IMG/VR virus record: IMGVR_UViG_3300024346_000045
Coordinates: 7,776-71,775 of that record
DNA length: 64,000 nt
DNA from: a virus
Strand: one strand, 5' to 3'
Shown: positions 1-64,000 of the stretch, piece by piece
How the letters are laid out: every line of letters begins with the position of its first letter
Numbering within the stretch: position 1 is the first letter of the stretch
Notes under the pieces: model-generated
What the model was told of the DNA's origin: nothing
The model's database searches: none
The model's input: only the letters and a program-made list of their open reading frames with translations
Program-made: the position numbers and the translations under genes

Positions 1-642
1 CGGATTGTCAGACTTACTTTCGTCAAACTGCAAACCGATTTGCGTAAGTTGAAGAATAGCTTGTCCTTTCATTTCGTCGTTATAGGTATAACCACGGACG
101 TTACCACGGGTAGCATAACGTTCGCACAACTTGATATACATTTTTGCAAGTGTATTTGTTATTTGCCCGTGCTCTTTAGAAAAGTGCCCCTTTTCTAAAC
201 TACCACGCCAATGACTTTTACCGACGCACTCTAAAATATCGTTGTCGTTGAATTTCCAATGTTGGAATGGCGGAAAGTTTACTTTATCTCGTCCATCGGC
301 AATAGTTTTTGGATTCTTTTTACGGGTAGCATTAAGCGGAATATGGTCGAAAGTCATAATTCTAAAAACTAAATCTGTTTTTGGAATTTTTTTGTAATCA
401 ACCTCGCAATCGGCTTGTTTAACTTTTTCGCCAGCTTGTTTTCGCTGATCATACGCAATTAATGTGAGTCTTTTGGCTCTTGCACGTTTAGCTTCGGCTA
501 TTGTTCTTATATTGATTTTTTCAACACTAGGTAAAATTAAATCATACCGATGATATATCGGATCTGTAAATGTGCAAAAACTATTTTTACTTTTGTGTAT
601 TTCTTCTAATAGATCTTTATTGTTTAAATAATTTACTTTCAT
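1..642 (-). CDS. gp55: T4 gp55-like late-transcription sigma factor (3' end runs off the window)
   Basis: Manual translation from ATG at 642: MKVNYLNNKDLLEEIHKSK...ITNTLAKMYIKLCERYATRGNVRGYTYNDEMKGQAILQLTQIGLQFDESKSDNP; NYxNNKxLL and FDxxKSxNP are gp55-family motifs. Not in the ORF track because it has no stop inside the window. Confidence 0.85.
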   Translation of the reverse strand, partial: MKVNYLNNKDLLEEIHKSKNSFCTFTDPIYHRYDLILPSVEKINIRTIAEAKRARAKRLTLIAYDQRKQAGEKVKQADCEVDYKKIPKTDLVFRIMTFDHIPLNATRKKNPKTIADGRDKVNFPPFQHWKFNDNDILECVGKSHWRGSLEKGHFSKEHGQITNTLAKMYIKLCERYATRGNVRGYTYNDEMKGQAILQLTQIGLQFDESKSDNP

Positions 643-662
643 ATATCTTCCAAGGATGTACT

Positions 663-691
663 ATTATAATATATGTACATTATTTTGTCAA
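663..691 (-). promoter_or_regulatory. sigma70 consensus promoter for the gp55-like gene
   Basis: Minus strand TTGACA (691-686), 17-nt spacer, TATAAT (668-663), 20 nt upstream of the ATG. Confidence 0.85.
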
Positions 692-698
692 CTAAATA
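692..698 (+). promoter_or_regulatory. putative T4-type late promoter for the baseplate operon
   Basis: CTAAATA, a variant of T4 TATAAATA, in the intergenic gap just ahead of an AGGAG RBS and the 717 start. Confidence 0.6.
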
Positions 699-716
699 AT
701 AGATAAAAAGGAGAGA

Positions 717-1739
717 TTGATGCCATTATTTGATGTTGGGCCGGGTCTTAATTCAGTTATTGGTGCTGCGTCTAGTGCGTTAAATGTAGCCAGTAATCTT
801 GCTGGTGCGCTTAATAATTTATCTAACCCAGCAGCCCTTATCTCTAAATTACGAAGCATAAACTTACCGGCCGGTGGTATGCCTTCGAACACCGCAGCTA
901 ATGCACAAGCCCAATTTGGATCTGCTGACGTTAGTAACGACTGGCGTGTAAGATTGTCAATTCCTTCTGCATTTACAAGCAGTCCAGTTTTACAACCGTT
1001 AGTTCAAGCAGGAAATGTTTTAATATTTCCGTACACTCCTACAATTCAAATATCTAGTAGTGCTAGTTATGAAGACCAGGCAATAACTCACCAGAATTAT
1101 GCATATACATTTTATCAAAATAGTCGTGCTGATCAATTCACCATTAATGGAGCATTCCATGTCGAAGATGGATATCAAGCATTGTATTGGATTGCAGCAG
1201 TACACTTTTTAAGAAGTGCTACAAAAATGTTTACTGGTGAAGGAGACCTACAAGGCAATCCTCCACCTATTTTAAAATTAAATGCATATGGCGATTATGT
1301 GTTTAAAAATGTACCAGTAGTTGTTAAAAGCTTCACGGTTGAGTTACCAAGCGATGTGCATTATATTAATACAAGTGTTTCTTCTGCCCCAACTTTTGGG
1401 TCAGGAAGCTCTGCCGGACCTTTAGCAAACTTATCAAACTTAGCAGGCGCTACTTCAGGCCTTGCAGGCCTTGCAGGCGCATTAGGTGCTAACAAAGTAG
1501 CAGGCGCATTAGGAACTATCGGAGCAATTGGCGGCGCAGTAGCGGGCGTGTCTAAATTACTTAGCGGCCCTTCAAATTTATTAGGCGGCGGCTCGTTTGG
1601 CACAGCCGGAAATACATGGGTCCCAGTTAAGAGTACTATCTCAGTTACCTTACAACCAATTTTCAGTAGAGAAAATATGAAGCAGTTTAGTTTACAAAAA
1701 TTTGTAAACGGCGGATATGTTACTGGAGGTTACATTTAA
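717..1739 (+). CDS. baseplate / tail-tube initiator-like protein (gp48/gp54-like)
   Basis: FPYTP..I and GNPPPILKLNAYGDYVFKNVPVVVKSFTVELP motifs typical of tube-fold baseplate proteins; first gene of the baseplate cluster. Confidence 0.6.
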   Translation: MMPLFDVGPGLNSVIGAASSALNVASNLAGALNNLSNPAALISKLRSINLPAGGMPSNTAANAQAQFGSADVSNDWRVRLSIPSAFTSSPVLQPLVQAGNVLIFPYTPTIQISSSASYEDQAITHQNYAYTFYQNSRADQFTINGAFHVEDGYQALYWIAAVHFLRSATKMFTGEGDLQGNPPPILKLNAYGDYVFKNVPVVVKSFTVELPSDVHYINTSVSSAPTFGSGSSAGPLANLSNLAGATSGLAGLAGALGANKVAGALGTIGAIGGAVAGVSKLLSGPSNLLGGGSFGTAGNTWVPVKSTISVTLQPIFSRENMKQFSLQKFVNGGYVTGGYI

Positions 1740-2038
1740 TGGCAACGTATAGCAATACCAGTCCTTGGTTTACAACCGGCTCAGTACAAAATTATCTTAG
1801 CGTATTGTCTATTAGGCCAGTTGCAGCTGAAGCAGACGACTACCTTTATTCAATAGAGCCGCAGTATACTCATAGACCAGATTTACTTTCTTATGACTTG
1901 TATGGAACTTCTAAATTATGGTGGGTTTTTATTCAACGCAATTTAGATATTTTGCAAGATCCTATCTATGATTTTATTCCTGGAAAACAAATTTATATTC
2001 CTAAACGTACCGGCCTCTTTAAAGTATTAGGGATCTAA
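1739..2038 (+). CDS. gp53: baseplate wedge protein, gp53/LysM-like
   Basis: RPDLLSYDLYGTSKLWWVF..RN motif; position between tube initiator and hub. Confidence 0.75.
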   Translation: MATYSNTSPWFTTGSVQNYLSVLSIRPVAAEADDYLYSIEPQYTHRPDLLSYDLYGTSKLWWVFIQRNLDILQDPIYDFIPGKQIYIPKRTGLFKVLGI

Positions 2039-2039
2039 T

Positions 2040-4523
2040 ATGCCTTCTTTTGATATTTCTGGCGCAGCAACTACACTGTCTAAAACTATTAACAAAACGC
2101 TAACTGATACAGGTATAGCAAAAGGGTTAAGTTCAGTTAGTTCTGCAATAAATTCAGCTAAGGATTCAATTGCATCTGGTTTAGGAATTAACATTAGCAG
2201 TATTACTAGTGCTATTCCCGGAGCTGCTGAAATACAAACTGCATTAGATCAAGCAAGAAAAAATATAAACAATCTTGGAAACTTAGCGTTAAATGCTGCC
2301 GCTGCAACTACACAAGTTCCGTCTGGTATTTCTGGTCCTGTTCCTAATATATTGCATAGCTATACTTCGTTCAACTACATTTTTACTTTAAGTGTAATGG
2401 ATGATGCACAAATTAATTTTCCAAACGAAACATATCGTAAAGGTATGTTAGGCCCATTAATTTTAAAAAGTGGTAGCGGCAATCCATCTGATAGAGTAAG
2501 AACACCATATGCAACTGCTGCGAATCCTGCAGGTACGTTTGATTTTTATATCGAAGGTCTGCAAATTAACAGTAGTGTAGGTTTTGAAAAATCCACCGGC
2601 AACACAAATGCAACAGGATTTAGATTTAAAGTTATTGAGCCTTACTCTATGGGGTTGTTCTTTGAAGTATTGCAATCATCAGCTAAGATTGCAGGTCATA
2701 GAAATTATCTTGACATGCCGTTGTTATTAACAATTGAATTTAAAGGTCATATTGACGCAGATTTACAAAATGTTCAGATAGATAAAACAACAAAATATTT
2801 TCCTATTCGCTTGCGACAGCTTGGAATTAAAGTAAGCGGAAAAGGTAGCGAGTATGATGTTGATGCATACCCGTTAAATGAAAAAGCATTAACATCAATT
2901 TATAGTCAATTGAAAACTGATGTATCTATATCAGGCAAAACTGTTGTTGAAATGTTACAAACAGGTGAAAAAAGTTTACAACGTGTATTAAACGATCGAT
3001 TGAATGAAGCTGTTAAAAGAAAAGATGTTAATGTCGCAGACCAAATACTAATTAGTTTTCCAAAAGATTTAAAGACAGGCGATTACTCCGGTAGTCCTAA
3101 CGATGATTCAGCAAACCCGTTAGGCGCAACAATTTTTCCTGCTAGTGCAGGTGCTGACTTTGATTTATTTAAAAAATTAGGTGTAACAACTAGCAGCATT
3201 AATAAAACTCAAGTGCAAGAAGAAGGTACAGTTAATGACATAGGTGCAAGCACAATGGGGTTTAGTTTATTCAACGACGGCGGTACTCCATTTGCAAAAG
3301 ATAATTTTGCGTACGATCAAGCCACAGGCACATATAAACGCGGCGACATTTCTATCAATCCGTCAGAAGGCGAGTTTAAATTTGCACAAGGTAGTGATGT
3401 AATTAATGCAATAAATCAAGTAATCTTAATGAGTGAGTATGGCCGAACAGCGCTTTCACAAATAAGTGATTCTGGAAGCATCCAATGGTGGCGTGTTGAA
3501 ACACAATTATTTTACGTGCCGACTGATGAGAACTTAGCTAAAACGGGTGTGAAACCTAAATTAATAGTTTATAGAGTTGTGCCGTATGCAGTTGATGCAA
3601 GTGTATTTTTACCTCCTAATACCCCAAAACCAGGAACTGAAAAAGCTAAACAAGAAGTAGTTAAAGAATATAATTTTATATACACTGGGCAGAACGTAGA
3701 TGTTATTGATTGGGACATCGAATTTAAAAGCGGCTTCTATACAGCAATGATGGCTGATGGTGGTAAGAATAACGGCGATACGAAAATTGCAGAACAATCA
3801 AGCGGTGCAGGTGTAGAAGGTAATGTAGGAGTACAAGGTGATCCTCCAGGCCAAGCCCCTAAAGATGATTCAATCCCTACGTCTGTTATTAAAGATGGAG
3901 TTGCTACAAGCACAGCATATAAAGGCGGCGGTGGGTTTGATGATGCAGCAAGTTTAGCAGCTCGACAATTCCATGATGCATTAACATCTGGTGTTGACAT
4001 GATTAATCTAAATTTAACAATCTTAGGAGATCCGTATTATCTAGCAGACAGTGGTATGGGAAATTATACAGCAGTAGCAACAGATAATAAACATATGACT
4101 GCTGACGGTTCTATGAATTATCAGAATGGAGAAGTTTTAGTAAATTGCAATTTTAGAACTCCTCTGGATGCAAATACCGAAACAGGGTTATATGATTTTA
4201 GAAGTAAAGAAGTTAAACAATTTACTGGACTTTATAAAGTAATATCCGTCGACAGCAACTTCAACAGAGGAAAGTTCACCCAAGTTTTAAAAATGGTTAG
4301 ATTAAAAGGTCAAGAAATTAAATCAACAGCACCTGTACAATTAGCTTCAACACCTGGACAAACAGCTTCGGATTCTAATATTCAAGTATTCGATGACGGG
4401 TCTAGTATACAAACATTTGAAGACGGATCTACATTAGTAACAGACTCTGAAGGTAACGTTACTGCGACACGATCACCTGCAGAAATTCAAGCAAGTGCAG
4501 ACCTTGCAGGTTTTGAAGGATAA
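2040..4523 (+). CDS. baseplate hub protein (gp27/VgrG-N-like)
   Basis: C-terminal NLTILGDPYYL and FTGLYKVISVDSNFNRGKFTQVLKMVR hub-type motifs; directly upstream of the gp5-like gene. Confidence 0.6.
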   Translation: MPSFDISGAATTLSKTINKTLTDTGIAKGLSSVSSAINSAKDSIASGLGINISSITSAIPGAAEIQTALDQARKNINNLGNLALNAAAATTQVPSGISGPVPNILHSYTSFNYIFTLSVMDDAQINFPNETYRKGMLGPLILKSGSGNPSDRVRTPYATAANPAGTFDFYIEGLQINSSVGFEKSTGNTNATGFRFKVIEPYSMGLFFEVLQSSAKIAGHRNYLDMPLLLTIEFKGHIDADLQNVQIDKTTKYFPIRLRQLGIKVSGKGSEYDVDAYPLNEKALTSIYSQLKTDVSISGKTVVEMLQTGEKSLQRVLNDRLNEAVKRKDVNVADQILISFPKDLKTGDYSGSPNDDSANPLGATIFPASAGADFDLFKKLGVTTSSINKTQVQEEGTVNDIGASTMGFSLFNDGGTPFAKDNFAYDQATGTYKRGDISINPSEGEFKFAQGSDVINAINQVILMSEYGRTALSQISDSGSIQWWRVETQLFYVPTDENLAKTGVKPKLIVYRVVPYAVDASVFLPPNTPKPGTEKAKQEVVKEYNFIYTGQNVDVIDWDIEFKSGFYTAMMADGGKNNGDTKIAEQSSGAGVEGNVGVQGDPPGQAPKDDSIPTSVIKDGVATSTAYKGGGGFDDAASLAARQFHDALTSGVDMINLNLTILGDPYYLADSGMGNYTAVATDNKHMTADGSMNYQNGEVLVNCNFRTPLDANTETGLYDFRSKEVKQFTGLYKVISVDSNFNRGKFTQVLKMVRLKGQEIKSTAPVQLASTPGQTASDSNIQVFDDGSSIQTFEDGSTLVTDSEGNVTATRSPAEIQASADLAGFEG

Positions 4524-4525
4524 TT

Positions 4526-6148
4526 ATGGCAGAAGAAACAAGACCGTCCGGTAGTACAGAAAAATCTAGTCCTGGCCCTTACCTTGCTAAAATTGTTAGC
4601 CACCTAGATCCGACATACATGGGAACACTAGAAGTACAACTACTTCATGAAGTAGGTAACGACGATGCTAGATCCGGGCAATTGCACCAAGTAAAGTATC
4701 TAAGTCCTTTCGCTGGACAAACTAGTATTGACTATGTTGGCGACGAAGATGATTACGATAATACACAAAAAAGTTACGGATTTTGGATGATACCGCCCGA
4801 TGTTGGTAGTATTGTAATGGTGGTATTTGTAGACGGTGACCCTAGAAAAGGATATTGGATCGGATGTGCTCAAGATAAGTCGATGAATTTTATGACACCT
4901 GGAAATGCGTCATCGTCATTTAACATAGATGGGTTAGAAGAACGAGTACCAGTTGCTGAATATAACAAAATAACCCAAGCTAACACTGCTGATCCTACAA
5001 CTATACCAAAACCTCCAACTCCGTTTCAGGAAGTGTTAAACACTCAAGGTTTATTAAAAGATGACATTCGCGGAATAACTACCTCTAGTGCAAGACGAGA
5101 AGTTCCTAGTGCAGTGTTTGGAGTTAGCACTCCGGGGCCGGTAGATAAACGTTCTGGTGCAAAGCAAGGCCGACAAGGCAAAGCTGAACATAAAGTTGTT
5201 GGCGCTTTCGTTAGTCGACTAGGCGGCAGCACTCTTGTTATGGACGACGGTGATGATAAATTCTTAAGAAGAACATCTGCATCCGAAGGGCCTCCCGACT
5301 ATGCAGCAGTTGAACAAGATGAAACTGACGGACTGCCAGATATTCCGCACAACGAGCTTATTCGACTTAGGACTAGAACAGGCCACCAGATTTTACTACA
5401 CAATAGTGAAGATTTGATTTATATCGGTAACAGCAAAGGGACTGCCTGGATTGAATTAACAAGTGACGGAAAGATGGACGTCTATTGCGAAGATAGTATT
5501 AGTTTTAGAACAAAGCAAGATTTTAATTTTTATGCAGACCGAGATTTTAATATCGAAGTAGGAAGAAATTTTAATTTAAAAGTTGGAGAAAGACACCAAA
5601 CTGAAGTAGGCACTGACAAAATTGTAATTGTTGATGCTAATAATTTTATTAAAGTCTTTGGAACACACGACGAAACAATTGCCGGCGCCACAAAAATTAA
5701 TCTCGAAGCAACACTAGATATAAATGCTGCTGAACAAACAAATCTTACTGTTGGTGGCGGATTTGATTTAAACACATCGGGGGCTAATAAATTAACCAGT
5801 GGCGGAAATATGGAAATTGCAGCAGCAAATACTACAATTTCTGGCGGAAATATTAACTTAAACGGTCCAGCAGCAGCTACCGCCGAATCCGCAGCTACAG
5901 CAACTCTGCCAGAGTCCTTGTCGACTTTTGCAAATCCGGACGAAACTGAAAACACTATTGACAGTATAATGCTTCGAATACCAAGTCATGAACCATGGCC
6001 GCATCACGAAAATTTAAACCCAACTGATTTTAAACCTGAAATGACAGATAGAGAAGCGGGAAGCGATATCCCAGTACCTGATGTGTGGAAAACTTATAGC
6101 ACGATAACTGATACGTTTGCTAAAATTAAGGCATCTGAAGAGGAGTAA
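4526..6148 (+). CDS. gp5: baseplate central spike gp5-like (OB-fold + beta-helix)
   Basis: SYGFWMIPPDVGSIVMVVFVDGDPRKGYWIG OB-fold motif; RTRTGHQILL; repetitive beta-helix C-terminal region. Confidence 0.8.
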   Translation: MAEETRPSGSTEKSSPGPYLAKIVSHLDPTYMGTLEVQLLHEVGNDDARSGQLHQVKYLSPFAGQTSIDYVGDEDDYDNTQKSYGFWMIPPDVGSIVMVVFVDGDPRKGYWIGCAQDKSMNFMTPGNASSSFNIDGLEERVPVAEYNKITQANTADPTTIPKPPTPFQEVLNTQGLLKDDIRGITTSSARREVPSAVFGVSTPGPVDKRSGAKQGRQGKAEHKVVGAFVSRLGGSTLVMDDGDDKFLRRTSASEGPPDYAAVEQDETDGLPDIPHNELIRLRTRTGHQILLHNSEDLIYIGNSKGTAWIELTSDGKMDVYCEDSISFRTKQDFNFYADRDFNIEVGRNFNLKVGERHQTEVGTDKIVIVDANNFIKVFGTHDETIAGATKINLEATLDINAAEQTNLTVGGGFDLNTSGANKLTSGGNMEIAAANTTISGGNINLNGPAAATAESAATATLPESLSTFANPDETENTIDSIMLRIPSHEPWPHHENLNPTDFKPEMTDREAGSDIPVPDVWKTYSTITDTFAKIKASEEE

Positions 6149-6151
6149 ATA
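6146..6151 (+). promoter_or_regulatory. putative late promoter
   Basis: TAAATA overlapping the gp5 stop, 5 nt before the gp25 ATG; short motif in an AT-rich genome. Confidence 0.4.
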
Positions 6152-6156
6152 CTAAC

Positions 6157-6606
6157 ATGAGCGCAAATCAACGTCTTTACGATAAAGTAGTTCTTAAAGG
6201 ACCTCCTTTAAATTCTACTAATCTTCCGGGTACAAAAACATATAAGGGTTTTAGTACAGTTAGTAGCGACACTAAAACTTTTTCACTTTACGATTTAGCA
6301 CTTATTAAACAAGATTTAATAAATCATTTTCATATCCGTCAAGGCGAACGCCTAGAAAATCCAACGTTTGGCACTATTATTTGGGATATTTTGTTTGAAC
6401 CATTAACTGAAGAAATAAAACAAATCGTTATAAAAAACGTAGAAGATATTATTAATTACGATCCTAGGGTTACTGCTAAACAAGTTATTGTTACAACCTA
6501 CGAGTCTGGTATACAGATAGAATGTGAACTAACATATTTGCCATACAACATTCAAGAAGCTATAAAATTTAGATTTGATCAAGCAAACGGATTGTTAGCT
6601 AATTAA
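6157..6606 (+). CDS. gp25: baseplate wedge protein gp25-like
   Basis: IKQDLINHFHIRQGERLENPTFGTIIWDILFEP...YDPRV, the GPW/gp25 signature. Confidence 0.9.
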   Translation: MSANQRLYDKVVLKGPPLNSTNLPGTKTYKGFSTVSSDTKTFSLYDLALIKQDLINHFHIRQGERLENPTFGTIIWDILFEPLTEEIKQIVIKNVEDIINYDPRVTAKQVIVTTYESGIQIECELTYLPYNIQEAIKFRFDQANGLLAN

Positions 6607-6627
6607 CATAGCACATAATTATTTCCG

Positions 6628-6634
6628 ATAAATA
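6628..6634 (+). promoter_or_regulatory. putative late promoter
   Basis: Intergenic ATAAATA 20 nt upstream of the gp6-like ATG. Confidence 0.6.
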
Positions 6635-6654
6635 TCTGTATATAGGACGCAGAT

Positions 6655-9600
6655 ATGTCAGCAACTGATAGACAAAATAGACTTTTAGTAGCAGAAGACT
6701 GGAAACGAATATACCAGAGCTTCCGCAATGCCAATTTTCAGAGCTATGACTTTGAAAATTTACGTCGCGTGATGATTAACTACATCCGCGAAAATTACCC
6801 TGAAGACTTCAACGATTACACAGAATCCAGTGAATATTTGGCACTAATTGATCTAATCGCTTTCTTAGGGCAGAGTATTAGTTTTAGAATTGATTTAAAT
6901 GCTCGAGAAAACTTCTTAGAGTTAGCAGAGCGCAGAGAAAGTGTATTACGACTAGCTCGATTATTAAGCTATAAGCCAAAAAGAAACGTATCTGCCAGCG
7001 GTCTTTTAAAATTCGTGTCTGTGTCTACAACTCAATCAACATATGATAGCAACGGCAGAAATTTAGCAAATCAAGTTATAAACTGGAATGACCCTGCAAA
7101 TAATAATTGGCACGATCAGTTCATTAAAGTATTAAATTCAGGATTACCTGCGTCACGTCAATATGGAAATCCCGACGACAAAGGTGTTGTATACGGAATT
7201 CCAACAGAAAAATACAGGTTTCAGAGCGCTAACACAGATGTTCCTGTGTATTCTTTTACTAAAACTATTGATGGTAGAAGTATGGGGTTTGAAGTAGTAT
7301 CAACTACTTTCAGCAATGATAACGTAATATACGAAGAACCTCCTAGTCTTGGTAATAGATTAGCATTTATATATAGAGACGACGGCAAAGGTAATGGTAG
7401 CAGTAACACTGGATTCTTCCTGCACTTCAGACAAGGAACACTGAACCAAGGAAGTTTTACATTATCTCAACCTGCTACAGACGAAACAGTTGATATAGAT
7501 GCTGTTAACATTAACAATTCGGATGTATGGCTTTATAGATTAGATACAAACGGGGTTGAAAACGAATACTGGGCACAAGTTCCTAGCTTCGAAGGTAACA
7601 ACATAATTTATAATAGCTTAAACAAAAGTATTCGAAATATTTACGGCGTAGTCACTCGTGCAAATGACCGTATTAGCTTAGTGTTCAGTGATGGTGTATT
7701 TGGTAATTTACCGCAAGGCACTTTTAGAACTTATTATCGTGTAAGCAACGGGTTAAGTTATACAATTAATCCTAAAGATATTAAAAATATTAGTGTAGAT
7801 ATTCCTTACATTAGTAATGTTGGCCAAGTAGAAACACTTACATTAACTTTAAGTTTACAAAGTTCTGTTAATAATTCTAGTCCATCAGAGTCTAACGACA
7901 GTATTAAGACTAGAGCACCTGCTACATACTATACTCAGAATAGAATGATTACTGCGGAAGATTACAACATTAGTCCCCTAAGTACTAGCCAAGAAGTTGT
8001 AAAAGTAAAAGCAGTTAATAGAAGCAGTAGCGGAATTAGCAGATACTTTGATTTAGTTGACCCAACTGGAAAATATAGTAAAACAAATTTATTTGCAGAT
8101 GATGGTATCATATACAAAGAAGATTACATTGATAGTTTTAGATTTAATTACGTAACTAGAACTGACATTGAAGCAGTTATCTATAATCAATTATCAGAAG
8201 TTTTAGCATCACCTAATCTGAAAAATTTTTATTACTCTAAATTTAATAAAACAATTTTTTCAGAAGAATTAACTTGGAAAACTGTTACGACAGACACAAA
8301 CCAATCAACTGGGTATGTACAAGATACATTTAGTACAATTCAGAAACTGAGCAATTACACTACCACAAACTTGAAGTTTTTTAACGTCGGCGCTCTAGTT
8401 AAGTTTACTGCACCAGCAGGTCGTTATTTTAATAAAAATAACAACAATAATTGGGAATATACTACAATCCCGTCAGTCGGACTATGTGATGCACTTTGGT
8501 CTAAAGTTGTTACTATTCGCGGTGACGGTACAAATAATTCTACTGGTATTGTAGAAGACGGCACCGGCACAGTTATATTAAACGACCTAATACCCGACGG
8601 TGCAATCATAAGCGAAATCATTCCTGTATGGAGGACTAGTTTAGAAACTAGCCTAATTACTAATATGGTTGATCTTGTATTTTCTAACAAACAGTTTGGA
8701 TTAAGGTACGACACTGAGTCTAAGAATTGGAAAATTATCACTGAAACAAATTTAAACACTACCGATGTGTTTAATACTGGCCGTCAAGGCGATACAACAA
8801 ATCAGAAAGCTGATGCCAGTTGGTTACTGTTATTTTCAACAAACACTGAGTACTATACTGTTACAAGTAGATTAACTCGTTATATCTTTGAAAGTGCTCA
8901 ACAAATTAGATTCTTCTTCGATTCTAGCGATAAAATTTATGATACAAGAAATAATACTGTAGTTAAAGATGTTATTAAAGTATTAGGAATTAATGTAGAC
9001 CCTAGTATTCCTGCAAACACAACACCATTTACCTATGATAGAGATTGGGAAATCACTGAAGAATTTAGAGGTCTTGACGGTTATGTAGACAGTAAAAAAA
9101 TACAAATTGCTTTTGCCGATAGTGACGACGACGGTATAGTAGATGATCCTACAATCTTTGAACAAATTGTTGATTCTAACAGTAGAATTATTTTAGAAAG
9201 ATACACTATTGAACAAGGCCAAGAAGATTATCGTTACGTAGATAATATTGATAACAAAGTATTAATTTTAAACTCAGAAACAAGTGCTATAGATTTTAAT
9301 ACTTATGTTGACGGTCAATACTTTTATTTTATAGATACTAATGTCGTTAAAAAATTCAATAAAGTAACTTCTGTATTTGCAGTTTCTATGGATTACAAAG
9401 TTTACATTGGTAGAGACAAAATTAAATTTCAATACATACATAATGCAGATTATGAATCAAGGATTGATCCTGGCATTACAAATTTAATTGATGTGTTCTT
9501 GTTAACTAAACAGTACGATATTAATTATAGACAATGGCTTAATGGTTCAATCAGCAACGAACCATTACCGTCAAGCACTGATGCGTTATATAATTTACTA

Positions 9601-10092
9601 AGCCCTGAACTTAATAAAATTAAATCAATAAGTGATGAAGTAATTTATCACCCAGTAAAATATAAAGTTTTATTTGGTGCTAAAGCAACAGTAGATGTTC
9701 AGGCAACATTTAAAGTTGTTAAAAACGCAGAACTAGTTATCAGTGATAACGATGTTAAAACAAGAGTATTATCTGCAATATCAGAATTTTTTGCATTAGA
9801 AAATTGGGACTTTGGTGATAATTTTTACTTTAGTGAATTAGCAGCGTATGTTATGAATAAGGTAAGCCCTTACATTGTAACATTTGTTGTAGTACCAAAA
9901 CAAAGCGGTCTAAGTTTTGGCGGACTATATGAAATTAAAAGCGAAAAAGACCAAATTTTTATTAACGGTGCAACAATTGACGATATTGAAATTATTTCAA
10001 CCATTACTGCAAGCAAAATTAAGAGTGCAATTATACAATCTACTCAGACAACAGTCAGTCAACAAGCAATTACCAGTTCAGGGAGTAACTGA
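6655..10092 (+). CDS. gp6: baseplate wedge protein gp6-like
   Basis: YDFENLR..MINYIRENYPEDFNDY..SSE...ENFLELAERRESVLRLARLLSYKPKR; FSDGVFGNLP; QNRMITAEDY. Confidence 0.88.
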   Translation: MSATDRQNRLLVAEDWKRIYQSFRNANFQSYDFENLRRVMINYIRENYPEDFNDYTESSEYLALIDLIAFLGQSISFRIDLNARENFLELAERRESVLRLARLLSYKPKRNVSASGLLKFVSVSTTQSTYDSNGRNLANQVINWNDPANNNWHDQFIKVLNSGLPASRQYGNPDDKGVVYGIPTEKYRFQSANTDVPVYSFTKTIDGRSMGFEVVSTTFSNDNVIYEEPPSLGNRLAFIYRDDGKGNGSSNTGFFLHFRQGTLNQGSFTLSQPATDETVDIDAVNINNSDVWLYRLDTNGVENEYWAQVPSFEGNNIIYNSLNKSIRNIYGVVTRANDRISLVFSDGVFGNLPQGTFRTYYRVSNGLSYTINPKDIKNISVDIPYISNVGQVETLTLTLSLQSSVNNSSPSESNDSIKTRAPATYYTQNRMITAEDYNISPLSTSQEVVKVKAVNRSSSGISRYFDLVDPTGKYSKTNLFADDGIIYKEDYIDSFRFNYVTRTDIEAVIYNQLSEVLASPNLKNFYYSKFNKTIFSEELTWKTVTTDTNQSTGYVQDTFSTIQKLSNYTTTNLKFFNVGALVKFTAPAGRYFNKNNNNNWEYTTIPSVGLCDALWSKVVTIRGDGTNNSTGIVEDGTGTVILNDLIPDGAIISEIIPVWRTSLETSLITNMVDLVFSNKQFGLRYDTESKNWKIITETNLNTTDVFNTGRQGDTTNQKADASWLLLFSTNTEYYTVTSRLTRYIFESAQQIRFFFDSSDKIYDTRNNTVVKDVIKVLGINVDPSIPANTTPFTYDRDWEITEEFRGLDGYVDSKKIQIAFADSDDDGIVDDPTIFEQIVDSNSRIILERYTIEQGQEDYRYVDNIDNKVLILNSETSAIDFNTYVDGQYFYFIDTNVVKKFNKVTSVFAVSMDYKVYIGRDKIKFQYIHNADYESRIDPGITNLIDVFLLTKQYDINYRQWLNGSISNEPLPSSTDALYNLLSPELNKIKSISDEVIYHPVKYKVLFGAKATVDVQATFKVVKNAELVISDNDVKTRVLSAISEFFALENWDFGDNFYFSELAAYVMNKVSPYIVTFVVVPKQSGLSFGGLYEIKSEKDQIFINGATIDDIEIISTITASKIKSAIIQSTQTTVSQQAITSSGSN

Positions 10093-13000
10093 TGGCATAT
10101 AATAAAGATCAGAACGAACCAAAAGTTCCAACATCTAATGTAGAAAAAAGAGAAAGTGCAAATTTATTACCTAGATTTTATAGAACTAAAAGTAATAAAA
10201 AGTTTCTACAGGCAACTGTTGATCAGTTAAATCAACCCGGCACAGTTAAGAAATTAAACGGTTATATTGGCAGACAAAATGCTAAAGCGGTTGCAAATTC
10301 TGATATATTTTTATCTGCGGTAGATAAGATTAGACAAGATTATCAATTTGAACCGGCAGCACTTGTTCAGGATTACTTAGGTAATACTACTTTCTTTAAA
10401 GATTATATCGACCATACTCATCATATTGATGTATTTGACGGCATAGCAAATAATCATAATAGAATGAACAAACAAGAATTTTATTCTTGGAATCCACATA
10501 TTTGTTGGGATAAGTTTGTTAATTATCAGCAGTACTATTGGCTACCTTTCGGTCCGTCAGGAATAGAAGTATTAGGACAACAAAAAGAAATTACAAGTAC
10601 CTACACGGTGCGAGGAGTTGACGAATCGGATAACGTTGCTTATTTGTTTACACCGAACGGATTAACACGTAACCCCACCTTGCGATTATTTAGAGGCCAG
10701 ACTTATATTTTTGATATTGAGGCTGAAGGGCATCCGTTTAGTATCAAGACTAGCAGAGTTAGTGGGACATTAGATAGATATACCGAAGGCGTTGATGCAT
10801 TTGCTGTAGAATCAGGAAAAATTACTTTTACTATTCCTGTAGATGCTCCTGATATTTTATTTTACGTAAGTGAAAATTCTGCAGACACCGGCGGTGTTTT
10901 TTATATTTTAGACATTAAAGAAAATACTGAAATTGATTTAGCAACTGATCTATTAGGTAAAAAAACTTATACTATTCCTAACGGAACAGCTGAAGGCCTT
11001 TCAATCAGTAACGGTATGAAATTACAGTTCGGCGGCGAAGTTACCCCCGCTCAATATGCAGAAGGATTTTGGTATGTTGAAGGCGTTGGTACAGCAATTA
11101 CACTTGTAAACGAACGAGATTTAGAAGTAAGAACAAGTTTTAATCAAGAAACAAATATTTTATTCGACGATGCACCCTTTGACCAATTACCATTTGGCGA
11201 CTTGAGTTCTTTACCGAGTAAAAAAGATTATATAACTATTAATCGTGCTAGCCCTGATAAAAATGCATGGAGCCGATATAATAGATGGTTCCACTATGAT
11301 GTTATTGTTGCTTCTGCAAAAGCAAATGGCGTAGAAGCTGAAATAGATCAATCTGCAAGAGCCATTAGACCTATTATAGAATTTGTTGCAGGATTAAAAT
11401 TATTTAATCAAGGTATTAAATCTAAAAATAATATTGATGTTATTGATAATTTTACAACTGATGCTTTTTCAATAGTTGAAGGAAGTTTAGGTTACAATGT
11501 TGACGGCATCGATTTAGCTCATGGCATGAGAATTATTTTTAATTCCGATACTGATTCGTTTGTTAAAGGTAAAATTTTTAAAGTTAATTTTATTGAAATA
11601 ATTCCTCCGCAGAGAGAAATTCAATTTGATGCAACACTTGCAGTAGATATAGCATCAGATGTTTTTACGTTTACAACTGAACATGGTTTAACGACTGGTA
11701 ATAGAGTTACATATATTGCCAATGACACTGGCGCAATTTCTGGTTTAGTTAATCGACAAGTATATTATGTTAGCGTTATTGACACTTTTAGAATTAAGTT
11801 ATATACTAATCCTAGCTTAACTAAACTAGTAGATATCTTTAATACTGGAACAGGAACGCACCGATTTGAATTGTTCACCGGAGTTAGACGTCAGATTAAT
11901 CTAGTAGAAGAGCCTGATTCGATTCCAGAAAAGTTTGATACTGTTACAGTGAACTACGGCACATCAGATTATATAACAACAACATTGCAAGGCAACCAGG
12001 GTCAGACGTATTGGTTTAATGGAGAGCAATGGAAATTATCTCAATTAAAAAATAATGTCAATCAACCACCGCTCTTTGATTTATTTGACAGCAAACAGGT
12101 AAGTTTTGGTGATAGTTCAGTTAATAATTACGAAGGTAGTAGCTTTACGGGTACTAAACTTTTTAGTTATAAAGTTGGAACAGGTTCGGCTGATTCAGAG
12201 TTAGGATTTGCACTATCTTATCAGAATATTAATAACATTGGCGATATTGTATTTGAATTTAATTTATTAAAAGACACATTTACATATAAAAAAGGTGTTG
12301 ACATTTTAACACTTAATACTGATATTGGGTATTTGCAACTAACAGATGAAAATAATATTTCTACTTTTTCTAATGGGTGGGTGTTAAACTCTTTAGATAT
12401 AACTCAACCGGTTATTAGAATTTTTAATGGCATAGATGCTATTCCTAAATCTGCAGACACTTCTAAGAAGTATGTCGGCGATAACGGTGTTGAATATTAT
12501 TTTAATGCTGCTTTAAATTCTTGGTATCCTCGAAACTTTTATATCGACGTGTTCGATAATGTAAATTTGTTAAGTGATTTAGAAGTTAGAGTGTACCTAA
12601 ATGGAAAACGTTGGAATAAATCTAATTTTATAGTTAAGGATGGCACAACTAAGAAATACGTTGAATTTTTAGGAAATGCAAATGTGACTGATGTAGTTAC
12701 ATTGAAATGTTTCTCAGCTCAACCTAAAAACTCTAATGGCTATTATGAGTTACCAATTAATTTACAAAACAATCCTCTCAACGATAACATTGTACAATTC
12801 ACGTTGGGAGAAGTAATCGACCACGTTGATAGTATTATCGATAATATTCAAGAATTTAATGGAATATTTCCCGGCACTGGAAACTTAAGAGATCTCGGAG
12901 GGTTATCGAGCAAAGGTGTGAAATTTGTTCAACACAGCGGTCCTTTAAACCTTAGTTTATATCATTTAGGGTCTAAGGAAGCTAACATTATTAAAGCATT

Positions 13001-16000
13001 AGATGCTGCAAGGAATGACTACGGGCAGTTTAAGAGAGCATTTATAATTGCTGCAACAGAAAGTGGAATTGATACCGATCCTCGACGACACGTCGATGCA
13101 GTGTTGCAATCTATGGTAAAGGACAAACCTAAATCTAGTCCTTACTATCTAAGCGATATGTTTGGTTATACTGCGTATAACCGTATTGCGTATACAGTCC
13201 TTGACTATAGAATAAAAACATATCCGCTAACAACACATTTTGATCTGACATCGTTATCTAATAAATCAGTCAATATCTACTTAAATGGAACACATTTATT
13301 ATATGGTAGAGACTACATTTTTGGTGATGATGTATTTGTAGAGTTACTTGTAGAGTTAGCAGAAGGCGACTCGATTGAAGCAATTGAGTACGAATCTACT
13401 GACGGTTGCTATTGCCCGCCTACTCCAACTAAACTCGGATTGTTTCCAAAATTTGAACCTAAAAAATATATCGACGACACATATACCGAACCTCGAGAAG
13501 TAATTCAAGGGCACGATGGAAGTATAACAGTTGCGTTTGGTGATTATAGGGACGATCTAATATTAGAGTTAGAAACTCGAATTTTTAATAATATTAAAGT
13601 TAACTACGATCCTACTATTTTTGATATTTTTAATTTTGTTCCAGGGTATAATAGACAAACTGCATATTCTAAAAGCGAAACGGATCAGATACTTTCTAAG
13701 TATTTTTTCCAATGGACTACTAACATACAACAAGATTATACAAAGCATTACGGGTACGATCAATTAAATGCTTTTACCTATAACTATCGAGGAAATTATA
13801 CTCCAGATAAGAAAGATGTCCCTGCTGCATGGCGAGGAATCTATAAATGGTTACTAGATACAGATAGACCTCACACACATCCTTGGGAATGTTTAGGATT
13901 GAGCGTAGAGCCGTTATGGTGGCAAGAAGTATACGGCCCAGCACCTTATACTAGCGATAACTTAATGTTATGGGATGATTTAAAAGAAGGCATTGTAAGA
14001 CAGCCAAGTGTACCCGTTCGTAGAAATGCTAAGTTTGCAAAACCAATTTTAAATAATGGGTTGCCTGTAGACGATCAAGGTAAGTTATTAAGTCCGTACG
14101 ACTCGGAAATGGTTACCGGCAACATTTTAAGAGGCGATGGCGGCTATTTTGTTTTTGGAGATCACAGTGTAGTTGAAACTGCTTGGAGACGATCTAGTTA
14201 TTACCCATTTGCTTTAATCACATCTGCGTTATTAATGCAACCGAGTTATGTTTTAGGTTCTTGCCTGGATAGAAGTAGGATTACAAGAGAAGTAAACGGA
14301 CATTTAGTTTATTCTGAAACAGGATTACGAATTCGATTAGCAGATATTGTCCTGCCTTCTACTTATACTAGAAATAGTACAGAAAGAACTTATACTTGCG
14401 GATTAGTAAATTATATTATTGATTATTTAACTAGTGAAAATACAACTAGAATTGATACATACGCTACTGAATTAGCAACTTTAACAAATAAAGTTTCAAG
14501 TCGACTAGGTGCATTTACAAATAAAGAAAAATATAAAATTTTATTAGATAGCAAAACTCCTAGTAGTTCTGGCGGTATATTTGTACCTGAAGAAAATTAT
14601 TTCGTCGACCTAAATTCGAGTAGTGCAGTTAAAAAAGTAATTTATAGCGGCGTTATAATTACAAAATACGAAGACGGATTTGAAATTAGAGGATACAATT
14701 TTGATAATCCTTACTTTGTTTATTTGCCATCGTTAATGGATAATCGAGTAATCAAGGTTGGCGGAATTAGTGAAAGTTATATTAATTGGAATTCTAATCA
14801 AGTTTATGTTGCAGGTAAACTAGTTAAAGCAAATAATCAATATTACAGAGTAAAAATAAACCACACTTCGGGTCAAGTATTCGATTCTAATTATTATGCA
14901 AGACTTCCAGAGTTGCCTACACAAGGCGGCCGAGAAGTTATGTTAAGAAAAACTTTTGACAATACAGATCCTCGTACACTAGCATACGGAACAAAGTTAT
15001 ATACAATTCAAGATGTTGCAGATTTTTTACAAGGGTATGGTGCGTATCTTGAAGCTGAAGGATTCGTGTTTGATGACTTTAATAACGAATTAGCAACTAT
15101 TACAAATTGGGAAACTTCTGTAAAAGAGTTTATGTTCTGGACGACACAAAATTGGGATCCAGGTGCAGTACTAAGTTTAAGCCCCGCAGCTAACAAGTTA
15201 ATGTTTAATGCTACTAATTCAGTAGTCGACGACTTGTTAAACACATTCCACGGATATAGTATTTTTAAAGTTGACGGACAAAAATTAGATCCAGAGTTTA
15301 TTGAAGTATATCGATCAGGATCTAATTTTGTATTAGAGCCTGTTAATACTAATCATGGCATTTACGGTGCAGTATTATATCTTGTACAAAAAGAACATAT
15401 TGTAGTTATTGATAATAAAACATTATTCAATGACACCATTTATGATAAGGAAGCAGGGTACAAACAAGATCGAGTTAAAATTATAGGTTATGTAACTAGT
15501 AACTGGAATGGAGGTTTTGAGATTCCTGGTTTTATTTACGACAGAGCTATTATTTCTGCATGGGAATCTTGGACTGATTATACGTTAGGTACTATCGTTA
15601 AACATAAAGAATTTTACTATTCTGCTAACAAAACTTTAGTAGGTACACAAGACTTTAATAACAACGACTGGGAATTGTTAACATCTAAACCAGTTGCTAA
15701 ACTTTTACCTAACTTAGATTATCGCGCAGAGCAGTTTACAGACTTTTATGACTTAGATACTGACAATCTAGATTCAAGTCAACAAAAGATTGCTCAACAT
15801 TTAATTGGATACCAAAAACGCCAGTACCTTGAAAATATTATACAAAATGATGTAAGTCAATATAAATTTTATCAAGGAATGATTATTGAAAAAGGTACAC
15901 AAAATGTACTTAATAAATTATTCGATGTACTAAGTGCAGACGGTAAAGAAAGTTTAACATTTGATGAAGAATGGGCATTTAGGGTAGGTGAATATGGTGC

Positions 16001-19000
16001 AGTTGATACATTCGACGAAATTGAATTTAAACTAGACGAAAGCCAGTTTAAAGTGAACCCTCAGCCTATAGAATTAGTTGATCGAATTGATCCTAATTTA
16101 GTCGACTTTGTATATAGACAACGTCCTAGCGATGTCTACATTAAGCCTATTAATTATACTAATGACGTATGGCCAACTACAACTAAGCGAAACTTTTTGA
16201 GAACACCTGGGTATGTAAGAAAAGACAATGTTAATTTAAATTTAAATTCTCTTAGCGACATTCTATCGGTTAGTATTAATTCGTTAACCGAAGGTGACTA
16301 TATATGGACAACTTCTGAGACGGTAATTAACAGCATAGGGGATAATTGGAATGTATATAGATTTACACAATCTGCATGGCTGATAACGAATGTTACCTAT
16401 GCAGCCGCTGTAGTGACAGTCTCTACTACAGGGTCTTTGAATCTTTTAGTTGGTGATATTGTTGCTATTAAAAATAGCAGCCTAATCGAAGGCTTCCATA
16501 TTGTAACTTCAGTTACGGAAAATACATTTACGTTTACAAAGAAAATTGCAAGCTGGGAAGAGTTCGTTGACCAAGACCTTGTAACATCGTTTGTGTTCAC
16601 TAGCCAACGAGTTGATAATGTTGATAATATGAATTCTGTTATTCCAAACAACATTAAAATTAATGAATTAGTTTGGGCAGATAATGACGGAAACAGCAAA
16701 TGGACGGTCTACGAGAACCAAGGTGTGTATCGAAGAGCTCGAATAACAAACCAAGATCCGGCTGTTGATTTAAATTTTGGATTAGCTACTTCAGTTGACG
16801 AAACCGGAAATATATCTGTAATTTCTGATGATAACAAAGTTACAGTTTATGAAAAAGGTAGTTCGGATAATACATGGTATGCTTCAGATAAAATTTACGA
16901 ACCTACAGGGATTGCAGAATCGTCAGATTTTGGTTCAGTGGTCAAGTTAAGTTTTGATGCAGCTTGGTTAATTGTAGGTGCTCCGAATGCCAATGGCGTT
17001 AAGACTTTAACTTCGGGTACTATATTATCTCCAGGCACACTCACATATACAGATATTTCAACTGGTGGTATTGTACAAGTGACATCAACCGCAGTTAGCA
17101 TTGCGACAGGTACTCCAGTTAGATTGAGTAATACTACGGGATTAACAGGCGTTAATACATCAACTACATATTATGTATACTCTGCATCTTCAAGCACTTT
17201 TAGAATAGCAGCGTCATACAATGATGCAATTTTAGGCAATGGTGTTACAGTGTCTGGTACTCTTATTGGGGTAGGAACAGCGTCGTTCTTGACTACTAAA
17301 ATTACAGGTATTCCTACAACTGCCGAGTTAGTTTCAGGAATGACACTGTCTAAAAATAGCGGAACTGCTAACTTTGGATCTAATCCAGTCATTATTAGTA
17401 TAGATTCACTAACACAAATTACTGTTGGTATAGATGTTGGTTCTAATTTTACTAACGGTACTATAGTATTTACAGCCTCGGGATTCAGCAATCAAGGTTA
17501 TGTCTCGATGTATAGAAGAAATACTAATGGAGAATACGAATCGACTAATATAATTAAAAGTCCGCAGCAAGCCGAAAACGAAACATTCGGTTCTAATATT
17601 GCAATAGGTAAGAAAGAAAATCCAGCAGGGGTATATCCTAGCTTAGTAGGCGATTACATAGGTTCCGGGTACGGCGCAACTTGGATGGTTACTCGTATAG
17701 GATCTAAGTATTCTTTAAAAATTCAATCTAGGGGTTTAGCATACCAACCAGGCGACCAAATTACAATAGTCGGAAGTTCACTTGGCGGCATTGCTGGAAT
17801 ACACGATCTTACTATTACAATAGTTTCAGTTAATGCAGCATTAGGCACAATAGAAAATTTTGTATTCGAAGGTGTCGGATTAAGTGACAACTATTTTATG
17901 GCAGTTTCAGCAACTGGGTATAGTTCGTCAACTGGCAGAGTTTACATTTATAAATGGGACGAGCAAGACGGTTGGGTATATTTAGAATACTTAACTAGTA
18001 TATCTGGTGCAGGCGAGTTGTTTGGATATGATACCGCAGTTTCCGGGGATGCTACACAACTGATAGTGTCAGCTCCTCAAGCCGACGCAGGATACGGAAA
18101 AGTATTTGTTTACCAACTCGGGAACGATACGTATGAACTAGTGTCAATAATGACAGAAGATTTTTCTTCTATTGAATTAGAAATGCCTAGCGGATCAACA
18201 CCATACGATGTTCAATACGGGCAAAGCATTGCAATTTCTAAATCTGGAACTTACATAGCAGTCGGTGCAAACTTATTAGATGCTAATAATAAAGCAGATT
18301 CTGGTAGAGTATTTGTTTATACAAACATAAACAACGAAATTACATTACACCAACAAATTACAAGTAGACGTGGAGTGCCTTACGAAAAATTTGGTAGCGA
18401 TGTTGAATTTATGAATGACGACGAGACATTAGTTATCATGTCGGGCATTCATAACGAAACAGGTGATACAACATTTGATAATAACGAAACAACATTCGAT
18501 AGTTCTGCAACCAGCATCTCTACAATGATGAGCGTAATTGATGTGTATGACAAATATAATACTAAATTTATCTATGGAGAAACACCGCCTAACAGCAGTT
18601 TAAGAGAAACAGCATTTGGCAATTCTATTTCTGTCGGTAATAATACTATTTTAATTGCAGCTAAATTAGAAACAGACAGTATGTTTGCCAATTCGGGCGC
18701 AGTCTACTCTTATGTAAAAACTGCAAATACTGTTAGTTGGAAAATTAAGCATCAACAGTTACCTAAGATTGATGTGCAAAAAATTAAAAAAGCATTTTTA
18801 TACAATTCGGTAACAAATACGATTGTAAAATATCTAGATGTTGTCAGTCCTATTTTAGGAAATATCCCGGGATTAGCAGACCAAGAGATTAAGTATAAAA
18901 CATTTTTTGATCCTGCAACCTATTACGCAGGTACTGAAATTGTTAACGTCGATGCGGGAATGGCCTGGACATCGAAGCAAGTTGGACACTTATGGTGGGA

Positions 19001-22000
19001 TTTAACTAATGCTAAATTTGTAGATCCTCATAGCGGCGACGTCGTTTACAGATCGTCAGTTTGGAATACATTATACGATACTGCTAGTATCGATGTTTAC
19101 GAATGGGTTGAGTCTAAGTATCTACCGAGCGAATGGAATAAACTTGCAGATACACAAAAAGGCCTTGCATCTAACATCAGCGGACAAACAAAATATGACG
19201 ATACAGTTTATAGTGTTAAAAAACGTTATGATTCAATCAGTAAAACTTTTAAAGAAACTTATTATTTCTGGGTTAAGAGTAAAAAAACAGTTCCAAATGT
19301 TGAGGGTCGTAGTTTAACTGCATACGACATTGCAAATCTAATTGCAGATCCTTTAGGCTACGGATATAGTTGTATAGCATTAACAGGGACTAATAGTTTT
19401 AGTTTAGTTAATTGCGAAAAATATTTAGAAGGCACTAATGTCATTTTAAATGTTGAATACTGGACTAATACTAATACTGCTAATAATTTACACAGACAAT
19501 GGAAACTATTAAGCACTAATAGAAATACTGTAATTCCTTCTGAGCTAGAGAAAAAATGGATTCACAGTTTAGTTGGTAAAGATGATAATGATCGTGTAGT
19601 TCCTGATACAGCGCTTCCAGCAAAACGTCGATACGGAATTGAATTTAGACCTCGACAAAGTATGTTTGTTAACAGAGTTGAAGCGGTAAAACAATTCATT
19701 GAGCGAGTTAATTTAACACTATCAACTAAGTTGATTGTTGACGATTATAATTTATCACCGTTAGCTTCGTATGAAGTAGAGCCGTCAACTGTTTCCGGGG
19801 CATGGGATACAACAATTGATACTGAGCTAGAATTAAAATTTGTACCAACTGCAATATTACAACCTGCTGCCTTTACTCCTATTATTGTTGATGGTAGAAT
19901 CATCGGAGTAACAATTTTACGTTCAGGCACTGGATATGGTAGACTTCGTGCATATAAAGTAGATGAAGATAACGATCCAATATTATGGTATGGTCCAGAC
20001 TTGTCAATATACGGTTCTGGAATTAATGCACATATTAAAACAGTTATCAATTCGATCGGAGAAGTCGTAGAGTGTGTAATAGAAAATTCCGGCGAAGGAT
20101 ACAACGACGAAACTCGAATCAACATTCGAAATTTCTCTGTGCTGGTAAAAAGCGATAGTACAGCATTAGACTCGTGGAGCATCTATGCTTGGGATTTTAT
20201 TTCGTTAACATGGAATAAAATTAGAAGTCAGTCGTTTAATGTTACAAGATATTGGAAGTACGTTGATTGGTATGAAGCTGGATATAATCAATTTGTAAAA
20301 ATTGATCATCTTGTAGAAAACACATACGAGTTAATAACATCAAGCATTGCAGTTGGTAATGTTGCAAAAGTTAAAAATATCGGGTCTGGCGGATGGTTGT
20401 TGTTAGAAAAGATAGCCGATGTTCAGACAATTGATTATACTGTTAATTTTAAAGTTATTGGTAGAGAGAATGGAACAATTGAATTTTTACCTACCTTGTA
20501 CAATTTTTCCTCTAGTGTGATCGGATACGACGGCCCGTTATTTGATTCTGACTTGTTCGATAACAGCCCGTCTAAAGAACTAAGAATTATTATTGATACA
20601 GTTAAAAACAACATTCTTGTTGACGAATACAAAGTTGATTACTTAGGATTATTTTTTGCTAGTATACGATATGCTGTGCAAGAGCAAACACTAATAGACT
20701 GGGCATTTAAAACTAGTTTTGTTAAAGCTCAACACAACGTCGGCGAGTTAAAACAAAAAATAACTTACAATAATGACAATTTGGAATTTTTTGAACAATA
20801 CATTAAAGAAGTTAAACCTTACAGAACTAAGGTTAGAGAATACGTGAGCAATTACAACACATTGGAATATTCTCGTACATCTGTTTCAGACTTTGACTTG
20901 TTACCAATCATCGACGATAACTCGCAAGTTATTCCGTTGTCAGTTAAAGTCAATGACAACGGAGAAATTGTAACAGGGTATACCGAAATTGACAACGATC
21001 CTTGGGTAAGTTGGAAAAATGAATTAGGGTTTACTATTACTTCTTTACAAATTGTCGACGGCGGCTCTGGCTATTTAACAACCCCTGTGGTTGAAATCAT
21101 CGGAACTCAGTTAGACGGCGGTACACCTGCTATAGCTAAAGCATATATTACCAACGGGGTTGTTAATAGGGTGCAGATAGTATCTGGTGGAACACGTTGG
21201 GCCTCTGCTCCGACAGTAACAATAAAAGGCGGATTAGCACCGACAGGCACTCCAGCTCGTGTAGTTGCAATTATTGGTAACTCTGTTCCTCGAACTAATT
21301 TTGTAAAAATGAAATTTGATAGAATTTCTAAAGTCTATGAGATTTTAAATTTAACAGAAATTGAAAACTTTATAGGTTCTGGATCGAAGACGCAATACGC
21401 ATTGAAATGGAGCCCTGAGATTGTAATTGGTACTAGTTATGTAACAGTTAATGGCGCTGAAATTTTACGAGACGACTATACATTATCAACGATTGTGTCA
21501 ACTAGTAAAGGATTTACTAGTTATACTGGTATGTTAACTTTTAAAGAAGCACCAGCAGCTAACGCATCAATTTTAATTGAGTATAACAAAGATTATAATC
21601 ACTTGTCTGCAACTGATCGAATTAATTTTTATTATGATCCTGTAACAGGACAACTAGGTAAAGATTTATCACAGTTAATGACTGGTATTGATTATGGCGG
21701 TGTATCTATAACTGGAATCGGACTTGGCATTAACGTTGGCTGGGACGCTCTACCTTGGTTTACGGATGCATGGGATAATGTAGATTCTGAGTTTGAAGAT
21801 TATATTGTGTCGGTATCAGGACCCACTACCGATTTTAGAATGCCATACGTTCCTGCATTAGGGCAAAATATTAATGTATATATTTCTAGATATGTTGGTG
21901 GAGAATATCAACCTTCTGTTCGAATTGACGATCTAAATTTTGCAACCATTAATCAAACTAACAACAACGCATTGATGACAACATTTGTCGGCGACGGTGA

Positions 22001-24596
22001 AGTTGACATTATCGTATTACCAGCAACAGTTGCATTGAATTTAAATGATAGAGTTATTTTCCGTAAAGACACTAGTGACGGAAGTTATAACTTTACAGAA
22101 CAATTTGATACACAACTTGTGGGCGGAACATTCAGTGGAACTACATTAACTAGCGCAACCGGATTTGCTCCTGAAGACATTTTAGTTGACGGTGAAGAAT
22201 CATTTGTAACACCTATGTCTAGCCATGCACCTGAAGAAGTAGTTCCGGGTCAAGTAATGGATACAGTGGCAATTAAAGTTTACCATAGGCCTAGCGGCGG
22301 TTGCCCTAATATTATGTTTAATAATCATAGGGGCGACAGCGAAACTACATCCTTCTTAATAGGGCAATTGTTTCCAGGAGATCTTCATGTTATTGTAAAA
22401 ATTAATGATAACATTAAAGAACTTAGTACTGATTATTCAATTGATTATCAATCTAACAGTATTGTGTTTAATGCTGCTCCTAATCTAGGAGATAAAATTG
22501 ATATTTTAAGTATAGGTTACAACTCTGCAACTATGTTAGATACTGACTACTTTGTAGGAGACGGTACTACATTAGAGTTTATTACTAAAGCTCCTTGGTT
22601 ACCAACTGTATCTTCTACAGTATTTGTTAACGGGCAAGTTGTTGGATACTTATTGTTTAGCACCGATGACCAATACACTGATTTACAGGGACAAACGTGG
22701 AGATCGAGAGTTGGTATTAGATTCGAAGATGCACCACCGGTAGGTGCAATTATTTCGTATTTAATTGACACTAGCTCATCTGAACAAACTGCAAGTATAA
22801 TTAAGAAAGAGACAATTGTGTACGACGGAGATCCTTCGTACGAGCTGGCTAATCCGATAGGTGTTGATCAGCCGTGGGACTTGAATGTTCTAGTAAAACA
22901 AGGACAGACAATTTTAAAACCAAGGAGTGCAAACTACTTTACACTTGAGTCGGGAGTATATGAATATAACCTAAAAGATTACAAGTATATTGATAGTTCT
23001 GTGAGCTTATCTAATATCGTGGTTTATAGAGATAGTACTAAACTTCGTTTGGGAACAGATTATACAGCGCTGTTTGATTATTCCGGACCTACATTCGGAT
23101 TTGATTTCCCTACAATTTCAATTTCGGGCGGCGCAGGTTATTCAGTTGGCGATGCAATTGAAGTTGTGGGAGGAATTCTTACTACTTCGGGAACTGCAAC
23201 AAAATTTGAAGTTACGCTAGTTAACGGCTCTGGGACTATTCTAAAAGTTGAACTAATTGAAGCTGGAGAATATCAGACACCACCTTCAAGCCCCTTTGCA
23301 ATTACTGGAGGCCTTGGAGGAGGAGCAGTTATTTCTGGCGATTATGTTATCACAGAAGATGTTGCAAATATTATTATTGAAGTTAAACCAACTGCACTAG
23401 TAGTCGGAAGTAAGTTAATCGCTATTATAGATTCTGATGCAGATTATGTAATTAATGATAATGTGATAACATTTAACAACACTTATGCTAACGGAACAGA
23501 ATTTGAGATTATTAGTTTTTATAACCACAATGTTTTAGGTATAGAAAGAACTGTGGATCAATTGGTACCTGCTACCCGTGTAACAAGCGGAACGACAGAA
23601 TACTATGAACTAGCTGGTAAATTAGGCGGAACATTTAAATTGAGAAATACAGCAGTATCTGGAAACTTTGTATGGATTATACATAACGGCGAATTGCTAG
23701 CTCATGGTAGGGATTACTATCTAGAAGATGATCTTGTAACGGTTAAAATTGTTGAACCTGTTGCAGCTACGGATACCATCCAAATGATTGCATTTACAAA
23801 TTCAGTTGTTCGAGAAGATTTTGCATATATGCAATTTAAGGATATGTTAAACCGTGTTCATTACAAGAGACTTAATAAAGATAAGTCTACTAGGTTAACG
23901 AACGACTTAAATCCTTTTGATAAAGATATTACTGTAGACGATGCATCTAAATTGGATAACCCGTCACCTAAAAATAATATTCCGGGAATTATCGAAGTTA
24001 ACGGCGAACGCATTGAATACTTCACCAAAGTTGGAAACGTATTGAGTCAACTTCGTAGGGGTACATTAGGTACAGGTATACCAACATATCACTCCGCTGG
24101 CGTAATAGTTCAAGGATTAGGTGCAAGTGAGACAATACCATATAATGACAACACTATTGTCACTTCCTTTACATCCGACGGCGTTACATTAGACTTTGAT
24201 CTTCCTTATGTTCCTAAAATTAACGACATTGAAGTATTTGTAGGCGGAATTAGATTAAAGAAACATCAATATAGTGTTTATTCTAATTTAGAATACCCTT
24301 ATAGCCCCGAAGGCGATGTGTCTTATCAAGCAGAGTTTTCAATTACTGGAAACGCTAAATTAAGACTTTTAGACACTCCGTCCCTAGGCGTAAAAGTACT
24401 AGTAGTTAAAAAGCAGGGTAAATTATGGAATGACATAGGCGAAAGATTAGCTGAATCGAACAATCCTGTTGCTAATTTCCTAAAAGAAACTAACACAGTT
24501 TGGCCAGAATCGATTCAAGATAAATATGGTAATAGAGTATTATCATCGGACGGCACCCCTTTACAAACAGGTGACGGCCAACCATTGGAGTATTAA
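10092..24596 (+). CDS. giant 4834-aa virion structural protein (gp7-position baseplate wedge/adhesin)
   Basis: Uninterrupted 14.5-kb ORF coupled to gp6; contains FG-GAP-like blades, CBM5/12-like W-x5-Y-x2-G-x2-V motifs, GGSGY..P.V.I repeats and YIKEVKPYRTKVR. Confidence 0.75.
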   Translation: MAYNKDQNEPKVPTSNVEKRESANLLPRFYRTKSNKKFLQATVDQLNQPGTVKKLNGYIGRQNAKAVANSDIFLSAVDKIRQDYQFEPAALVQDYLGNTTFFKDYIDHTHHIDVFDGIANNHNRMNKQEFYSWNPHICWDKFVNYQQYYWLPFGPSGIEVLGQQKEITSTYTVRGVDESDNVAYLFTPNGLTRNPTLRLFRGQTYIFDIEAEGHPFSIKTSRVSGTLDRYTEGVDAFAVESGKITFTIPVDAPDILFYVSENSADTGGVFYILDIKENTEIDLATDLLGKKTYTIPNGTAEGLSISNGMKLQFGGEVTPAQYAEGFWYVEGVGTAITLVNERDLEVRTSFNQETNILFDDAPFDQLPFGDLSSLPSKKDYITINRASPDKNAWSRYNRWFHYDVIVASAKANGVEAEIDQSARAIRPIIEFVAGLKLFNQGIKSKNNIDVIDNFTTDAFSIVEGSLGYNVDGIDLAHGMRIIFNSDTDSFVKGKIFKVNFIEIIPPQREIQFDATLAVDIASDVFTFTTEHGLTTGNRVTYIANDTGAISGLVNRQVYYVSVIDTFRIKLYTNPSLTKLVDIFNTGTGTHRFELFTGVRRQINLVEEPDSIPEKFDTVTVNYGTSDYITTTLQGNQGQTYWFNGEQWKLSQLKNNVNQPPLFDLFDSKQVSFGDSSVNNYEGSSFTGTKLFSYKVGTGSADSELGFALSYQNINNIGDIVFEFNLLKDTFTYKKGVDILTLNTDIGYLQLTDENNISTFSNGWVLNSLDITQPVIRIFNGIDAIPKSADTSKKYVGDNGVEYYFNAALNSWYPRNFYIDVFDNVNLLSDLEVRVYLNGKRWNKSNFIVKDGTTKKYVEFLGNANVTDVVTLKCFSAQPKNSNGYYELPINLQNNPLNDNIVQFTLGEVIDHVDSIIDNIQEFNGIFPGTGNLRDLGGLSSKGVKFVQHSGPLNLSLYHLGSKEANIIKALDAARNDYGQFKRAFIIAATESGIDTDPRRHVDAVLQSMVKDKPKSSPYYLSDMFGYTAYNRIAYTVLDYRIKTYPLTTHFDLTSLSNKSVNIYLNGTHLLYGRDYIFGDDVFVELLVELAEGDSIEAIEYESTDGCYCPPTPTKLGLFPKFEPKKYIDDTYTEPREVIQGHDGSITVAFGDYRDDLILELETRIFNNIKVNYDPTIFDIFNFVPGYNRQTAYSKSETDQILSKYFFQWTTNIQQDYTKHYGYDQLNAFTYNYRGNYTPDKKDVPAAWRGIYKWLLDTDRPHTHPWECLGLSVEPLWWQEVYGPAPYTSDNLMLWDDLKEGIVRQPSVPVRRNAKFAKPILNNGLPVDDQGKLLSPYDSEMVTGNILRGDGGYFVFGDHSVVETAWRRSSYYPFALITSALLMQPSYVLGSCLDRSRITREVNGHLVYSETGLRIRLADIVLPSTYTRNSTERTYTCGLVNYIIDYLTSENTTRIDTYATELATLTNKVSSRLGAFTNKEKYKILLDSKTPSSSGGIFVPEENYFVDLNSSSAVKKVIYSGVIITKYEDGFEIRGYNFDNPYFVYLPSLMDNRVIKVGGISESYINWNSNQVYVAGKLVKANNQYYRVKINHTSGQVFDSNYYARLPELPTQGGREVMLRKTFDNTDPRTLAYGTKLYTIQDVADFLQGYGAYLEAEGFVFDDFNNELATITNWETSVKEFMFWTTQNWDPGAVLSLSPAANKLMFNATNSVVDDLLNTFHGYSIFKVDGQKLDPEFIEVYRSGSNFVLEPVNTNHGIYGAVLYLVQKEHIVVIDNKTLFNDTIYDKEAGYKQDRVKIIGYVTSNWNGGFEIPGFIYDRAIISAWESWTDYTLGTIVKHKEFYYSANKTLVGTQDFNNNDWELLTSKPVAKLLPNLDYRAEQFTDFYDLDTDNLDSSQQKIAQHLIGYQKRQYLENIIQNDVSQYKFYQGMIIEKGTQNVLNKLFDVLSADGKESLTFDEEWAFRVGEYGAVDTFDEIEFKLDESQFKVNPQPIELVDRIDPNLVDFVYRQRPSDVYIKPINYTNDVWPTTTKRNFLRTPGYVRKDNVNLNLNSLSDILSVSINSLTEGDYIWTTSETVINSIGDNWNVYRFTQSAWLITNVTYAAAVVTVSTTGSLNLLVGDIVAIKNSSLIEGFHIVTSVTENTFTFTKKIASWEEFVDQDLVTSFVFTSQRVDNVDNMNSVIPNNIKINELVWADNDGNSKWTVYENQGVYRRARITNQDPAVDLNFGLATSVDETGNISVISDDNKVTVYEKGSSDNTWYASDKIYEPTGIAESSDFGSVVKLSFDAAWLIVGAPNANGVKTLTSGTILSPGTLTYTDISTGGIVQVTSTAVSIATGTPVRLSNTTGLTGVNTSTTYYVYSASSSTFRIAASYNDAILGNGVTVSGTLIGVGTASFLTTKITGIPTTAELVSGMTLSKNSGTANFGSNPVIISIDSLTQITVGIDVGSNFTNGTIVFTASGFSNQGYVSMYRRNTNGEYESTNIIKSPQQAENETFGSNIAIGKKENPAGVYPSLVGDYIGSGYGATWMVTRIGSKYSLKIQSRGLAYQPGDQITIVGSSLGGIAGIHDLTITIVSVNAALGTIENFVFEGVGLSDNYFMAVSATGYSSSTGRVYIYKWDEQDGWVYLEYLTSISGAGELFGYDTAVSGDATQLIVSAPQADAGYGKVFVYQLGNDTYELVSIMTEDFSSIELEMPSGSTPYDVQYGQSIAISKSGTYIAVGANLLDANNKADSGRVFVYTNINNEITLHQQITSRRGVPYEKFGSDVEFMNDDETLVIMSGIHNETGDTTFDNNETTFDSSATSISTMMSVIDVYDKYNTKFIYGETPPNSSLRETAFGNSISVGNNTILIAAKLETDSMFANSGAVYSYVKTANTVSWKIKHQQLPKIDVQKIKKAFLYNSVTNTIVKYLDVVSPILGNIPGLADQEIKYKTFFDPATYYAGTEIVNVDAGMAWTSKQVGHLWWDLTNAKFVDPHSGDVVYRSSVWNTLYDTASIDVYEWVESKYLPSEWNKLADTQKGLASNISGQTKYDDTVYSVKKRYDSISKTFKETYYFWVKSKKTVPNVEGRSLTAYDIANLIADPLGYGYSCIALTGTNSFSLVNCEKYLEGTNVILNVEYWTNTNTANNLHRQWKLLSTNRNTVIPSELEKKWIHSLVGKDDNDRVVPDTALPAKRRYGIEFRPRQSMFVNRVEAVKQFIERVNLTLSTKLIVDDYNLSPLASYEVEPSTVSGAWDTTIDTELELKFVPTAILQPAAFTPIIVDGRIIGVTILRSGTGYGRLRAYKVDEDNDPILWYGPDLSIYGSGINAHIKTVINSIGEVVECVIENSGEGYNDETRINIRNFSVLVKSDSTALDSWSIYAWDFISLTWNKIRSQSFNVTRYWKYVDWYEAGYNQFVKIDHLVENTYELITSSIAVGNVAKVKNIGSGGWLLLEKIADVQTIDYTVNFKVIGRENGTIEFLPTLYNFSSSVIGYDGPLFDSDLFDNSPSKELRIIIDTVKNNILVDEYKVDYLGLFFASIRYAVQEQTLIDWAFKTSFVKAQHNVGELKQKITYNNDNLEFFEQYIKEVKPYRTKVREYVSNYNTLEYSRTSVSDFDLLPIIDDNSQVIPLSVKVNDNGEIVTGYTEIDNDPWVSWKNELGFTITSLQIVDGGSGYLTTPVVEIIGTQLDGGTPAIAKAYITNGVVNRVQIVSGGTRWASAPTVTIKGGLAPTGTPARVVAIIGNSVPRTNFVKMKFDRISKVYEILNLTEIENFIGSGSKTQYALKWSPEIVIGTSYVTVNGAEILRDDYTLSTIVSTSKGFTSYTGMLTFKEAPAANASILIEYNKDYNHLSATDRINFYYDPVTGQLGKDLSQLMTGIDYGGVSITGIGLGINVGWDALPWFTDAWDNVDSEFEDYIVSVSGPTTDFRMPYVPALGQNINVYISRYVGGEYQPSVRIDDLNFATINQTNNNALMTTFVGDGEVDIIVLPATVALNLNDRVIFRKDTSDGSYNFTEQFDTQLVGGTFSGTTLTSATGFAPEDILVDGEESFVTPMSSHAPEEVVPGQVMDTVAIKVYHRPSGGCPNIMFNNHRGDSETTSFLIGQLFPGDLHVIVKINDNIKELSTDYSIDYQSNSIVFNAAPNLGDKIDILSIGYNSATMLDTDYFVGDGTTLEFITKAPWLPTVSSTVFVNGQVVGYLLFSTDDQYTDLQGQTWRSRVGIRFEDAPPVGAIISYLIDTSSSEQTASIIKKETIVYDGDPSYELANPIGVDQPWDLNVLVKQGQTILKPRSANYFTLESGVYEYNLKDYKYIDSSVSLSNIVVYRDSTKLRLGTDYTALFDYSGPTFGFDFPTISISGGAGYSVGDAIEVVGGILTTSGTATKFEVTLVNGSGTILKVELIEAGEYQTPPSSPFAITGGLGGGAVISGDYVITEDVANIIIEVKPTALVVGSKLIAIIDSDADYVINDNVITFNNTYANGTEFEIISFYNHNVLGIERTVDQLVPATRVTSGTTEYYELAGKLGGTFKLRNTAVSGNFVWIIHNGELLAHGRDYYLEDDLVTVKIVEPVAATDTIQMIAFTNSVVREDFAYMQFKDMLNRVHYKRLNKDKSTRLTNDLNPFDKDITVDDASKLDNPSPKNNIPGIIEVNGERIEYFTKVGNVLSQLRRGTLGTGIPTYHSAGVIVQGLGASETIPYNDNTIVTSFTSDGVTLDFDLPYVPKINDIEVFVGGIRLKKHQYSVYSNLEYPYSPEGDVSYQAEFSITGNAKLRLLDTPSLGVKVLVVKKQGKLWNDIGERLAESNNPVANFLKETNTVWPESIQDKYGNRVLSSDGTPLQTGDGQPLEY

Positions 24597-24599
24597 TAG

Positions 24600-25436
24600 A
24601 TGCCAACAATTATTGAATTGCCGAGTATTGTAAACCCGCCAGAATCTTCGGTTATTGTAGTTACAGACGACACGTCTTCAAGTAAAATAACCATTTCTGA
24701 TCTTAGACACACAATGGTAAAAGTTGCGACACAAGCAACTGCCGGAGTCATTAAAATAGGATCAGGGCTTGCAATCGATTCTAGCGGTGTTGTTTCGGTT
24801 CCTAGTGCAACTGGCTATACGTTGCCAGTTGCTACTAATGTTTCTTTAGGCGGTGTCATAGCTGGATCCGGACTATCGATTAATAATCAAGGCGTGCTAA
24901 GTGTGTCTGTTCCGCCTGCTCCTGTTGCAAGTGCTTATACATTCGGAACTGTAAAAATTGGTGAAGGATTAACTATTGTCGACGGTGTACTTTCGAACCC
25001 GGCAACACAGTATGTATTACCTAGTGCAACGGGATCAATACTTGGCGGTGTCAAAATTGGAAAAGGGTTAATAATTGACAACTCGGTTGTTTCTGTTGAA
25101 GCTAACCCGTATGTAGTAGAAAGTGATCAGATTATTAACGAAGATTACACAGTCCCGCCCGGGAAAACAGTTTATAGTATAGGCCCAGTATCAATTGGCA
25201 GATCTAACACTTTTGTAATTTCTGCAGATTCAACTTGGACCATTTATACACCGGGCGCAACTGAAAAATATACAGAAGAATCGATAGCATCAACAGTTAT
25301 CACTGAACAAGATACATTAATTTCGTCTAATTATACAATTAGAAATGGAGTAACTGCATCTAGTATAGGACCTATTACTATCGGTAATACTGTAACTGTT
25401 GAGATTTCACCATTATCTACATGGATAATATTTTAA
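24600..25436 (+). CDS. fibre-like structural protein with LPxA..LGGVKIGxGL repeats
   Basis: Four repeats such as LPVATNVSLGGVIAGSGLSINNQGVLSV, then two SIGP(V/I)xIG...STWxI repeats. Confidence 0.6.
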   Translation: MPTIIELPSIVNPPESSVIVVTDDTSSSKITISDLRHTMVKVATQATAGVIKIGSGLAIDSSGVVSVPSATGYTLPVATNVSLGGVIAGSGLSINNQGVLSVSVPPAPVASAYTFGTVKIGEGLTIVDGVLSNPATQYVLPSATGSILGGVKIGKGLIIDNSVVSVEANPYVVESDQIINEDYTVPPGKTVYSIGPVSIGRSNTFVISADSTWTIYTPGATEKYTEESIASTVITEQDTLISSNYTIRNGVTASSIGPITIGNTVTVEISPLSTWIIF

Positions 25437-25443
25437 ATAAATA
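25434..25443 (+). promoter_or_regulatory. putative late promoter (overlapping TAAATA x2)
   Basis: TAAATAAATA at the stop of the upstream gene, ahead of a GGAG RBS and the 25469 ATG. Confidence 0.55.
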
Positions 25444-25468
25444 AGATATCATTGGGAGTATTTAAAAA

Positions 25469-26380
25469 ATGGCAAACTTAAAACTTTTGGGCTCAGTTTC
25501 TGGATATACAGAACTATCAGCAGCCGCAAATGCCGTTCCGACTGTATTTACATTACCAGCTGCTGACGGAACAACAGGACAGATATTAAGCACTAATGGC
25601 CAAGGCCAGCTTCAATTTATCACTAATCAAGCAGCTTCGTATACATTACCTATCGCTTCGCAATCTACATTAGGCGGTGTTAGAGTTGATGGAGCAACAA
25701 TCACAATTAACGGATCTGGTGTAATTTCATCAGCATCTGCCTACACACTACCTACAGCTAGTTCTAATACATTAGGCGGTATTAAAGTAGGTTCAGGCTT
25801 ATCAATTAATGCTGGCGTACTAAGTGTTGCTTCTGTTGCAGCAACACAAGCTGATGCTCTAAAAGTTGGTACTGCATACCGCACAGCAGCAATCGACGAA
25901 CCGTATTTTGGAACACCTTACAGTATTGCTTGTAGAGACCTCGACGGCAACTTAAATGCTGTGCTTTTCCAAGGTACTGCTACCTCAGCACAGTTTGCTG
26001 ACTTGGCAGAAAAATATATTGCTGATGCATCTTATGAGCCAGGTACAGTTTTAGAATTTGGCGGCAAATTCGAAGTGACAGTTGCCGAAGATGAAACTCG
26101 CTGCGTAGCTGGTGTTGTTTCTACTAATCCAGGATTCATAATGAACAACGCATTAGAAGCAGCGGTTACTGAAGGCGAAAGAACTGTAACATTGGCGCTA
26201 ATGGGGCGTGTTCCGTGTAAAGTTCGAGGAAAAATCCGCAAGGGCGATATGCTAGTAAGCGGTAGCGGCGGATTTGCTAGACCAGCAACTGATCCTAAGA
26301 TTGGTACTATTATTGGTAAAGCACTCGAAGATTTCGAAGGAGACGAGGGTCTTATCGAAGTTGTCGTAGGACGAATTTAA
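25469..26380 (+). CDS. tail fibre/spike protein with C-terminal ADLAEKY (peptidase G2-like intramolecular chaperone) domain
   Basis: LGGV repeats followed by FADLAEKY...GVVSTNP...LALMGRVPCKVRGKIRKGDMLV...IIGKALE. Confidence 0.7.
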   Translation: MANLKLLGSVSGYTELSAAANAVPTVFTLPAADGTTGQILSTNGQGQLQFITNQAASYTLPIASQSTLGGVRVDGATITINGSGVISSASAYTLPTASSNTLGGIKVGSGLSINAGVLSVASVAATQADALKVGTAYRTAAIDEPYFGTPYSIACRDLDGNLNAVLFQGTATSAQFADLAEKYIADASYEPGTVLEFGGKFEVTVAEDETRCVAGVVSTNPGFIMNNALEAAVTEGERTVTLALMGRVPCKVRGKIRKGDMLVSGSGGFARPATDPKIGTIIGKALEDFEGDEGLIEVVVGRI

Positions 26381-26397
26381 TCAATAAAGAGAATACT

Positions 26398-27009
26398 ATG
26401 CAAGGCAAAGATCTATCAGGAATACATGTTGAAGGCCATATAAAAATTTGGTATCCCGAAACTGGCGAAGTTGCAGTTAATAAACGTAATGCAATACATT
26501 ATGAAAATATGAGTATTGCTTTAGCAGAAAGTATTGCTGACGCTGGACAAGGCTTTATTAATTCTATGGCGTTTGGCAACGGTGGAACCAGTGTTGACCC
26601 AACAGGTATTATTACCTATCTTACTCCCAACTCCACTGGAACTAATGCAAGTTTATATAACCAGACATATTCCAAAGTGATAAACGATAGATCTAGTTCT
26701 AACTTAGATCCTACGAGGAATTATATAGAAACTCGACATGTAACAGGCAAGAATTATACAGATGTATTTGTGACATGTTTGTTAGATTACGGTGAACCTA
26801 GTGGACAAGAAGCGTTCGATAACACAAGTGACAATGATAGTAATTTTGTTTTCGATGAACTAGGGCTTGTATCTTATAGCTTAACAGGCAATTCTAGATT
26901 GTTAACCCACGTTATTTTCCATCCAGTTCAGAAATCTTTAAACAGATTAATTCAAATTGATTACACCGTTCGTATACAAAGTTTAACAGGTTTAAGTGAG
27001 GTTGCGTAA
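26398..27009 (+). CDS. putative baseplate/fibre-attachment structural protein
   Basis: MAFGNGG...FDELGL...THVIFHPVQKS..IQIDYTVRI pattern; translationally coupled to the next fibre gene. Confidence 0.5.
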   Translation: MQGKDLSGIHVEGHIKIWYPETGEVAVNKRNAIHYENMSIALAESIADAGQGFINSMAFGNGGTSVDPTGIITYLTPNSTGTNASLYNQTYSKVINDRSSSNLDPTRNYIETRHVTGKNYTDVFVTCLLDYGEPSGQEAFDNTSDNDSNFVFDELGLVSYSLTGNSRLLTHVIFHPVQKSLNRLIQIDYTVRIQSLTGLSEVA

Positions 27010-29645
27010 TGGCTTATACAATTCCGTTCTCAGATACAGCAGCGCACCCAACAGCGATTACAGTAAACGATCAAACTCTTAATACTGAAGATACAAGTTT
27101 AACATTTGTAGGTAAAAATTATCCCGGATATAGTCTAGCAATTGGCTCTAATTTTTTACACTTATTAGAAAATTTTGCCAGTAGTACTGCTCCAAGTAAT
27201 CCGGTACAGGGGCAGTTATGGTATGACACTGGAACATCTTACAGTCCTAGTAGACCTCAATTAAAAATTTATGATGGTACAAATTGGACTGAAGCTGGCA
27301 ATATTAAAAAAGGCGCATCTCAACCGTCTTCTGTTAATAGTATTGTTGGTGACTTATGGGTTGATACCAGCGCACAGCAATTGTATCTTTATACAGGAGC
27401 AACATGGGTTTTAGTGGGTCCACAATTTAATGCAGGTAGTTTAGCAGGTTTAAAAGCTGAAACTGTTATTGATAGAGATTCTAATACTGAAAAAACAATT
27501 TTAATTTTTTACACAGGCGGCATTCCTGTTATTATTATTAGTAAAGATACTTTTACTCCGAAAGTTGCTATTCAAGGATTTGAAATCATTCGTCAGGGCG
27601 TTAACATGTCGTCAGACGACTTCGACCTTGATGGTACTGTTTTAAACAAGTACTGGGGTGTTAGTGAAAAAGCAAATTCGTTAATTGTTGGAAATAATGT
27701 AATTCCAGCAACAAATTTTTTAAGAAGCGATGCTGTTAGCACCACAAATTATACAATTAATATTAGAAATGGCGGTGGCCTAGTCGTTGGTGCAAGTCTC
27801 GAAACTAGTTTAACCACTAGCTCAACTGGCGCAATTCTTACACATAAAACGCAAGGTTCGCCGATAATTTTACGTACAACAACCTCCGGTGGCATTACAA
27901 ATGATGTTATTACAGTAGCAGCAGGCCCTGGCGCTGATCAAGGTTTAGTTGGAATTAATAAGAATCCGACTACTGCGTTAGATGTAAACGGGGATATTTT
28001 AACCAATGGTTCAATTGTAACAACAGACACAACAGCTAGCACTAGCACAACAACTGGTGCTCTTAAAGTTGCTGGCGGAGTTGGCATCAGTGGATCATTG
28101 TATATTGGGAACAATACAAGTGTATTAGGTCAAATTACTGTTGGCGGAGCAAGTGCAGGTCAAGCAGTTGTAGCAAGGGCAAACGAGAAACACGACATCG
28201 GAACATCTGGTACTAGATTTAGAGCTGTATACGCAAAAGATTTTGTTGGGCAAACATTTACAGGTAGTTTTGTTGGCTCATTCTCTGGTAGTGTATCAGG
28301 AACTGCAAGTAGTTTAGCAACAACTTCTGCGTTTTCAATGACAGGCGATATTTCTAGTAATGTAATTCCATTTAACGGTGCGGAACCAGTTCCGCCTAGG
28401 AGTATAACTTTTGTAGCAAGAAGTGCGTTAGGTATTGCAACAGTTACTACTTCCGTGGCTCATGGTTATGTTACTGGATATATCGTTGAACTAACATGTT
28501 CTAATTCAACTTTTAATACTACACTCGGCGGTCAAGTAATTACTGTTACTGGATTAACAACATTTACATATCAAAATTCAGGATCAACTTTAACCACAAC
28601 AGCAGCATCTGGTACTATAACTGTTAAACCCGGCGGAAGTTTTTATACTGTTCTTAATGATGATGTTATTTCTTCTAAAACTGAAATTTCTAGCACATCA
28701 GACAGTGATTATTTTCTAGTATATCGCGCAACAGCAACACCGGCTTTAAGAAAAATTAGTAAAGCAACACTATTTTCTACAGCAGGCACAGTTCCAACTG
28801 GTAGCATTTTTCCATTTGCAGGCGATACACCTCCTGTAGGATATTTACTATGCGACGGAAGCGAACAGAGTCAATCAGCATACCCTGAACTATTTTCAGT
28901 GCTAGGGTACAAATATAGAGCTGCTGGATTGCTAACAGGATATGCAACATTTGCAATACCAGATCTTCGAGGAAGATTCGCTCTCGGTAGGGATGATATG
29001 GACAACGGCAATAGTGTCAGTGTTCAAATAACTGCAACGAGCGGAACACGCCTATCTATTGCTGCATTAAGTTCAATTTCTGCAACTTTTGTAATACAAA
29101 ATAGTTTAACAACAAACGGTCCTTTCCAGACTGGCAAAGTCTTAACAGGGCACGGATTAGACACTAGCGCTGGACCTGTAACAATTACAGCAGTTACAAA
29201 TAATACTCCTAGTTCAGGATACACAACAATTACAGTTAGTATGCCTCCTCAGCCTACAACATACCCTGCTGCTAGCGGTTTAGTATTAGAATCTGTAGGC
29301 ACAATTGACGGCGGTGGCGGAACAGCTAACAGAGTTCCGAGTGCAACAGCAATAGGCAACGTAAGCGGATCTAGGCAGACTACACTAGGTGTTTCAAACC
29401 TTCCAGAACACTTGCACGATTTAAAAGATTCTGCAAATAATCAATATTACGCATTGCGCAATGCTACAGGCACTCCGCCTGATCCTGAAGTAATTGCAAG
29501 CAGTGTTCACTTTACTTCATCTGCCGGACATCTTTTACAAAATAGCGGCGGTATTAAAACAACAGGTAGTTTAGGACAACCGATTGATATAATGAATCCT
29601 TATCAAACTATTAACTACATTATCTTTACTGGTAGGATTATATAA
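27009..29645 (+). CDS. tail fibre with phage tail-collar domain (gp12-like short fibre)
   Basis: Collar motif VPTGSIFPFAGDTPPVGYLLCDG...YPELFSVLG...FAIPDLRGRF; C-terminal NLPEHLH...MNPYQTINYII. Confidence 0.8.
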   Translation: MAYTIPFSDTAAHPTAITVNDQTLNTEDTSLTFVGKNYPGYSLAIGSNFLHLLENFASSTAPSNPVQGQLWYDTGTSYSPSRPQLKIYDGTNWTEAGNIKKGASQPSSVNSIVGDLWVDTSAQQLYLYTGATWVLVGPQFNAGSLAGLKAETVIDRDSNTEKTILIFYTGGIPVIIISKDTFTPKVAIQGFEIIRQGVNMSSDDFDLDGTVLNKYWGVSEKANSLIVGNNVIPATNFLRSDAVSTTNYTINIRNGGGLVVGASLETSLTTSSTGAILTHKTQGSPIILRTTTSGGITNDVITVAAGPGADQGLVGINKNPTTALDVNGDILTNGSIVTTDTTASTSTTTGALKVAGGVGISGSLYIGNNTSVLGQITVGGASAGQAVVARANEKHDIGTSGTRFRAVYAKDFVGQTFTGSFVGSFSGSVSGTASSLATTSAFSMTGDISSNVIPFNGAEPVPPRSITFVARSALGIATVTTSVAHGYVTGYIVELTCSNSTFNTTLGGQVITVTGLTTFTYQNSGSTLTTTAASGTITVKPGGSFYTVLNDDVISSKTEISSTSDSDYFLVYRATATPALRKISKATLFSTAGTVPTGSIFPFAGDTPPVGYLLCDGSEQSQSAYPELFSVLGYKYRAAGLLTGYATFAIPDLRGRFALGRDDMDNGNSVSVQITATSGTRLSIAALSSISATFVIQNSLTTNGPFQTGKVLTGHGLDTSAGPVTITAVTNNTPSSGYTTITVSMPPQPTTYPAASGLVLESVGTIDGGGGTANRVPSATAIGNVSGSRQTTLGVSNLPEHLHDLKDSANNQYYALRNATGTPPDPEVIASSVHFTSSAGHLLQNSGGIKTTGSLGQPIDIMNPYQTINYIIFTGRII

Positions 29646-32350
29646 TGACTTATAAGATTAATAAAACCGATGGTAGCCTATTAACAGAAGTCATTGATAG
29701 TGCAATAGATACAACTGCAACTGATATTGCATTAATTGGTAAAAATGTTACAGGGTATGGCGAATTTCTAAATGAAAATTTTATAAAGATATTAGAAAAT
29801 TTTGCTTCGACTACTGAACCTAATAATCCCATAACCGGACAGTTATGGTTCGACACAAGTGAAAATCGATTAAAAGTATACGACGGTAATGGGTTTAGAA
29901 TTGGCAGTGGTCCAATTGTATCAGGTTCGGCGCCTTTAAATCCGATTCAAGGAGACTTTTGGATCGACAGTGACGAAAACCAATTGTATTTCTATGACGG
30001 AACTGATAGGCAATTAGCCGGCCCTATCTATAAAAATAGTCAGGGTATAAGTGGGTTTACTGTAGAAACAATCTCCGATATAGATGGCAATCAAAAAACT
30101 ATTGTTAAATTATGGGTTGCACAAACGCTTATTGGTATTTTTAGCAAGTATACAGAATTCACTCCTGCTGCATTAATTCCTGGATTTAGTGGAACTATTA
30201 AACCTGGGTTTACCGCAGGAACACTTGACGGATTGCAATTCAATGTTACTGCTTCTACTGCTAATGCATTAATTGATAGCTTAGGAAATGTTAAACCTTC
30301 TTCTAGCTTTATGCTAACAGATGAAGATAATACTGCTACTGGAACGCAAACAATTCTCAATGCAATACCGTTAACATTAGGTCCTGGGGGCGAAACATCT
30401 GTTAACGTATCAGCCGGAACTTTTCAGATTAGAAGCGATCAAAACGGCCAAGACATTAAACTTACCACACGTCAATCTAGCTTACACTATGATGCAGTTA
30501 CTATTAAGTCTGCATCTAACCGTGTTGGTATTTTTAATAATGCGCCGGATGTAATGCTACACATTGGAACTGTTCTATCGCCTGGCAGTGTAATTATCGA
30601 AGGCGACTTAACAGTTAACGGCACATCAACAATTATTAATTCAACAACATTAGAAGTTGATGATAAATTAATTGAGTTATCTAAGACTGCAAGCCCGAGT
30701 GACACAATTGCCGACGGTGGTGGTATTGTACTAAAAGGCGACACAGATCACTCGTTAACTTGGAATAATTCTACCGACGCATGGAATAGTAGTGAACATT
30801 TTAATATACCATTCCTTAAAGAATATCGAATTAACGGAACTAAAATTTTAGATTCAACAAGTTTAGGTACCAGTGTTGTCTCGTCGAGTTTAACAAGTGT
30901 TGGCACATTAACTGAATTACAAGTTGATAATATTAATATTAATGGCGGTACAATTAGTTCTTCAGCAGGTAATATTACTCTTAGTCCTGCCGGTGCAGGT
31001 GTTGTCTCAGTAGCGTCAAGTAAAATTACAAATGCATTGTCTCCTGATCCAGGAGACCCCTCGCATTATGTTGCAACTAAAGGTTACGTTGATAGTTTAA
31101 TTTCTTATCCTTGGCAAGAAATTTTTGCAGCAGAATATGTTGCAGTAGCTAACGACAGATTATTGGTTGATACATCAAGTGGCCCAGTTCGAGTAGTTCT
31201 TCCAGACGATCCTGTAGAAGGCGATACGATTAGATTTTTAGATTTTTCTAGTACATTCGATTCTGATAATTTAACTGTTGCTAGATACAGAACTCCTAAT
31301 TTAGCAACACTAGGCGGAACATCCGGAGCAATCGGAACTTATACAGGGTGTGCCACTTCTGCAGTTATAGGTTCGGGAGTAGGACTTGTTGTTAATGTAA
31401 CTACTACAGTAACTGGTACAACATACACTAGCACTAATACTTCTATAACAGTAACACAACACGGAACTGGTTATAAAAACGGTGATACTATTAAAATTTT
31501 AGGAACTGCGTTAGGTGGAACAACTCCGGTCAACGACTTAGTAGTTGACTTATCACTAATTAATATTTTAAGTTTCGATGATGACTTAATAATTAATGAT
31601 GCTGATGCTGGCTTTGGATTAATTTATTTAAATTACACACAAGGTTGGAAATACACTGAAGTTGCAAGTTTGCCTGCATCTATTTCTGCAGATATTGTTG
31701 GTAATGTAACAGGTAACGTTACTGGTAATGTTTTAGGTAACGTTACTGGTAATGTTTTAGGTAACGTTACTGGTAACTTAACAGGTTCAGTATTAACAGC
31801 ATCTCAGAGTAATATTACTTCTGTAGGCACGTTAACGTTTTTAGATGTTAGCGGCGGAATTACTGGAGATTTAACTGGCAGTTTATTCTCTACATATGAT
31901 AGTTCATTGATTTTAGATACCACAACTGCGACATCTTTGTTTACTGGCAATGTGTTGGGAAATATTTCTAATGATTCGTTAACTGTTACAGGAACAAGCA
32001 CCCTTACATTAGAATCTCAATCTAATGCAATTTATGTAGTTTCTGGTAATTCAGGATTGCGTGTAAGTGCGTATGATAATACAGGAACTCAAGAGCAATA
32101 TGCTGTACAAGTAACTCCGGGAGCAGCTTCGGGTCTACGTTCAACTACGCTACTGTTTGGCGATGTTGTTGTAAGTAACACAAGCACAAGCAACATAAAC
32201 GGTTCTAGTTTTAGATTACCTAGCTATACAGCCGCAGAATTAGCTGCAAGAACACTAACTTTCTTAAATTACGGAGAGCTAATTTATAACAGTGATACTA
32301 ACAATGTTCAAGCATATATATCGCCCGGCACTTGGGTTAACATCGCTTAA
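29645..32350 (+). CDS. tail fibre protein
   Basis: Shares N-terminal LIGKN..GYGE..NENF..LLENFA....P..P..GQLW(F/Y)DT domain with neighbours; YVATKGYVD; AVANDRLLVDTSSGPVRVVLP; GNVT repeats. Confidence 0.75.
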   Translation: MTYKINKTDGSLLTEVIDSAIDTTATDIALIGKNVTGYGEFLNENFIKILENFASTTEPNNPITGQLWFDTSENRLKVYDGNGFRIGSGPIVSGSAPLNPIQGDFWIDSDENQLYFYDGTDRQLAGPIYKNSQGISGFTVETISDIDGNQKTIVKLWVAQTLIGIFSKYTEFTPAALIPGFSGTIKPGFTAGTLDGLQFNVTASTANALIDSLGNVKPSSSFMLTDEDNTATGTQTILNAIPLTLGPGGETSVNVSAGTFQIRSDQNGQDIKLTTRQSSLHYDAVTIKSASNRVGIFNNAPDVMLHIGTVLSPGSVIIEGDLTVNGTSTIINSTTLEVDDKLIELSKTASPSDTIADGGGIVLKGDTDHSLTWNNSTDAWNSSEHFNIPFLKEYRINGTKILDSTSLGTSVVSSSLTSVGTLTELQVDNININGGTISSSAGNITLSPAGAGVVSVASSKITNALSPDPGDPSHYVATKGYVDSLISYPWQEIFAAEYVAVANDRLLVDTSSGPVRVVLPDDPVEGDTIRFLDFSSTFDSDNLTVARYRTPNLATLGGTSGAIGTYTGCATSAVIGSGVGLVVNVTTTVTGTTYTSTNTSITVTQHGTGYKNGDTIKILGTALGGTTPVNDLVVDLSLINILSFDDDLIINDADAGFGLIYLNYTQGWKYTEVASLPASISADIVGNVTGNVTGNVLGNVTGNVLGNVTGNLTGSVLTASQSNITSVGTLTFLDVSGGITGDLTGSLFSTYDSSLILDTTTATSLFTGNVLGNISNDSLTVTGTSTLTLESQSNAIYVVSGNSGLRVSAYDNTGTQEQYAVQVTPGAASGLRSTTLLFGDVVVSNTSTSNINGSSFRLPSYTAAELAARTLTFLNYGELIYNSDTNNVQAYISPGTWVNIA
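31700..31783 (+). repeat. 7 x 12-bp tandem repeat encoding GNV(T/L), with a perfect 24-bp superunit
   Basis: ggtaatgtaaca ggtaacgttact ggtaatgtttta ggtaacgttact ggtaatgtttta ggtaacgttact ggtaacttaaca. Confidence 0.9.
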
Positions 32351-32363
32351 TAAAAAAATAGAC

Positions 32364-32370
32364 ATAAATA
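32364..32370 (+). promoter_or_regulatory. putative late promoter
   Basis: Intergenic ATAAATA 21 nt upstream of the 32392 ATG. Confidence 0.6.
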
Positions 32371-32391
32371 CACTAGTTTAGGAAATAGAGA

Positions 32392-34065
32392 ATGCCTTAT
32401 ACCATAGATAAATTCAACGGAACAACAGTAACAGTAGTCGAAGACGGTACAATTGACAGTACCCTTGACATTAAACTGATTGGTAAAAACTACGCCGGTT
32501 ACGGTGAAGTACAAAACGAAAACTTTGTGTTTTTGCTAGAAAATTTTGCAGGTACTAGCGCACCACCTCGCCCAATAGCAGGACAAATTTGGTATGATAC
32601 AGGTACTAAAAAATTAAAGTTTTATGACGGCGCAACTGCTCGTTGGAAAACTACTGGCGGAGCAGAATCTGCGACATCAGCTCCTGCGGGCCTAGCACAA
32701 GGCGATCTATGGTATGACTCGGTTAACAAGCAAGTTTATGTTTACGATGGCAGCTCTTATATTTTAATTGGCCCGCAAGGTGTAGCCGGGTTAGGTACAA
32801 CGCAGATGAAGTCTATCAGCGTAACTGATAATGCTACAGGCGCAACTCATGGATTGGTACAAGGTATTGTCGACGGTGAAGTAATGTTTGTTGTTTCTAA
32901 AGACGAATTTACTTTAAGCACAGCTAGCGCAGTACTATTACCAAATTTTGGATTAATTAAGCAGGGTATTACATTAGTAAACACTGACAACAGTGATGGC
33001 ATTACCGACGAACCGTCAGGACGAATTTTTTGGGGAACCGTAAGTAATGCAAAAAAACTTAATGGTCTTGATGTTGATTCTTTTATCTTAAAAGAAGTTG
33101 GCGGCGTAAATTTCGATACAATTGTTAGATTCAGTGACGGTGGATATACTGTAGGCGATAGTGATGATTTATCAGTTAGCATTGATGCCGACGGCATAAC
33201 TCCAGTTATCCAATCAACGATTAACACAACAATTAAGTTCAAAACAATTGCTAACACACCATTAGTGTTATCTGGAGCACACGTTTTACCGGGAGTAGCG
33301 TCTACTACTGATTTAGGATCTTCTGGAACTCCTTTTAGAGCAATTTATGGTAGTACATTTAGCGGAACATCAGCTAAAGCAGATCAGTTAAAAGTTGGTT
33401 CAGAATATGCTGATGCTAGTACTCTTTCTACTGCTGATACTGTAGTAGTTAGAACAAATACCGGCGCAATTAACGCAACATCGTTTTTAGGAAATGCAAC
33501 ATCTGCTACAACAGCTACAACCGCTACCCAAGCTAATACACTACAAGTGGCAGTAGGAGTTTATAGAGCTGCATCGGTTGATACACCCGACAGTGGAACC
33601 CCAAATACAATTGCAGTTAGGACCGGCGACGGCGACTTATGTGCTACAGTATTTAGAGGAACAGCTACAGCAGCTTATTTTGCTGACTTAGCAGAAAAAT
33701 ATCTAGCAGATGATGATTATGAAACAGGAACAGTGGTTACTGTAGGCGGCGCAGCAGAAGTTACAGCTTGTCAGTTAGGTGACAGAGCGTTTGGCGCAGT
33801 ATCTGCAAATCCAGCATTTAAAATGAATGAAGGATTAGAGGGAGGTACTTACATTGCCCTTAAAGGCCGAGTTCCGGTTAAAGTTGTAGGCGCAGTAAGA
33901 AAAGGCGATAAATTGATAGCTGCCGGTAACGGGTGTGCAGGCCCTGCACATGTATTATTAAGAAATGCAATAGCCCGTGCTGATACATTTCCCGATACCT
34001 TTGCTATCGCACTAGAAAACAGCGACGACGAAGGTGTTAAACTGGTTGAAGCAATTATACTTTAA
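32392..34065 (+). CDS. tail fibre protein with C-terminal ADLAEKY domain
   Basis: Same N-terminal domain as 27009 and 29645; C-terminal YFADLAEKY...ALKGRVPVKVVGAVRKGDKLI. Confidence 0.75.
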   Translation: MPYTIDKFNGTTVTVVEDGTIDSTLDIKLIGKNYAGYGEVQNENFVFLLENFAGTSAPPRPIAGQIWYDTGTKKLKFYDGATARWKTTGGAESATSAPAGLAQGDLWYDSVNKQVYVYDGSSYILIGPQGVAGLGTTQMKSISVTDNATGATHGLVQGIVDGEVMFVVSKDEFTLSTASAVLLPNFGLIKQGITLVNTDNSDGITDEPSGRIFWGTVSNAKKLNGLDVDSFILKEVGGVNFDTIVRFSDGGYTVGDSDDLSVSIDADGITPVIQSTINTTIKFKTIANTPLVLSGAHVLPGVASTTDLGSSGTPFRAIYGSTFSGTSAKADQLKVGSEYADASTLSTADTVVVRTNTGAINATSFLGNATSATTATTATQANTLQVAVGVYRAASVDTPDSGTPNTIAVRTGDGDLCATVFRGTATAAYFADLAEKYLADDDYETGTVVTVGGAAEVTACQLGDRAFGAVSANPAFKMNEGLEGGTYIALKGRVPVKVVGAVRKGDKLIAAGNGCAGPAHVLLRNAIARADTFPDTFAIALENSDDEGVKLVEAIIL

Positions 34066-34077
34066 GGAATTACTAAA

Positions 34078-35100
34078 ATGGCAGGAAGAGGAACAAGAGC
34101 AACAGCAACGGACTATAATAATATTCAGGCTACCGTTGCTTCCGTAATGGGACTTGGCTCAACAACGACAGGGTATGGCCAACCGATAACTAGCACACAA
34201 GTTGTACCCGGTGCAGTTATTACAGTGGCTCAATGGACAACCTTAAGAAATGATCTTTCTAAAGCTCGTGTACACCAAACTAATGCTGCGGTAGTTGACG
34301 GGCTAGCTAGCATTTCAGCTAATAGAGGTAGTCCGTGGCAAACATTGCAAATAGTTACGGGCTCAACAACTATTAGTGAAGACATTCGTGATCAGTATAA
34401 TCAGTTTTCATCCGGCATACAATCAAATAAAGATGTTATAGCAGCAACGGGTCAGTCCACTTCGGGTATAGCATTAACAAGTTCAACTAGAGTTACTGCA
34501 TGGGGAACGGGAGCAACTCCTACTAGAACGCACACTTTTACAGTTACTTTTGCAGGATATACTAGCGGATCGTTAACAGTTCCTGCTGCTGATCATGCAC
34601 GTTGTTTTTTCAACGCAGGCGGCCAAATAAATATTACAGCATCAAGAACTGGAACCGCAGCTACTACTAAAGATACTGATTGGACTAACATGCTATCTGG
34701 GTTTGGAACTTTTAGTTTTAAAAACTCGTCTTGCTCAGTAACAGGATCAATTAATTCTCCAGGCTCGGTATCTGGCACTACTGGATTTAGTACATTAACA
34801 GTAGGCGCAGTAAGCCAAACGACAGTATTTACACAAGCATCTAGCGTATCTGTATATGCAGAAAACCGCTACACAGTTGGTGTAAGAAGACCGACAGCTA
34901 ACACAATAGAATTTTCAGTAATATTTAACGATGCTGACACAGGTGATCGCCCAGTTCCAAGTCCTCCGGCACCGTTTGGTCCGCTAGTTGACGAATCAGT
35001 TACAGGTACACTAACTAGCACAATTACTTGTACTAGGCCGTCTGGTTCGAATGTGGATGTTCCAGCACCGACTGCTGCTACTTCAGTAAATATAACCTAA
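34078..35100 (+). CDS. Ser/Thr-rich putative virion (fibre-associated) protein
   Basis: Very T/S/G/A-rich; ITVAQWTTLRNDL and ARCFFNAGGQI motifs; last gene of the structural run. Confidence 0.55.
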   Translation: MAGRGTRATATDYNNIQATVASVMGLGSTTTGYGQPITSTQVVPGAVITVAQWTTLRNDLSKARVHQTNAAVVDGLASISANRGSPWQTLQIVTGSTTISEDIRDQYNQFSSGIQSNKDVIAATGQSTSGIALTSSTRVTAWGTGATPTRTHTFTVTFAGYTSGSLTVPAADHARCFFNAGGQINITASRTGTAATTKDTDWTNMLSGFGTFSFKNSSCSVTGSINSPGSVSGTTGFSTLTVGAVSQTTVFTQASSVSVYAENRYTVGVRRPTANTIEFSVIFNDADTGDRPVPSPPAPFGPLVDESVTGTLTSTITCTRPSGSNVDVPAPTAATSVNIT

Positions 35101-35118
35101 CCACATTCACTTAAAAGT

Positions 35119-35148
35119 TTGACCTCCTAAGATAAAATAGTATATAAT
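35119..35148 (+). promoter_or_regulatory. sigma70-like promoter at the head of the enzyme island
   Basis: TTGACC (35119-35124), 18-nt spacer, TATAAT (35143-35148). Confidence 0.6.
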
Positions 35149-35164
35149 ACTATTATCTTAGGAG
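35124..35164 (+). repeat. 18-bp inverted repeat covering the RBS of the 35170 gene
   Basis: CTCCTAAGATAA-aa-TAGTAT-ata-ATACTA-TTATCTTAGGAG; the right arm ends in AGGAG, 5 nt before the GTG start. Confidence 0.85.
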
Positions 35165-35169
35165 TTTTT

Positions 35170-35520
35170 GTGGATACAAAATTAGAAAAAGCATTTGAAA
35201 TTGCCAATTATATGGCATCTCTTGCAGCCCAAAAATATATTCTCAAGGAAGAATATTGTCAAGCATTAATCTTTTATCATAATGGCGGTACATTTACTGC
35301 TACTCGAGAACTGATTAATTTTGTAAAAACACTAGTTGATTTAACTAATTCTGAGACATCAGTACTAGTTGACAATAATGATATTCCAATTGATATAGAA
35401 AACTTATCTCAATTTTTAGAGCTTGCCTTGTCAAAATATACGTTTGCAGTAAACGGATATTATACTAAGTACTCTCAACTAAGAAAAAGTAAATCTGTTG
35501 AAAGTTTAATGAGATTATGA
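35170..35520 (+). CDS. hypothetical protein
   Basis: GTG start with AGGAG RBS; 4-nt overlap with the next gene. Confidence 0.7.
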   Translation: MDTKLEKAFEIANYMASLAAQKYILKEEYCQALIFYHNGGTFTATRELINFVKTLVDLTNSETSVLVDNNDIPIDIENLSQFLELALSKYTFAVNGYYTKYSQLRKSKSVESLMRL

Positions 35521-36338
35521 CTAAAGGAGTAGTGCTGTTTGCACACAATAACGAAGAAGTTGACTATATTAAGATAGCAACATATGCTGCTGATCGAATA
35601 AAATTATTTTTAAACGTCCCCGTCACGCTAATTACTAACAGCACTGACTCTTCGTTAGCTAATAAATTTGATAATGTTATTGTTGTAAATACTTCGTCCC
35701 CATATACAAAATATTTTTATAACGGTTCACTAGCAGGAAAACATCTAACTTGGAATAATGTTTCTCGTGCCGACGTCTATGAATTAACTCCGTACACTGA
35801 AACATTGGTGATCGATGTTGATTATATAATTAACTCTAACATATTAGACTATTGCTGGAACCAACCCAGTGATTTTTTAATTTTCCAACGAAGTGTAGAT
35901 TTAGCTCCCTGGCGAGATAATAGTGAATTTCTTAAAGTAAGCGAACATTCAATTCCTTTTTATTGGGCAACTGTTTTCTTTTTCAGAAAAACTTCACTAA
36001 ACGAATTATTTTTTACATTAATTAAAGAAATTAGAAAAAACTGGAATTATTATACAACACTATACCAGATTCGTAGCACTAATTTTAGAAACGATTTAGC
36101 TTTTAGCATTGCTATTCACATGATGAACGGATTTAGCAGCGGGGTTTTTGCCAGCCATATTCCTGGTAAGTTGTTTTTTACAACTGATAGAGACTTGTTA
36201 ATCGAATCGAACAACGGTTCGATGCATTTTCTTTTAGAAAATGCAAACTCGACTGGCGGTTACATTTCTGTAAAAACTAATAATACAGACATTCATGTAA
36301 TGAACAAATATAGTTTGATGGAATTAGTTAATGAGTAA
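35517..36338 (+). CDS. GT-A fold glycosyltransferase-like protein
   Basis: KGVVLFA N-terminus; YELTPYTETLVIDVDY (DxD motif); FRNDLAFSIA. Confidence 0.7.
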   Translation: MTKGVVLFAHNNEEVDYIKIATYAADRIKLFLNVPVTLITNSTDSSLANKFDNVIVVNTSSPYTKYFYNGSLAGKHLTWNNVSRADVYELTPYTETLVIDVDYIINSNILDYCWNQPSDFLIFQRSVDLAPWRDNSEFLKVSEHSIPFYWATVFFFRKTSLNELFFTLIKEIRKNWNYYTTLYQIRSTNFRNDLAFSIAIHMMNGFSSGVFASHIPGKLFFTTDRDLLIESNNGSMHFLLENANSTGGYISVKTNNTDIHVMNKYSLMELVNE

Positions 36339-37155
36339 AGGGCATATATTTTTAGCACAAAACGGAAATGTTGATTATGTTCGGCAGGCATGTGCGTTGG
36401 CATTAAGTATTAAAAAATTTAATACTATTAATGAAACTTGCATTGTTACAAATGATGTAATTCCTAAAGAATACGAACATGCATTTGATTATGTTGTTAA
36501 TATACCGTGGACTGACTCTGCTAAAGACTCTTCTTGGAAAATAGAGAATCGTTGGAAGATTATTCATGCTTCGCCATTTAAAGAAAATTTAGTGTATGAT
36601 ACAGATATGCTCTTATTGAATTCTAATGATCATTGGTGGCATTCATTTAAAGGTAAAAGTTTATCATTTACTACTAATGTGGTAGATTATAATGGTAAAA
36701 TTATTACAGATGATTACTATCGAAAAGTCTTTACAGGAAATAATTTACCTAACATTTATACTGGTTGCTTTTATTTTAAAAAAGATGCAGTAGCATATGA
36801 GTTTTTTAAATGGTTGGAAGTAATTGTAAAAAATTGGACAGAAATTTATAAGAAACATTTAGATGTTAGTCCGCAAAAGTTTTTAAGTATCGATGTTAGT
36901 GCAGCATTGGCATACATTTATATGGATAATACAGCTGATATTTCCATCAACCATTGCGTACCAACATTTACGCATATGAAACCAGCGATTCAGGGATGGA
37001 AAAATATACCATCTCTTTGGTCTAGTACAATTTATTCGAGTTTTAATAACGAATGTCAGTTAAAGGTTGGCGGAATGATGCAACAAGGGTTATTCCATTA
37101 TGTTGAAGATGAGTTTTTGCAAGAGCATATGCTAAAAAAGTTAATGAGAAAATAA
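36331..37155 (+). CDS. GT-A fold glycosyltransferase-like protein (paralog of 35517)
   Basis: KGHIFLA; HASPFKENLVYDTDML (DxD motif); FTHMKP. Confidence 0.7.
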   Translation: MSKGHIFLAQNGNVDYVRQACALALSIKKFNTINETCIVTNDVIPKEYEHAFDYVVNIPWTDSAKDSSWKIENRWKIIHASPFKENLVYDTDMLLLNSNDHWWHSFKGKSLSFTTNVVDYNGKIITDDYYRKVFTGNNLPNIYTGCFYFKKDAVAYEFFKWLEVIVKNWTEIYKKHLDVSPQKFLSIDVSAALAYIYMDNTADISINHCVPTFTHMKPAIQGWKNIPSLWSSTIYSSFNNECQLKVGGMMQQGLFHYVEDEFLQEHMLKKLMRK

Positions 37156-37703
37156 TGTCAGCACCTGTTATATATTCTACATCTTTCGTATATTATGATA
37201 TCAATGGAAAATTGTACGGGTTAGGCAATGTACCCTCAACTGAATACAAAAATTTTGAAATTGATAACAGTTTAGTCGAAGATTTTTATCTATTAAAGAA
37301 GCAATTAACTAATTATAATATAGAATATTTTTATAATATAAGTAAAGGCATTGATGAGCCCGAAGAAGAAATTAAATTAATTGATACGTCGTTGTCTTTA
37401 CATATAATTGGCAGGACTATTGCTTATAATAATGAAATAACAATAGAGCATAATTCTAAATGGGTTATACAAGTTAGGGAAGATGTTAAAGAAAAGCTCG
37501 ATATTATTCCTAATTTAATATTTTTTGTATGTAAACCCGACGATCCGTACTTTTTATATAGACACTTTTCAGTTGATACGTCTTTATTAAAAGTACAACC
37601 GGTTGAAATTGATTTTCAACTTCCCATAGAACATAATTTACAAATTATAAGTTTAGCTACAATAAGAAAATTTAACAGCTACGGCATAAAGGAGATAGCA
37701 TGA
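37155..37703 (+). CDS. hypothetical protein
   Basis: 182-aa ORF coupled to both neighbours; no recognised motif. Confidence 0.65.
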   Translation: MSAPVIYSTSFVYYDINGKLYGLGNVPSTEYKNFEIDNSLVEDFYLLKKQLTNYNIEYFYNISKGIDEPEEEIKLIDTSLSLHIIGRTIAYNNEITIEHNSKWVIQVREDVKEKLDIIPNLIFFVCKPDDPYFLYRHFSVDTSLLKVQPVEIDFQLPIEHNLQIISLATIRKFNSYGIKEIA

Positions 37704-38623
37704 GCCAGAAATTTAAAGTCACGGATTGTGATGTAATATACCTAAGTTACGATGAACCCAATGCTGAAGAAAATTATGCAGATTTATTAACAAAGATTCC
37801 GTGGGCAAAACGTGTTCATGGTGTAGAAGGAAGTGACGCTGCTCATAAAGCGTGTGCTAGATTATCAGAAACAGAACGATTAGTGGTAATCGACGGTGAC
37901 AATAAAATTCGTCCTGAATTTATTAGTCAAGAAATTGACTTTATCGACGAAGTAGATCTCTCTAAGAGTGTTATTAGTTGGGGCGCTCAGAATGTTATCA
38001 ATAATCTAATCTACGGTAACGGTGGAATCAAGTCTTGGCCTAAGCAACTAGTTCTAGAAATGAAAACTCATGAGGCTGCTGAAGCTGACAATGCTAAAAC
38101 TCAAGTAGATTTTTGTTGGGACATTAACTATATCCAGATGGATTTTTGTATGAGTTATGTGCATAACAATGCTACTGCTCAACAGGCATGGCGAGCAGGA
38201 TTCCGCGAAGGTGTCAAGATGGGATTACTTGAAGGCAGCAAGGCAGATCCTGCTACGTTTACAAAACAAGTACATTGGAAAAACTATCATAGGCTGCTAA
38301 CATGGATGAATGTTGGTGCAGATGTAGTAAATGGTATGTATGCAATGTACGGTGCAAGACTAGGTTGTTTTATGACTAACTGTACTGATTGGGATTATTT
38401 GTTAGTTCGTGATTTTACATGGCTAAACGACCTATGGAACACTAAGGTGCATAAGATGTCTTTAGGTGACGTTGAAAGAGAATGTATCGAGTTAGCTCAG
38501 TATATGAATAAACATTTAGGATTACCCGTTGGACGTTATCTAGATACTGAACAAAGTAAGTTTTTTAAAGAAGTTTATCGAAGCCCGCCGAGAATGCCTA
38601 ATAATTTTATTGTTAAAAAATAA
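37700..38623 (+). CDS. glycosyltransferase-like protein (GT2-like)
   Basis: YLSYDEPNAEEN...RVHGVEGSDAAHKACA...VVIDGDN (DxD)...YGNGGIK...AWRAGFREGVK. Confidence 0.65.
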   Translation: MSQKFKVTDCDVIYLSYDEPNAEENYADLLTKIPWAKRVHGVEGSDAAHKACARLSETERLVVIDGDNKIRPEFISQEIDFIDEVDLSKSVISWGAQNVINNLIYGNGGIKSWPKQLVLEMKTHEAAEADNAKTQVDFCWDINYIQMDFCMSYVHNNATAQQAWRAGFREGVKMGLLEGSKADPATFTKQVHWKNYHRLLTWMNVGADVVNGMYAMYGARLGCFMTNCTDWDYLLVRDFTWLNDLWNTKVHKMSLGDVERECIELAQYMNKHLGLPVGRYLDTEQSKFFKEVYRSPPRMPNNFIVKK

Positions 38624-39297
38624 TGTACGATATAGTATTCATTAGTTATCAGGAACCTAACGCAGAAGAAAACTGGATTCGTCTTAAAAGTCGTTTTCCT
38701 TTTGCTAAACGTGTGCATGGTGTTAAGGGAATCCATCAGGCACATATTACAGCAGCAAAAAAATGTTTTACGGATATGATTTGGATAGTCGACGGTGATG
38801 CAATTGTTTTAGATGAATTTAATTTCGATTATAAACCACATGATTTAGATTATGTGTTTGTTTGGCGAAGTCGAAATGCAGTTAACGATCTTGAATATGG
38901 AAACGGTGGCGTAAAACTTTTTCCAAAATTAAAAACAATCAATATGGATGTGTCTAAACCTGATATGACTACTAGTATTAGTACAAAGTTTAAAGCTGTT
39001 CAGGAAATTAGTAACATTAACAGTTTTAACACAGATCCTTTTAATACATGGAAAAGTGCTTTTAGAGAATGCTGTAAATTATCTAGTAAAGTTATTGATC
39101 GTCAAAAATCTGATGAAACAGACGAAAGATTACATGCTTGGTGTACAATTGGTACTGACAAACTATACGGTGAATATGCTATTAAGGGTGCTATTGCAGG
39201 CAAGGAATATGGACAATCTAACATTGGAAACATCGACGCACTAAAAAAGATAAATGATTTCGAATGGCTAAAAAATAAATTTAAGGAAATAACATGA
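38623..39297 (+). CDS. glycosyltransferase-like protein (paralog of 37700)
   Basis: FISYQEPNAEEN...RVHGVKGIHQAH...WIVDGDA...YGNGGVK...WKSAFRECCK. Confidence 0.65.
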   Translation: MYDIVFISYQEPNAEENWIRLKSRFPFAKRVHGVKGIHQAHITAAKKCFTDMIWIVDGDAIVLDEFNFDYKPHDLDYVFVWRSRNAVNDLEYGNGGVKLFPKLKTINMDVSKPDMTTSISTKFKAVQEISNINSFNTDPFNTWKSAFRECCKLSSKVIDRQKSDETDERLHAWCTIGTDKLYGEYAIKGAIAGKEYGQSNIGNIDALKKINDFEWLKNKFKEIT

Positions 39298-40127
39298 GTG
39301 AAAATTCGAGTATTCGTGAGGTATTGTTTGGATTAGAAGAATATTTAAAATTTATTAGCAGTGTCGAAGATGTTGATCTAACTAGAGAAATAATCAAAAT
39401 TTTAGATAGCGATGATATTCCGTCAGCATTATTAAATTATTATCTAAAAACAGTAGCAGAAAAAAACAAAGAAGATAAAATTTTTAGAAGTATTAATGAT
39501 TATCGAAAAACACATGAAGACTATTCTGTTATTAAAGATGCAATGAGCCGTAGTCAAATTCGTAGCAAAATTTGGTTAATCGAAGAATTAAGTAAAATTA
39601 GAACTAAGTACGATAATGTTCTAGTAATGGCAGGATGGTTCGGTCAAATTAAATCAATTTACGATAAAAAATTAACATATTCTAAAATGAGAATTATTGA
39701 ATTAGACCGAGTAGCTTGCGAACTAAGTGATTATTCTTTTAATCTTAGCAGTTTAGAAAATTATAAAGTAAAGAGCGTGAATGCAGATATAAACAATCTA
39801 ACTTTGCATAAAAATGGATACGAGTGGCCTGTTGAAAATTTTAAAGAAGGCACAAGTTACGTTGAAAAGTTTTTACCAGATCTTATTATTAACACCAGTG
39901 CAGAACACATGTCTGAAGAATGGTTCCACCAGATTCGATTTAAAGAGATAGAGTCGAATCCAATAGTAGCTGTCCAAAGTAACAATATGTTTGAAGGCGA
40001 TGGACATATAAATTGTGTATACAGTGCAGATCATATGAAAAAGAAATTTCCTATGAAGGAAGTTTTATTTGAAGGCGAACTTCAATTAAAAGGATATAAG
40101 CGTGTAATGCTTATAGGAAGACCATGA
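39294..40127 (+). CDS. class I SAM-dependent methyltransferase-like protein
   Basis: NVLVMAGWFG (motif I-like), RIIELD, VNADIN, DLIINTSAEHM. Confidence 0.55.
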   Translation: MSENSSIREVLFGLEEYLKFISSVEDVDLTREIIKILDSDDIPSALLNYYLKTVAEKNKEDKIFRSINDYRKTHEDYSVIKDAMSRSQIRSKIWLIEELSKIRTKYDNVLVMAGWFGQIKSIYDKKLTYSKMRIIELDRVACELSDYSFNLSSLENYKVKSVNADINNLTLHKNGYEWPVENFKEGTSYVEKFLPDLIINTSAEHMSEEWFHQIRFKEIESNPIVAVQSNNMFEGDGHINCVYSADHMKKKFPMKEVLFEGELQLKGYKRVMLIGRP

Positions 40128-40345
40128 ATTTAGATGAATTAGATTTACGCACATTACAAAAAGAAGCAGCAAGAGCATTAAGTGTAATGGAAGCTACTAA
40201 CAATAACATTTATAAGTATAATGTTCAAGCATACCATAATAGTCAAAATTGGTATAAAGCTGTTATTTTAGATTATGTTAAACAGCACGGTGATTTTCCT
40301 AGTAAAGTAGGGCCTGCTGCTAAAATTAAATTGGTGCTAGAATAA
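40124..40345 (+). CDS. hypothetical protein (73 aa)
   Basis: ATGA and TAATG coupling to neighbours. Confidence 0.65.
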   Translation: MNLDELDLRTLQKEAARALSVMEATNNNIYKYNVQAYHNSQNWYKAVILDYVKQHGDFPSKVGPAAKIKLVLE

Positions 40346-41514
40346 TGTTATATCAATATAAAGACATCAGAGTAATTCATTTAGAAGTTACAGATAAATG
40401 TAATGCCGCATGTCCAATGTGTGCTAGAAATATTAACGGTGGAGAAGATAATCCTCAATTACCGAATACCGAATTATCAGTCAATGATGTTAAAAATATT
40501 TTTCCTATTGATTTTATAAAACAACTAGATAGGTTGTATATGTGTGGTAATTTCGGTGATCCTATTGCTGCAAAAGACACATTAGAAATATTTCAATATT
40601 TTAGGCAACATAATCAACAAATGACACTTAGTTTACATACTAACGGAAGTGCCAAAACACCTGAGTGGTGGAAAAAATTAGCTTCGGTAATTGGAAAAAA
40701 AGGATATGTTATTTTTGGTATTGATGGGTTAGAAGATACCAACCACTTGTATAGGCAAAATACAATATTTTCTAAAATTATAGAAAATGCACAAGCATTT
40801 ATAGAAGCCGGTGGTAGAGCAAGATGGGATTATATTGTCTTTGCACATAACGAACATCAAGTAGATGAAGCCGAGCAGCTAAGTAAAAAAATGAATTTTG
40901 AAAAATTTCAGTACAAGAAATCTGCTCGATTTTTTAGTAATGCAAGCGGCACTACAAAAGAAATGCACCAAGCCTCGAACAGAAAAGGTATAGAAACAAC
41001 ATTGTTGCAAGCACCGACAAATCCAAAATATAGGAATAATGCACTGCAAGAGATGAGCAAAATTGCTAGTTCGACTACAGTTAAAATGTTACCGAGCAAA
41101 GTTTCAGATCTTTCTTCGATACTAGGAGCCCAAACTTTTCATATTAATGAAAGCGAAAAGTCTCCAATGGAGAAAGTTTGGGATACTGCTGAAATTAAAT
41201 GTAAAGTTGCAGAAGAAAAAAGTTTATATATTTCTGCTGAAGGCGTTGTGCAACCGTGTTGTTGGACAGCTAATCAAATGTATGTATGGTACTGGAAACC
41301 TAGGAGTAGCCAAATTTGGAGCTATATTGATCAAGTAGGCATCGATAAATTAAATGCTAAAGTAACTCCGTTGCAAGAAATAGTCGACGGCTTATTTTTT
41401 AGCAATCTTATTCCGGATAGCTGGAATAAATCAAGCTGTGCAGAAGGAAAACTTTCTGTATGTGCAAAAACTTGCGGAACTAAATATGATGCGTTTAAGG
41501 AACAATTCAAATGA
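40345..41514 (+). CDS. radical SAM enzyme with C-terminal twitch/SPASM-like domain
   Basis: CNAACPMC (CX3CX2C); MCGNFGDP; HTNGS; C-terminal KC...QPCCW...CAKTCG. Confidence 0.92.
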   Translation: MLYQYKDIRVIHLEVTDKCNAACPMCARNINGGEDNPQLPNTELSVNDVKNIFPIDFIKQLDRLYMCGNFGDPIAAKDTLEIFQYFRQHNQQMTLSLHTNGSAKTPEWWKKLASVIGKKGYVIFGIDGLEDTNHLYRQNTIFSKIIENAQAFIEAGGRARWDYIVFAHNEHQVDEAEQLSKKMNFEKFQYKKSARFFSNASGTTKEMHQASNRKGIETTLLQAPTNPKYRNNALQEMSKIASSTTVKMLPSKVSDLSSILGAQTFHINESEKSPMEKVWDTAEIKCKVAEEKSLYISAEGVVQPCCWTANQMYVWYWKPRSSQIWSYIDQVGIDKLNAKVTPLQEIVDGLFFSNLIPDSWNKSSCAEGKLSVCAKTCGTKYDAFKEQFK

Positions 41515-42590
41515 ATATTGAAGATTTAAAAACCTTCGAACTTGAAATAACTAGCTTTTGTAATGCAGCATGTCCTGGATGTTTAAGAACACGCCACGAA
41601 GGAGGATATGATCTGCTTTCTCTATCAATCGATGATGTGAAAAGAATCTTTCCAGATGAAAGGCATATTAAAGATAAACAATTTTTGCTTTGCGGAGCAT
41701 TAGGTGATCCCGTAGCAAATAAAGATTGTTATGCAATCTGTGAATACTTGATTAGTATGGGAGGCTATGCACTAATTAATAGTAATGCAAGTCTAGAAAC
41801 TGAATCTTGGTGGAGAAAACTTGGAAAATTAAGTGCCGATACTAACAGATTGCAAGTTTGGTTTTGTGTCGACGGTTACGAAGCAACAAATTACATTTAT
41901 AGAGTTAACACAAATTTTAATATTATTAAAAGAAGCATGGCTGCTTATGCAGAAGGCGGCCAAGGAAAAGCCGGCGCATCTTGGATTTATATTATATTTG
42001 ATCACAATGAGGGAGAAGTTGAACAAGCTAGAGCTCATGCAGAAAGTTTAGGATTTAAATTTGCTACTAGAACCGGTGCTGGAAACAGCATGACTAACTG
42101 GGTTTCACAAATAAGAAAAAGATCTAGCCAGACTAGAGAAGTTTATATTGAAAAAAAGGTAATTACTACTACAGGTGATAAAGAACATAGTAAAAAAGAT
42201 TTAATAATGGAATTGAATAATTTCATTAATTTCGATAAAAAAATTCTCGATACTGAAAAAACAGAAAAGATTGTTAAATCTATAAAGTGCAAATTTTATC
42301 ATGAAGGTGAAATGTTTGTTGCTAGTAATCAAACATTATGGCCTTGTTGTTTTTTATGGAGTAATTCTATAAGAGCTCCTGAACTTTTTAAAGCCAGATT
42401 TTCAAAATACGACGAACACTGGAATAGTTTAAAACATCATTCGATTGAAGAAATTATGAACCATCCGTGGTTTATTACTCTTTTAAAAGAAAGTTGGGAT
42501 CCATTCAACGAAAATCATATTCCTAAATGTATACAAAACTGTGCTTATGATAAAGCACATCAAAATGAAATTAATTATGTCAACAAATAA
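41511..42590 (+). CDS. radical SAM enzyme with C-terminal twitch/SPASM-like domain (paralog of 40345)
   Basis: CNAACPGC; LCGALGDP; KC...WPCCF...CIQNCA. Confidence 0.9.
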   Translation: MNIEDLKTFELEITSFCNAACPGCLRTRHEGGYDLLSLSIDDVKRIFPDERHIKDKQFLLCGALGDPVANKDCYAICEYLISMGGYALINSNASLETESWWRKLGKLSADTNRLQVWFCVDGYEATNYIYRVNTNFNIIKRSMAAYAEGGQGKAGASWIYIIFDHNEGEVEQARAHAESLGFKFATRTGAGNSMTNWVSQIRKRSSQTREVYIEKKVITTTGDKEHSKKDLIMELNNFINFDKKILDTEKTEKIVKSIKCKFYHEGEMFVASNQTLWPCCFLWSNSIRAPELFKARFSKYDEHWNSLKHHSIEEIMNHPWFITLLKESWDPFNENHIPKCIQNCAYDKAHQNEINYVNK

Positions 42591-43986
42591 ATCACCTTCG
42601 AAAACATTTTGTATTTTACCATGGGTTCATTTAAGTACAAGACCAGATGGCAGTATGCGTGTATGTTGCACTGCTAATGCAAGTAGTGTTGGACCCACAA
42701 ACGATAAAGAACATGGTGGAATGGTCGGCGTATTAAAAGACGATGAAGGTAAACCGAGCAATCTTAATGTGAGCGATTTTTTATCTAGTTGGAATAGCAC
42801 TTATATGCGAAATGTTCGCAAACAAATGTTAAACGGAGAAGAACCGCCTAGTTGTGTCAAGTGCTACAAAGAAGAGCGTGCTGGACACAACAGTAAACGT
42901 ATGTGGGAAACAGCATATTGGAGTAAGCGTGTTGATGTTGAACAATTAGTTAATGACACAAATGATGATGGGTCAATCCCTCCACAATTAAGCTATATTG
43001 ATTTACGTTTCGGAACAAAATGCCAATTAGCGTGTGTAATGTGCAGCCCACACGATAGTTCAGGATGGATTAAAGAATGGCAGCAGCTATATCCGACTAT
43101 TGACAATCCAGTGTTAAAACAAACAATGCAATGGAGCAATAAGGGTAGTACTAACGGCAGTAGTTACAATTGGCATAAGGTTAATCCTGTATTTTGGCAA
43201 CAGTTTTATGAACAGATTCCTAATATGCAACAGTTGTATTTTGCAGGCGGAGAAAGTCTAATCATCGAAGAACACTACGAAATACTCGAAGAATGTATTC
43301 GTCAGGGACATGCAAAAAATCTCGAATTGCGTTATAATAGTAATGGTGTCGAATGGCGTGATGATTTGTTCGAATTATGGAAACATTTTAAGTTAGTAAG
43401 ATTTCATTACAGTGTTGACAGCATTGATGAAATGAATGCATACATTCGATATCCGAGTAAGTGGGAACGTACAAAAGAAGTATTTCATATCCTTGATAAA
43501 CAAACAGGTAATAATGTTGAAATCACTGTGGCGTGTGCAGTACAAGCATTAAACATATTTTATATTCCAGATTTCTTAAAATGGAAGTTAGAAGAAGGAT
43601 TTACAAAAATTAATATGTGGCCTTTTGGCGCAGGCGGTATTAATTATCATTTTGTATATCACCCACCGCATTTAAATGTTAAAGTTTTACCAAAAGAATT
43701 TAAAGAGTTATGTCGTAAAAAATACGAAGAATTTTACTCGTGGTGGGAAGCTAATTGGGAAAAGGGTGTACCGTCGTGGCACAAAGGTTTAGTATCATAT
43801 GATACATGGCGCAATGCTGATTACGGTATCAGTCGTCTAGAAGGTATGTTAAAATTTATGGAGAGCGAAGATTGGTCAAATCGTTTACCTGAAACTAAAC
43901 AGTATCTTGAAAATCTTGATAAAGTTAGGGGAACAAATTTTTATGATACGTTTCCGGAAATGAAGGATATTTTTAATGGAATCTAA
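42577..43986 (+). CDS. radical SAM enzyme with N-terminal twitch-like domain
   Basis: FCILPW...RVCC...CVKCY, then DLRFGTKCQLACVMC and YFAGGE; start moved to ATG 42577 (MSTNK). Confidence 0.92.
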   Translation: MSTNKSPSKTFCILPWVHLSTRPDGSMRVCCTANASSVGPTNDKEHGGMVGVLKDDEGKPSNLNVSDFLSSWNSTYMRNVRKQMLNGEEPPSCVKCYKEERAGHNSKRMWETAYWSKRVDVEQLVNDTNDDGSIPPQLSYIDLRFGTKCQLACVMCSPHDSSGWIKEWQQLYPTIDNPVLKQTMQWSNKGSTNGSSYNWHKVNPVFWQQFYEQIPNMQQLYFAGGESLIIEEHYEILEECIRQGHAKNLELRYNSNGVEWRDDLFELWKHFKLVRFHYSVDSIDEMNAYIRYPSKWERTKEVFHILDKQTGNNVEITVACAVQALNIFYIPDFLKWKLEEGFTKINMWPFGAGGINYHFVYHPPHLNVKVLPKEFKELCRKKYEEFYSWWEANWEKGVPSWHKGLVSYDTWRNADYGISRLEGMLKFMESEDWSNRLPETKQYLENLDKVRGTNFYDTFPEMKDIFNGI

Positions 43987-45307
43987 AAAAGCTATCGAAT
44001 GTTATTTCACCTTAGGTGGAATAAATTATAAAAACGGTTTTTCAACAAGTTGCCCTCAACAACCTGAGCAGTTTGTTCCGTTCGAACAAACTCTTAAGCC
44101 GAGTGAAATTTTTAACTCTGAACGATTTAAGAAACACAGACTAGAAATGATGAACGGTAAGTGGAGCAGAGGTTGCCACTTATGCAGAGATCCTGAGATG
44201 ATTGGAAGCCATTCTATGCGTCAGGATTATGTCCCAGTCACTAACTATTACGATCCTGCAACTGGAGCAGTTGACTTAAAAGGATTAAGACATGTTGAGT
44301 TAAGATTTAGTAACAGTTGTAACATGGCTTGTAAGCATTGTAGTGTTGTGTATTCAAGCGGGTGGGTTTCTAAACTTAAACATTATCAACCTGATGCAGA
44401 AGTAGAAAAACATAACCTATTGCAATTATTAAAAATGGAACACCGTCAACATGAGAACGACGAGGGCGAATTAGGATTATCTATTGCAGAAGCAGAATCA
44501 ATTGTACAAGATTTAATTGATAATTTTCCCGAGTTAGAAAAAGTTGAATTTGCAGGCGGGGAAGTTTTGTATCAGAAGCAATTTTTTCCTTGCTTGAAAA
44601 AATTAGCAGAGCATCCAAATGCTGAAAATATTTCCATTGGATTTCATACAAATTTTAATGCAAAGTTTGATCCTGTAGAGTTGTCTAAGTTGTTAATACC
44701 TTTTAAGTTTACAATTATTCATATGAGTTTAGATGCAGGAACCAACATATATCCTTATTTTAGGACAGGTAATTGGGAAACATTAAAAGATAATATCAGT
44801 AAATTTAGAGCAGTGAACAAGCGAGCAGTATTGTCTATTGTTTGTACTACTAGCGCATATCAAATAATGGATATTAAAAACGTATTCCAAAGTTTTCTAG
44901 AATTAGATGTTGACACTATTAATTCTGCAATGTGCTATAGCCCGATGTATATTAATCCGTCTATAATGAATATTAAATTCAGAGAAGATGTACTAGCAGA
45001 CATTGAAGAAACTAGGCAAATGATATTAGATGAACAAGAGAAACGATATGCTGATTTTGAAAAATACAAAGAGTTAAGAGCTTGGAAATCTAAATGGAAT
45101 AGATTTAACGACATACACATGGCTCTTAATGCCCTAAAAGAGATTGAAATTTATACATTAAACAATGCAATAGATTCGTCGTATTGGGAAGACTTCCAAG
45201 TATATGTTAGAAAGACAGACGAGATTTGGGGCCAGCAATTTAATGATTACATGACTAATTATAAAATGGTCGACGGCAAAATTGTAAGGGTGAAAAAAAA
45301 TGTTTAA
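43976..45307 (+). CDS. radical SAM enzyme with divergent N-terminal Cys domain
   Basis: ECY...TSCP...GCHLC, then ELRFSNSCNMACKHC and EFAGGE. Confidence 0.9.
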   Translation: MESKKAIECYFTLGGINYKNGFSTSCPQQPEQFVPFEQTLKPSEIFNSERFKKHRLEMMNGKWSRGCHLCRDPEMIGSHSMRQDYVPVTNYYDPATGAVDLKGLRHVELRFSNSCNMACKHCSVVYSSGWVSKLKHYQPDAEVEKHNLLQLLKMEHRQHENDEGELGLSIAEAESIVQDLIDNFPELEKVEFAGGEVLYQKQFFPCLKKLAEHPNAENISIGFHTNFNAKFDPVELSKLLIPFKFTIIHMSLDAGTNIYPYFRTGNWETLKDNISKFRAVNKRAVLSIVCTTSAYQIMDIKNVFQSFLELDVDTINSAMCYSPMYINPSIMNIKFREDVLADIEETRQMILDEQEKRYADFEKYKELRAWKSKWNRFNDIHMALNALKEIEIYTLNNAIDSSYWEDFQVYVRKTDEIWGQQFNDYMTNYKMVDGKIVRVKKNV

Positions 45308-46145
45308 TATTTCTAATAGTTTATATAACCAGTTTAATGCAGTTTATCCAAACAAAGCAGGCTTAATACGCCTTCATAGAATTAACGGATTAGATATACC
45401 ATTTAGCCCTTTATGGAAAAACATTGGGATTAATTTGTCAGGTGGTGCTGATAGTGGGTGTTTAGCATTTTTGTTGTGTAAAATTATTACAGAACATAAT
45501 TATGACTGTAAAATACATATTATTACATTTACTAGGTGTTGGAATACAAGACCTTGGCAAGGACACATTTCTATGAACGTGTTTAATAAGTTAAACGAAA
45601 TGTATCCGGGATTAATTGTTAATAGGCATATCAATTATATTCCTCCAGAATTAGAATGGGGAGCGACGGGAGGTCCTATCCTTGATGGAAGAAGTGGTGA
45701 TCAGATTGAGGGATCTAGTTTTAATTCTTATATTGCTTATACACAAAAATTAAATGCTGTGTTTAATGCTACTAGTAAAAATCCCGGAACCGACGGATTT
45801 GATACACGATTGTTAAAACGAGACAAAGATGCCGAAGATGGTTCGCTTGACGATGTTATGTTTATTAGAAAGGGTACGTTCTTTTGCCATCCTTTTAGAT
45901 TTGTAAAAAAAGATTGGATCGTCGCACAATATTTTATTCATAACGCAGAAGATTTATATAACACTACTAGAAGTTGCGAAGGGGATATAAACGACGGTAA
46001 AGCAAAAGAAATATTGCCTAACGGGTTAGATGATTATAAACCTGGAATGTTCATTCCGTTGTGCGGCGCTTGTTTTTGGTGTTTAGAACGAAGCTGGGCC
46101 GAAAGTAAATTAGATGAAACTATTACACAATTCGATCATGTCTGA
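45300..46145 (+). CDS. QueC-like PP-loop ATPase (adenylating enzyme)
   Basis: INLSGGADS PP-loop; TRSCE...CGACFWCLER Zn-binding tail as in the QueC family. Confidence 0.7.
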   Translation: MFNISNSLYNQFNAVYPNKAGLIRLHRINGLDIPFSPLWKNIGINLSGGADSGCLAFLLCKIITEHNYDCKIHIITFTRCWNTRPWQGHISMNVFNKLNEMYPGLIVNRHINYIPPELEWGATGGPILDGRSGDQIEGSSFNSYIAYTQKLNAVFNATSKNPGTDGFDTRLLKRDKDAEDGSLDDVMFIRKGTFFCHPFRFVKKDWIVAQYFIHNAEDLYNTTRSCEGDINDGKAKEILPNGLDDYKPGMFIPLCGACFWCLERSWAESKLDETITQFDHV

Positions 46146-47448
46146 AACATTTTGTCCAATACCTTGGAATTTTCAAGCAATCCGTGCCAACGGCGATGTA
46201 CGTGTATGCTGTCAAGCTAACGTAACTAAAAATCAAGGAGTTATTCGTAAAGATGATGGTAGTGCATATAACGCCGGCCGCGACAATCTAGACGAAGCTC
46301 GTAATGCTAACCTAATGAAAGTCATTCGCCTCAATATGCTAAATGGTGTATGGAGTGAAGAATGTGGAAGATGCAAAGCTGAAGAAGAAAACGGTTTAGT
46401 TAGTCGCCGTAGTTATGAAAACCAGCAATGGAATATGGATATGTACAAAGTCGTAAACCAAACCGGTGCCGACGGTAGTATAAATTCTATAAATTTTCCT
46501 GTAGTTTATTACGATTTACGTTTTGGAAATTTTTGTAATTTAAAATGTCGTATGTGCGGTCCTACTGATAGCAATGCATGGTATGACGATTGGATTAAAT
46601 TAACTGGTAGTAATAAATTTAAAGATACTTCTGGTGTAATGGAAATTGTTGACAACGATGTCCCTGCGTTTAATTGGCCAGAATATGAACCTTTTTGGCA
46701 ACAGCTAGAAGCTAATATTCATAACATTGAACATGTATATTTTGCCGGCGGCGAACCGATGCTTATTGAACGTCATTACGATTTTCTCGAAAGATGCGTT
46801 GAAGCAGGTGCTTCTAAACACATTGTAGTGGAATACAACACAAACATGAGCACCTTGCCTAGCAGAGTAACAAAATTGTGGACTCATTTTAAACAAGTTA
46901 GAGTCGGTGCAAGTGTTGACGGCATGGGTAGTATGCAAGAATATCAACGCAGTCCATCTAAATGGGAAAAGACTTTAGACAATTTGCGTAAGGTTGATGC
47001 ATTGCCAGGTAATATAATGGCTTGGCTAGCATTTACTGTTACTGCGTACAATGTTAATCACTTAATAGATTTCATGAAATGGAAATTAAGTGAAAGCGGA
47101 TTTAACAAAATTAATTCAACTATCCGACGTCCGATAGTAACTCACCATGTAGCACATCATCCTAAGCATCTTAACATAAGAGTGTTGCCAGCTGCATATA
47201 AAAAAGAACTAACAGAAAATTTTAAAAAATTTGTCCAATGGGTAAAAGAAAATAATTATCCTATTCATGTAATAAAACAAGCAGAAGATATTTCTAACGG
47301 CATTATATCTTATATGAACAGCGAAAGTTATTATAACGAGCATTGGAACGAATTTGTTTCTTATACACAAAAATTAGATGCAATTCGCGGCGAAGAATTA
47401 ACTTCAGTAGAACCAAAGTTTAAGGAATTTTATGGAACCAACGTTTGA
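46138..47448 (+). CDS. radical SAM enzyme with N-terminal twitch-like domain
   Basis: FCPIPW...RVCC...CGRC, then DLRFGNFCNLKCRMC and YFAGGEP; start moved to ATG 46138. Confidence 0.92.
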   Translation: MSETFCPIPWNFQAIRANGDVRVCCQANVTKNQGVIRKDDGSAYNAGRDNLDEARNANLMKVIRLNMLNGVWSEECGRCKAEEENGLVSRRSYENQQWNMDMYKVVNQTGADGSINSINFPVVYYDLRFGNFCNLKCRMCGPTDSNAWYDDWIKLTGSNKFKDTSGVMEIVDNDVPAFNWPEYEPFWQQLEANIHNIEHVYFAGGEPMLIERHYDFLERCVEAGASKHIVVEYNTNMSTLPSRVTKLWTHFKQVRVGASVDGMGSMQEYQRSPSKWEKTLDNLRKVDALPGNIMAWLAFTVTAYNVNHLIDFMKWKLSESGFNKINSTIRRPIVTHHVAHHPKHLNIRVLPAAYKKELTENFKKFVQWVKENNYPIHVIKQAEDISNGIISYMNSESYYNEHWNEFVSYTQKLDAIRGEELTSVEPKFKEFYGTNV

Positions 47449-48145
47449 TACAGTTGACTTGTTAGACGGAAATATTTTTCAAGTGACATGGGATGTAGGA
47501 AGAAGATGCAATTACGATTGCAGCTATTGCCCTAGTCACAGGCATGACAATTTTAGCCCACATGCTAGTTTAGAAGATCTTAAAAAGAATAGTGACTTTG
47601 TATTAAAGTACATTGACTTGTATATGACATACAGAGATTACAAGTGGGCAAGTATAAATTTTACTGGTGGGGAACCGACTGTAAATCCTAATTTTATTGA
47701 ATTCTCTAAATACATAAAAGAACGTTATAGTTTAGAGTACGCATATAAATGGCGTTGCATTTTTACCTTAACTAGCAATGGTGCAATGAGTAAAAAAATG
47801 GCAGATGCAGTTATGGAAAATTTTAATCATATAACTATAAGTTACCATGCAGAAGCTGATAATACTATTAAACAACAAGTAAGGGATAGAATGTTACAAA
47901 TTAGCAAAAATGGACCGGCTAACGACTGTAATTTATCTATCAATGTGATGTTTCATGCACAGTACTTTGACGAATGTAAAGAGTTATGTAATTTTTTAGA
48001 TGACAATAATGTTGCATATGTTCCTAGAGTTATCGGAGAAGAACCCGATAGTCGTAGTAATTTTGCACATCAGTATACTGAAGATCAGTTACAGTGGTTT
48101 AAAGATTATTGGGAAAATAATACTAAAAAGGTTCAAGAAGCATGA
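47432..48145 (+). CDS. radical SAM enzyme, core domain only
   Basis: WDVGRRCNYDCSYC; FTGGEPT; TSNG; ISYH; ends without an auxiliary domain. Confidence 0.9.
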   Translation: MEPTFDTVDLLDGNIFQVTWDVGRRCNYDCSYCPSHRHDNFSPHASLEDLKKNSDFVLKYIDLYMTYRDYKWASINFTGGEPTVNPNFIEFSKYIKERYSLEYAYKWRCIFTLTSNGAMSKKMADAVMENFNHITISYHAEADNTIKQQVRDRMLQISKNGPANDCNLSINVMFHAQYFDECKELCNFLDDNNVAYVPRVIGEEPDSRSNFAHQYTEDQLQWFKDYWENNTKKVQEA

Positions 48146-48618
48146 CCGAACAGAAAAAAGAATTAGGTTTAAAAATCGGAAGACCGTGCTGCGGTAGCAG
48201 AACTATGTGTTTAAGTAAAGACGGCGATGATAGGAAAAGTAAGTTTGTTGATTACAGAGAATTTAAAGGATGGCTTTGTAGTGTAAATTGGTTTTTTATG
48301 CATATCGAACAGCAAACTGATACGGTTTATCACCACCAGACTTGTCAGGCACAGTTCGGAAAAAGTCGTGGACCTATAGGAAAGCTATCGGAGGGTGATA
48401 AAATTTTAGCTGAATTAGAAGCTAATTTAAAAGCCGGTACTATGCCTACAATCGTGTGTCCTAAACACACTTGTGGATGCGGGCTGTGTGCTCCTAAAAG
48501 TATGGACAAAGAAAAGTACAAAACGGTTTTATTTAATCATGTTGACAAAGATGTTTTTAGAAATAGCATGACCGAAGAAGTTAGTATTCCTAAAAAAATA
48601 GTGTGGATTGAAAAATGA
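48142..48618 (+). CDS. stand-alone Cys-rich SPASM/twitch-like Fe-S domain
   Basis: RPCCGSRTMC...FKGWLCSV...TCQ...CPKHTCGCGLC; matches the FKGWECSS...C...C..C tail of 51787. Confidence 0.7.
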   Translation: MTEQKKELGLKIGRPCCGSRTMCLSKDGDDRKSKFVDYREFKGWLCSVNWFFMHIEQQTDTVYHHQTCQAQFGKSRGPIGKLSEGDKILAELEANLKAGTMPTIVCPKHTCGCGLCAPKSMDKEKYKTVLFNHVDKDVFRNSMTEEVSIPKKIVWIEK

Positions 48619-48663
48619 AAATTGATAACAAACTTTTAACAAATAATTTAGGAAAACTATAAT

Positions 48664-49779
48664 ATGGAATATAAACATCGTTGTCTGTTGCCATTTCATC
48701 ATATAGCAATTAGACCAAATAATCAAGTTTATCCTTGTTGTCAGTTTAGGCACGAACACACTCCTAAAGATTTACATCTAGATTATTCTGATGTGTTTAA
48801 TCATCCATTCATGGAAGAACTTCGAGAACATATGATAAAAGATATTCCGCATCCGGGATGTGATATGTGCTATAAGCAAGAAGAAATGAGTAACGGTTCG
48901 CACAGTATGCGATTAGATTTTGCAAAAGATCTAGGATTCGAAATACCTGACAAACCAGTTCTCACGCACGTCGACTTAGCATTAAGCAATGTATGTAATA
49001 ATAGATGTAGGATGTGCAATCCGGAATTAAGCACTAATTGGTACAGCGATGCTAAAAAATTAGGTGCTGAATTTTTTCCTCCTATACAATCAGGTATTAT
49101 TAACAGCAAAAGAATTCTCGACGAGTATGATTTAAAGAGTTTGCGTTTTCTAAAATTAATCGGCGGTGAGCCATTAATGGAACAAGACAAATTCATTGAT
49201 TTATTAAAAAGATGCGATTTACCTAAATTAAGAATATTACTAGCTACTAATACAACTATTATCCCAAAGCCGGAATTAGTTGAGTTGTTAAAACAATGCA
49301 AAGTAGTTTGGGTTAATTTAAGTGTTGATGCGTTCGGCCCTTTAAATGAATTCTTACGCAAAGGTAGTAAATGGGAAAATGTTACTAATGTAATTGAATG
49401 GTTTGGGAACACATTTCCGAGAAATACTAAAATTCACGGTATTATTTCAATATACAACATTAACAATTTTTATCTATTAGAAAATTATATACACACACAT
49501 CCTACACTATGGAATAAAGTGTCATGCGAATGGCAAATGGTAGACGGACCAAATTGGATGCAACCTGCTAATTTGCCTAAACCAGTTAAAGAAAAGATTA
49601 TGAAAAAAATAGAAACGTTAGCTTCGCCTCATGCATATAACTTAGTAAGAACAGAATTAGAAAAAGAAGGCGACTTTAAATTGTTTTTAGATAAAGATAA
49701 AAAATTAAATGATCTTCGAAACGAGGATTGGAAAATGCTGAACACAGATCTGTGCGAAATGTTAACGGAGTTTCTTTAA
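48664..49779 (+). CDS. radical SAM enzyme with N-terminal twitch-like domain
   Basis: RCLLPF...YPCC...CDMCY, then DLALSNVCNNRCRMC and LIGGEP. Confidence 0.92.
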   Translation: MEYKHRCLLPFHHIAIRPNNQVYPCCQFRHEHTPKDLHLDYSDVFNHPFMEELREHMIKDIPHPGCDMCYKQEEMSNGSHSMRLDFAKDLGFEIPDKPVLTHVDLALSNVCNNRCRMCNPELSTNWYSDAKKLGAEFFPPIQSGIINSKRILDEYDLKSLRFLKLIGGEPLMEQDKFIDLLKRCDLPKLRILLATNTTIIPKPELVELLKQCKVVWVNLSVDAFGPLNEFLRKGSKWENVTNVIEWFGNTFPRNTKIHGIISIYNINNFYLLENYIHTHPTLWNKVSCEWQMVDGPNWMQPANLPKPVKEKIMKKIETLASPHAYNLVRTELEKEGDFKLFLDKDKKLNDLRNEDWKMLNTDLCEMLTEFL

Positions 49780-50456
49780 TGAATATTCTGTGTCTTGGGT
49801 GCAGCTGGACTGCTGGCATCAATGCGCAGCCGTATAATTGGGTAGAAGCGCTGGCTAAAATAACTCCTGAACATACATTTTATAATTTTGCTTTATGCGG
49901 TAGTAGCCTACTACATAGTATATGGATTCTTGAAACAACGTTAAAACAGCAATGGGATATAATAAAAATTGGAAAGATTGATAAAGTTATTTTTCAAGTC
50001 ACAAACGAAGGGCGATTAACATATTATAAAAATCTCGATAACGTTAGACTAGCAGATTACGTAGAAAAATCAAAAACTATTTCTAATTATAATATATTAA
50101 ATTTGCCTTGGCAACAAATATGTCAACTTAATTACGGAGTTTTACATCCAGAAAATGCGTCTATTCACCACAGTAGTTGGAATGAAATATACAAATTTGC
50201 TACAGACTACTATTCTAAATTAACTAGACATCAGCATTTTGATATTGAACATAAAGCATTAGTAGAATATGCAAGATCACATTCTGATTTTATGTTTTTA
50301 CATAGACGCGACGATATAGGAATTCCTCAGATAGATTCTATACAAGATATTTTAGGTGATGACCAATTTAATAATTTTGTTATTGATAACGGCGGCCATT
50401 TTAATATTTTAGGAGCAAACTGGCAAGCTTCTTATATTAAGAGTTTGCTATTATGA
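49779..50456 (+). CDS. SGNH/GDSL-like hydrolase or acyltransferase
   Basis: ILCLGCSWTAG (block I), NFALCGSS (block II), DNGGHFN (block V); start moved to the TAATG-coupled ATG at 49779. Confidence 0.65.
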   Translation: MNILCLGCSWTAGINAQPYNWVEALAKITPEHTFYNFALCGSSLLHSIWILETTLKQQWDIIKIGKIDKVIFQVTNEGRLTYYKNLDNVRLADYVEKSKTISNYNILNLPWQQICQLNYGVLHPENASIHHSSWNEIYKFATDYYSKLTRHQHFDIEHKALVEYARSHSDFMFLHRRDDIGIPQIDSIQDILGDDQFNNFVIDNGGHFNILGANWQASYIKSLLL

Positions 50457-51170
50457 GTTGTAAATAGTCATATTAAAATACGAGGTTACTGGTTTTGTTG
50501 GGTTTACAAACTTCTTTGTATCAAAAAACATATTTCCAGTTCTTACCCAATCTGCAATCATAGAAGAAAATATTAAATTATTTTCTTGATTTAAATGGCA
50601 ATGTCTTATATCAGCCCATGGCCATTTATCACTTTTTAAATTGTAGTAATCTATATCCATCTGAGAAATGTGACCTAAAGTAAAAGTTGAGTTCCAACCT
50701 TCTTCACCTGTAACATAAAAGCAAGGAATTAACAAAGCATCGGGTCTAATATTTCTTATTTCTTTTATTAATAATTTGTGAAATAATAAGTCTCTTTCTG
50801 GACATGCTATGTATTTGTAATAATCTTCAACAGCGTTATTAACTTTATTTAAATATGCATTTGATTTATACTGCGATTCGACAACATCTCGTATACCATG
50901 GTATCCATTTACATGTTGTAGTGGAGGATCACAATTCATATATTCTTCAGGTAATGGAAGTAAAATTCTTCCAGGACCAGTTACTAAAAAAACAATTTTT
51001 TCAAATTTACCATGATGTTTTAAAAATTCATTATAGCTGTAGTGCAAAGAGCTTCCATTAACTCCGTAGGAAACTGTTGGATATTGATCGTTTAAGTATT
51101 GGTGCCACGGTCTACCTATACCATGATCGTGACTTGCTGCGTAGCTATCTCCAAAGACTGCTATTTTCAT
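50451..51170 (-). CDS. SGNH/GDSL-like hydrolase or acyltransferase
   Basis: IAVFGDSYA; YGVNGSS; DIRHCHLN; AGGGGAG RBS. Confidence 0.7.
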   Translation of the reverse strand: MKIAVFGDSYAASHDHGIGRPWHQYLNDQYPTVSYGVNGSSLHYSYNEFLKHHGKFEKIVFLVTGPGRILLPLPEEYMNCDPPLQHVNGYHGIRDVVESQYKSNAYLNKVNNAVEDYYKYIACPERDLLFHKLLIKEIRNIRPDALLIPCFYVTGEEGWNSTFTLGHISQMDIDYYNLKSDKWPWADIRHCHLNQENNLIFSSMIADWVRTGNMFFDTKKFVNPTKPVTSYFNMTIYNS

Positions 51171-51207
51171 AAGCTCCCCTAATAAATTATATGATAAGAT
51201 CTCTGTT

Positions 51208-51215
51208 TATAAATA
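51208..51215 (+). promoter_or_regulatory. T4 consensus late promoter
   Basis: Exact TATAAATA in the intergenic gap, 18 nt before the SDR ATG with a GGAG RBS. Confidence 0.7.
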
Positions 51216-51233
51216 TATCTGTTCGGAGTATTT

Positions 51234-51794
51234 ATGAAAATTTTAATCACAGGAAATTGTGAATACGGTTTAGCCAAAGAGTTATTTAAAATTTACCCAA
51301 CTGCTACATTTTTATCTCGTAAAACAGGCGTAGATTTAACTTCTATCGACGGACAAATTAAGTGTGCAGAATTAGTGTTAGAACATGATGTATTTGTTAA
51401 TTCGTCAGCTCTTTGGAAATTTAACCAGACAGTATTATTAGATCAAGTGTACAAATTATGTGTTGAAAAAAATCATAGTCCTCATATTATTTCTGTTGGG
51501 TCTACTACTGATAGAGTTAAGAACGGTAAGGCTTGGCTATATAATGCTGAAAAAAAGGCCCTTCGAGACTATTCTAATACACTAGCATTATCGGGTGTTT
51601 GGGGAGAAACTCCTAAGGTAACATATATTAGTTTTGGAACTCTTACTAATAATCAACATAAACATATAGGTAGAAAGTGCATGGATATTTCCCTAGCAGC
51701 TGAATATATTAAATGGGTTATAGAACAACCGAGACACATTAATATTAATGAAATAAGTATAGACCCGATGCAAGGAAAAAACTGGAATGAGTGA
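51234..51794 (+). CDS. short-chain dehydrogenase/reductase-like protein
   Basis: KILITG N-terminus, DVFVNSS, ISVGS, YxxxK (YNAEK). Confidence 0.75.
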   Translation: MKILITGNCEYGLAKELFKIYPTATFLSRKTGVDLTSIDGQIKCAELVLEHDVFVNSSALWKFNQTVLLDQVYKLCVEKNHSPHIISVGSTTDRVKNGKAWLYNAEKKALRDYSNTLALSGVWGETPKVTYISFGTLTNNQHKHIGRKCMDISLAAEYIKWVIEQPRHININEISIDPMQGKNWNE

Positions 51795-52959
51795 TTTAAG
51801 TTGGAGTGCGTACGATTTTACAAAAATACCATATGACGATATTGTGCGTGTAGGGCAACGTACATTGTTGTACAGAGATTTGTTTACTGTAAGTTGGTTA
51901 CTAGGCAGATTTTGTAATTATAGATGTAGTTATTGTTGGCCTTATGCACGTAGTGACAGTAAGGATCATAGACCTACTGAACTATGTTTAAAAACAATTG
52001 ACGAAATTAAAAGACAGGCTAGAGAACGTAATTTTAATAGTTTTCATTTTAGTCTAAGTGGAGGTGAACCGACTTTTCATCCCGGGTACACAGACATTTT
52101 AGAATATCTCAATAATGATGTAGAAAATACAAATTACACTAGTGTTCATATGACAAGCAATATGAGCCGATCATTAAAGTGGTTTGAAGAAAAATATTGT
52201 CCTGCGGTTAGTAAATTTCATCGAGCTAGTATTACTGCAAGTTTACACACCGAGCATGTTGATACAAAAGAAAAAATGCAAGACTTTGCAGATAAACTTA
52301 TATTGTGTCAGCAACATGATGTTCAGGTAACGATCAATATGGTTATGGTTCCAGAATGGTTTGATAGAGATTTTGATAATGCATTGTTCTTCCATAATCA
52401 AGGAATTAATGTTACATTGAAGCCGCAAAGCGATCCCACTGCCAGTCGAGTAGTTGATGGTTATACTCCTGAAATGCTAAAGAGGTTGCATAACGGTATG
52501 CCTCAACGTGCGTTCACAGAAGACAAAGCTAAACGTACTATGTTAGTAAAACGTCCTGAGCCTAGATTTTATAAAACACCCGATCCTATCTATCAAGATG
52601 CCCAAGCTAAAATTCCTCAACACTTTCAAGTAGAGTTTAGAGACAAAGAGCACAAGATTTGGTACATGGATCAAGCGGAAAGATTTAATGCATTTAACTT
52701 TAACAAGTTTAAAGGATGGGAATGTTCTAGTGGTTATAGAGGAATAATTATTAGAGAACCTGACGGTAGTGTAAAACGTAGTTACAGTTGTAGTGATGTT
52801 CCTCTGGGAAACATCGAAACTGGATTTCAACTATTTGACGGTCCTAAACCCTGTATTAGTGAAAGCTGTGTAAGTTCAGCAGACAGTAAGATTCCTAAGA
52901 GAGCTCCGGGGACTAAATTACCTTTATGGCCAGGAGATAAAACTTTTGAAAAAATTTAA
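51787..52959 (+). CDS. radical SAM enzyme with C-terminal Cys domain
   Basis: WLLGRFCNYRCSYC; LSGGEPT; TSNMSR; ASLH; FKGWEC...SC...PC...C. Confidence 0.92.
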   Translation: MSDLSWSAYDFTKIPYDDIVRVGQRTLLYRDLFTVSWLLGRFCNYRCSYCWPYARSDSKDHRPTELCLKTIDEIKRQARERNFNSFHFSLSGGEPTFHPGYTDILEYLNNDVENTNYTSVHMTSNMSRSLKWFEEKYCPAVSKFHRASITASLHTEHVDTKEKMQDFADKLILCQQHDVQVTINMVMVPEWFDRDFDNALFFHNQGINVTLKPQSDPTASRVVDGYTPEMLKRLHNGMPQRAFTEDKAKRTMLVKRPEPRFYKTPDPIYQDAQAKIPQHFQVEFRDKEHKIWYMDQAERFNAFNFNKFKGWECSSGYRGIIIREPDGSVKRSYSCSDVPLGNIETGFQLFDGPKPCISESCVSSADSKIPKRAPGTKLPLWPGDKTFEKI

Positions 52960-53596
52960 TAATAGGCTAGATATTCCTGGAATGACTTTTCCTAGGGAGC
53001 TCGATATATTATCTAATATTGCAAGTTTAGTTCCCGAAGGAGGAAAAATATTAGAAATTGGATCTTGCTTTGGCAGAAGCGCTCATGCATTATATACAGG
53101 AAAAAAAGAAACTGTAAAACTAACTTGTTTAGATTTATGGGGAGATACTATACCTTTTCCTGAAAATTCTTATCACGGAAGCAAAGAATTACTTAATGAT
53201 GCAATTAATATTTCTTTTGAAAGACAAAATTCTAGATATGGATTCGAATACATATTAGGTAGCGAAATTATTAATGATATAGAAATAATACAAGATTCCA
53301 GTTCTAATTTAAAAGACTTTAATTTTGATTTAGTTTTTATAGACGGAGATCATAACTATAGTAGTGTATCGACTGATATAAACAACTTTGTTTTTAATTC
53401 TAATACTTTAATTTTAGGTGATGATGCTAATCAGTCTAATTGGGACGTAATAAAAGCAATATGGGATAATAAAAGAAACAGAACGCTAATAGTTCCTAGC
53501 GGACAAGATGTTAAATTTTTTGCACTAATACCGCCTAACGGTTATTGGGTTGACCATTCAAACAGCATATTAGAGATATTAAGATATGAATTTTAA
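52946..53596 (+). CDS. class I SAM-dependent methyltransferase (Methyltransf_24-like)
   Basis: ILEIGSCFGRS; CLDLW; FDLVFIDGDHNY; ILGDD. Start codon uncertain (TTG). Confidence 0.8.
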   Translation: MKKFNNRLDIPGMTFPRELDILSNIASLVPEGGKILEIGSCFGRSAHALYTGKKETVKLTCLDLWGDTIPFPENSYHGSKELLNDAINISFERQNSRYGFEYILGSEIINDIEIIQDSSSNLKDFNFDLVFIDGDHNYSSVSTDINNFVFNSNTLILGDDANQSNWDVIKAIWDNKRNRTLIVPSGQDVKFFALIPPNGYWVDHSNSILEILRYEF

Positions 53597-54176
53597 GTTA
53601 ACTTCTTTTGATCGCCTTCTTAAAATAAATGTTGATTTTGATATTGAAAGAAATGAGTTAATATCTCTTATTGAAAAAGAAACGACATGGGAACATCACG
53701 GTACTCGGTCTTATTTGCAAACAGTTCAAAATAACAGTCTTAATTCGATAAGAAATCACTTAATGAGTAATACAATTACATTGATGTTGTTAGAGGAAAT
53801 TTATAAGTTACACCCTCAATTAAAAGAGCAATGGGGATTAACATTTACAGAAATGTATAATAAATCTTTAACCAATGTTTATTTTTGTAGAGATATGCCC
53901 GGGCACAATACCGGGTTACACTTAGATGCACTCAGATTGCCTTTTACAGGAATGATATTTTTAACTGAAAAAGATGATGAATTAATGTCTACTTATTTTT
54001 ATACAGATAGCAATAAAAATAATTCATTTAGAATGACAACAAATTACGGGGACGGATGGTTTCAAGCTAACTCGCACAATTCGTGGCATGAGGGCGGAAA
54101 CAATACAGATATAGTTAGGTATGCTATCATAATAGAAATTAATCCTAATTGGGAAAATAATAATTCTAGGAATTAA
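53586..54176 (+). CDS. 2OG-Fe(II) oxygenase-like protein
   Basis: HLD (HxD)...SWHEG...VRY facial triad plus 2OG-binding Arg. Confidence 0.75.
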   Translation: MNFKLTSFDRLLKINVDFDIERNELISLIEKETTWEHHGTRSYLQTVQNNSLNSIRNHLMSNTITLMLLEEIYKLHPQLKEQWGLTFTEMYNKSLTNVYFCRDMPGHNTGLHLDALRLPFTGMIFLTEKDDELMSTYFYTDSNKNNSFRMTTNYGDGWFQANSHNSWHEGGNNTDIVRYAIIIEINPNWENNNSRN

Positions 54177-54178
54177 AA

Positions 54179-54883
54179 ATGAAAATTGATTTTTTCGGTC
54201 ACAGTATTTGCGGAAGAAGGACTAATCTTGACCGTCCTAAAACCTTCGCTGATATAATAGTTGAACAATATCAAGCATCTAATAGATGGTTTGGATTTGG
54301 AAACGGTTCAGAAGAAAGAATTTTATATTATTTGAAAAAAGCTGAAACTCCTAACATTGCTATTATCTTTCATAGCGATCCTGCATTTTTCTTTACTCCG
54401 TCGTTGTCGTGTGACTATCATAGATTAAATGAACACGATTTAAAAGAAAAATTTATCTACGCATTACCTAAATTTTATCCTAATCGAAAAATAGATAAAA
54501 TATTTGTAGAGAATGAAGCTTATGAAGAAATAGATGCAGAAGTTGCTAGAACAGCATTTTTAAACTATTACGATTTTTTTACAACACCTGAAGTTAATAA
54601 AAATAGATTTTATGGTGCGTTAATACAGATTGATCAATATTGTACACATAAAAAAATTCCAGTTATACATTGTCCTAAATCTCCGACTCATATACCTTCT
54701 TGGTTTAAATTTACTAGCGGAATAGTTGACTATGAATTAGGATTGAGTCAGAATGATAATCATCCTTTTAGGGCTTCTTATGGAAAATCTGATAATGCTG
54801 TAACAAAAGAAGGTAATGAACAAATTGCAAAAAAGTTAATCGAATATATTGATCAACTATTAATTTCAAAGGATAAAAAATGA
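54179..54883 (+). CDS. degenerate SGNH-like protein
   Basis: IDFFGHSIC in block I position; GNGSEERI; C-terminal DNAVTKEGN. Confidence 0.55.
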   Translation: MKIDFFGHSICGRRTNLDRPKTFADIIVEQYQASNRWFGFGNGSEERILYYLKKAETPNIAIIFHSDPAFFFTPSLSCDYHRLNEHDLKEKFIYALPKFYPNRKIDKIFVENEAYEEIDAEVARTAFLNYYDFFTTPEVNKNRFYGALIQIDQYCTHKKIPVIHCPKSPTHIPSWFKFTSGIVDYELGLSQNDNHPFRASYGKSDNAVTKEGNEQIAKKLIEYIDQLLISKDKK

Positions 54884-55587
54884 AAATTGATTTTTTCGGA
54901 CATAGTATTTGCGGAAAACGATCAGGTCCTGATCGTCCTAAGACATTTGTCGATATGCTTGTAGAGCATTATCAAGCGGGCAATCAATGGATAGGCTTTG
55001 CTAACTGTTCAGAAGAACGTCTCTTATATACTATGAAAAAAACTAAAGACATAGACGTTGCAATTATTTTTCATAGCGATCCTTCTTTTATCTACACTCC
55101 TAGCTTTGAATGCGATTATCATAGACTAAGCGAACAGCAGCTAAATGAAAAATTTATCTATGATGTTCCAAAATTTCATCCAGAATGGAAGAAAGATAAT
55201 TTGTTTGCACAAAACGACGAGCGAATTGAGCTAGATGAGGAAACTGCAAAAAACGCATTCTTGACTTATTACAATTATTTTACAACTCCGGAAGTTAACA
55301 GAAATAGGCACTACGGAGCATTAATTCAAATTGATCAACTATGTGCAGCAAAAAACATAAAAGTTATACACTGTCCTAAATCAAGAAAAGATATACCTCA
55401 ATGGTTTAAATTTACTACAGGATTAGTTGATTGGGACATAGCAAGTATGCAAAATGATGGTAGTAAGTATTCTGTATCTTATAATAAAGTAGACAATGCT
55501 ATTTCAGAAGAAGGAAACAGAATAATTTATGAAAAATTTGTAAAGTATATTGATCAGCTAGTTAACCAATCAACTAACAACGGGTGA
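54880..55587 (+). CDS. degenerate SGNH-like protein (tandem duplicate of 54179)
   Basis: Collinear with 54179: MKIDFFGHSICG, SEER, IIFHSDP, CDYHRL, FTTPEVN, YGALIQIDQ, VIHCPKS, WFKFT, DNA..EGN. Confidence 0.55.
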   Translation: MKIDFFGHSICGKRSGPDRPKTFVDMLVEHYQAGNQWIGFANCSEERLLYTMKKTKDIDVAIIFHSDPSFIYTPSFECDYHRLSEQQLNEKFIYDVPKFHPEWKKDNLFAQNDERIELDEETAKNAFLTYYNYFTTPEVNRNRHYGALIQIDQLCAAKNIKVIHCPKSRKDIPQWFKFTTGLVDWDIASMQNDGSKYSVSYNKVDNAISEEGNRIIYEKFVKYIDQLVNQSTNNG

Positions 55588-56795
55588 AGATAATCTTTAA
55601 AATTTTGATTTCTTGATAAATCAAAATAGCCTATCTCTTTTAACATCAACTCTTTGTTTTCTTGATTGTCACTAATAGCGTTATCAATTTGTTGAATTAA
55701 ATTTTGAATCTTATGATCAACATCGCCTCGTTCATTATATAAAAATGGTAAAACGTTTTCCTTAGCAACAGATAAAATGCTAATAGGTAAACGTTTTATA
55801 CTAGTTCCTCGATCTAATCCGTATGCTTCAGAAAAAGTTATAGAACTTTTATTCCAGATAGATCTTATCCATTTTATATATTCAGGAATAACTAATAGAT
55901 TTAACGATGTTAATACTAGTGCAACTCTAAAAAAATCTACAGATTTTATCTTTGAAAAATAATTCCTTAAGGTTAAATCTAACTCTTCGAAGTTTGCAGG
56001 ATACCTAATATAATCATAAGTTTTACCAAACCCGTCTATACTAAAATTATGAACATTTTTCTTAAAGTGGTTTAATTTTTCAATTATCTCGTCGTTAATT
56101 AATGTTCCATTGGTATGGAAAGTTAATATGGTATTTTTTGCATTGCCTGTTTCTATGTATCGATCAATTAATTTAACAACTTTTTTATCATAGAATGGCT
56201 CGCCACCACTGGCCTTTATAACTTTAATTTTATCAGTATTTTCCATTAACCAGTTCCATTGAATAGAGTCAGTTGCTCTAATCGGTTCGGGTTTTATATG
56301 GGCCCAAAATTTTGTTTCTTGAGAAATTTGAAAGTTCATCTCTCCCTCCATCTTCTCAAAAAAATCCCAATCTATCATTAGTGAATTACTAGACATAGGT
56401 GTACACATCCTACATCTTAAATTACATGCTGTGCTGGCAGTGATATCTACTACCGATAATCCTGTATCTTCATAACCGTAGTCATCATCTGAAAACAACC
56501 TAAATGAATTGAGTCCTCTAGATTCTTGATCCCAGCATACTTTACAAGCATCGTCTTTAACACCAGTTAACAAATTATTTCTTAAATCGTTAATTCTAGG
56601 GTGGTTAAAAATTTCATCAGGGGTTAGATCTTTTATATTATTGATACCGATATTATTTACAGATCCATCTTGATTTCTAATGTTACCCATCATGCAACAT
56701 GGCCATGCAGCTTGTAGTGTGGATCCTTGCCACTCTTTCATTGCAAGTTCTCTAAATGGATATTTGCAATATGTATTATTTTTTTCAGGTTTCAT
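55554..56795 (-). CDS. radical SAM enzyme with N-terminal twitch-like domain
   Basis: YCKYPF...WPCC...CKVCW, then CNLRCRMC, ASGGEP and HTNGT. Confidence 0.92.
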   Translation of the reverse strand: MKPEKNNTYCKYPFRELAMKEWQGSTLQAAWPCCMMGNIRNQDGSVNNIGINNIKDLTPDEIFNHPRINDLRNNLLTGVKDDACKVCWDQESRGLNSFRLFSDDDYGYEDTGLSVVDITASTACNLRCRMCTPMSSNSLMIDWDFFEKMEGEMNFQISQETKFWAHIKPEPIRATDSIQWNWLMENTDKIKVIKASGGEPFYDKKVVKLIDRYIETGNAKNTILTFHTNGTLINDEIIEKLNHFKKNVHNFSIDGFGKTYDYIRYPANFEELDLTLRNYFSKIKSVDFFRVALVLTSLNLLVIPEYIKWIRSIWNKSSITFSEAYGLDRGTSIKRLPISILSVAKENVLPFLYNERGDVDHKIQNLIQQIDNAISDNQENKELMLKEIGYFDLSRNQNFKDYLHPLLVDWLTS

Positions 56796-56799
56796 GATT

Positions 56800-56813
56800 T
56801 ATTTAACTAAATA
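56800..56813. promoter_or_regulatory. divergent pair of putative late promoters
   Basis: TAAATA on minus (56805-56800) toward the rSAM gene and CTAAATA on plus (56807-56813) toward the tRNA. Confidence 0.5.
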
Positions 56814-56849
56814 GAATACCGGTTGCATGGAGTTCGTCCCTAGCCGGGC

Positions 56850-56926
56850 AGGGGTGTAGCGCAGCCCGTTAGCGCACTAGTCAAGGGGACTAGAGGTCGC
56901 TGGTTAAAATCCAGCCACCCCGACCA
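56850..56926 (+). tRNA. non-canonical tRNA-Pro-like gene, anticodon AGG, encoded CCA
   Basis: Cloverleaf: GGGGTG/CACCCC acceptor, GCGC/GCGC D-stem, CTAGT/ACTAG anticodon stem with loop CA-AGG-GG, GCTGG/CCAGC T-stem, then G72 A73 CCA. Confidence 0.8.
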
Positions 56927-56928
56927 TT

Positions 56929-57603
56929 TCACAGTTCCAGTGGGAACACTTTTGCAATTACTTCTCCACACGCCTTGGCAATGTCCATATGTTCTTTTTG
57001 TGTACCGTTTTCCCTACGCAAGTTAATGTAATGAATCCAACTACGGATAGTACCGTTCATGTACATGCGACTTACTGTAAGACCTTCCGGAAGAACAGCA
57101 CGGGCTTGTTCTTTAGCAATACCGTTAGCAATAGCCCACTTATACTCTTTTTCTACTGCAAACAATACTCGCTTTTGGGCACGTTCCCATTCGATAGCCA
57201 GTAAACGTTGGCTTTCGTCGTTCATATCAAACTCGACACTGTTCTGTCTATTCTTTGTATCCTGAAAACGTGCTTCTCGGACTACAAATGCCTTACTTAA
57301 TTCTGCTGTAGGGTCAGCATAGCGTTGGCTAAACTCTTGAAAGCTAAATGAACGATGACGTAGGATTTGTCGAGCAATATCTCTAGTAGTTTCAATCTCA
57401 ATACAAGCTGAAACCATTTCAAGAGGGCTCCAATGCTGATGCTTGATCAAGTACTTAATCAATTTTTCGCTTGTTTCTGTATTGAATTGATTAGCAGGGT
57501 TACTTACACGAGCACAGTAAGCTACAAGATCTAGGGCATCTTCAATGCCTTGATTTGTAAACTCTGGGGTCGGATTGCTATATGATATTAGAGTAACTTT
57601 CAT
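56929..57603 (-). CDS. thyX: flavin-dependent thymidylate synthase
   Basis: HWSPLE; ThyX motif RHRSFSFQEFSQRY; EQARAVLP; TQKEH. Confidence 0.95.
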   Translation of the reverse strand: MKVTLISYSNPTPEFTNQGIEDALDLVAYCARVSNPANQFNTETSEKLIKYLIKHQHWSPLEMVSACIEIETTRDIARQILRHRSFSFQEFSQRYADPTAELSKAFVVREARFQDTKNRQNSVEFDMNDESQRLLAIEWERAQKRVLFAVEKEYKWAIANGIAKEQARAVLPEGLTVSRMYMNGTIRSWIHYINLRRENGTQKEHMDIAKACGEVIAKVFPLEL

Positions 57604-57917
57604 TTTAACTTTCTGTTATTTAAAAATTTTTTTGTGTTTCTTTCGATGTCTTTTTTAATTCTATCTGTGTCAAGTCTAAAATCAATACTTTCTATTCTAT
57701 CCTCGTATTCGGAAATCATTTCTCTCATATGCTTTTCAAAAGAATCCCAATTGGCCTTAGATTCTTGTTTAATTTCTATTTCCCAGATTTTATTGTTTTT
57801 AAATGTTACTTTAACCGCATGAAGATACGATAGAGGAACAACATTAAGAGTTACCTCTCCGAATACTTCAGGCCAACGATCAATTACATCTTTGGGAAAG
57901 GATTTCCCGTTAGTCAC
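57600..57917 (-). CDS. hypothetical protein
   Basis: 105-aa ORF with ATGA overlaps at both ends. Confidence 0.7.
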   Translation of the reverse strand: MTNGKSFPKDVIDRWPEVFGEVTLNVVPLSYLHAVKVTFKNNKIWEIEIKQESKANWDSFEKHMREMISEYEDRIESIDFRLDTDRIKKDIERNTKKFLNNRKLK

Positions 57918-58531
57918 TTTCGTTTCGTTGGATTTAATTCTTCTGCTTTTCTTCGAAATTCAGCAGCCTGCTTTGCTAACTTGTCTGCCTGGCTACGATA
58001 CAACTTAGCTTCTGATTCTGGAGTTTCAAAAGTAGATGGTGCAGCATCTGGCTCGCCATTAACTGAAGCAGATGTTGTTCTTGCTTCAGGTGACAAGTCA
58101 TTAATTTTGGCAACTTCGACTACTTCTACATTATCCTTTACTGGTTCTGTAACTGCTAAATCGTCAATTGCTACATTTCGTTGTTGTGCAATAATTGCAT
58201 TTAACTCGCTTAACAATACAGAGCTTGTAAAGTTTGGAGTCATTTCAATTTTATCAGTAGCTACTTTAACTAGCCTGCCGCCTGCATGTAACGCAGGTAG
58301 CATTGTGCTACCGTCCGAAAACTTAGATCTAGCAAGTACTTCTGCAAATTCGTAACAGGATTGGCCTGATGCTGATTCAACTAGTTGTATAAGAGAATCG
58401 TGATAACTTTCAGGTAAATTTTCAGTTGGGATAATTAAGCAACTAGACGAATCTCCTGGTAATGTTCTAAATGCAACAAGACATTTTTTACCTGTTGCTC
58501 TTACTCTACCTACGTGTTTTAAATCTACCAT
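57914..58531 (-). CDS. hypothetical protein with C-terminal coiled coil
   Basis: 205-aa ORF, GGGAG RBS, in operon. Confidence 0.7.
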   Translation of the reverse strand: MVDLKHVGRVRATGKKCLVAFRTLPGDSSSCLIIPTENLPESYHDSLIQLVESASGQSCYEFAEVLARSKFSDGSTMLPALHAGGRLVKVATDKIEMTPNFTSSVLLSELNAIIAQQRNVAIDDLAVTEPVKDNVEVVEVAKINDLSPEARTTSASVNGEPDAAPSTFETPESEAKLYRSQADKLAKQAAEFRRKAEELNPTKRK

Positions 58532-58532
58532 G

Positions 58533-58787
58533 TTATTCTCCCTTAGGCTGAGCTTCTTGCTGTGCCTGTTGCGCTTGCTGTGCCTTATTTGCAGCCTCTA
58601 CAAAGTTATTCAATTTGTCAAATAGCACACCGACGCTAGACAGCTCGTTCGCTTTAAAGGCACCTCGTGTTGTAACAACATCGATTAAATTTCTCATAGC
58701 AAGCAAGTCATTTAGGTTAAGTTCCGCACTCGCTGCCTGTGGCGGTGCACTTTGAGTTGTTGCTTCTTGTTCGATATTCTCAGTCAT
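58533..58787 (-). CDS. small hypothetical protein (paralog of 58784)
   Basis: LNLNDLLAMRNLIDVVTTRGAFKANE..VG..FDKL. Confidence 0.75.
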   Translation of the reverse strand: MTENIEQEATTQSAPPQAASAELNLNDLLAMRNLIDVVTTRGAFKANELSSVGVLFDKLNNFVEAANKAQQAQQAQQEAQPKGE

Positions 58788-58984
58788 TTAGTTTCTCCTT
58801 GTTGTTTAACGCCCTCTAAAAAGGCAGATAATTTATTATATGTTTGCCCGATAACCATCATTTCACCAGGTTTAAAAGCGCCTCGCGAACTTGCAATATC
58901 AATAATGTTTTTCATAGTTGCAAGGTCATTTAGAGACAGCTGATTAGGATCGGTTGTTTCCTGCGGTTTAGTTTCTTCAGTCAT
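58784..58984 (-). CDS. small hypothetical protein (paralog of 58533)
   Basis: LSLNDLATMKNIIDIASSRGAFKPGE..IG..YNKL; AAGGAGGT RBS. Confidence 0.75.
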   Translation of the reverse strand: MTEETKPQETTDPNQLSLNDLATMKNIIDIASSRGAFKPGEMMVIGQTYNKLSAFLEGVKQQGETK

Positions 58985-59023
58985 GTGACCTCCTTTTCAT
59001 TATATATGTATTTTATTTTTTTT

Positions 59024-59302
59024 CTACTGCGAAAGTGGACAAGCAAGTTTAAAAAAACTAAGTTCTTTTTCTTGCTCGAACCCAACTCTAGTGACATACA
59101 CTAATGTATTATTAGATAACGATAGATATTGACCTACATAATATCTACCATTTAAATTATTGTAAATCCAGTTATCGATTGCATTTAGATATCCGGGATT
59201 ATATTTAAATAAGTTTGTATACGTAAAGTGATGCGCTGGAAATGCATATCTTCTCATTTCCAGCGCATTAAGGGCATTAACTTTTCCGTTTTTTAGCGCC
59301 AT
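59024..59302 (-). CDS. hypothetical protein
   Basis: 92-aa ORF, TAATG-coupled to the VWA gene. Confidence 0.65.
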   Translation of the reverse strand: MALKNGKVNALNALEMRRYAFPAHHFTYTNLFKYNPGYLNAIDNWIYNNLNGRYYVGQYLSLSNNTLVYVTRVGFEQEKELSFFKLACPLSQ

Positions 59303-60489
59303 TAACTTCTTGCTTCTTCGCTGTAATATGCATGAGTACCAAACGGGGGAACAATACTATCGTTTCCATGAATAATAAACACGGTATCGCAATAATGTTC
59401 GTCTCCCCACGATCCATAAGGATATCCGTCAGTGAACATAATTAATTTTTTAGGGTTAATGTTATGTTCTTTCATGTAATCCCAGTTAGCCATAAACTCA
59501 GTACCACCGCCGCCTACTGGAGTATATTCGGTAATATCATTGCCGCCGTATCCATCAAAATCTTGTTCATTGTACACACTGGTATCAAATGACCAAACTT
59601 TAATATTGTAGTCTTTGTACTCGTCCATAATACCTTTAATTTCAGTTAAGAAATCTTTAGCTTGAGTGTCACTAATAGAACCAGACATATCAATGCTAAC
59701 GCAAATGTCAATAGTTTCATCGAAATTCATACCAGGCAAAATAGCACCAGTGTGCCAGCCCTTGCGGCTAGGACGACTAAAAGTGTAATCATTGCGGATG
59801 GTACTTTGGATTTGCTGGCGCAAGATTTGTCGCCAATTCATCTTAGGCTCAGTTAGTTCCTTAATCATACGTTGAACTTCGGCGGGCACATTACCTGCAC
59901 CCGCCGCCTGGGCCGCCGCTACAGTCGCTTCTCTAACCTCGTCTCGAATTTTACGAAGCTCGTCTTTAGTATACTTGGGACGCGGCTGTCCATCCTTAGG
60001 ATCACCTTCCCAGTCAATATGTTCATCTAACAGTTGACCTAATGCAGACAATTCTTGTTCATCCATGTCGTCATAAATTTCGTCATAGATTTGTTCTGCA
60101 CTTTTTCCATAGTGCTTAGTATCATGGAAAATTTTAATATCGTCGAACTTATGATCTCCAATTCGATCTCGAACTAACTGTCCGTTTACAGTATAGTCGA
60201 TTGCGGCATTCCAGACACCTTTGTTTCGACCTTCAGTACGACTAATATGATCAAAAACGTTGTGAAGAATTTCGTGTGCAACAACAAACTCAACCTGCTT
60301 AGGGCTAAGTTTTTCAAAGAATGGACGGCTGTAAAATAGATGGCGTCCGTCAGTTGCCGCAGTATTGCACCAATCAGATGCATCTTGAATTTTAAGACGA
60401 GTTGCCATGTTGCCAAAAAATGGATGACGCAACAGTAATCCAATTCTAGCCACTACAATTTTATCAATTACTGGATCTAAGTGTGACAT
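59302..60489 (-). CDS. metallopeptidase + VWA domain protein (DUF2201-like)
   Basis: TAATDGR; HEILH (HExxH); MIDAS DMSGS...GGGGT...FTDG; start moved to ATG 60489 with GGAG RBS. Confidence 0.85.
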   Translation of the reverse strand: MSHLDPVIDKIVVARIGLLLRHPFFGNMATRLKIQDASDWCNTAATDGRHLFYSRPFFEKLSPKQVEFVVAHEILHNVFDHISRTEGRNKGVWNAAIDYTVNGQLVRDRIGDHKFDDIKIFHDTKHYGKSAEQIYDEIYDDMDEQELSALGQLLDEHIDWEGDPKDGQPRPKYTKDELRKIRDEVREATVAAAQAAGAGNVPAEVQRMIKELTEPKMNWRQILRQQIQSTIRNDYTFSRPSRKGWHTGAILPGMNFDETIDICVSIDMSGSISDTQAKDFLTEIKGIMDEYKDYNIKVWSFDTSVYNEQDFDGYGGNDITEYTPVGGGGTEFMANWDYMKEHNINPKKLIMFTDGYPYGSWGDEHYCDTVFIIHGNDSIVPPFGTHAYYSEEARS

Positions 60490-60521
60490 ATTTTGCTCCA
60501 AATTATTTACTTGATGTATAT

Positions 60522-60550
60522 ATTATAACAGGACCCGCAGGTCCTGTCAA
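60522..60550 (-). promoter_or_regulatory. sigma70 consensus promoter with palindromic spacer
   Basis: TTGACA-GGACCTGCGGGTCCTGT(17)-TATAAT, with extended -10 TGn. Confidence 0.85.
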
Positions 60551-60567
60551 TTGGATTTGGCTACAAA

Positions 60568-61659
60568 TTATCGTTTTTCTGTAGCGGCTGCAATGTACTT
60601 ACCATATTTGGCATGGAAGTCATCGAAACACTTAATTTCGTCCGGATCCAACGGCAATTGGTATTGAGTAAGGGCAAGTTTAGTACCCATAACAACCAAT
60701 TCAGTTTCGAAATTATCCATCATGAATTGGAAAAAGCAGTTAACTTGATCGTTCCAATCCTTGACATTTTTATCGCAAGCATCCTTTAATTCGTAGCACA
60801 GGCTAACCGTTAGTGAATACATAGCGGAGATTTCTTTGGAATCCATCTTCTTAACTTTACCCTTAAGAATGTCAGTAGGATTAGGCAGTTTAGACGCAAC
60901 TTTACGGTGAGCCATAAACTTGATAGCCAAACCTTCACCGACAGCGCCGGAGGTCAAGTCAGTAAGAACATTAACATCTTCGTCGTCGTCTTCGAGGAGC
61001 TCACTGACAAAAGTCCAAGAACGAGGAGTTGCAAATGCCTTACTACCGCTACGAGGATCAAAGTCGTAAAGATCTTTCTTAGAGAAAGTCAAGAAACCAA
61101 CAACGTCTTTGTGGATACGGTTTTCAGTAGCCCACGAGAACCAGTCGTCCCACTCAACAGCCATTTCCAAGTGTACGAATCGATTAGCCAACGGAGCAGG
61201 CATACGATAGGTAACACCTTTGTCTGCTTCACGATTACCAGCGGCAACAATGAACACATTGTCTGGCAATTGGTAAGTTCCAACACGACGATTCAAAACC
61301 AACTGGTAAGCCGCTGCCTGTACAGCAGGAGCCGCAGAGTTCATTTCGTCCATAAACAGGATAATGTTTTTATGTTTTTCTGCCATGATCTGATCTGGCA
61401 ATTCGATGGGTGGTGCCCATGACATGCGATTGCTATTGGCATCGAAATACGGAATACCTTTAATGTCAGTAGGCTCCCACAAGCTCAATCGAATATCGAT
61501 AACATGAGCTTCAAGGTCTTCGCCGATTTGTTTAATAATGTCAGACTTGCCGATACCCGGAGGCCCCCACAAGAAAATGGGTCGTTGTGCCTTAAACGCT
61601 CGGCAAATAGATTTTTTAGCAGCCTTTGGGCCAACGGTACGAGAAACGATTTCGCTCAT
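60568..61659 (-). CDS. MoxR-type AAA+ ATPase
   Basis: Walker A GPPGIGKS; Walker B LFMDEMN; AAGNR; PLANRF; TPRSW. Confidence 0.9.
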   Translation of the reverse strand: MSEIVSRTVGPKAAKKSICRAFKAQRPIFLWGPPGIGKSDIIKQIGEDLEAHVIDIRLSLWEPTDIKGIPYFDANSNRMSWAPPIELPDQIMAEKHKNIILFMDEMNSAAPAVQAAAYQLVLNRRVGTYQLPDNVFIVAAGNREADKGVTYRMPAPLANRFVHLEMAVEWDDWFSWATENRIHKDVVGFLTFSKKDLYDFDPRSGSKAFATPRSWTFVSELLEDDDEDVNVLTDLTSGAVGEGLAIKFMAHRKVASKLPNPTDILKGKVKKMDSKEISAMYSLTVSLCYELKDACDKNVKDWNDQVNCFFQFMMDNFETELVVMGTKLALTQYQLPLDPDEIKCFDDFHAKYGKYIAAATEKR

Positions 61660-61705
61660 TTAGATCTCCTGTATAAAGCGAGTTGAATTAACTGTCTATG
61701 TGTCT

Positions 61706-61734
61706 ATTATACAGACAAATGCCTTCAACGTCAA
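61706..61734 (-). promoter_or_regulatory. sigma70 promoter for the AAA ATPase
   Basis: TTGACG, 17-nt spacer, TATAAT; AGGAG RBS downstream. Confidence 0.8.
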
Positions 61735-61741
61735 CAACTTT

Positions 61742-62149
61742 TTAGGAATTTTCGTCCAAACGGCTATCTTTTTTTCTAGAATTTATGGCTTTAACTAGTC
61801 CGTATTTTCGAATATCGTCTGAAAACATATAAAGCTCAAACGACTTTTTTTCCGAAAAAACGGTTAAACTTTGGTTGGTAAGATAATAAGGACAATCCAA
61901 AAATTGATCAAAGAAAATGATTGTTTGCGGGCTCAATTCGATTTTATCGGTAAAGGGGATTTCGTATTCTGTTAATTCTAAATCACTTATTAAGAACATG
62001 TAACCATCTTCACTTAATCGTAATCCGCCGTCGTTCTTTGTTCTTTTACTTTGCCATAATTTATTTAAATGTAGTTTAACATTTGCCTCATCCGTACTTC
62101 TACCGAGGCTGTTCAAAAAAATTTTTGTATAAGTCTCTCTAGAGATCAT
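61742..62149 (-). CDS. hypothetical protein
   Basis: 135-aa ORF with ATGA overlap. Confidence 0.7.
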   Translation of the reverse strand: MISRETYTKIFLNSLGRSTDEANVKLHLNKLWQSKRTKNDGGLRLSEDGYMFLISDLELTEYEIPFTDKIELSPQTIIFFDQFLDCPYYLTNQSLTVFSEKKSFELYMFSDDIRKYGLVKAINSRKKDSRLDENS

Positions 62150-62430
62150 TTTACAATTTCGCCAGATGTTAATTTAACAACTTGGAAATCTGTACAGTTA
62201 AATGTTGCATTTAACTTTTTAGCCAAATTATGCGCATGTCCGGGATTAGAGAAACTAACTTTTTTATATTTAGGACCCGGATAGCTGGTCAGACTGTTCG
62301 AACTTTTTAGATTAAAAGGCTCGCCATTATAAAAAACTGCCCAAATGGCTTCTGACTCGAGTACTTGCTCGCTTTTATATGTTTTTTTATTAATGTGCTC
62401 AAGTAAAACTTTTGGTTTTGGGCGGCTCAT
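62146..62430 (-). CDS. hypothetical protein
   Basis: 94-aa ORF with AAGGA RBS; ATAAATA late-type motif at 62467-62461 upstream. Confidence 0.7.
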   Translation of the reverse strand: MSRPKPKVLLEHINKKTYKSEQVLESEAIWAVFYNGEPFNLKSSNSLTSYPGPKYKKVSFSNPGHAHNLAKKLNATFNCTDFQVVKLTSGEIVK

Positions 62431-62471
62431 ACACGTAATCCTTAATATTAACTACGTATATATTTATCTTT

Positions 62472-62717
62472 TCAGCTTCGTTCGAACCCACCACCGTCCA
62501 TACGTATTGTAATATCTCCAGATCCTTGACTTTGCTGTAACTTAGATAACAGTATATCTTGATCTTCAAGTAACTTAGAACTAATTTCTCCAATGCTAAA
62601 TGCTAACGACTTAGCAGTCTTGATATCTAATTTAATTTCTTTTTGCTGAGACAAATCCGCAGCCTTTACCTGTTGAATAAACTGCTGTAACGGAGTTGTG
62701 TTAATCGGATTTGGCAT
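62472..62717 (-). CDS. hypothetical protein
   Basis: 81-aa ORF in operon, ends MDGGGF. Confidence 0.65.
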   Translation of the reverse strand: MPNPINTTPLQQFIQQVKAADLSQQKEIKLDIKTAKSLAFSIGEISSKLLEDQDILLSKLQQSQGSGDITIRMDGGGFERS

Positions 62718-63180
62718 TTGCTAGCACCTGTTTCATTTCTATTTCAGTCTTAAAAGGACCTCGATTTTCATAACGCTCGATGGTAATTAGTTTAGGACAA
62801 AAACTTTTAACCCATCCTTTGTCGAATCGAATAATATAATACCCGGCACAGTATAGACTTTTACTAGCTTTACTCTTAGTAAACAATGGAAGTTTTTTTT
62901 GAAGATTAAACATTGGATTGTACGGATAACAGCTAGTAGGATATCCGTAAACGTCTTTAATATCCTCATGACTGATAGTAGTTTTAATTTTACCACTAAA
63001 GAAATTCTTTCCGAATGCTTTTAATAGTTCTTCTTTTTTACCAAAAAAACTTTGTCCTTCATGACTACTTAGCATAAATTTGTTGCCCTCTTTTTTATGA
63101 AGTGTTCCGATCTTAATTCCGTTTTGTTCGACGATCCAAAATTTTCCGTCTACGATCGGTTTAGCTTGAATTTCTGTCAT
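62701..63180 (-). CDS. hypothetical protein
   Basis: 159-aa ORF with GAGG RBS and ATGA overlap with rnh. Confidence 0.7.
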   Translation of the reverse strand: MTEIQAKPIVDGKFWIVEQNGIKIGTLHKKEGNKFMLSSHEGQSFFGKKEELLKAFGKNFFSGKIKTTISHEDIKDVYGYPTSCYPYNPMFNLQKKLPLFTKSKASKSLYCAGYYIIRFDKGWVKSFCPKLITIERYENRGPFKTEIEMKQVLANAKSD

Positions 63181-64000
63181 TGAGTGTACCTCGCTTGTAA
63201 TGGTTCTGCATACTGTTGAATGCTGTCAATCATACGTTTCATGTCATACAATTGACAAAATTTAATTAATCGAATTCCTACTTGATCTACAGCTTTAGGT
63301 TTAGCATTTTCTGCAATAGTAGTTTTAATCAGATCTTTGATATGTGTCGGTTGATGAGTTAAATCAATTAACTGTCTATTTCTTTCGTAATCGTCGAGAA
63401 CGCGATGTTCTACCCCCTCGTGATCTAACCATCGCTGTAACATCATATTGTTCCAAGCGAATCCTTTGTTAGCACGATCATTAAATGCTTCTAGTAATTT
63501 ATTTTTACGAACTTTAGGAAATGCACTAAACACATTATCTGAACTATCACCGCGCATACACTTTTCGAAGAGAATCCATTCTGGATTAGGGATATCCTTA
63601 GGCTCTTTAGTTTTGTTATCAATAACTAATTTACCTTTTTTATCAAAGATACCTTCGTGAGTAGTTAATGTTTCTAATACACCATTATATTGTTTAACAT
63701 TCGATGCAATAAGCTGATGAAAGTCGCTATCTGTGCTAATGACAACGTGATCATCTGCAGGATGCGATTGAATCCATCCTGCAATCAAATCGTCAGCTTC
63801 TAGCTGTGAATGTTGCAATACTGTGCAGTTAGTTTTATTGATGATAAATTCTTTAAAAGAATCGAATGTTTCCCAAAACAATTTATCTTCTTCTTGTTCT
63901 TTAACAGTCATTGCCGCACGAGTTTCTGCTCGATTAGCTTTATATGGCTTGTAGTAATCTTTACGCCAGCTTCGACCTTCGAGACAGAATACTACGTGAC
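63177..64000 (-). CDS. rnh: T4 RNase H-like 5'-3' exonuclease (5' end outside window)
   Basis: Frame is open to the window edge (HVVFCLEGRSWRKDYYKPYKANR), then LEADDLIA, ISTDSDFHQL, GDSSDNV. Confidence 0.9.
   Translation of the reverse strand, partial: HVVFCLEGRSWRKDYYKPYKANRAETRAAMTVKEQEEDKLFWETFDSFKEFIINKTNCTVLQHSQLEADDLIAGWIQSHPADDHVVISTDSDFHQLIASNVKQYNGVLETLTTHEGIFDKKGKLVIDNKTKEPKDIPNPEWILFEKCMRGDSSDNVFSAFPKVRKNKLLEAFNDRANKGFAWNNMMLQRWLDHEGVEHRVLDDYERNRQLIDLTHQPTHIKDLIKTTIAENAKPKAVDQVGIRLIKFCQLYDMKRMIDSIQQYAEPLQARYTQ

What the first reader, a model, noticed from the sequence alone, without database searches (positions are those of the whole stretch)
56850..56926. tRNA-Pro(AGG)-like RNA with a compensatory U19-A56 elbow, A33 and an A1.G72 mismatch
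Seen: all four stems are intact and CCA is encoded, yet near-invariant bases are altered: D-loop GG becomes GT and T-loop TTC becomes TTA (turning the G19-C56 tertiary pair into U19-A56), U33 becomes A, position 1 cannot pair with G72, and the wobble base is A34. Known: A34 is rare in bacterial tRNAs other than Arg(ACG); the E. coli ProRS identity elements G35, G36, G72 and A73 are all retained; a 1:72 mismatch disfavours EF-Tu binding in initiator tRNA. Inference: covariation argues against simple decay. It could be a non-ribosomal prolyl donor for the adjacent island, a decoy for anticodon nucleases, or a CCU-reading tRNA.
Basis: partly seen in the sequence, partly recalled or inferred. Interest (0 to 1): 0.75.

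Follow-up and report, generated by a model that had tools for sequence, protein, structure and literature searches.

The report
Orphan odd proline tRNA in jumbo phage
A marine giant phage carries one extra proline tRNA gene with a re-paired elbow and a very unusual anticodon loop, but it is found only in this phage lineage, so it may be a working oddity or a recently captured gene starting to decay.

Summary
Window 56850-56926 (+) is a real tRNA gene (ARAGORN Pro-AGG; Rfam 50.9 bits). 22 of 23 pairs are standard, CCA is encoded, and it has U19-A56, A33, A34 and A1.G72. Independent Logan contigs from two other runs reproduce it without a difference.

It belongs to the bacterial tRNA-Pro(GGG) lineage. 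Its anticodon stem is identical to that of a canonical tRNA-Pro(GGG) in Tunturiibacter phage Tunturi_5.

The host genome is a 72-kb fragment of a marine Rak2/Atu_ph07-like jumbo myophage. The gene is an orphan insertion in the thyX-radical-SAM spacer: 133 nt here, 4 nt in L135. It is absent from 80 thyX loci and 18 rSAM loci of relatives. Relatives carry canonical tRNA-Pro(UGG) in 25-31-gene tRNA arrays. No copy was found in viral, genome or metagenome contigs.

A33+A34 on a Pro-type body is the published hallmark of the translationally active tRNAProX family, but this gene fails four of that family's seven tested criteria.

Best reading (0.45): a still-active, possibly weak, CCU/CCC-reading tRNAPro. 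Main rival (0.33): a decaying passenger. No support was found for a link to the radical-SAM island.

The parts
56850..56926 (+). tRNA-Pro(AGG)-like gene, 77 nt with encoded CCA. Features: A1.G72, G15:C48, C17a, G18, U19, A21, C32, A33, A34, G35, G36, G37, G38, G49, A56, A57, A73.
   Evidence: ARAGORN. Rfam RF00005 50.9 bits. MFE cloverleaf. Pair counts. Reproduced in contigs of runs X4 and X5.
56812..56849 (+). G+C-rich 5' leader, probably acquired together with the tRNA. It contains a CCGG...CCGG inverted repeat around GGAGTTCGTCC. It has no counterpart in L135.
   Evidence: Alignments A1 and A2 and the sequence. No sigma-70-like promoter or terminator was found. No phage-database match to the leader. 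The boundary is approximate.
56929..57603 (-). thyX (flavin-dependent thymidylate synthase). Its stop codon lies 2 nt from the tRNA's CCA end, and it is transcribed opposite to the tRNA.
   Evidence: Pfam Thy1 E 7.1e-41. phrog_85. 64-92% identical homologues in 80 IMG/VR loci.
55554..56795 (-). Twitch-domain radical SAM gene, the last gene of the variable island. It is transcribed opposite to the tRNA.
   Evidence: Pfam Radical_SAM. NCBIfam NF033640 at 228 bits against a cut-off of 170. Homologues in 18 IMG/VR loci.
39298..56795 (.). About 17.5-kb variable island of radical SAM paralogues plus a methyltransferase. It lies between a conserved 224-aa gene and thyX, and the tRNA sits at its right edge.
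   Evidence: In L027, L028 and L032 the DNA after thyX continues with homology to window ~39285 and downwards. Pfam and NCBIfam.

Best explanation
This is a genuine tRNA gene of the bacterial tRNA-Pro(GGG) lineage. It was inserted, with about 37 nt of G+C-rich leader, into the otherwise 4-nt thyX-radical-SAM spacer of one marine Rak2-like jumbo myophage lineage.

Most likely it is still a working, possibly weak, elongator tRNAPro. Every mechanistic step below is inferred, not shown:
- It is cut out of a + strand read-through transcript.
- The U19-A56 pair closes the elbow in place of G19-C56.
- Host ProRS charges it through G35, G36, G37, G72, A73, G15:C48 and G49.
- Its unmodified A34 reads CCU and CCC, the first being the phage's commonest Pro codon.
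- A33 is tolerated, as it is in the translationally active tRNAProX family, perhaps at the price of lower decoding efficiency.

Shown here: the gene, its anatomy, its lineage, its orphan status and its reproducibility. Whether A1, A33 and A34 are adaptive or the first lesions of decay is not resolved.
For: Gene and anatomy:
- Real tRNA, with 22 of 23 pairs standard and 19:56 changed on both sides.
- The T-stem and acceptor 3' strand are identical to those of canonical tRNA-Pro genes found in 28 bacterial or archaeal stretches. So there is no T-stem change of the kind expected for EF-Tu avoidance.
- The anticodon stem is identical to Tunturi_5 tRNA-Pro(GGG). The loop is CAAGGGG against CTGGGGG.

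Identity and decoding:
- The bacterial Pro identity set listed in PMC9976931 (passages) is met except for U17a and the C1 partner.
- AGG-anticodon tRNAs in E. coli are not inosine-modified and read CCU and CCC about equally (PMC11066159 passages, citing Chen 2002).
- tRNAProX tRNAs carry A33 and A34 and still decode in E. coli (PMC10404621 and PMC11415595 passages).
- CCT is 389 of 866 Pro codons.

Parallels and reproducibility:
- U19-A56 recurs in three other viral tRNAs.
- A compensated A54/U58 swap occurs in tRNA-Asp and tRNA-Thr of relatives' arrays.
- The sequence is identical in contigs of two further runs.
- Its 50.9 bits lies inside the 29.6-63.8-bit range of tRNAs in the L017 and L023 arrays.
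Against: - It is a singleton. 0 of 80 thyX loci and 0 of 18 rSAM loci of relatives have a tRNA within 4-5 kb. L135 has the same gene order with a 4-nt spacer.
- No copy was found by pattern scans: viral contigs (the T-arm scan found only L001's tRNA-Met), genome contigs (the T-stem/acceptor scan, which also allowed A56, found 28 stretches, all C56) and metagenome contigs. So there is no conservation evidence.
- It scores 17-20 bits below canonical tRNA-Pro genes with the same T-stem, which score 67.4-70.9 bits.
- C1:G72 is called a strong ProRS determinant in E. coli (PMC9976931 passage), and it is broken here.
- U33 is almost universal. The role of A33 is described as unexplored (PMC11415595 passage).
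- The gene lies antisense to both neighbours, 2 nt from the thyX stop codon, with no sigma-70-like promoter or terminator.
- Relatives carry a canonical tRNA-Pro(UGG) in 3 of 4 arrays. None of the 87 tRNA sequences printed from their arrays has A56.
Confidence: 0.45

Rival explanations
1. Decaying or neutral passenger. A tRNA-Pro(GGG)-type gene, already carrying the compensated U19-A56 elbow, was captured by illegitimate recombination at a hypervariable junction. It has since picked up two or three uncompensated lesions (C1>A, and UG>AA at 33-34). It is unexpressed or non-functional and simply has not been deleted yet.
For: - Unique to this lineage.
- No copy elsewhere.
- Antisense to both neighbours, with no promoter-like site.
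- The three uncompensated changes hit near-invariant or identity positions.
- Relatives supply Pro decoding with canonical tRNA-Pro(UGG).
- About 17-20 bits below canonical relatives.
Against: - No stem pair other than 1:72 is broken, and 19:56 is compensated.
- Each lesion has a published functional precedent: A34, and A33+A34.
- The gene persists unchanged in contigs of two other runs, although these may be one sampling campaign.
- Two or three events are too few to tell selection from drift.
Confidence: 0.33
2. Defence-evasion tRNA. The altered anticodon loop (A33, A34), and perhaps the altered elbow and acceptor end, make it resistant to a host tRNA-targeting nuclease that depletes host tRNAPro. 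It would then either keep translation going or act as a decoy.
For: - There is a precedent that phage tRNAs carry anticodon-loop changes at nuclease recognition sites (PMC10264068 abstract and passages).
- Phage tRNAs that counter retron and PARIS effectors appear in the search listing.
- The changes cluster at positions 33-34, where several anticodon nucleases cut (recalled).
Against: - No nuclease specific for tRNAPro loops was identified here, and the host is unknown.
- The gene is not shared by any relative, unlike the widely conserved evasion tRNAs in the cited work.
- Nothing in the flanks is defence-related.
Confidence: 0.12
3. RNA element rather than tRNA. The cloverleaf, or its complement in the thyX-rSAM mRNA on the - strand, serves as a processing, stability or insulation signal between the two genes.
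For: It lies exactly between two co-oriented genes, 2 nt from the thyX stop codon. It is a very stable structure at -31.2 kcal/mol.
Against: - L135 and the other relatives do without it.
- No tRNA-like hit on the - strand even at E up to 10.
- Encoded CCA and intact identity elements are not needed for such a role.
Confidence: 0.05
4. Non-ribosomal prolyl donor for the adjacent radical SAM island, kept off the ribosome by A1.G72 and A33.
For: - There is a precedent in the non-proteinogenic S. aureus tRNAGly species, which lack G18G19 and bind EF-Tu weakly (PMC4574755 passages).
- The gene is adjacent to an island containing eight ORFs with no Pfam family.
Against: - No Fem/GNAT, cyclodipeptide synthase, LanB/PEARL, L/F-transferase or MprF-type family in the 19 island ORFs scanned.
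- Homologous rSAM clusters in 18 loci have no tRNA.
- The T-stem is that of ordinary tRNA-Pro.
- G18 is kept and 19:56 is repaired, unlike the precedent.
Confidence: 0.04
5. Sequencing or assembly artefact.
For: It is a single record, and the gene sits at a synteny break.
Against: Contigs from runs X4 and X5 bridge both junctions with 0 differences.
Confidence: 0.01

Closest known systems
Canonical bacterial and phage tRNA-Pro(GGG), for example the one in Tunturiibacter phage Tunturi_5 (PP885688.1)
   Same: 84% identical over 76-77 nt. Identical anticodon stem and 3' loop half (GGGG). Same T-stem. G15:C48, G49, G72, A73 and encoded CCA.
   Different: The window has A1 instead of C1, a D-loop one nt shorter with U19 instead of G19, A33 instead of U33, A34 instead of G34, and A56 and A57 instead of C56 and G57.
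tRNAProX family (tRNAProA/N/T) of Streptomyces and Kitasatospora with ProRSx (PMC10404621; review PMC11415595)
   Same: A tRNA-Pro-type body with A33 and A34 together, plus G72 and A73. That family shows such tRNAs are charged with Pro and decode on E. coli ribosomes.
   Different: The window has a Pro anticodon (AGG, not AGC/AUU/AGU), so it would not mistranslate. It has G15:C48 rather than A15:A48, A21 rather than G21, and A1.G72 rather than C1:G72. No ProRS-like gene was found in the record or in 5 relatives. It is a marine phage gene, not a soil actinomycete gene. Its anticodon arm matches an ordinary tRNA-Pro(GGG), so A33/A34 probably arose independently. The family's sequences are in figures and supplements that I could not see.
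Salmonella proL G34A mutant and orthogonal AGG-anticodon tRNAs (Chen 2002 as cited in PMC11066159)
   Same: A34-G35-G36 on a tRNA read by bacterial ribosomes. No inosine, and CCU and CCC are read about equally.
   Different: Those tRNAs keep U33, a canonical elbow and a paired 1:72.
Phage tRNAs with anticodon-loop changes proposed to escape anticodon nucleases (PMC10264068)
   Same: A phage-encoded tRNA whose loop differs from the cellular form at positions next to the anticodon.
   Different: Those are conserved across phage clusters and keep U33. No cognate nuclease is known here, and the gene is a singleton.
Non-proteinogenic tRNAGly of Staphylococcus aureus (PMC4574755)
   Same: The D-loop GG is altered, and it is a tRNA with a proposed role off the ribosome.
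   Different: Those lose both G18 and G19 without repair and bind EF-Tu weakly. The window keeps G18, repairs 19:56 and keeps an ordinary tRNA-Pro T-stem.

Membership tests
tRNA (Rfam RF00005) | Score above the gathering threshold, with a cloverleaf of four stems | tested here: met
   50.9 bits against 29. MFE is the cloverleaf. 20 of 21 stem pairs are standard.
tRNA (Rfam RF00005) | Conserved elbow G18, G19-C56 and U33 | tested here: not met
   G18 is present. 19:56 is U-A, so it is paired but not G-C. Position 33 is A.
Bacterial tRNA-Pro (ProRS identity set in PMC9976931) | A73, G72, G35, G36, G37, G15:C48, G49 | tested here: met
   All are present in the sequence. The list comes from the paper's table passage.
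Bacterial tRNA-Pro (ProRS identity set in PMC9976931) | C1:G72 pair and U17a | tested here: not met
   A1 lies opposite G72. C1-G72 is found in 18 of the 18 other tRNA-Pro genes aligned. Position 17a is C.
Bacterial tRNA-Pro | Actually charged with proline | not testable with these tools
   Needs an aminoacylation assay.
tRNAProX (PMC10404621) | A33 and A34 | tested here: met
   The loop is CAAGGGG.
tRNAProX (PMC10404621) | G72 and A73 on a tRNA-Pro-like body | tested here: met
tRNAProX (PMC10404621) | C1:G72 signature pair | tested here: not met
   A1.G72.
tRNAProX (PMC10404621) | A15:A48 tertiary pair and G21 | tested here: not met
   G15:C48 and A21. The paper notes that some tRNAProT have A21.
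tRNAProX (PMC10404621) | Non-proline anticodon (AGC, AUU or AGU) | tested here: not met
   The anticodon is AGG.
tRNAProX (PMC10404621) | Co-encoded ProRSx | tested here: not met
   No PF00587 match in the 71.8-kb record or in 5 related records, two of them 92-100% complete. The window's own genome is only about 20% complete, so absence is not proven.
Nuclease-evading phage tRNAs (PMC10264068) | Loop change at a known nuclease recognition or cleavage site, relative to the host tRNA | not testable with these tools
   The host and any cognate nuclease are unknown.
Non-proteinogenic aminoacyl donors (S. aureus tRNAGly type) | Partner aminoacyl-tRNA-dependent transferase encoded nearby | tested here: not met
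   No such Pfam or NCBIfam family in 19 island ORFs. Eight ORFs have no Pfam family at all.
Integration-site (att) tRNA | Duplicated tRNA 3' segment at the far end of the island, or an integrase | tested here: not met
   No tRNA-derived direct repeat in 39000-57100. No integrase family among the ORFs scanned.

The most novel reading that the evidence does not exclude
The gene is a phage-made, deliberately re-engineered proline tRNA. It would be a Pro-anticodon counterpart of the A33/A34 tRNAProX class, one step (G36 to C or U) from the published mistranslating anticodons. Its loop (A33, A34), elbow face (U19-A56) and acceptor end (A1.G72) would all have been changed together. That would keep it chargeable by ProRS while making it invisible to a host tRNA-targeting defence, or while tuning it down in decoding. 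If so, compensated tertiary-pair swaps in jumbo-phage tRNAs would be a general evasion strategy rather than drift. Examples are U19-A56 here and in L001, L017 and L023, and A54/U58 in relatives' tRNA-Asp and tRNA-Thr.
Probability: 0.12. Interest if true: 0.75.

Novelty: new variant of a known kind. Interest (0 to 1): 0.42.

Why it matters
If active, it would be a natural tRNA combining three features:
- a Watson-Crick-swapped elbow;
- A33/A34 on a proline body, otherwise described only in the actinomycete tRNAProX mistranslation system;
- an open 1:72 pair.

It would be a ready-made test case for three questions: how much of the "invariant" tRNA core the bacterial translation machinery really needs; what A33 does, which a 2024 review calls unexplored; and whether phage tRNAs change tertiary-pair faces to escape tRNA-targeting defences.

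If it is decaying, it is an ordinary snapshot of the rapid gain and loss of tRNA genes in jumbo phages.

Tried and rejected
- **Integration-site idea.** No tRNA-derived direct repeat between 39000 and 57100.
- **Upstream tRNA remnant or antisense tRNA.** cmscan at E up to 10 on 56600-57100 gave only the one tRNA.
- **Promoter and terminator scan of 56500-57200.** Nothing on the + strand. The scan covers sigma-70-type sites only.
- **Near-identical DNA in the phage collection.** No match for 55500-58500.
- **Pattern scans for copies.**
  - Exact D-arm in viral contigs: none.
  - Exact T-arm in viral contigs: only L001's tRNA-Met.
  - Anticodon arm with positions 33-34 free, in viral and genome contigs: none.
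  - Two metagenome patterns: none.
  - GCGCR-N5-CAAGGGG-N15-TTMRAAT in viral contigs: two hits, L189 and L190, both non-tRNA chance matches.
  - The window's own record and near-identical ones may be hidden from these scans.
- ** pattern.** Of the 26 hits, 14 stretches have no tRNA at all, and L025 has tRNAs only away from the match.
- **RNA evidence.** No RNA holder was listed among 24 runs. Runs X2 and X3 have no contig over the tRNA.
- **Real tRNAProX sequences for direct comparison.**
  - The original 2021 paper is not in the library.
  - Supplements are closed.
  - A class-level genome search gave no genus names.
  - The ProRS paralogue of G007 had no close homologue in 400 sampled genomes.
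  - So the comparison rests on the features listed in the papers' text.

Full report
**The observation**

ARAGORN finds one tRNA in the window, tRNA-Pro(agg) at 56850-56926 on the + strand. Rfam's tRNA model scores it 50.9 bits (gathering score 29; E 5.7e-8 for 64 kb, both strands). It marks only the 1:72 pair as non-standard. It is also the only tRNA in the whole 71,775-base record. The minimum-free-energy fold is the cloverleaf: -31.2 kcal/mol, z -2.64, with 2 of 200 shuffles folding as well.

Reading the sequence against 18 canonical tRNA-Pro genes (alignment A3) gives the following:
- A1 opposite G72.
- D-loop AGCCCGTTA, giving G18 and U19.
- Anticodon loop CAAGGGG, giving A33, A34, G35, G36, G37.
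- T-loop TTAAAAT, giving A56.
- A73 and CCA are encoded.

I counted pairs for the cloverleaf plus 15:48 and 19:56. Of the window's 23 pairs, 22 are standard. Pair 19:56 is G-C in 18 of 19 rows and U-A only in the window. Pair 1:72 is C-G in 18 of 19 rows and unpaired only in the window.

The bases are not an assembly slip. Logan contigs of run X4 (56709-57129) and run X5 (56645-56975) cross the gene and both flanks with no difference. Runs X2 and X3 have no contig over it. All four runs are labelled marine metagenomes of one year and may be one campaign.

**The genome**

The baseplate wedge protein is 34-36% identical to those of Atu_ph07, SCTP-2, RaK2 and similar jumbo myophages of 337-490 kb. 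PHROGs and Pfam give baseplate, tail-fibre, ThyX, MoxR-type ATPase, VWA and exonuclease genes. CheckV rates the record 20% complete. The window is therefore a fragment of a marine Rak2-like jumbo phage.

**Context**

The tRNA lies between two - strand genes. One is a twitch-domain radical SAM gene at 55554-56795. The other is thyX at 56929-57603, whose stop codon is 2 nt from the CCA end.

I fetched 80 IMG/VR loci with ThyX 64-92% identical. None has a tRNA within 4 kb; ARAGORN's only calls there are permuted tmRNAs in L074 and L075.

In L027, L028 and L032 the DNA after thyX continues with homology to window ~39285 and downwards. So window ~39298-56928 is a roughly 17.6-kb variable island relative to those relatives, and the tRNA sits at its right edge.

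I also fetched 18 loci with a homologue of the adjacent radical SAM gene. None has a tRNA within 5 kb. One of them, L135, has thyX followed by the radical SAM gene on the same strand with a 4-nt spacer. The window's spacer is 133 nt.

The extra DNA is the tRNA plus about 37 nt of G+C-rich leader in an A+T-rich region. The thyX C-terminus is conserved in L027, so the insertion starts right after its stop codon. There is no tRNA-derived direct repeat at the far end of the island. There is also no sigma-70-like promoter or terminator nearby.

**Lineage of the gene**

A scan of 185,579 species' genomes for the T-stem, T-loop (A or C at position 56) and acceptor 3' strand found 28 stretches. All have C56. 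The 18 full tRNA-Pro-type bodies extracted all start with C1; those that are ordinary tRNA-Pro also have G18 G19 and U33, while L111 carries G33 (see "Seen in passing"). Five of them tested score 67.4-70.9 bits, which is 17-20 bits above the window's gene.

The best match in the phage collection is an unannotated tRNA-Pro(ggg) of Tunturiibacter phage Tunturi_5, 84% identical. Its anticodon stem is identical, its loop is CTGGGGG and its D-loop is CCTGGTTA. The window's gene is therefore a tRNA-Pro(GGG)-type gene. Its departures are:
- C1 to A.
- Loss or change of one D-loop G, giving U19.
- UG to AA at positions 33-34.
- C56 to A, which re-pairs with U19.
- G57 to A.

Its other differences from Tunturi_5 in stems are compensated: 5:68 and 13:22.

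No other copy was found. The exact D-arm gave no viral-contig hit. The exact T-arm hit only L001's tRNA-Met. The anticodon arm with positions 33-34 left free gave nothing in viral or genome contigs. Two metagenome patterns gave nothing. A generic A33/A34 Pro-loop pattern in viral contigs gave two chance hits that are not tRNAs. Records of the window's own genome may be hidden from these scans.

**What relatives carry**

I searched five long related records. Four have tRNAs: 30, 6, 28 and 25 Rfam matches. These sit in arrays tens of kb from thyX, and ARAGORN also predicts tmRNAs in two of them. Three of the four arrays contain canonical tRNA-Pro(UGG). None of the 87 tRNA sequences printed from the arrays has A56. 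The window's phage therefore probably has its main tRNA set outside the fragment, and this gene is an extra.

**Can such a tRNA work?**

The evidence on function splits by feature.

- *Elbow.* The 19:56 pair presents a flat Watson-Crick face that ribosome, RNase P and T-box elements stack on (PMC4810234 passages). U-A keeps such a face. U19-A56 also occurs in three unrelated viral tRNAs with normal anticodon loops: L001 Met, L017 Gln and L023 Asp. One tRNA-like family in 8 loci has A56 with G19. My pattern forced the TTAAAAT loop, so this is not a frequency. In relatives' arrays, tRNA-Asp(GTC) and tRNA-Thr(GGT) have the T-loop ATCGTTA. That is A at 54 and U at 58, a swap of the other T-loop tertiary pair.
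- *Identity.* The bacterial Pro set in PMC9976931 is A73, G72, G15:C48, U17a, G49, G35, G36 and G37. The window has all but U17a. The same paper calls C1:G72 a strong determinant in E. coli, and that pair is open here.
- *A34.* AGG-anticodon tRNAs in E. coli are not inosine-modified and read CCU and CCC about equally. The same was reported for a Salmonella mutant by Chen 2002, as cited in PMC11066159 (passages). CCT is 389 of 866 Pro codons in 53 ORFs of this record. A relative also has an A34 tRNA-Ser(ACT).
- *A33.* This is the oddest base. A33 together with A34 on a tRNA-Pro-like body is the published hallmark of the tRNAProX family of Streptomyces and Kitasatospora. Those tRNAs are charged with proline and decode on E. 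coli ribosomes. The review calls the role of A33 unexplored. [quoted passage not shown]

**Membership in tRNAProX**

Of the features the papers list, the window meets A33, A34, G72 and A73. It fails four:
- C1:G72.
- A15:A48 and G21.
- The non-proline anticodon.
- The neighbouring ProRSx. No PF00587 match was found in the record or in 5 relatives.

Its anticodon arm is that of an ordinary tRNA-Pro(GGG). I therefore do not file it as a member. I read A33/A34 as an independent occurrence, and the family as proof of principle that the combination is compatible with translation. I could not see the family's sequences, which are in figures and supplements.

**The adjacent island**

Among the ORFs in 39.3-56.8 kb, ten match the Pfam Radical_SAM family (nine above its cut-off). 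Four of the six scanned against NCBIfam pass the cut-off for NF033640, twitch-domain radical SAM. One ORF is a methyltransferase, and eight have no Pfam family. No known aminoacyl-tRNA-dependent enzyme family appears. Homologous clusters elsewhere lack the tRNA. The T-stem, which governs EF-Tu affinity (recalled), is the ordinary tRNA-Pro one. The prolyl-donor idea has no support beyond adjacency.

**Verdict**

The gene is real, correctly described, and reproducible. It also evolved under structural selection until recently: stems are compensated and the elbow is repaired. But it is an orphan with no conservation or expression evidence. Three uncompensated changes (positions 1, 33 and 34; perhaps two events) are too few to separate adaptation from early decay.

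My odds are:
- 0.45 still-active CCU/CCC-reading tRNAPro.
- 0.33 decaying passenger.
- 0.12 defence-evasion tRNA.
- About 0.10 for the other readings together.

**Seen in passing**

In an uncultured Actinomycetes MAG (G007, locus L191), a tRNA with a tRNA-Pro body carries G33 and the Thr anticodon CGU. That body has the same acceptor and T-arm as the window's gene. It lies 90 nt upstream of a second, apparently fragmented ProRS-like gene. This looks like a ProX/ProRSx-type pair with a different loop. No close homologue of that ProRS copy was found in 400 sampled genomes of its class.

Noticed in passing
window 39298-56795: About 17.5-kb island. Ten ORFs match Pfam Radical_SAM (nine above its cut-off), and four of the six scanned against NCBIfam exceed the NF033640 'twitch domain' cut-off. 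It also has a methyltransferase, eight ORFs with no Pfam family, and a tandem pair of 234/235-aa genes (701-nt period, 71-74% identical). L027, L028 and L032 lack it at this site. Other relatives have different radical SAM clusters beside thyX. What these enzymes modify is unknown.
   Followed up: partly
window 10092-24596 (+): A single 4834-aa open reading frame directly after the baseplate wedge gene. It was not analysed.
   Followed up: no
L191 6049-6123 (-), with the ProRS-like gene at L191 ~2766-5959 (-): In an uncultured Actinomycetes MAG, a tRNA with a tRNA-Pro body (C1:G72, A73) has G33 and the Thr anticodon CGU. It sits 90 nt upstream of a second, apparently fragmented ProRS-like gene. 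This resembles the tRNAProX/ProRSx arrangement, but with G33/C34 instead of A33/A34. No close homologue of that ProRS copy was found in 400 sampled genomes of the class.
   Followed up: partly
L001 5612-5688 (-); L017 3067-3142 (+); L023 7758-7836 (-): Three other viral tRNAs (Met-CAT, Gln-CTG, Asp-GTC) have U at 19 and A at 56 with normal anticodon loops. L001's tRNA-Met shares 21 identical T-arm bases with the window's gene and has a C2.A71 mismatch.
   Followed up: partly
L183 4320-4394 and 13548-13621; L186 5287-5361 and 1720-1793: tRNA-Asp(GTC) and tRNA-Thr(GGT) in the arrays of two relatives have the T-loop ATCGTTA. That is A at 54 and U at 58, a swapped version of the U54-A58 tertiary pair.
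   Followed up: no
L185 2238-2312, 7355-7450, 7466-7555 (all -): One relative (342 kb) carries a CTA-anticodon tRNA (amber-suppressor type; ARAGORN calls it 'Pyl') and two A34 tRNAs, Phe-AAA and Ser-ACT.
   Followed up: no
L183 2059-2577; L187 1395-1731; L074 and L075 6375-6777: ARAGORN predicts permuted tmRNA genes in relatives. In L074 and L075 the prediction lies 1.7 kb downstream of thyX.
   Followed up: no
L004, L006, L011, L012, L019, L021 (Lys-TTT) and L016, L026 (odd loop): A tRNA-like family in eight viral or prophage records has the A56 T-loop TTAAAAT but keeps G18 G19, so 19:56 would be G.A. Two members have a loop that ARAGORN cannot assign.
   Followed up: no
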